Assembly: GCF_006345805.1 (NCBI RefSeq)
Contig: NW_021832511.1
Span: 1 to 30,601 of the forward strand
Direction of reading: 5' to 3'
Length of the DNA: 30,601 nucleotides
Source of the DNA: Octopus sinensis
Taxonomy: Eukaryota
Every line of letters begins with the position of its first letter. Within the stretch, counting starts at the first letter, position 1. This document shows, piece by piece, positions 1 to 30,601 of the stretch. A program made the position numbers and the translations under genes. Under the pieces are notes generated by a model that was not told the origin of the DNA, searched no databases, and saw nothing but the letters and a program-made list of their open reading frames with translations.

Positions 1-472
1 ATAACTCTCCGGCAATTAAATTCCATACACCAGATATTGGACACCTGGGCCCATATCTAAAATACTAGCGAACCTGGAACTTCAAGGTTACCATACAACA
101 CCACCTATACTCACAAACAAACTCACTCCATGACAACATTTCCATGATCAAGGAACATAAATATTTCCTGCTTTATTCTGCAAATATACATACTTACTTA
201 TCTCCCCTGGACATAATTTTTGCAGTTACAAAAAATCAATTTTATGAGAAAATTAACAAATTACCGTTATGGAAAAAAAATCCATATACCTTGATAAATA
301 TATTGAACCAGTAATCAATATAATACTAGAATATACAAGGAATTCAGTCCATATTTTTTCTCCTTTTTCATACAGGTTGCATTTTAATATATTTTAATTC
401 CAGCGTAGTTGTCTCCCCTTCGATGGTTTATATTTTTATTTGTTTCAGTTGCGACCATGCTGGGGTACCACT

Positions 473-473
<1 letters not shown>

Positions 474-516
<43 letters not shown>
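474..516. repeat. (TAA)n microsatellite, forming the (ATT)n tail of the adjacent minus-strand CR1-like fragment
   Basis: Pure TAA run directly abutting the 3' end of the LINE fragment. Confidence 0.95.
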
Positions 517-880
517 TGTGTACAGTGCTCAGGTGCACTACAACTCATCTAAAGTGTATATATAATCAGGTGTAGTTTCGGCGGATTTCGGAAAGCATGA
601 GGGCCTTAAAGGATGCAGTGTCATGGCAGTCAACAACTGATGCAGGCAGTTTATTCCATGCTTCAGCAACTCTGAGCGTGAAAAATGTTTCCGAAAGTCA
701 TGGTAGCTGTGCTGTTTTCTGACTTTGTAGGCATGTCCACGTGTGTTAGACACATGGAGATCAGAAAGGTGTTCAGTGTTATTGTTGGTGAGGTGGTTGA
801 TAACTTTGTGGGTGTTCACCAAGTCCGTCGCCAGACGCCGGAGCTTCAGTGAATCCATTGAAAGGTTGTAGTCAAACGGA
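517..880 (-). mobile_element. 3' fragment of a CR1/L2-group LINE (RT C-terminus and 3' UTR), frameshifted
   Basis: ORF 538..966 contains LRRLATDLVNTHKVINHL...NTRGHAYKVRKQHSYHDFRKHF, matching the CR1-type C-terminal pattern 'RR...D L...KI...TRGH..K....R..FF..R...WN.LP'. The last part continues in another frame (EAWNKLPASVV). Confidence 0.8.
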
Positions 881-881
881 T

Positions 882-990
882 CGGACCTAGTACTTGTTTG
901 TAAACCTGGTACGTATTCTATCGGTTTTACTTGACTAACCGTTAAGTCACGGGGACAAACCAGCACCGATCAGCAAGCGCTGGGTCACAC
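882..990 (-). mobile_element. Diverged 3' fragment of SINE family N
   Basis: Similar by eye to 1130-1245 (cctagtac..ttctatcgg...ccg.taag.tac.gggac). Confidence 0.6.
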
Positions 991-1047
991 ATACAATACA
1001 AATACACAAACATGCATACACACATACATACATACATACATACATAT

Positions 1048-1254
1048 ATTCTTTTATTCTTTTATTACTTTCAGTCATATGACTGCGGCCATGCTGGAAC
1101 ACCATCTTTAATCGAACAAATCGACCCAAGGACTTATTCTTTGTAAACCTAGTATTTATTCTATCAGTCTTTTTACCAAACCGCTAAGTTACGAGGACGT
1201 AAACACACTAACAGTGGTTGTCAAACGATGGTGGTAGGGCAAACAGACATGCAG

Positions 1255-1290
<36 letters not shown>

Positions 1291-1455
1291 GTGTGTGTGT
1301 GTATTCGACGGGCTTCTTTCAGTTTCCGCCTACCAAATCCACTCAGCAGCCTTTTGTTGACCCAAGGTTACAGTAGAAGACATGCCCAACGGGTAACGCA
1401 GTGGGATTGAACCCAGGACCATGTGGTTGGGAAGCAGGCTTCTTACCACACAGCC
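1048..1455 (-). mobile_element. Full-length SINE (family N): tRNA-like head, central domain, internal (CA)n tract and 3' tail
   Basis: On the minus strand the head reads ggctgtgtggtaagaagcc...gggttcaatcccactgcg (Pol III A/B-box-like). Homologous pieces recur at 1586-1712, 2120-2310, 2450-2512 and 3091-3235. The tail ends in (AAAAGAAT)n. Confidence 0.85.
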
Positions 1456-1483
1456 TATAAAAATGCCCGACGACCCTGATGGG

Positions 1484-1495
1484 GAGAGAGAGAGA

Positions 1496-1543
<48 letters not shown>
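1484..1543. repeat. (GA)n microsatellite
   Basis: Direct inspection. Confidence 0.95.
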
Positions 1544-1548
<5 letters not shown>

Positions 1549-1585
1549 CACGTACACGCTATCACGTACGCACGCACGCACGTAC

Positions 1586-1712
1586 GATGGGCTTCTTTCA
1601 GTTTCCCTCTACGTATTCTCCTCACAAGGCTTCGGGATGTCTCTAAGCTATAACAGACGTCGCAGTGGGGTGAAACTTGAACCTTGTGGTTGGGAAGCAA
1701 ACTTCTTACCTC
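1586..1712 (-). mobile_element. Diverged head/central fragment of SINE family N
   Basis: gggcttctttcagtttcc...tgtggttgggaagcaaacttcttacc matches 1308-1447. Confidence 0.7.
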
Positions 1713-1959
1713 TCAGCTTACTCTATAAGTAAATTAATTATCACTTGATCATTAATCCATTGATAATAATTAGGAACAGTTGCAGAATAACAGAATACTT
1801 GTACACGTTCAGAATATGAAATTCTACGGAAAACTGTAAAATGCAAACGCGTTTAGCTAAACAAGAGTTATCTCCCTTAAAACAAGATCGTTGATCGAAG
1901 CAAAAGTTGTGTTGGTGGAATCGATAAAGCATCGAAATAAATATTTCTCACGTAATTTG

Positions 1960-2105
1960 TTCCGGATTCTTAACTTACGAGTTCAAATCTCGCTTGACTC
2001 AACTTTACTATCGATCCTTTCGAGATCGATAAAATAAAATACCAATTAAGTATTGGAGTTGACGTAATTGAACAAATTCTTCCCTCAAAATTACAGGCTT
2101 TGCAA
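1960..2105 (+). mobile_element. Diverged SINE family G fragment
   Basis: gagttcaaatctcgc...atcctttcgagatcgataaaataa..taccaatt matches 3465-3530. Confidence 0.6.
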
Positions 2106-2363
2106 CAATCTAAGAAACTTTTATTACTTGTTTCAGTCGTTTGACTGCGGCCATGCTGGAGCACTGCCTTTAGTCGAACAAAGGGACTTATTCTTTGTAA
2201 GCTTAGTACTCATTCTGTCGGTCTCTTTGCCGAACCGCTAAAGTACTAGGACGTAAACACAGCATATCGGTTATCAAACGATGGTGGGTGGGGGGGACAC
2301 ACACAGAGTCACACAAATACATACATACATACGTACATGCATACGTATGCGTATACAAACACA

Positions 2364-2408
<45 letters not shown>

Positions 2409-2638
2409 GTATGTATGTATGTAAATATGTGTATGTATATATATATATTCTTTTCTTTTTATTCTTTTACTTGTTTCAGTCATTTGACTGCGGCCATGCT
2501 GGAGCACCGCCTTTATATATATATATATATATATTAACAATTGAGGATAAAATCTTTAAAAGAAATTATCAGTAGTCAGCGTGAAAAACCTCGTAAGAGA
2601 AAAAATCCGTAAATTCTTCCTCTTTGAAAATATTCATT

Positions 2639-2725
2639 TATATTATATTGAGGGTACTACTATTCGTAGATACCAACACGCGGTCCCTCTTAGCGTGTTG
2701 GTATCTACGAATAGTAGTACCCTCA

Positions 2726-2735
<10 letters not shown>
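2639..2735. repeat. Perfect inverted repeat (43-bp arms, 11-nt loop); candidate MITE/foldback
   Basis: Arm 2639-2681 (..ttgagggtactactattcgtagataccaacacgc) is the exact reverse complement of 2693-2735; the loop is ggtccctctta. Confidence 0.9.
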
Positions 2736-2769
<34 letters not shown>

Positions 2770-2773
<4 letters not shown>

Positions 2774-3068
2774 GAGGGGCAATGGCCCAGTAGTTAGGGC
2801 AGCGGACTCGCGGTCGTAGGATCGCGGTTTCGATTCCCAGACCGGGCGTTGTGAGTGTTTATTGAGCGAAAACACCTAAAAGCTCCACGAGACTCCGGCA
2901 GGGGTGGTGATCCCTGCTGTACTCTTTCACCACTCTTTCTCCCACTCTTTCTTCTGTTGGCCTGCTCGCTTAGCCAGCGGGCTAGCGTCGTTCGAAGGCT
3001 AAAACAATGCGAACGCATTGTGACCAGCGATGTGTAACTACATCTGATGGACTGGTCGGTCACGTGAT
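2770..3068 (+). mobile_element. tRNA-derived SINE (family R, tail type 1)
   Basis: Head ggggcaatggcccagtagttagggcagcggactcgcggtcgtaggatcgcggtttcgattcccagacc has A- and B-box-like motifs. It ends cggtcacgtg + (AT)n, and a second copy lies at 9833-10085. Confidence 0.85.
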
Positions 3069-3323
3069 ATATATACACACACACACACACGGCGGGTTTC
3101 TTTCAGTTTCCATCTACCAAATCCACTCACAAGGCTTTGGTGGGTCCTAGGCCACAGCAGAAGACACTTGTTCATGGTGCCAGACAGTGGGACTGAACGC
3201 GGAACCATGTGGTTGGGAAGCAAGCTTTTTGCAACATTTATTTATTTATTTATCTATTTATTTATTTGTTTGTTTGTTCTTTTTTTGTTTGTTTGTTTCG
3301 TTAATTCCGTGTGTGTGTGTGTG

Positions 3324-3355
<32 letters not shown>

Positions 3356-3391
3356 CATACCCGTCTATCTATCAACATATACAAGATATAA

Positions 3392-3855
3392 AGGCGGCGA
3401 GCTGGCAGAAACGTTAGCACGCCGGGCGAAATGCTTAGCAGTATTTCGTCTGCCGTTACGTTTTGAGTTCAAATTCCGCCGAGGTCGACTTTGCCCTTCA
3501 TCCTTTCGGGGTCGATTAAATAAGTACCAGTTACGCACTGGGGTCGATATAATCGACTTAATCCCTTTGTCTGTCTTTGTTTGTCCCCTCAATGTTTAGC
3601 CCCTTGTGGGTAATAAAGAAATAGGTATTTCGTCTGCCGCTACATTCTGAGTTCAAATTCCGCCGAGGTCGACTTTGCCTTTCATCCTTTCGGGGTCGAT
3701 TAAATAAGTACCAGTTACGCACTGGGGTCGATATAATCGACTAAATCCGTTTGTCTGTCCTTGTTTCAGGTGGATGAAATAAGTACCAGTGGGGCACTGG
3801 GACCTACGCAATGCATTTACCCACATCCGCTGAAATTACTGACCGTCTGTCAATT
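3392..3855 (+). mobile_element. SINE family G with an internal 184-bp repeated unit (unit starts 3441 and 3625)
   Basis: A-box-like tggcagaaacgttagc (3403) and B-box gagttcaaattcc (3465). The unit ends gccccttgtgggtaataaagaaatag and rejoins gtatttcgtctgccg. A diverged alternative tail follows at ~3770-3855. Confidence 0.85.
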
Positions 3856-3880
3856 TGAAATCAATATTTACAGACATAGA

Positions 3881-4092
3881 GGCAGGGAGCTAGCAGGATG
3901 GTTAGCATGCTGGGCAAAATGCCTGACAGCATTTCTTTCTTCTTTACCTTCTAAGCTCAAACGCTGCCGGGATCGACTTTGTCTTTCATCCTTTCAGGGT
4001 CAATAAAATTAGAACCAGTTGAACACTGGAGTCGATGTCATGGAGTTTCTCCCGTCACCGAAATTGCTGGCCTTGTGCCAAAATTTGAAACT
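3881..4092 (+). mobile_element. Diverged SINE family G copy with the alternative tail (..aaattgctggccttgtgccaaaatttgaaac)
   Basis: Collinear by eye with the 3392 head and body. Confidence 0.75.
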
Positions 4093-6289
4093 AATATATA
4101 TATATATATGTAGACAGGTTTATGTGTTTACCTGTGTGGATTATTTGTGTATTTAAATCTTCACTTGTCTTCATCGCCCATTGAATTCTGGGAAGTATTA
4201 TGGGGGAATATTCCTTAAGCCCGTCTTCCATCGAGTCCCGTCACAATCAATCGTCTCCAAATGATTCAGCTGGAATCCGAAGACAGGCCAACCGAGTTCA
4301 TAGATGTTATCCAAACAATTTGCTCATGGTCTCCCTCTGGATTTCCTGTCAGTTGGTTTTGCTCGTAAAACCTGTTCATCGATTCTTTCCTGAAACATTT
4401 TAAACACATTTCCGTAGTATCGGAGCTGTGATCTCCCAATTCGAAGAAGAGGCTTCTAGTAGTTTGTCCTCTGTAGCTCAAATAGCTGAATGATATAATT
4501 TTGCAAGAAGTGTTATAGAGTAATCTCTCTTTAGTAAGTTTCTCGGAGATTATATTTCATGAGAAGTAATTCTTAATTATTCAAGAAGCTTCGCGTTTCT
4601 CTTGGAAGTTTCTAGAATGTCTAGCGTTCCATTAATAAAAACAGTTTGCTTGCCCTGCTCTTTGCTTTTTTGTCGATTAGACTCAGAGCCATTCACGTCG
4701 TTACTATGCCTGTCTATTTCTCTATGCCACATTACTAAAAACCACTATTTAGCTGTTATTTCTAAATTTCTGAACTTTCTTGCATAGATTATTTCATTCA
4801 ATTAGTTTCTACATTTTGATTATGTTTCATCGACAACCAGTGACTAAAATATATTTTATGTAATAAATATATTGTTCCTAAATTCATTCTTCTTCTCTGT
4901 AAGAATTCTTCTAAGATACATGCAGCATTTCTAAACATATATTCACCCTACAGGCCCTACCAGGGACACCTCTCTGATCTGCAGGCTACGCATTCAATAG
5001 AGTAACCTATCTCCAAAGACTATTCGGAAGAGCCCCCATTTCGGCCGTTTGTATTCACGATCGTATTCATTCGATTATTACCCTAGAGGACCAGAACTGC
5101 CCCCGTTTATTCTACTTCCCTCATATACTTGAAGCTACGACAATGGAGTTCTTTCATTGCCGTCAATGTGTATTATACTGAGCACCACAACAGTTCACCG
5201 TCTGTGGCTATAAGAGTTATTCACTGATTTGTAATCAAGAAAGATCATGACAATAATTGATTCCGCAGCACTTCGACAAAGGACGTGGTCACATGTTGGT
5301 GTGTAGAGAACTGCGGCTGCTGATGTCCACGTGTTTTTTGCAGCTGATATGCTGAACACCTCAAGAGAAAGAAAAAACTCTGACTGTTTGATCCACCATA
5401 TAAGATAATCTTGCGAGGTTATGTTCATTTATGTTGCATCCTCTGGTGTCTCACACAAAATATGCCCTCTGGCAAGAGAAAGTCAAACCGTTCTATTTGT
5501 ATGAGAGTGCAAAAGATCGTCAAAGTTGTTGAATATCCCTCCAGAGCACCTTTAAGTGGTTGCGTGTAGATGTTTGTCAGATGTCTGTCGTGCACCATCT
5601 ACTCAAACTCAGATGGAGGGTACGTTTTCCTTTTTACTTTCTATAAGCACCACTTGGTGCTCCGTGGTTGGTGGCTGTAGATAGGGAGTTTACTTGATTC
5701 TTCTACGTCTCATATGAAGGTGTAGCGAATGTTATGTTTATTATTTGGCTGTCTAGGGTTAGGTAGCTGCAAATTGGCGTATTTTGCCTGTTTTCTGCAA
5801 GTAGTCACATGACCATACCCGTTCGTGCCAATTGGATGCTTTAAGTCATTGAAACAGACCGATGGCCAGAGCAGCAAATGTGTGGTCTGTTTTGAGCTAA
5901 CAGATGGCTATAAATAAAGAATTTCTTTTGAGATAGCCAGAGAGCAGAGAATTGTCACCAGAGATATTTGACGCCATGCTTTGTATTTACCCCTCACACA
6001 TCCCCATGTACAAGCTGCACTGGGAACCAATGTATTTTTCTTAACAGAATCATTCGTACCTTTGGAACAGAAGCACTACTATATTCTTTTGTGTTAGTTT
6101 CATCATGTAGTGTCTCACATTTTGAAATACTTGCAATTTGTATTTTTACTGCTAATGTCTGTTTCGCTTGATATATTTCCGAAATTAAACGTTTTAATAT
6201 ACAAAATATACTTCACATTATTATATACGTTAATGCAAAAAAATATTGTTTATTGACAATCTTCAAAATGATCACTGCAGTAATGGAAA

Positions 6290-6717
6290 GACCAATGCGA
6301 ACTTGCTAAGGCAGTTATGAAAGGCTATCAAGACCAAACACCTAGCAAAACTGATGAATGGGGTTTTGTTTCATTAGGACAATGCTTCAGCACACATGTC
6401 CTTGGTTTTAATGGCTGCTGTGCGTGACCGGCTTTGAACTGGTTGCTCACCCTCCCTATGTTAGTGATTTGGTTCCATCTGGTTATTATCTGTTTCCCAA
6501 CATAGGAAAACACTCAGCTGTGATGATGACGTCTTGTCTCCTGTTAATGACCATTTTGACCAACAGAACAGCTTCTTCGCCAGTGTGATCCGTCGCTGCA
6601 ACTACTTATGGAAGTGTGTGGACAGTAAGAGGAACTACTTCAAAAAATTAACCTCATTTGGTCCCATTCCATGAGAGTGTCTTGCTCAGCCTATGAACAT
6701 TTCAGCCGACCCCCATA
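6290..6717 (+). pseudogene. Degenerate mariner (Tc1/mariner) transposase C-terminus and right end
   Basis: Manual translation gives GVLFH*DNASAH, ELVAHPPYVSDLVPSGYYLFPN (cf. HPPYSPDLAPSDYYLFP) and WKCVDSKRNY, with stops and frameshifts. It ends near TA. Confidence 0.85.
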
Positions 6718-6844
6718 ATAATAAAGATTATTATTATATCTGCATTTGTTCTAATGTTAACATTGAAAAAAATCCACATTTTTCATAAAAATTTTAGACC
6801 TGGGTTTGCACTCCCTAAGCAAATTTTGTTGCTGGGCCACTGCA

Positions 6845-6918
6845 CACACACACACACACACGTACATGTGTGTAAATATATATATATATATATATACGTA
6901 CACATATATAAACATGTA

Positions 6919-6997
<79 letters not shown>
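6845..6997. repeat. (CA)n/(TA)n compound microsatellite
   Basis: Direct inspection. Confidence 0.9.
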
Positions 6998-6998
<1 letters not shown>

Positions 6999-7164
6999 CA
7001 AAATGAGAAAATGGAGAAACATACCTAAATCAATTATCAACCATCAGATAATACCCACTCAATACTTTATTAAACCATTACACAACAGCAATGACATTAT
7101 ACATAATATATTACAAATATAACTAGACATAGAAATAGAAATAGAAAATATAATTACATATATA

Positions 7165-7709
7165 TCTCTTATTATAAAAGGCAGATTTTATCTGCCTCCC
7201 TTTGTAACTTATAGAAATCTACAATATAGGATTTCTTCAATTACAATTTACCTAGCATTTTTACGAGTAGAATGCATCGGGTCATGCCAGGTCCAGTTTT
7301 TAAAATTTAAACTCCAATTAAGCAAAATTTACAGAAAACTCACATTCTGGTGTGTATGTCAAATGCTTTTCTTAATGTGGTTTACACCACACGCACACGC
7401 ACACACACAGTGTGCAACGAATAAAATGAAAGTAAATAGCGACAGAGTGATTTGAGGAAGACTAAACTGAAAGTATTTAAACCACTACTCAAAAATAAAA
7501 AAACACAGCAAACAGAAACAAATAAATACATAACGATTTACTCCTCACACAATTTCTTCAATTACAGTTTACCTAAGATTTTTCAAAGTACTCCATTCGG
7601 TCATGCCATAATATATTTCTTTCAATTTCACCCCAATTAAGACAAAATTCGAGAAAACTCAATATTTTAACATTTCACTCCGAAAGCATTGATGTACATG
7701 TGTGCGTGC

Positions 7710-7744
<35 letters not shown>

Positions 7745-8816
7745 ATGGGTTGTGCGACACAGAAAGTGTGGTGTGTAAGTGAAGTGCTTTTGTTAGTGTG
7801 TGTAAAGAGACAGACAGAGTGAAAGACAGAAATAACTGAACTTTTTTATTCACTTTTTGTAGTGAGTGACTGAGAGAGAGAGGTTATGTATGTATATATG
7901 TATGTATGTATGGCTTCAGTGACACACACACACAAAAACACATACCTACGTACACCTAAAGCACGCACACACACACAAGCGGAGCGCGAACTTCAAAATT
8001 TTGGTAGTATTAATTTGCGAGCGTACTTCTAAGCGCGCGTAATTGAAAGTTTTCACTATGATATCATCACGTGCGAAAAAATTCGAAGGGTTTTGAACAA
8101 TTGAGATACAGATGTCACGCCTGTATTGAAACCATTGCTAAGCTGCCGTAATTGCTTAATTAAGACTTTGTTTAAATTGAAAGGGGCAAATATGTGACGA
8201 GGTTGAAAAAAAATACCCCAGAAAAAAAAATGTACTGCTGGTATTTATATAATTCACTACTATTTTGCTACAATGTCATGAAAAAGAAAAAAATTAGGTA
8301 TGTAAATCGAATTCGCCACCCCCTTTTCCCCGTTCGCGTTTGTGTAAAAAAATTATTATTTAAGTTTTAAAAATTATTTACTTTGTTCAAAAAATATTAT
8401 ATTAATTAATTTTCAAGAATTATTTAATTTTATTCTGTAAAATAGTAATTAATTCATTTATCTGTAAATCCGCGAGGTTGTTACTCAGGCACCTAGAATG
8501 GTAACCTTCAACTAACACTATCTCCTCCGAGACCCTGCGGCGCAAGTTGACCAAAATTGAGAGTATGGTAGAAGAAGGGTTGCTCTTTCTTCCGTAGAAC
8601 ATAAAATTCAAATCGGACCATGTTAACACCAAAAATTATTTACATCAAAAAGATGCTTTTTTCTATGAAAATCCCTATTTTTTACGATTTTTTCACTGCT
8701 GTGTCGCCACTTTTCGGTGTATTTCGACCAGAAAAATGTTCACAAAATTTTTACTTTTCAAAATTACAATTCCAGCGGGTCGAAACAAACCCGAGCAACG
8801 CCGGGCGATACTGCTA

Positions 8817-8817
<1 letters not shown>
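7165..8817 (+). mobile_element. Non-autonomous Helitron
   Basis: 5' A|TC start (tctcttattataaaaggcag) and 3' GC-rich hairpin cccgagcaacgccggg (8790-8805), 8 nt before CTAG (8814-8817) followed by T. The 5' ~300 bp is shared with 21447 and 22616. Confidence 0.85.
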
Positions 8818-8873
<56 letters not shown>

Positions 8874-9015
8874 ATATATATAATAGAGAGGGAGAGAGAG
8901 AGAGACACAGAGCGAGAGAGAGAGAAATATACACGTGCTTATGTGTGTGTACATGAGTGCATGTGTGTGTGAAAGTACACGGACTACATACACACACACA
9001 TACACACACGCACGC
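8818..9015. repeat. (TA)n/(GA)n/(CA)n compound microsatellite
   Basis: Direct inspection. Confidence 0.9.
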
Positions 9016-9412
9016 ATACATCTATCAACGACGCTCCTACTCAAAACACCTACAAAGCAACATCAGACGTTGACAAGTTCTTAAGGAAATCTCCTTCTGT
9101 TCAACTGTCAACGTGAGAGCTCTTATGAGCGTGCATCGATGACCGTGTTCTTGTATATTGACCTTTTGTGTCTACGTGTACCATGGGTGTACAGGATGTA
9201 TTTCTCCAGTAGAGGAATACACACCTTATCTTCATTTCTAACACCTTGTTCTACTTATCTATTTGTCTGTCCGGTGTGGCGATAGACTCCTATCGATTTT
9301 AATGTGAAGTTCTCATGGATCGGCGGATTGGAAGGGGAGGTGAGGCTGGCGAGAGTAGCAAGAAGCACCTGTTCCCATATCACACATACCTGCGTACACA
9401 CACAACACACAC

Positions 9413-9462
<50 letters not shown>

Positions 9463-9832
9463 TACTTATCCTCGAATATTGCCATTTGATGTAACACTAA
9501 GTCATTAGACACACAAGTGGCTACAAACACATTTCTAGTGTTGATCGCTCTCAGCATTTACGTACAGACAGACACAACACACCTGCACACACACAACACA
9601 CACACACACATACAAACACTCATACACATATACACACAAATACGTAAGTTATCAGCACTCCAACTAACACCTCTATCGTCATTATCATCATCTTCATGGT
9701 GGTCAAAAAATTTCGCCACCCGAGTGGCCTTTCCGTTTGCCGGCCCCACCCCCCACCCCAGGCACCACTAAAACACTTATTGCCTGCAGCAAATCCAAAA
9801 GTCGTGCAGTTCCAGTATTTTATATATATATA

Positions 9833-10080
9833 GGATCGTAGGATCGCGGTTTCGATTACCAGACCGGGTGTTGTGAGTGTTTATTGAGCGAAAACACCTA
9901 AAGCTCCACGAGGCTCCGGCAGTGGGGGGGGGGCGATCTTTTGCCACAACTTTCTCTCACTCTTTCTTCTGTTGGCCTGCTCGCTTAGCCAGCAGGGTGG
10001 CGTCACTTGAAGGCTAAAACAATGCAAAACGCATTGTGACCAACGATGTGTAGCAACATCTGATAGCCTGGTCGGTCACG

Positions 10081-10085
<5 letters not shown>
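9833..10085 (+). mobile_element. 5'-truncated SINE family R copy
   Basis: Collinear with 2812-3068, flanked by (TA)n. Confidence 0.85.
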
Positions 10086-10110
<25 letters not shown>

Positions 10111-10111
<1 letters not shown>

Positions 10112-10278
10112 TTCTTTACTGCCCACAAGGGGCTAAACATAGAGGGGACAAACGGATTAAGTCGATTACATCGATCTCAGTACGAAACTGATACTTTATT
10201 TGTCGACCCCGAAAGGATGAAAGGCAAAGTCGACCTCGGCGGAATTTGAACTCAGAACGTAACGACAGACGAAATACG
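10111..10278 (-). mobile_element. 3' part of the SINE family G copy that hosts the Tx1 insertion (B box and tail)
   Basis: Reverse complement of the 3441-3621 unit; B box at 10241-10253; TSD copy at 10263-10278. Confidence 0.85.
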
Positions 10279-10523
10279 AATTTCTTTATTGCCCACCGGG
10301 GGCCAAACATAGATATGGACAGTACAACTGATGGGATCAGTGAATCGATATGATTTTACATAAATGTGACATCAAAAATAAAATACAATACATAAAAATC
10401 GAATGGAATACACAGTACAAAAACAATACAAATGAAGCGATGATCAAGTTACGCTCCGATCCCACAAGCCCCGATCTACCGCTGATACCTTTTTATTTTT
10501 CCTTTTTTTTTTTCCTCGTCTAT

Positions 10524-13500
10524 TCACACGGTTCCTTGCACGCACAACACTCGTGCAACATACTTCCATCTCTTTTGGAACGTACACTCTGACAGACACC
10601 TCTTCTCCAGCCACAGTTTCCTTTTCAAATGAAAAGAAAAAAAGGATCGTAAATTGTCACCAGAGATAAAGTTGCCTGTCTTAATTCCTTTTATCCTAGT
10701 ATTCCATACAGCCTCTTTTGTTATTGCTACAACCGTGAGAAAACAATTCTTACCTTCGTTCGTTAGAACTCCCGGTGGGTCAATTTTTATAATTGACTCA
10801 GTCGACAGCCGTACTCTTCCTTCGCCGGACAACAGATGTTCAGCATAAGCCCACATTTCAGTTATCTCCGGACACTGAACAATAGCGTGAGGGACGGTTC
10901 CCTGTCCCCACCGCATCTTGGACAGGTCGGCGACTGACGTTTACCATGTCTTGCGAGCTTATCCCAAACGGGCAAGGCACCTCTGTAGCATTGCCAGGTT
11001 AAGGACTTTTGGAAGTTGTCCAACGTTCTCAACCCGAATGTACGATGAAACAAGCTGTCCAGTTGAATAAATTCCGAGACCTAGAGTCGACCCCAGGCCA
11101 TCGTCGCATTCAGACTCTACCAACCCACTATATAAAATCCGTGTGGAACCCCCACCGCTGGCGTTGCCCGAGCGCCGGAACAGCAAGAGGGCCTTACGGC
11201 ACTCTTTATGCCACTCACTCGACCTCGGTCTACGAGAACACCAGGCTTCCTGTTCGCAAAAACTCTTGAACTCAGGGAACATTTGTCTGGCCAGCTGAGA
11301 CCACACCCGTTCACTATCCAGGAGAATCCAGAGGTGCCTCAACCTCAACGCATGTCTGCGCATCATTAACCAAGGCATCCCTAAACCTCCATTTAAAGGC
11401 TTTTGACAGCAGACAGAGCGTTTCACAAGTGGCGACCTGCCCTTCCACAAAAAGCGAAAGAGCTGTCTCTCCAACCTGATCAACCACGAATCCGGACAGG
11501 GCACGACAGTCAGGCGGTAGGTAATGACCAATGCGATAAACACATTGGCCACTTCCGCCCTCCCTTTCAGGGATAGCCACCGCCAAGACCAAGTCTTGAC
11601 TACTGCAGCCACCCTGCTCAATACCTCCGTCCAGTTCTTCTCTATCTGGAGGCCTGGTCCAAACCAGACTCCCAGCAACTTAACCGGTCCCTCCGTCCAG
11701 CGCCTAACAACACTGTCTGAAGGCATCGACTTGCCAACCCAGGTGCCGAGCTGCAAGCCGACCGACTTTTCCCGGTTAATCTTTGCTCCTGCTACCTCCT
11801 CGTAAGCCTCAATAGTCTTACCTACTTCACGTAGGCGTACCACTGTGGTTACACTGATAGTGATATCATCCGCGAAAGCCGTAACAAACTCCTCTAGTCC
11901 TGGTTCTCTCGGGATGCCACTCAACCTTTGCAGTAATGGCTCGAGAGCCATCACATACAAAAGTGGTGAAAGCGGACATCCTTGACGAACCGAGCGTCTG
12001 ATGCAGAACGGCTTCGAAAGGAAACCGTTCACCCGAACTATCGAGTCAATGTTGTGGTACAAAGCGATAAACCACCTGAGGAAGCCAAGGCCCAGGCCAA
12101 ACCGCGCAAGTACAGTCGCTAGGTATCGATGGTCAACCCTATCAAAAGCTTTAGACTGGTCCAAATGCACCAATTCCCCACCTTTGCCAGATTTATTACC
12201 AAACCTCTCTATGGTATAGCGAATAAGATGGAGGGTATCCTGAATGGTTCTGCCTGGGATGGCACATGTCTGTGCCTCCCCGACTATACCATTCGCGACA
12301 CGCGCCAACCTTTTTGCTAGAACCTTGGCCAAAATCTTCACTTCTGCGTTTAACAGAGTGATGGGCCTGAAATTCTCTAGAACGTCCCCCTTGTCCGGGT
12401 CCTTTCTGACCAACGTCACTACTCCCCGGCGCACAGATCTGGGGATAAACCCATTCTGTTTCCAGTTCGCGTACACGTCAGTCAGTAGTTGCCCGAACAA
12501 GTCTGGCATACATTTATACAGCTCGTACGGAAGACCATCAAGTCCCGGTGACTTACCCGCTTTACAATCGGCCAAAGCCTCCATCACCTCCTCAAGTGTG
12601 ATTGGCCCTTCGCAAGACTCCGCATCCGACCCCGAGAGGCACCGCAGCCCGGTAAGAAAGTCCTCGAGGGCTCTTTCACCACCAGGACCGCCGTCACCCC
12701 CGAACAGCTGGGCGAAGTACTCCCGAAAGACCTCACACATTTTCTCGGGTTCGTTTATCAAGACACCATTTTGATTCGTCAAAGACCGAATAGAGGAACT
12801 ATTTCCTTGCCGAGCTTCCACCACTCGGGCCCATCCAGCGGCTTTGATTCCTTCACTTCCCATTGCACGTAACTTAGCTCTGGTAATACTTCCCATGTGG
12901 TGGGCTTCAAGATGCTGGTTTAACTCCAGTCTTTTCACCCTCGCTTGGTCTGTATTACCAGTCCTCCAGGCTTCTTCTAGTTCCTTAACTAGACCATCTC
13001 CTATTTTACGTCCCTTCTTAGCTAAACTTATGCTAAACCTAATAGACTCATATTTGATGGCTCTTTTTAGGGCGTACCACCATTTGTTATTAATGATGGT
13101 ACCTGTTAATGCCCTCTGTATTAACATCTTGATCCGCTTTCTGTACTCCTCAATCGCCAAAAGGGACGTATTGAGTTTCCAGTAGCCAGATCCCTGTCTA
13201 TGCAACTTATCTACCGTCAGTTTACAGGTAACCATCTTGTGGTCACTGTAGCTGACTAGAAAAAACTGTGGACACTCAACTATGGACTTATCTTTTTCTC
13301 TAATTAAAATCCTATCTAGATATGTTCTGGTAGACCCGTCACTATTTGACCACGTCCACTGTGGAGTGTTCGGGTGCTCCAACCTATATGGATCTGCTAG
13401 CTGAAATTGACTTAGCAGATCCCGAAAGCCTGTGTTACATTTTCTGTTCATGTTCGAGTTTGAGCCAACACAATCTGTGTGTGCTGCACATATTGTATTA

Positions 13501-13925
13501 GAGTCTCCTAACACTACTAGTGAATGCGACGTGGCTAGGAACTTTCCTAGGCCACGAAAATATTCAGTTTGCGGGCCAATAATGTTTGGTGCATAAATAG
13601 CGACCAGCCTGATTGTCTTGCCACAACTGAATGTCAAGTCGAGAACGACCAGCCTGCCTTCTGGGTCAGAAAAAACCAACTTTTTCTCGGCTACCCGGTT
13701 TCTTTTTAGTAGGACCAACACCCCACCCCCACCTCCCGCCCGACTCGGAGAAACGTACTTCTCGTAGCCGTTCAGGAGGGGGAGCAGATCTCTTGGCCCC
13801 TTCACCCGGGTTTCCGTTGCAACAATTACATCCAAATTTCTCGACCTGATGTCATTCAGAAAGCGTCCTTGCTTCCAGCTTGACAACAGGCCATGAACAT
13901 TTAAACAACCAATGTGAATAGCCAT
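10524..13925 (-). pseudogene. Tx1 ORF2: apurinic-like endonuclease + reverse transcriptase + C-terminal zinc motif, with two 1-bp frameshifts (~11075, ~10895)
   Basis: Endonuclease motifs GCLNVHGL, ATET, LGDSN, LDRI, SDH. RT motifs KSPGLDGLPYELY, FRPITLLN, LDQSKAFDRVDH, RQGCPLSP, FADD. The pieces 10959..13928, 10862..11053 and 10524..10916 join as CPRCG..TVPHAIVQC. Confidence 0.9.
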
Positions 13926-13935
13926 CACTTACCTG

Positions 13936-15463
13936 TTAATTAGGATTGTCCGGTGGAGGGGGACCCTCCACCTTTTTTTTATCCAGGGTCGGAGGTGGAC
14001 GGTCTTGGGAAATAGATTTGTCAAAATCCCGTCTCACCACCGACACAGAATTATCAGGTGGAGGGGGAATCTCCACCTTTTCCTTTTCTCGCGGGATCGG
14101 AGCTGGTAATCCATGAAATATCGACTTGTTAAAATCTAATCTCAATGAAGATACAGTCTTTCTGTACTTATTTTGTAGAATTCTATAAGTCTTATTTGAG
14201 ACTTCATATATGTCGTAATTGATAAATTCCTCTGAAAGGTTATCAATTTTTTTTTACAGTCTTTATGAGTTGAATGTCTCTCATGAGCTCAGTATCTTTA
14301 GTGTATACGGCTATTATGCCTTTTTCTTCTTTTTCTCTTCTGGCAGTCTTTTTGGTCGTTGTTCTGTAGTAGTCGCCGCTCTCGGCTGGGTTGCTGGTTG
14401 TATTTTTCTTTTGTTTGTTGTTTTTTTCTCATCTGTTTCTTCTTTATCTTCTTCCTCTTTGTCTTTTTTCTCCTCTTCCTCCTCTTCTTCATTTTCCTTG
14501 CAGTTCCTTCGAATGTGGCCTAATTGACCACATAAAAAACATCGAGGTTTTCGGCCCTCAACAAACACCACGAGGTTCTCCTCCCCTACCTCAATTGTCT
14601 CAGGAATTGTTTGAATTATTTTAGGGTCCGCTTGAATGAGAAGATTAATTGTTTTACCATCCCAGCGTGGGTTTTCCGTAGCGGTAGCCTGGAGGAGAGT
14701 AATTTTTTCTACCTCTTTGATTAGGACTGCCGCCAACAACCACATAGGTTCGACCTCTGGCGGGACCCTTGTAATTTTTATTCGCGACGTCCTCATCCCC
14801 ATATAATATGGTATTAACTCCACGTCGTTCGTTTTCAACGTTTCCACTGAGTTCTTGTGTGCTATTTCTTTATTGGTGAACCTTACTTCCACCGTTCCGA
14901 ATTTTTTCCTCTTCTCAGAAATACTACGTCGCCCAATATTGGCTTTAAGCACTTTTCTATTTTCTCTTCTGACATTCTTTCAATTTTTCTATTTTGTAGA
15001 CAATATGTTTTGAAAATTATTGTTTTTTGCTTTTCTTCCTGTAATAACTTTTGCGGAGGTTCAATTTTCACACTGTTGTCATTTATTTCCATCATTTTGC
15101 TGTATTTCATAATTTCGCTTTTATTCGTCGACAGTATCTGGGTTCCACCCCCAGCAGCCAACGCAAAACTTTTTTTTCCATTTTTTGGTTCTATCTGGAT
15201 GCTAGGCACATCAATTATTCTCTTCGACACAATGCCTTTGTTCTCTGGCAAAGTCGGAAACTCTTCTGGTGAAAGTTCTGACGAGCTCTCAGACACATCT
15301 CCAAAAATATCAAATATATTATCCTCTCTGCTATTCTTCTTGTAGCGGGGGAAACCCCTATTTCCTTGTCTGTAGTTGGCTCCTCGCCGGACATGTATTT
15401 CCTCCTCTCAACAGGAGAAACAAGTATTTCTGCTCCAACGGTAGGCTCCATGCTAGACGACAT
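13936..15463 (-). pseudogene. Tx1 ORF1 (gag-like, CCHC zinc knuckle), reconstructed across four 1-bp frameshifts (~510 codons)
   Basis: CFLCGQLGHIRRNC lies in 14314..14952. Joined pieces: MSSSMEPT (ATG 15463); 14883..15296; 14314..14952; KGIIAVYTKDTELMRDIQLIKTV; an open frame from ~14255 to the TAA at 13936, 10 nt before the ORF2 ATG. Confidence 0.75.
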
Positions 15464-15626
15464 TCTTCCCTCCAAAGGGGGAATGAACAACGCGTGCTAC
15501 CACAAGCACTAAGTGTTTTCATTGAAAACTCCAACAGTTAAGTTATTCAACAGTTTAACAAGAAACAACAGTTGTTAACAATATTAACACCACGAAACAG
15601 CAATTCTTACTTCACGAACACATGTG

Positions 15627-15690
15627 CGGCAGACGAAATACGGCTACGCATTCCGCCCGGCGTGCTAACCACTCTGCCAGCTCGCCGCCT
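15627..15690 (-). mobile_element. 5' head (A box) of the host SINE family G copy
   Basis: Minus strand aggcggcgagctggcagagtggttagcacgccgggcggaatgcgtagccgtatttcgtctgccg matches 3392-3455. Confidence 0.9.
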
Positions 15691-16529
15691 AATATATATA
15701 TATATATATAATATCGGGAATTATCGCATACCGTATTATTTCAATATAATCTATTCTGGTTTATAGATGAAAAGTGCCGCCCCTCCAAAAGTGCCCTAAC
15801 CCTAACCCCTACCTCTCCCTTAGCTATTCTTGTGTGCTAGGGGTATCTGTAGAGGCTTAATTATCCGTATAATACTCTCTTCAAACCTATTGAAAAGTTT
15901 CTTATTTCTTTCAATTCTCCCATGTCAGATAAAATGCTAACACAAAAAATGAAAAGACACACAGTGAAAATTATGAGGAAACAAAGTCAGTAAGGAGGAG
16001 GGCAAAACTGTATAAATATGTCAACTGGTGTCTGCAAAAGATTTCACTAAGAAATACCCAGTTTTCTGCAAGTTATGAGGTAACAAAGGCGACTCGTGTG
16101 AATTTTAAAAAACTTTTCTCTCTCTCCACCCTCGCCACATCAGGAAAACGTTCCACTTTAAATTCTGATATAAATGAAACGTATACCATCAGAAGCATAT
16201 GTGTTGAAAATTTCGAGTTAAAGAATCCATTTTTCCGAAAGTTATGAGGAAACAAAGTCGATAGGAACACACTTGTGTCCGTATGCCCGGTGGTACATGA
16301 TCTATAGAATTTATTCTTTTATTCCTTGAAGCGTTTCAGCCCAAAGATTGTGGCCATGCTGGAGCATCGCCGGTAAAAGTAGGCGATGGGTGCATATCCA
16401 TATCTCAGGAATACTTGCACTTTCTTCAGTACCACATGGAACCCAGAAAAATATATTTAACATTTCTTTGTTCGCTGTGTTCAGGATGAAAATATATTTA
16501 CGAACTAAAGCGGGAGTATAACTTGGGAC

Positions 16530-16935
16530 TCGTGCAAATGCAAGCGCACATACACAGACATACACAAAAGCGTACACACAAACACACACATAAGCTCGCA
16601 TACACATACACGAACACACTCTAACACATGCACGCAAACACATACGCACTGATACATAAATAAAGAAGAGCACACACAAGTACACATGTACACACAAACA
16701 TACACATACACAAGCATATACATATACATATACACACACACAAACACACACATAGGCACACAAACAGACATACACACATGCATACACACATAAGCACGCA
16801 TACGCACACACACACAAGCATACACACATCAGCACGCAGACACATACATGCATACACACATAAGCACACATACACACACAAGCATACACACATAATTACG
16901 CATACACACAACACACACACACACAGACACACACA
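16530..16935. repeat. Imperfect (CA)n-rich microsatellite field
   Basis: Direct inspection; it is the source of the VC-rich spurious ORFs. Confidence 0.9.
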
Positions 16936-17450
16936 CTGTGTATGTTTTCAAAAATAATTTCTGTAAGAAAGAAAATTCGTTCACAGTCATTTGACAGCCG
17001 AGTTTACGGCAAACGGCGATCGTTGCCGTAGTCATTGATTTTAATATCTGCTTTATTAAACGAAAAGCCCGATGACGATGATGACGCCGACAACGACGAT
17101 GATCCTAGCCCTAACACTGACACATAACTCTAACCCTACCTCCAATCCTAATCTTAAAGCTAATTTTAAACCCTAAACCCCAACACCAATACCAAACCCA
17201 TTATTTCTGCTCATCGATATAGTGTACTCGAAATGAATTCGAATCGCTGGCCTGAAGTAGATACTGGGAGCGTAAAATCTATCTGTTAATGTGAAAAAGT
17301 GCTGTACAAGTAGAACAAAATTCAAATTTTGTGTTATGAGTAGCTCTATACTGTAAACATTATCAATGTCACATGCTTAATGTTACATATTTAATGCATG
17401 TGCTTTGTTTAAACGCTTTTAGACTGCGGTATTTCGTCCGCGGTATTTGT

Positions 17451-17620
17451 AGGAATCCAAGTAACCACTACACCATATGCCCACGGGCGTAGTAGTTAAG
17501 AGGAATCCAGGTAACCACTACGCCATATGCCCACGAGCATATTGGGCATATGGCGTAGTAATTAAGAGCGCGGGCTAGTAACCCCAAGATTCCGAGTTAG
17601 ATTCCAGGCAGTGACCTGAA
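17451..17620 (+). mobile_element. Short tRNA-like SINE head (17544-17620) preceded by inverted, 50-bp-duplicated fragments of itself
   Basis: gggcatatggcgtagtaattaagagcgcggg...gagttagattccagg has A/B-box-like motifs and a (TAA)n tail. The upstream taaccactacgccatatgccc is its reverse complement (19/21). Confidence 0.65.
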
Positions 17621-17657
17621 TAATAATAATAGTAATAATAATAATAATAATAATAAA

Positions 17658-18212
17658 TGCCCTGATGCAGTACCAGGCAGTGGCTCTCATGGCTTCTGAT
17701 CTTAACTGATTGGAAGTGTTATCATGTACATTGTTTTGTCTTGGTATAAAAGATGGGCTACAACAAATATTCTGCTCAGTACCACAGATTTGCTTGTCAG
17801 TTGTTTGACCTTAACCAGTTGAGCATGTCCCTTAGTGGCTGACGATATGTGTATCTCTGATCACGAGCAGAAGTAGTGGGGGAGCATCATAGCCATGTGT
17901 TGAGAGGGATTCTTTGGGGTTTGAATAATTCACCTCTGGAAACATGGGTGGTTCTTTCAACATCCTTAAACAACCCTTATTCAGGGACCTTTTGAGCGGG
18001 ATGGGCTACTCAACCTGAAGAAAATTCTAACTGGGCCCCACCTGCAAGGTCATGTGCTGTTTATCTTGATATGAGATCACCATGTCACGCACATATGGTT
18101 GTGATGCATGTGCCTGGTGTACCTTTATCAGACGGGTAGTCATGATGGGTATATTGGGCTTCGTATATTTTACCCCAGTGTCACTTTGATGGCATGCTCT
18201 GCTCGCTCACTC
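17658..18212. mobile_element. ~555-bp non-coding interspersed element flanked on both sides by (TAA)n
   Basis: Complex sequence bounded by TAA runs and ending ..cactc-aataataat. No ORF was recognised, so its identity is inferred. Confidence 0.45.
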
Positions 18213-18247
<35 letters not shown>

Positions 18248-18298
18248 CAACAACAACAATAACAACAACAACGAAACCCAGGTTCGAAATTTCCCCAA

Positions 18299-18344
18299 GA
18301 CATCTGATGAAGGTTGCGGGGTATATCAGCCGAAACGTTGTGTT
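18299..18344 (+). ncRNA. Minimal type I hammerhead ribozyme motif (Penelope-like element type)
   Basis: gacat-CTGATGA-a-ggttg(cggggtatat)cagcc-GAAAC-GTT-gtgtt. It has the conserved core, a 5-bp stem II, a loopless palindromic stem III (AC/GT) and stem I gacat/gtgtt. Confidence 0.65.
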
Positions 18345-18402
18345 AACAACAAACAAGATGAGGACAAATATCCGTCAATTGTAAATAATGCAAATAATGT
18401 AT

Positions 18403-18527
18403 AAAAAAAAAAGTCACAGGAAAAAATGTCACAGGGGTTTTGTCCTGGAGGTTTTGTCCGGGGGTGGGGGTGGGGGTCCTGATCCCAAAAATTAATTGTG
18501 ACGTTTTTTTTTTCCTGCGACTTTATT
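18403..18527. mobile_element. Short MITE-like element with imperfect terminal inverted repeats
   Basis: aaagtcacaggaaaaaatgtcac versus gtgacgtttttttttcctgcgacttt; G-rich interior. Confidence 0.5.
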
Positions 18528-18668
18528 ACCGGTCACCATTTGTATTGCCCCGATCTGGCAAAGCTTCACTTCCTAACCAGTTATACCATAACTTGTTTAT
18601 ATCAATTCAATTCCGCTATTGTTAAATATTAGTCATAGTAAATATATATATATATATGTTCCTGGTAG

Positions 18669-18702
<34 letters not shown>

Positions 18703-18748
18703 ACGTGTGTGTATGTTTATATTGCTATCCTCCACCTCTCTCATTTCG

Positions 18749-18749
<1 letters not shown>

Positions 18750-18832
<83 letters not shown>
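18750..18832. repeat. (CT)n microsatellite
   Basis: Direct inspection. Confidence 0.95.
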
Positions 18833-18835
<3 letters not shown>

Positions 18836-19039
18836 AAAAAAGATGGTTATTATATATTTTTAAAAGTAGATCACTTAAGTTAACTACTCAGCGATTTCCG
18901 TGCCAAGAAATAAACACAAACCCACGTGGCTGCGTGCGAAGTTGTTAGAATCCGGCTCCCCGGTCCCACCATAACCTCTAGGAAGAATCTTGATAAATAA
19001 ATAAAAATTGAAGGCATATGTGTATGTATGCCTCTTCTA

Positions 19040-19790
19040 TTTATCAATTATTATAAATGTTCCGCCGAGGAGGGAGCCGGTTTGTAACAAAGATACATCT
19101 TTGGGATGTATTTAACACATTTGGAATTTGAGAAAAGTTTTGCACATTTTTACTGTCCCACTCACAGACTACACTTGTAATGTACGAATTAGCCAGTCGA
19201 TTTCTTTTTCTGAAAATCCCGGTTTATCCAGATTCTCCTTTAAGCATTTACTAACAAAACCTAGTACTCCAATAATCATTCGTGACGCTTCGTCGGTTGT
19301 GACGACGAGGGTTCCAGTTGATCCGATCAACGGAACAGCCTGCTCGTGAAATTAACGTGCAAGTGGCTGAAAACTCCACAGACACGTGTACCCTTAACGT
19401 AGTTCACGGGGAGATTCAACGTGACACAGAGTGTGACAAGGCTGGTCCTTTGAAATACAGGTACAACAGAAACAGAGGAAGAAAGAGTGAGAGAAAGTTG
19501 TGCTGAAAGAGTACAGCTGGGTTCACCACAACCCCTGCCGGAACATCGTGGAGCTTTAGGTGTCTTTGCTCAAGAAACATTCACAACGTCCGGTCTAAGA
19601 ATCGAAACCACAACCCTACGACTGTGAGTCCGCTGCCCTAACCACTGGGCCATTGCGCCTACACAATTATCATTGTTATGAATATGAATTCATAGTCTGA
19701 ATATAGAAGCTGGAGGTTTCGAAGTAGTTGTCCATAGATATCCTCTTTTTCTTTGGTTTTCAAACAAATATTTATATCTGCATGCATGTA
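19040..19790 (-). pseudogene. RLE-type (R4/Dong-like) LINE 3' fragment, copy A, interrupted by a SINE
   Basis: LKTKEKEDIYGQLLRNLQLLYSDYEFIFITMII [SINE] IGVLGFVSKCLKENLDKPGFSEKEI..VSGTVKMCKTFLKF, followed by a 3' UTR shared with copy B. Confidence 0.7.
19281..19663 (-). mobile_element. Full-length SINE family R (tail type 2) with an 11-bp TSD
   Basis: Head ggcgcaatggcccagtggttagggcagcggactc. The TSD is caataatcatt (19270-19280) / caattatcatt (19664-19674), 10/11 identical. Confidence 0.85.
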
Positions 19791-20640
19791 TGTTCTTTTA
19801 TGTTTTTCATTATTTAAACTCTTCGGAGGAAGAAGGATCTGGTTTCTAACAAAGATACAAAGCTCCATTGTTAGAATGTAGATAAGGAAAACAAGGTCAT
19901 ATTTTAAACCCGAGAAATGTCTTGCGAAGCTTTAGTGTTCCGCTTACAGGTTGCATTTCTAAAATGCGAATCATTTGGTTGATTTCTTTTTCCGAAAATC
20001 CAAGCTTATCCAGGCTGACAGTTAGACATTTACTTAACCAAGTGCTCCGATTATTATTGGTATACATGTAAGCTGGAGGTTTCGAAGCAGATGTCCATAG
20101 TTAGCTTCTGACTCTTTGATTTTCAAACAGATATATTCACATCAGATAATTTCTATGACGGTGCATACTTTTACTAGTCCGTCCCAAACAATATCCGGTC
20201 TGTTATGCTCACACTTGACACATCATTTGATGGCAATGTTCTACAAGTATTCCTTCAGCTGATATTTGTCTAAGTATTCAATAACAGGGGGATTCACTAT
20301 ATTTATTCTAGGACAGTCTTTTTTCCGGCGGGTATTGTATATTGTTTTTGCAACAGCGTCGTGTCGCATAGGGAGGTAGTACCTCGATGATATTTTTAAG
20401 CAGCTGTTATCACATTCGTGATGTCTTCCACGGAAATATGACATAATCTACATTTACGGTTGCATCTTGGAACTCCAAGGGCTTCACTGTCTCTTGTTCT
20501 TGGATTGCAAATGCATAGGCTTCGAAGTGTGATTTGATGTAGCGGTCACGAGTTTAAGAGAAGCTTCGCTTCATGTCAATGGTACTGTCTTTGAGAGATT
20601 CATTAGTTTTTTTCAACATCCAATCATAATTATTTCTACT
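19791..20640 (-). pseudogene. RLE-type (R4/Dong-like) LINE 3' fragment, copy B, degenerate
   Basis: SHFEAYAFAIQEQE, SCLKISSRYYLPMRHDAVAKTIYN (RHD motif) and YGHLLRNLQL..IPIIIGALG..GFSEKEI..VSGTLKLRKTFLGF. Confidence 0.75.
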
Positions 20641-20642
20641 TT

Positions 20643-20937
20643 AGGCACAAGGCCTTGAAAATTTTGAAGGGAAGAGGGCTAGTCGATTACATCGACTCCG
20701 GTGCGTAACTGGTACTTATTTTATCGACCCCGAAAGGATGAAAGGCAAAGTCGACCTCGGTGGAATTTGAACTCAGAACGTAACGGTAGACGAAATACCT
20801 ATTTCTTTACTACCCACAAGGGGCTAAACACAGAGAGGACAAACAAGGACAGACAAACGGATTAAGTCGATTATATCGACCCCAGTGCGCAACTGGTACT
20901 TATTTAATCGACCCCGAAAGGATGAAAGGCAAAGTGG
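20643..20937 (-). mobile_element. SINE family G composite: a unit with the Tx1-like tail joined at the target site to a body with the alternative tail
   Basis: Junction cggtagacgaaatac|ctatttctttactacccacaagggg at 20784-20822. The outer body ends in the alternative tail (plus strand ttaggcacaaggcc at 20641). Confidence 0.8.
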
Positions 20938-20945
20938 ACATATAC

Positions 20946-21420
20946 ATACTACTGCTCCCAATTGTGGTCCCCACAGAGTGAAAAACTAATTGCGGAATTT
21001 GAAGCGATCCAACGCCACTTCACAAAGACTATAGACTCAGTAAAACACATGAGCTACTAGGAGAGATTGAGGGAACTGGGACTCTACTCTCTGAAGAGGA
21101 GACGTGAGAGATATTCAGTGCTATACATGAGGAAAATAATGGAGAGTCTGGCTCCAAATTTCGGGATTGAAATCTACAACAATCCCCGAACTGGACAACA
21201 CTGCACAGTACCAAAGTTCCATCTTCGCCATCGAGGATACGAAACCAATATTGTAATAGTTTGGGTTTCAAAGGACCACAACTTTTTAATGCCCTACGAC
21301 AGAACATCAGGGATTTGCAAGGTGTAGACATAGAAGTCTTCAAAAAACGTCTAGACAGTTTTTTTTACCTGCAATTCCAGATGAAACCACATCGCGACAG
21401 GAGGCACAAAGTGCGACAAC
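20946..21420 (+). pseudogene. CR1/L2-group RT C-terminal fragment, degenerate
   Basis: YCSQLWSPQSEKLIAEFEAIQRHFTK, ERLRELGLYSLKRRRERY and NSLGFKGPQLFNAL..FKKRLDSF, with stops and frameshifts. Confidence 0.8.
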
Positions 21421-21446
21421 GTCATATATATATATATATATATATA

Positions 21447-22615
21447 TTATTATAAAAGGCAGATTTTATCTGCCTCCCTTTGTCAGTTATAGAAATCTAC
21501 AATATAGGATTTCTTCAATTACAATTTACCTAGCATTTTTAAGAGTAGAATGCATCGGATTTTGCCAGGTCCAGTTTTTAAAATTTAAACTCCAATTAAG
21601 CAAAATTTACAGAAAACTCACATTCTGGTGTGTATGTCAAATGCTTTTCTTAGTCTGGTTTACAGCACACGCAAACGCACACACACAGTTTGCAACGAAT
21701 AAAGTGAAACTAGATGTAATATTTGTTTCTGTCTATCACGCTGATAGATACATGAGTAAAATGTATGGCAAGCTAACAGATAAGAGTGAGTGAAAATGTT
21801 CTTGGAAGAGAGTAAATAGCGACAGAGTGATTTGAGGAAGACTAAACTGAAAGTATGAAACAGTGTTTATGTATAAACAGACGACACTTATATAAACCCT
21901 TTCGTTACCAAACCGCCCGAATTTACCTATTCATATTTAAATGAGAATATCAGAGTAAATCTCTTTAGTACATTCGTGAAAACACGTATTATACTTCGAA
22001 AACACTTCAGATACATTTTTGTACAAAAATCGAAGTGTAATTTTAATTCCGTGAATTATGGGAGATTTTTTTCCGAAATTTGTTCCTATTGTGTTTTCAA
22101 AATTTGTAATTCTGACAAAAAATGGATACGAATTTCATTATATCAAGCAACGAGTCAGAATTCGAAGGATTTTCTACTGAAGACCTTCATAAATCTAACT
22201 CTATGACTGAAAAAAAAAGCATCTTTATATAAGAGTGAAGTTGTGTGTCTGTCTCCTACGATTTAGATTCGTAACTACTCCCACATTTTGCGGTGCAGTT
22301 TAACCAAAAGCGGGTATCTTATAGTCGTGATTCATATCGAGCCCTTCTGGGTATTAGCGCGCGTCTACGATGAGTCTACGATTTAAAAAAAAGTTACCAT
22401 CATATTTTTCCATTTAATGCATTTTTTTCGCTTTTATATAAGGGAAGTAACTCTCTAAAAATATCTACGATGTGTCAACGATTTAAAAAAAAATTTACCT
22501 TAATTTTTTTTCAATTTTTAATGCATTTTTTTGCTATTTTTTGGCTATAACTCTCTAAAAATGCTTATATAGTTATTTCCCTTACAACCCGAGCAACGCC
22601 GGGCGATACTGCTAG
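21447..22615 (+). mobile_element. Non-autonomous Helitron unit 1 (type-A 5' end; internal type-B 5' end at 22222; 3' hairpin + CTAG)
   Basis: 5' region shared with 7165; A|TCTTTATATAAGAG at 22222; cccgagcaacgccgggcgatactgCTAG ending at 22615. Confidence 0.8.
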
Positions 22616-23092
22616 TCTTATTATAAAAGGCAGATTTTATCTGCCTCCCTTTGTCTCTTATAGAAATCTACAATATAGGATTTCTTCAATTACAAGTTAC
22701 CTAGCATTTTTAAGAGTAGAATGCATCGGGTCGTGCCAGGTCCAGTTTTTAAAATTTCAACCCCAATTAAGCAAAATTTAGAGAACACTCACATTGTGGT
22801 GTATAAGTCAAATGCTTTTCTTAGTGTGTGCTACAGCACACGCACACACACACACACACAGTGTGCAACGATTAAAGTGAAAGTAATTCACTTTTTGTAG
22901 TGAGTGACTCTTTCACTCTGCATTCCCACTTCCTCTTTACACACATACACACGCAAATATATAAATAAAATTGTAAGCTAACGTGTGTGTGTGTGTGTGT
23001 GTGCGTGTGTGTGAGTGTGTGTGTGTGTGCGTGTGTGTGTGTGAGGGTGCGTGTGTGTGTGTGCGTGTGCGTGTGCGTGAGTGTGTGACAGG

Positions 23093-23443
23093 AAAGTTTT
23101 TTAGGACGAATATAAGACCTAAAGTATATCCAAGTAGCAGAAAGATCGCCCAAAAGTGTATATAGATATTTAAATGTATTTATATATTCATCTATACACA
23201 GGTGTATGTATAATGTGTGTATATATTTCCATAGACGTAACCATTCACTCCGCACAAAGTTTTTTAGGACGAAAATAAGATCTAAAGTTATCTCTAAGAA
23301 ACAGAAAGATCGCCCAAAAGTGTATATAGATATTTAAATGTATTTATATATTCATCTATACACACATGTATGTATAATGTGCGTGTATATATTTCCATAG
23401 AGGTAACCATTCAATCCATACAAAGTTTTTTAGGACGAAAATA
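23093..23443 (+). repeat. ~164-bp tandem repeat, about 2.1 copies, inside Helitron unit 2
   Basis: aagttttttaggacgaa recurs at ~23093, ~23257 and ~23422, with collinear units. Confidence 0.8.
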
Positions 23444-23689
23444 TTTATATATAAAAGAAAGGTTGTGTGTCTGTCTACTCCGATTTAGATTCCTAACTAC
23501 TCCCACATTTTGCGATGCAGTTTAACCAAAACCGGGTATCTTATAGTCGTGATTCATATCGAGCCCTTCTGGGTATTAGCGCGCGTCTACGATGAGTCTA
23601 TGATTTTACAAATAATTTATCATTATTTTTTTCATTTTAATGCATATTTTTTTTAATAAAGGGAAGTAACTCTCAAACTTCACACCAAT

Positions 23690-24184
23690 ATGCGTGCTCA
23701 TATGCGGCGTAATATCACATCAGCAGCATTTCCTCACACCCTCCTTGCACTTGGCGAAGGCAAAATACCAGGGGATGAAAATGGTAATATTGCCATCGAT
23801 TCCATTTGTACCATTGTTAAGACGCCTTCTGATCTCAGAGATGCAGTGTTCCAAGATCTACAAGCTAATTATCAGAATATGGATTGGATTGGCTAAAAGG
23901 CTATACTGGCCCCGAGGAATAAAACTGTTCACCATATTAATGATGAAATGCTAAAACTCATTCCTGGGGAAGTCTATGTATATCAGTCTATCGATACAAC
24001 TCCTGACCCAGAGGACGTCATCAACTATCCAATAGAGGTACTCAATTCCTTTGAGCACCCCGGACTACCACCACACTTTCTCAAACTTAAAGTTGCTGCC
24101 CCTATAATGCTCATCAGAAATTTGGTTCCCCCAAAACAATGCAATGGCACACGTTTGATCATAAGTCCTTATCTCCCAGCGTAA
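23690..24184 (+). pseudogene. PIF1-family helicase fragment of Helitron RepHel type (one in-frame stop at 23894)
   Basis: LLALGEGK..KAILAPRNKTVHHINDEMLKLIPGE...YQSID...YPIEVLNSFEHPGLPPHFLKLKVAAPIMLIRNL.P.KQCNGTRLI. The two listed ORFs are in frame across a TAA. Confidence 0.9.
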
Positions 24185-24287
24185 ACTTATATCAATATTT
24201 GCCTGAATAATCATCATAATTCAGTGCAATCATTAACAGTACTTTCAAGCAATTCAGCCCCGAGCAACACCAGGCAATTCTGCTAGT

Positions 24288-24777
24288 CATTATTATTAAT
24301 ATTTTCAATAGTACTTTTATTATTACTATTATTATTATGATTATTAATAATATTATTATTAGAATGTTATTATCATTATCAGCCTTATTATTATTATTAT
24401 TACTATTATTACTTATATTATTATTGTTGTTATTATTAATATTATTATTATTATTATCATTATTATCATTGTTATTATTATTATTATTATTATTATTAAT
24501 ATTATTTTTTTTATTCTTATCATTATGATTTATATTAATATTATTATTATTATTATTTTTATTATCATTATTATTATTATTATTATTAATGTTATTATCA
24601 TTATTATTATAATCTTTTTCATGATTCTTTTAATATTATTATTATTTTTATTATCATTACAATTATTAATAATATTATGATTATTATTATCATTATCATT
24701 ATTAATATTATTATCATTAATAATATTGCTATTATTATTATTGTTGTTAATAATATTAATATTATTATTACTATTAT

Positions 24778-24808
<31 letters not shown>

Positions 24809-25106
24809 ATCACTATCATTATTATTATTATTTTCAATAGTATTATTATTAGTATTATCATTATTATTATTATGAATATTATTAACATTATTATTGATAT
24901 TAACATTATTATTAACATGATCATTATCATTATTATTAGTATTATTAACATTATCATTATCAGTATTATTATTATTATTATTGTTGTTATTATTAAAACA
25001 TTTATTAATATAATTATTATTATTATTACTATTATTATTATCATTATTATTACTATTATTCTTATTATGAATATTAATATTATTATTATTATTATTTTTA
25101 TTATTC

Positions 25107-25140
<34 letters not shown>

Positions 25141-25590
25141 TTTCATTATCATTATTATTATTACTATTAATAATAATAATAATATTACTATTATAATTAT
25201 TGTTATTGTTAATATTATTAATGTTATTGTCATTATTATCATTATTATTATCATTAATGTTATTATTATTACAATTATTAATAATATTATGATTATTATT
25301 ATTATCATCATTATTATTAATATTATTATTTATATTATGATTATTAATATTATTATTAATTTTATTATTATTATTATTATTATCATTATTAATAGTATTA
25401 TTATTAATATATTTATTATTATTATCATCATTATCATTATTATTATATTATTATTTATATTATGATTATTAATATTATTATTAATTTTATTATTATTATT
25501 ATTATTATCATTATTAATAGTATTATTATTAATATATTTATTATTATTATCATCATTATCATTATTATTAATATTATTATTATTATCATT
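24288..25590. repeat. Long degenerate (ATT)n low-complexity field
   Basis: Direct inspection; it is the source of the poly-Ile ORFs. Confidence 0.95.
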
Positions 25591-26599
25591 CAGTAGTTTT
25601 ATTTTTATAGCGTACTTTCACTTCACTACCGAGCGCAGCTCTGTGTGCCTTGGGTATGTGCTGTGATTTGTTGTGATGCTCTGATGGTTATTGTATGGAA
25701 AGTGTTCTGCGTAGGATCTGTGCAGTGCCTAGTAGTGCAATTTTCTGTATGTTATATGTGTTTGTAAGTCCTGGTGTTTTTGTTATGTATTTGTCTGAAT
25801 ATTTTTTTATCATGCCTAATGCACCTACTATGATAGGAATTGTTTCTGTTTTCAGGTTCCACATTCTAGTTACCTCTATTTCCAGGTCTTTGTATTTTGA
25901 GAGTTTCTCCATTTCTTTTAGAGACACGTTGTCATCTGCCGGTATTGATACATCAATTAGAAAGCATTTTTTTTCTTCATGATCTATGACAACTATATCT
26001 GGTCTGTTGGCCTTAATTTCTCTATCTGTGTGTATTGGCATATCCCAGACTATGGTTGCTTTCTCGTTTTCTGTGACCTTTTCCGGTGTGTGCCTATACC
26101 ATCTTTTTTCTGTTGTTATTTCATAATGTTAGCATAGCTTCCAGTGTATGTAGGTTCCAACTCTGTCATGTCTGCGAATATATTCCTTCTTAGCTAGGAC
26201 TGGGCAGCCAGAGATAATATGATTTATTGTTTTTTGTCCATCTCCACATATTCTGCAGTTACTTGTTATATTTCTTTTCATTACATGTTTTTGGTAATTT
26301 CTGGTGGGGAGGCTTTGGTCTTGTGCTGCAATTAAAAATCCCTCTATCTCTGCTTTGAGTCCTGAGCTTCTCAACCGTTGCTGGGATTTTTCTTTGTCTA
26401 TTTCTTTTGCGTTTAGTTTAGTCCAGTATTTACCATGAAGGGGCTTTTCTTGCCATCGTTTTATCATGGTTCGTTGCTGTTCTATTTTTAGTTTGGATTT
26501 CATTTGTTTTATAGCTTTTGTTGTTTCTTCATCTTCTTCTTCTTCTTCTTCATGTTTATTAGGTGGGATGATTTCTTGTTTGTATTTGTCAGCTTCCTT
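25591..26599 (-). mobile_element. 5'-truncated RLE-type LINE of R4/Dong type embedded in (TAA)n, with one premature stop
   Basis: KPLHGKY..EGFLIAAQDQSLPTRNY, CCHC motif CRICGDGQKTINHIISGC, RHD and the RLE motif RPDIVVID..KCFLIDVSIP...KLSKY. The TAA at 26129 is in frame with 25688..26041. The 3' UTR ends ..aaaactactgaa + TGA(TAA)n. Confidence 0.88.
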
Positions 26600-26611
26600 T
26601 ATTATTATTAC

Positions 26612-26654
<43 letters not shown>

Positions 26655-26765
26655 AATAATAATATTATAGTTATTGTTGTTGTTGTTGTTTTTCTTGTTT
26701 TTATTATTGTTATTGCTATTGTTATTGTTTTTGTTGTTGTTCTTGTTGTTGTTATTATTATTATC

Positions 26766-26797
<32 letters not shown>

Positions 26798-26875
26798 TAT
26801 CATAATTATTTGATTATTATTATTATTATTATCATCATTGTTATTATTATTATTATTATTATTATTAATATTATC

Positions 26876-26907
<32 letters not shown>

Positions 26908-26933
26908 CATTATTATTAATAATATAATTATTA

Positions 26934-26988
<55 letters not shown>

Positions 26989-26991
26989 TAT
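26600..26991. repeat. (ATT)n/(GTT)n low-complexity field
   Basis: Direct inspection. Confidence 0.95.
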
Positions 26992-27000
26992 AAGTCTGAT

Positions 27001-27528
27001 GGCTATGAAACCACCCTTTCGAAATCATCCAACAAAGAATCGAATACCGCAGCTCATAGTAGAGAACATTTTGCCCACTGAAGATCAGCAATAATTTATG
27101 GTAAAGCTGAATCCACCTGTGATACAGGCATAAACCACCTAAAAGAAGACATTAATTTTGTTTCCAATTTAGTTGGAGAATTGTTTTCTGTCAACGAGAA
27201 TGTCAGTATCCATAAGGTCGCTCGGCTAGGAAGATACCAAGCGAACTCAACCTCAGATACTAGACCGCGCCCAATAAGAGTAATCTTTGCTTCCGATCAG
27301 GAGGCTTCAACCTTTCTGAACAGAGCTCAGACGCATGCCTGGGAGGACCCCAATATGGGTTTTCGCGAGGAATACTCACTGAGAGAATGAATTCGCCGGA
27401 GAAACCTAATATCCGAACTAAAGATGAGAAAACAGATGGGAGAGAAGGGTTTATGCATCCAAGATGGACAAATAATCAAGTCCTACCTCTGGTCGCATGC
27501 TGTAGTGCTGACAGGGAAAGTGAATTGA
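27001..27528 (+). pseudogene. CR1-group ORF1 C-terminal half with two in-frame TGA codons (27079, 27388)
   Basis: The single frame reads *RSAIIYGKAES..HKVARLGR..RPRPIRVIF..EEYSLRE*IRRRNLISELKMRKQMGEKGLCIQDGQIIK..VN*. This fits the usual 'N.II.G..E / RLG..RPRPI.V / R..R..L..EL..R...GE..L.I..G.I' ORF1 pattern. Confidence 0.7.
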
Positions 27529-30413
27529 GGGCGAATCGAAGTAAAGTAGATACCCCCGCCAACGATGCTATCTCTGATACCCCTTATTCTGCTTGTTCCC
27601 CAACTCCCGCCCCTCAAACTTCACAGCTCAGCATCGTCTATACCAACTCGTGCTCCTTATTCCCAAAGTTCAGCAAACTATTTACACTGGCCATACGTGA
27701 CTCCCCTGATGTGATAGCTATCACCGAGACTTGGCTGACTCCAGCAGTAAAGGACTTAGAAATCCACCTACAGGGCTACGTCCTCTTCAGATGTGACAGA
27801 GAAAAAAGGCGAGGTGGAAGTGTTGCTGTGTATGTTAAATCTGATCACAAACCGTCCAGCGGTATTCTACCCACTAATGCTCAACCTACAACAAAATTCG
27901 ATGCCGTCTATTGCAAGCTGAGCCTATCCGAGTTTTGCCTGCCTGTGTTAGCTGTCTACAGGCCGCCTCTCGCCGACCCCCAGGACGATGCTCATTTACT
28001 CGAAGCGATAAGATTCGTTTCAGCTTCGCATGACTGTTTGATACTAGGAGACTTCAACGCACCCACGATCGATTGGCCCGCATCAATTTGTACATCATCT
28101 TCCCGGTTCGGCCAGGCCCTTCTTGACGTGGCTGAAGATTGTTTTCTATCGCAACATGTTGAAGATCTGACAAGGCATCGGTCTGGGCAGCAGCCATCTA
28201 TGCTGGATCTGGTATTCTCCCGCTATCCAAGATCAGTGTCAGACGTATCTGTGTGCGCCCCTCTTGCCAAGAGTGATCATGCGGTCCTGAAGTTCGTCAT
28301 GCACACAACTTTTTCTACGCCCACGACTACTTCGCTGCCACGTAGAGTCTTCTCTGCAATTAATCTTGAAATTCTAACCGAGGCTTCCGCGCTTCTGGAC
28401 TGGCGATCCTTGATGACATTGTCCTCAGTTGACGAACTATGGTCATCCCTCAAAGCATATGTAATCTGGTTGACTGACCAGGCAGTTCCCGTTGGACTTC
28501 CCAAGAAGAAGAAACACAAGCCCTGGGTGACGAAGAAGGTTAAACGAGAACTTCGACTCAGAGATATTGCTTGGGCTGAATTCAAAAATCTGGATTCGAC
28601 TGCAGCTTTTGAGGTGTACAAAACTCAACGAGACCGAGCCATGAAAATTGAAAAGGAAGAACGCTTCAGTTATGAATACAAAATCGCGGCAAATGCCAGT
28701 AGCAATCCAAAAACCTTCTTTGCCCATGTCCAACGGAATTCCCGCTTGAACAACCAGATTACAACGTTGGTAGACTCAACAGGTGTATCGATTGAGGACC
28801 CTTATCAACAGAGTCAATTATTTGCCGAGGCTTTTTCAACTATTTTCAAACAAGATGACGGTCGTGAACCCCCTCCATTTGATAGATCGGTACCTCCAAT
28901 GCTTCGATTGGTCATCACGCGGGATGAGGTCAAACGTGTTATTCAAGGCCGCCTCAATGTCAACAAGGGTCACGGCCCTGACGGCTTACACCCACGGGTT
29001 ATCAAAGCGTTGGCTCTGGTCATCTGCGAGCCCTTAACACATCTATTCAATATGTCATTGGCGACGGGTGTTATACCTGCGGACTGGAGAACAGCGATGA
29101 TCTGCCCAATTTTCAAGAAAGGGAGCCGCGAAGACCCGCTTAACTACCGACCGGTTTCCCTTACATCAATAATCAGCAAGATGTTCGAAACCATCCTTAA
29201 GAAAAGTATGATACACCACCTCCAAAACACAGCCTCCATCTCTGATTCCCAACACGGCTTCGTGCCGAAGAGATCATGCTTGACCAACTTACTGGTAATG
29301 GAAGAATTGGTGACGCGCATCCTCGATGATAGTGATGCTGTTGACATCGTTTTATTGGACTTTGCCAAAGCTTTTGACTCGGTAAACCACCGCCTATTAC
29401 TTGTCAAGCTTCAAGCATATAGTTTCCATCCGGATATTGTACGATGGGTTGGGGCCTTCCTCTCAGATCGCTTCTTCCAAGTCCAAGTTAATGGTTCGCG
29501 GTCCGACGTCTCCAGTGCGAGCAGTGGCGTGCCTCAAGGTTCAGTGCTTGGGCCCTTGTTGTTCTTAGTCTTCATAAATGACTTGCCCGACGACCTCACG
29601 CAACACACCCTTCTATTTGCCGACGATATCAAACTGGTCGCTCCTCGCGGTGATATAGAGGATTTTCGTCGATGCCTCCACCAAATTTGGAGGTGGTCTA
29701 ACGAATGGGACCTGTGTCTGAACGTGTCAAAGTGCTGTCATCTGCCTGTTGGCTCTCCTCCTGCAACTCAACTTGATTTCGAGCCGGGTCGTCTGCTGCT
29801 AGAGAGGACCGATCAGGTAAAGGACCTGGGTATCTTGGTGGATTCCTCCTTTTCGCCTTCGGCCCAGTGCGTCCATGCTGCCAACAAAGCACGCGGAATT
29901 CTGTTCTTGATTCGACGGTCATTCGGAATGCTCACAGCAGCCATATTCCTACCACTCTATGTCACGCTGGTCAGACCGATATTGGAATACGGGATTCAAG
30001 CCTCTTCTCCTTATCTCCTCAAAGACATACAGCATCTCAAAAGAGTCCAGAAGCTGGCTACCCGCATGGTTCATGGTCTCAAAAATTTGTCCTATGAAGA
30101 AAGGCTGAGGACGCTCAACCTTTATTCTCTAGAAAAACGCTGCCGCCGTGGTGATCTCATTCTCGCCCACATCATAAGCGGAAAGTGTAACCTCTCGAAA
30201 GAGCTGTTCTTCACTCCTGCTCCAGAGCGTCGGCTGCGGGGTCATTCCGAAAAGCTCTACCTGCGACGATTTCATCTCAATCGAAGGAGAGGGGCTTTCT
30301 CCGTCCGGGTTGCGGATCCGTGGAACAAGCTGCCAGACGAGATGGTGAAGATGGCGACGACCGCTTTGTTCAAAGCCTCCCTTGACCTCAAGTGGCCTGA
30401 ACTCTTTACATGA
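27453..30413 (+). CDS. CR1-group ORF2: APE endonuclease + reverse transcriptase, uninterrupted frame (start codon uncertain)
   Basis: Endonuclease motifs YTNSCSL, ITETWL, GDFNAP, LDLVF, SDH. RT motifs GPDGLHPR, NYRPVSLTS, QHGF, DFAKAFDSV, GVPQGSVLGP, FADD, KDLG. The C-terminus reads RGH..FSVRV..WNKLP. Confidence 0.88.
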   Translation: MHPRWTNNQVLPLVACCSADRESELRANRSKVDTPANDAISDTPYSACSPTPAPQTSQLSIVYTNSCSLFPKFSKLFTLAIRDSPDVIAITETWLTPAVKDLEIHLQGYVLFRCDREKRRGGSVAVYVKSDHKPSSGILPTNAQPTTKFDAVYCKLSLSEFCLPVLAVYRPPLADPQDDAHLLEAIRFVSASHDCLILGDFNAPTIDWPASICTSSSRFGQALLDVAEDCFLSQHVEDLTRHRSGQQPSMLDLVFSRYPRSVSDVSVCAPLAKSDHAVLKFVMHTTFSTPTTTSLPRRVFSAINLEILTEASALLDWRSLMTLSSVDELWSSLKAYVIWLTDQAVPVGLPKKKKHKPWVTKKVKRELRLRDIAWAEFKNLDSTAAFEVYKTQRDRAMKIEKEERFSYEYKIAANASSNPKTFFAHVQRNSRLNNQITTLVDSTGVSIEDPYQQSQLFAEAFSTIFKQDDGREPPPFDRSVPPMLRLVITRDEVKRVIQGRLNVNKGHGPDGLHPRVIKALALVICEPLTHLFNMSLATGVIPADWRTAMICPIFKKGSREDPLNYRPVSLTSIISKMFETILKKSMIHHLQNTASISDSQHGFVPKRSCLTNLLVMEELVTRILDDSDAVDIVLLDFAKAFDSVNHRLLLVKLQAYSFHPDIVRWVGAFLSDRFFQVQVNGSRSDVSSASSGVPQGSVLGPLLFLVFINDLPDDLTQHTLLFADDIKLVAPRGDIEDFRRCLHQIWRWSNEWDLCLNVSKCCHLPVGSPPATQLDFEPGRLLLERTDQVKDLGILVDSSFSPSAQCVHAANKARGILFLIRRSFGMLTAAIFLPLYVTLVRPILEYGIQASSPYLLKDIQHLKRVQKLATRMVHGLKNLSYEERLRTLNLYSLEKRCRRGDLILAHIISGKCNLSKELFFTPAPERRLRGHSEKLYLRRFHLNRRRGAFSVRVADPWNKLPDEMVKMATTALFKASLDLKWPELFT

Positions 30414-30493
30414 ACACCACCCTGTACTTAACTCCATGTCCCCTTACATGGCCTTGCTATTTGCTTTTGAGCCAAATTAACTAACTAACTAAC

Positions 30494-30601
30494 ATTATCA
30501 TTATTATTATTATTTTTGTTATCATTATTATTTTTAATATTGTTATTATTATTATTATTATCATTATTATTATTATTGTTGTTGTTATCATTATTATTAT
30601 T
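30494..30601. repeat. (ATT)n low-complexity field
   Basis: Direct inspection. Confidence 0.95.

Follow-up and report, generated by a model that had tools for sequence, protein, structure and literature searches.

In the 30,601-nt stretch of Octopus sinensis DNA analysed here (contig NW_021832511.1, hereafter the window), the 3' junctions of a LINE and those of a SINE family coincide at one target position within SINE copies. The best explanation, which we consider moderately probable, is that the machinery of a Tx1-type LINE puts both itself and the SINE, here called SINE B, at a nick between positions 48 and 49 of resident SINE copies. Targeting of position 49 is a preference and not a rule; of several sites, the SINE's own hairpin is best regarded as the favoured one. 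SINEs occupy over a tenth of the octopus genome (~11.6% in O. vulgaris, with L1-Tx1 LINEs among the recently active families); their expansion is specific to the octopus lineage, and how they spread there is essentially undescribed. If our explanation is correct, the elements would have a safe haven within the SINE itself, and each insertion would enlarge it, which would explain why octopus SINEs so often occur in head-to-tail arrays. Annotators would also have to expect nested insertions behind many SINE consensus sequences that are called 'dimeric' or 'novel'.

SINE B, the LINE and their 3' ends

SINE B is a tRNA-like SINE of ~232 nt in which a tRNA-like head is followed by a CORE-like body and a 3' tail. 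By eye, the head shows motifs resembling an A box (TGGCAGAGTGG) and a B box (GAGTTCAAATTCC); a tRNA origin was sought with ARAGORN and Rfam, neither of which reported a tRNA there. Folding predicts a 12-bp hairpin in the head, formed by pairing of positions 33-44 with positions 49-60, and position 49 is the first base of its 3' arm, beside the loop (positions 45-48). The SINE consensus has G at this base, whereas the host SINE of the LINE has C, as seen in the 5' copy of the duplication described below. A peptide translated from the SINE has 90% identity to a predicted Octopus vulgaris protein, and SINE B copies are present in O. vulgaris (L004) and O. bimaculoides (L009).

The 3' end of SINE B forms a 4-bp hairpin with a 5-nt loop, followed by AATAAAGAAAT, and the 3' end of the LINE is alike, with 85-90% identity to B tails over 34-42 nt in sequence comparison. 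Pairing within this hairpin is intact in 28 of 28 cells when the tails of SINE B, the LINE and three A-type SINEs are compared, and in the same comparison three of the four pairs have changed on both sides. A Tx1-like LINE on a Tara Oceans contig, 39% identical in protein, also has the hairpin TGAC-CTTGT-GTCA close to its 3' end. MAFFT placed the tail against head positions ~18-49, an alignment from which we draw no claim. The B-type tail can be written as GCCCC[TC][TG]GTGGG[CT]A[AG]TAAAGAAAT; a scan with a tail pattern returned one chance match, on a viral contig, and a scan with a 22-nt SINE core returned none in JGI metagenomes and viral contigs and one chance match in a haloarchaeon, the collections scanned containing no octopus DNA. 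Monomeric B copies carry their own target-site duplications, of 21 bp in L004, 16-17 bp in L009 and ~25 bp in a third contig, L007, so that B copies outside SINEs have duplications of 16-25 bp, in line with the 16 bp of the LINE. The shared 3' end and the variable duplications argue that SINE B is a LINE-dependent SINE, the tail of which would be derived from the LINE.

The LINE is a 5.35-kb element of L1/Tx1 type on the minus strand (10279..15626), with the 3' end ..ATGTTTGGCCCCCGGTGGGCAATAAAGAAATT, and it lies inside a B copy on the same strand. The 5' part of this host (SINE positions 1-64; 15627..15690) is preceded by (TA)n at 15691-15710, and the 3' part (positions 49-234; 10109..10278), which ends in ..GGGCAGTAAAGAAATA, runs into (TA)n at 10084-10108, as the preliminary description had cautioned. 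On either side of the element, SINE positions 49-64 are cleanly repeated as a target-site duplication of 16 bp, CGTATTTCGTCTG[C/T]CG, of which the 5' copy, CGTATTTCGTCTGCCG, is found at 15627..15642 and the 3' copy, CGTATTTCGTCTGTCG, with one mismatch to it, at 10263..10278, both on the minus strand. This duplication shows that the position-49 site is one at which DNA is cut.

Both proteins of the LINE are encoded on the minus strand. ORF1 (212 aa as listed; 14314..14952) carries a CCHC zinc knuckle, and ORF2 (989 aa as listed; 10959..13928) carries AP-endonuclease and reverse transcriptase domains, assigned in Pfam to Exo_endo_phos and RVT_1. The C-terminal zinc-finger region of ORF2 runs on in another frame downstream of about 10900, indicating that this copy of the LINE is frameshifted. 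The best solved relatives of ORF2 are structures of human L1 ORF2p (E = 1.6e-63), its named homologues are called 'Transposon TX1', and the best relative in a protein search is 59% identical (L001, a contig that ends before the ends of the element). The database names, together with the 'L1-Tx1' class reported for octopus, suggest that the LINE belongs to the Tx1 group. In ~140 kb of octopod DNA the family is represented by this one copy, which lies in a SINE target, and the site specificity that we ascribe to it is deduced from this single insertion together with the SINE junctions.

Junctions at position 49 of the SINE

The junction pattern AAAGAAANNNGTATTTCGTCT (AAAGAAA-NNN-GTATTTCGTCT) has exactly three matches in the window, with 0 expected in shuffled sequences. 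Two are junctions of one SINE on another, at 3615-3635 on the plus strand and at 20788-20808 on the minus strand, both with the spacer TAG, and the third is the 3' junction of the LINE at 10267-10287 on the minus strand, with the spacer TTC. The observation that first drew attention to these loci, namely that the SINE-into-SINE junctions share both the site and the spacing of the Tx1 junction, is thus borne out. The three bases described as a spacer are present, but the first two are best assigned to the end of the tail (TA in the SINE, TT in the LINE) and the third to target position 49, so that the SINE junctions become AAAGAAA-TA / G(49)-GTATTTCGTCT. Read in this way, both SINE-on-SINE junctions in the window start at position 49, in the same 48/49 register as the LINE junction, and they are identical to each other (AAAGAAATAGGTATTTCGTCT). 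A fourth junction, again of SINE on SINE but diverged, falls at positions ~51-53 on an independent contig of octopod origin (L008), where the inner and outer units come from different subfamilies. Since these sequences are repeats, shuffling provides a weak null and the density of targets a better one. Targets of the GTATTTCGTCT type occur about once per 10 kb in ~120 kb of octopus DNA, and at this density three or four independent landings on one nucleotide are far beyond chance, in a sample of four junctions in total and from a window picked for showing them.

The first array (array 1; 3392-3864, plus strand) begins with a full-length SINE B (unit 1; 3392..3623; positions 1-234 minus the last base) with the tail ..GTTTAGCCCCTTGTGGGTAATAAAGAAATA. 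It is followed at 3624..3766 by unit 2, a B-type sequence comprising positions 49-191, with the B-specific segment 168-191 and without a tail of its own, and at 3767..3864 by an older A-type SINE, diverged and represented by its 3' half, with the tail hairpin TGAC-CGTCT-GTCA at 3840-3852. The join between unit 2 and the old SINE at 3766/3767 possibly reflects deletion or recombination. A candidate duplication of ~20 bp surrounds the array as a whole (ATCAACATATACAAGATATAA at 3371..3391 and ATCAATATTTACAGACATAG at 3860..3879), with 16 of 20 bases matching (p about 0.01 by shuffling), and none is found between the units. Immediately downstream, at 3880..4098 on the plus strand, lies a separate and diverged A-type SINE, 74% identical to SINE B, with the tail ..TGGCCTTGTGCCAAAATTTGAAACTAA followed by (TA)n. 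We also considered a duplication lying between array 1 and this SINE, and rejected it, as the similarity of the flanks is not significant (p = 0.55).

The second array (array 2; 20630-20939) lies on the minus strand. Its inner unit (20800..20939) comprises SINE B positions 93-234, the 5' side being cut off by a 5'-truncated 3' fragment of a CR1/L2-like LINE (20940..21450, plus strand); no remainder of the SINE head was found beyond this fragment, and a protein search gave no close relatives of this second LINE of the window. The outer unit (20630..20799) comprises SINE positions 49-167 of another subfamily and has the tail ..AGGCCTTGTGCCTAAAGTAGAAATAA. This tail (..GGCCTTGTGCCTAAAGTAGAAATAA), which differs from that of the inner unit, had been described as a different one. 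Its sequence does differ, but the stem of 4 bp and the loop of 5 nt are both retained, the stem through compensatory changes, and this covariation indicates that it is a homologous variant of the B tail and not an unrelated sequence. The A-type copies of O. bimaculoides, considered as the basis of a consensus for dating the outer unit against the inner one, belong to another subfamily.

The similarity of the arrays to partial tandem repeats, together with the 96.6% identity between the two units of array 1, would be expected if they had arisen by local duplication at the DNA level, through replication slippage or unequal crossing-over between neighbouring SINEs. We regard this as very improbable. 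The units of array 2 are just 92.0% identical and end in different tails, and for every unit there is a more similar copy at another locus, even outside this genome: in array 2, the inner unit shares 98.7-100% identity with an O. vulgaris B copy, and unit 2 of array 1 is 97.5% identical to that same copy. Moreover, joining a tail to position 49 is beyond what recombination of aligned repeats can do, and such recombination would not copy the junction register of the LINE. The preliminary description had likewise disfavoured simple tandem duplication, and the possibility that it named as fatal to its own reading, that inner and outer units are each other's nearest relatives, is not what these comparisons show. 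It had also proposed to examine whether the two units come from different subfamilies; they do in array 2 and in L008, and the outer unit of array 1 is B-type.

The identical reading of the two SINE junctions could also mean that composites were formed once, as a dimeric SINE (B followed by position 49 to the end) and a SINE-ended LINE, and were then copied, so that the junctions were inherited. The SINE-LINE-SINE block lies between two (TA)n tracts, as would a single unit that had entered a (TA)n site, and crocodilian Tx1 families with 5' ends derived from small RNAs are known. Against such amplification, array 1, array 2 and L008 differ from each other in architecture: the outer unit of array 1 has the B-specific segment, that of array 2 belongs to another subfamily with another tail, and the L008 junction is built from yet other subfamilies. 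The tail end at the LINE junction reads TT-C, as opposed to TA-G at the SINE junctions, and SINE B also occurs as monomers with their own duplications. At least three or four independent formations would be required anyway, and we consider the inheritance of copied composites unlikely. Within this small sample, the insertions into the target appear to be independent events and not the result of hitch-hiking or of one amplified composite.

Other insertion sites and a proposed mechanism

Three of six B-type SINE copies lie in TA-rich sites outside SINEs, each with its own duplication of 16-25 bp, and the B-type tail also adjoins TA-rich sequences of the form nnTAT(T/A)T, including (TA)n. Eight intact GTATTTCGTCT targets at other octopus loci are all empty, the eighth of them in L012, a contig chosen via a junction-containing query. 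At the less biased loci L004 and L009, neither of the two B copies lies in a SINE and seven intact targets are empty. B-type SINE tails are found in the target in three of eight cases, or in two of five when contigs chosen through a junction-containing query are left aside. A junction-spanning antisense ORF, used as a protein query, retrieved SINE-derived ORFs of octopods and, via these, octopod contigs. One junction seen at the protein level (P0069, in L007) was discarded, being at the DNA level an ordinary insertion with a duplication of ~25 bp and a start that is merely target-like. The claim that Tx1 machinery inserts the SINE into other SINE copies is partly sustained by the common 3' end, the duplication around the LINE and the shared register, and is reduced to a preference. 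If this preference proves to be weak genome-wide, the finding would be that of an ordinary LINE/SINE pair with a preference for TA-rich targets.

Elsewhere among the octopod contigs, the SINE that follows a tail of this type is entered at head position 1, ~11-17 or ~22-26, and few or no bases separate the two. Joins at several head positions are not explained by a single-site endonuclease, and they bear on the possibility that each array results from one integration event in which the reverse transcriptase stops on one SINE RNA and jumps to the 3' end of a second. The stop would fall at the RNA 5' end, at the hairpin loop 45-48 or at a tRNA-like base modification, and junction positions would mirror the structure of the RNA and not a DNA target. 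Chimeric retrocopies produced by template switching of the reverse transcriptase are established for L1 and R2 enzymes, as in U6-L1 chimeras and R2 template jumping; the L1 chimeras are reportedly the subject of a bioRxiv preprint (10.1101/2025.02.02.635956). Like the octopus arrays, these chimeras are spacerless head-to-tail fusions with a 5'-truncated downstream partner.

Template jumping would account for junctions without a spacer, for units without individual duplications and for the recurrent 5' truncation of non-first units at ~11-17, ~22-26 and 49-53 in several octopods, and position 49, beside the hairpin loop, is a plausible stop point. The single duplication that appears to flank array 1 also fits, but it is expected equally from nested insertion with a homology-joined 5' end. 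The chimeras differ from the octopus elements in needing no DNA target and in having one duplication round the whole. The duplication of positions 49-64 around the LINE, which is the signature of a staggered cut, is hard to explain in this way; jumping could reproduce it only from a co-transcript of the SINE head and the LINE, which would itself need an earlier insertion at that site. In addition, the SINE junctions are in the exact register of the LINE, and the tailless unit 2 of array 1 is unexpected from a jump to an RNA 3' end. On balance, we judge template jumping to be a rather unlikely source of the arrays.

The preferred explanation, insertion by the LINE machinery at the 48/49 site, suggests the following steps. 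The LINE reverse transcriptase presumably recognizes the common 3' end on its own RNA and on SINE RNA. The LINE insertion implies a nick of the bottom strand between SINE positions 48 and 49, where the loop would meet the 3' arm of the predicted 12-bp hairpin, and a cut of the top strand about 16 nt further on produces the duplication of positions 49-64. If SINE B RNA is copied at such a nick, the new tail would be joined to position 49 of the resident. On the upstream side, the single-stranded overhang of the resident (positions 49-64) would be identical to the same segment of the incoming copy, so that it could anneal to the cDNA and serve as primer for the second strand. The result would be a complete SINE followed by a SINE from position 49 on, with the look of a tandem repeat and no visible duplication. 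Homology-guided joining of the 5' end, which was also part of the preliminary description, would fit the structure of the arrays. The 5' side of array 2 is destroyed, and in array 1 the model does not predict how the tailless unit 2 is fused to the old SINE. At the nick, the bottom strand has the 3' end ..GAAATACC, which lacks complementarity to that of the RNA (..GAAAUA), so that priming would need either read-through RNA or no pairing.

As a tentative extension, which we consider less likely than not, the apex of the SINE head hairpin may serve SINE B and its Tx1 partner as the landing pad in a self-renewing cycle of 'promoter capture'. The upstream half of the resident has the A box, and 5'-truncated, promoter-less arrivals would thus regain a pol III promoter. 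Copies of rival subfamilies would become new source genes of B type, and their dead 3' halves would be left behind. Such a cycle could feed the octopus-specific SINE expansion and its many head-to-tail arrays, and could be one source of the 'SINE families', hundreds in number, that defy classification when octopus genomes are annotated.

Comparison with known systems

The closest parallel is that of crocodilian SINEU SINEs, which follow the target choice of Tx1-Mar LINEs into another transposon and form tandem insertions there (Kojima 2015; PMC4494074). As in the octopus pair, a Tx1-group LINE and dependent SINEs are inserted at the same positions inside a repetitive element, SINEs are inserted in tandem at the target site, and the LINE or SINE can carry sequence taken up from its target or from a small RNA. 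The crocodilian preference varies in degree among families (90%, 23% and 13% of copies; PMC4494074), and that of the octopus pair is also non-exclusive. The claim that a self-targeting SINE would be without precedent has accordingly to be toned down. Our search of the literature found no description of a target site within octopus SINEs. The two systems differ in that the crocodilian target is an unrelated DNA transposon, Mariner-N4_AMi, whereas the octopus target is the tRNA-like head of the SINE family itself. SINEU heads come from U1/U2 and that of the octopus SINE is tRNA-like, and the common 3' hairpin tail evident in the octopus pair is a further difference. Tandem SINEU copies sandwich a visible duplication, whereas the octopus units have none: as the target lies in the SINE's own head, the joined units show no duplication between them and look like a partial tandem repeat. 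Self-directed targeting would therefore be a twist on Tx1-following SINEs that are already described, and the case for it rests on four junctions.

Target-specific LINEs of the Tx1 group include Tx1L, found inside Tx1D in Xenopus laevis, Keno in U2, Mutsu in 5S, and Kibi and Koshi in microsatellites. Christensen et al. 2000 is cited in this context. Like the octopus LINE, these are elements of the L1 superfamily with an AP-type endonuclease and a repeat or microsatellite target, and the (TA)n and TA-rich secondary sites of the octopus pair recall the microsatellite-specific members. The apex of the 12-bp hairpin would offer a compact substrate for asking how an L1-type AP endonuclease gains site choice.

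LINE/SINE pairs with a structured common 3' end are described as having 'stringent' recognition (PMC3747384). The eel pair UnaL2/UnaSINE1 resembles that of octopus in having a SINE tail that shares homology with the 3' end of the LINE and contains a small conserved stem-loop with a short terminal motif after it. To our knowledge, pairs of this type do not choose a site inside the SINE itself. Among octopus SINEs, OR2 is reportedly a tRNA-derived family of CORE type described by Ohshima & Okada in 1994. Like SINE B, OR2 or 'tRNA-Core' is abundant in octopus and combines a tRNA-like head with a CORE-like body, a likeness that provides only a lead to SINE B possibly being a named family such as OR2.

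SINE B and its arrays in the window

The window is AT-rich and crowded with microsatellites and retroelements. The ~232-nt SINE B ends in the tail ..GTTTAGCCCCTTGTGGGYARTAAAGAAATA and carries A-box-like and B-box-like motifs in its head, in which neither ARAGORN nor Rfam called a tRNA. Its body is presumably similar to CORE-type SINEs, which we take as a lead only; a listing of CORE SINEs includes octopus OR2 (PMC4758252). Near-identical copies of B are present on chromosomes of Octopus vulgaris (L004) and O. bimaculoides (L009), and a translated B-derived peptide matches "Hypothetical predicted protein [Octopus vulgaris]" with 90% identity; these matches identify the window as octopus DNA. 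An old, strongly diverged relative from the same SINE superfamily lies at 1940-2115 (+) of the window (71% identity over 93 nt).

The sequence AAAGAAANNNGTATTTCGTCT has exactly three matches in the window, at 3615-3635 (+), 20788-20808 (-) and 10267-10287 (-), and the array layout was derived from self-comparison. Array 1 (+) consists of SINE positions 1-234 (3392-3625), positions 49-191 (3624-3766) and, from a SINE that is older and diverged, the 3' half (3767-3864). In array 2 (-), positions 93-234 (20939-20800) are followed by a unit of positions 49-167 and a differing tail (20799-20630). The third B copy (-) is interrupted by a 5.35-kb L1/Tx1-type LINE, with positions 1-64 located 5' of the LINE (15690-15627), positions 49-234 located 3' of it (10278-10109), and (TA)n on both outer sides. 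These matches and the self-comparison confirm the preliminary description of the SINE-into-SINE junctions, including its caveat that the copy at ~10109 ends in (TA)n.

The LINE, its target and the tail hairpins

The ORF2 of the LINE (10959-13928, -) encodes AP-type endonuclease and reverse transcriptase domains, and ORF1 contains a CCHC knuckle; this copy has a frameshift near the C-terminal zinc-finger region. Among solved structures, human L1 ORF2p is most closely related to it, and those database relatives that bear a name are "Transposon TX1" proteins; close relatives of the LINE proteins were not found in the protein database searched. "L1-Tx1" is among the recently active classes of O. 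vulgaris (PMC13282606), and judged by this class and the database names, the LINE likely belongs to the Tx1 group.

The LINE is flanked by CGTATTTCGTCTGCCG (15642-15627) and CGTATTTCGTCTGTCG (10278-10263), a target-site duplication of 16 bp (SINE positions 49-64), which is direct evidence that SINE DNA was cut at this place. The SINE head is predicted to fold into a 12-bp hairpin (positions 33-44 with 49-60, loop UAGC), such that the 48/49 cut falls exactly at the boundary of loop and 3' arm, and the duplicated segment comprises the 3' arm plus four bases. The preliminary description had reported one target for LINE and SINEs with a constant 3-nt spacer. The common target holds; the spacer itself is better read as two tail bases plus position 49, which is G in the consensus and C in the SINE hosting the LINE (seen in the 5' duplication copy). 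B copies outside SINEs end in ..AAAGAAATA followed by their own duplications (21 bp in L004, 16-17 bp in L009), and the spacers TAG and TTC correspond to tail-TA plus G49 and tail-TT plus C49. Since the spacers resolve in this way, the LINE and both SINE junctions of the window have a single cut in common, at 48/49. The junction at 3615-3635 forms an inverted repeat, GAAATA-GG-TATTTC, mimicking the resident hairpin GCGAAATGC-TTAGCG-GTATTTCGTC (head positions 33-60), and therefore the tail end resembles the 5' arm of that hairpin.

The final 34-42 nt of the LINE are 85-90% identical to B tails. We compared the tails of B, the LINE, the old 3' half (3767-3864), the array 2 outer unit (the presumed resident SINE) and the SINE at 3880. 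In each of them a 4-bp stem encloses a 5-nt loop, and an A-rich end comes next. Among the tails the stem differs in a compensatory manner (GCCC/GGGC, AGGC/GCCT, TGGC/GCCA, TGAC/GTCA); pairing is kept in 28 of 28 cells, three of the four pairs are changed on both sides, and slid controls collapse. The Tara Oceans contig L005 carries a Tx1-like LINE (39% protein identity) with TGAC-CTTGT-GTCA near its 3' end (6566-6578). Given the common hairpin with its compensatory changes, together with the hairpin of the L005 LINE, the tails are variants of one recognition element, probably served by related LINEs. The tail of the array 2 outer unit thus does differ from that of the inner unit, as originally described, but as a covarying variant of the same hairpin rather than an unrelated sequence. 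The L005 LINE is complete (ORF1 766 aa, ORF2 1151 aa); an identical 55-nt sequence stands at both ends of its contig (1-55, 6619-6674), so either the element is tandemly arranged or the assembly has wrapped around.

Origin of the arrays

Were the arrays local duplications, their units should be each other's closest relatives. Over positions 93-167 and 50-167, the units of array 2 are 92.0% identical to each other, whereas its inner unit (the presumed incoming copy) has 98.7-100% identity with the O. vulgaris copy L004; the units of array 1 are 96.6% identical, with unit 2 nearer to L004 (97.5%). In neither array, therefore, are the inner and outer units each other's nearest relatives. This excludes local duplication for array 2 and leaves it without support for array 1, making it a very improbable origin. 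Array 1 has a B-type outer unit, as the B-specific segment 168-191 shows, and the outer unit of array 2 belongs to another subfamily. Because the outer units differ in type, the two arrays are not copies of one composite master, which makes amplification of composites improbable as well.

We consider targeted insertion by Tx1-type machinery reasonably likely. The machinery would recognize the common 3' hairpin on LINE and SINE RNA and preferentially nick the apex of the SINE-head hairpin. A 16-bp stagger is shown for the LINE insertion; the same cut during copying of SINE RNA would leave the top-strand 49-64 of the resident SINE as an overhang, which, being identical to 49-64 of the incoming copy, could anneal to the cDNA and yield a seamless product, a full SINE followed by a SINE from position 49. 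We infer such annealing for the seamless joining in SINE insertions. In array 2 the 5' side has been lost to a CR1/L2-like LINE fragment. In array 1 the fusion at 3766/3767 is unexplained by targeted insertion, and a candidate ~20-bp duplication flanking the whole array (p ~0.01) is as compatible with one chimeric insertion as with a nested one. Template jumping, in which the reverse transcriptase moves between SINE RNAs, is the main rival; it would account for junctions without spacers and for the variety of head positions, but would not readily produce the 49-64 duplication around the LINE or the coincidence of register between LINE and SINE junctions, and we regard it as unlikely.

Junctions elsewhere, known systems and other repeats

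Using a junction-spanning antisense ORF as query, we identified SINE-derived ORFs and through them further octopod contigs. L008 (Logan assembly, octopod run) contains a further, diverged junction between units of different subfamilies, where the B-type tail ..GGTAGAAAAAAAAATA is joined to TTTGTCTTTACATTCTGAG.. (SINE positions ~51-53). L007 resembled a junction at the protein level; its DNA shows an ordinary insertion with a ~25-bp duplication. Of the eight B-type tails seen, three occupy the SINE target (those of both window arrays and of the L008 inner unit) and five lie outside it (window 10109 in (TA)n, L004, L009, L008 outer unit, L007), fractions that are not genome estimates because the query behind the Logan contigs contained a junction and the window was itself chosen on account of its junctions. 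Downstream flanks have TAT(T/A)T in common (GGTATTTCG, AGTATATGT, TATATAT, AATAATAT), and L004, L009 and L012 together contain eight intact GTATTTCGTCT targets without an insertion. Tx1-driven insertion into the same SINE, as initially proposed, is consistent with three tails at the target and a LINE in the same register; the five tails elsewhere and the eight empty targets limit it to a preference.

O. bimaculoides A-type SINEs (other, diverged SINEs) form head-to-tail arrays in which the joins to the following head fall at position 1 (0 or 13 nt of spacer), ~11 or ~22. In L011 and L012, both Logan contigs, B-type tails abut head positions ~14-17 and ~22-26, and in L010 (Logan) an A-type tail is followed by a ~10-nt spacer and head position 1. 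As tails join heads at these other positions in L009-L012, octopod SINEs commonly form head-to-tail arrays, with position 49 as one of several hot spots. At 66640-65990 (-) of L009, three A-type SINEs stand head to tail, with the tail ..AAGAATATA directly joined to the head AGGCGGCG.. and one pair separated by the 13-nt spacer; more tail-to-truncated-head joins occur at ~4400 and ~69640. At ~69670-69700, a SINE head contains 3 or 4 telomere-type TTAGGG units with a copy of GTGCTTAG on either side. An apparent partial SINE duplication at 40785-40797 is an assembly artefact, a 10-N gap inside a B copy with the same ~55 nt on either side.

Among LINEs with an AP endonuclease, the Tx1 group is the classic case of target choice, its targets including other transposons and microsatellites. 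Crocodilian SINEU families have the same Mariner-N4_AMi target as Tx1-Mar LINEs (Kojima 2015, PMC4494074); there the preference is graded, at 90%, 23% and 13% of the copies, and insertions also occur in tandem (PMC4494074). The octopus SINE and LINE are the same kind of system, except that they target a hairpin apex inside the SINE family itself, and the insertions consequently pass as partial tandem repeats. The literature searched, to which Repbase octopus Tx1/SINE entries (which may carry notes) did not belong, holds no description of a SINE-internal target of this form. The suggestion that a self-targeting SINE had not been described thus stands for that literature, with SINEU/Tx1-Mar as known kin (PMC4494074): by this comparison, the target inside the SINE family would be new, and SINEs following target-choosing Tx1-type LINEs known.

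The window holds a second LINE (26993-30493; ORF 27387-30413, +) with an intact 1008-aa ORF encoding AP-endonuclease and RT domains, whose closest database relatives are only 37% identical. It ends in (TAAC)4 and lies inside an (ATT)n microsatellite, with (ATT)n-type repeats on both ends (26599-26991, 30494-30601), and may target microsatellites. A Tx1/L1-like zf-RVT fragment (minus strand, ~26130-26420) adjoins the neighbouring (TTA)n, and a 1.3-kb (ATT)n tract of ~435 units (GC ~18%) occupies 24289-25590. The CR1/L2-like LINE 3' fragment truncating the 5' side of array 2 (20940-21450, +; ..SY*ERLRELGLYSLKRRR..) ends in (TA)n, and the rest of the array 2 SINE head was not found beyond it. Tandem repeats occur at 23093-23443 (164-bp unit, 2.1 copies, 92% matches) and 22364-22562 (100-bp unit, 2.0 copies, 80% matches).
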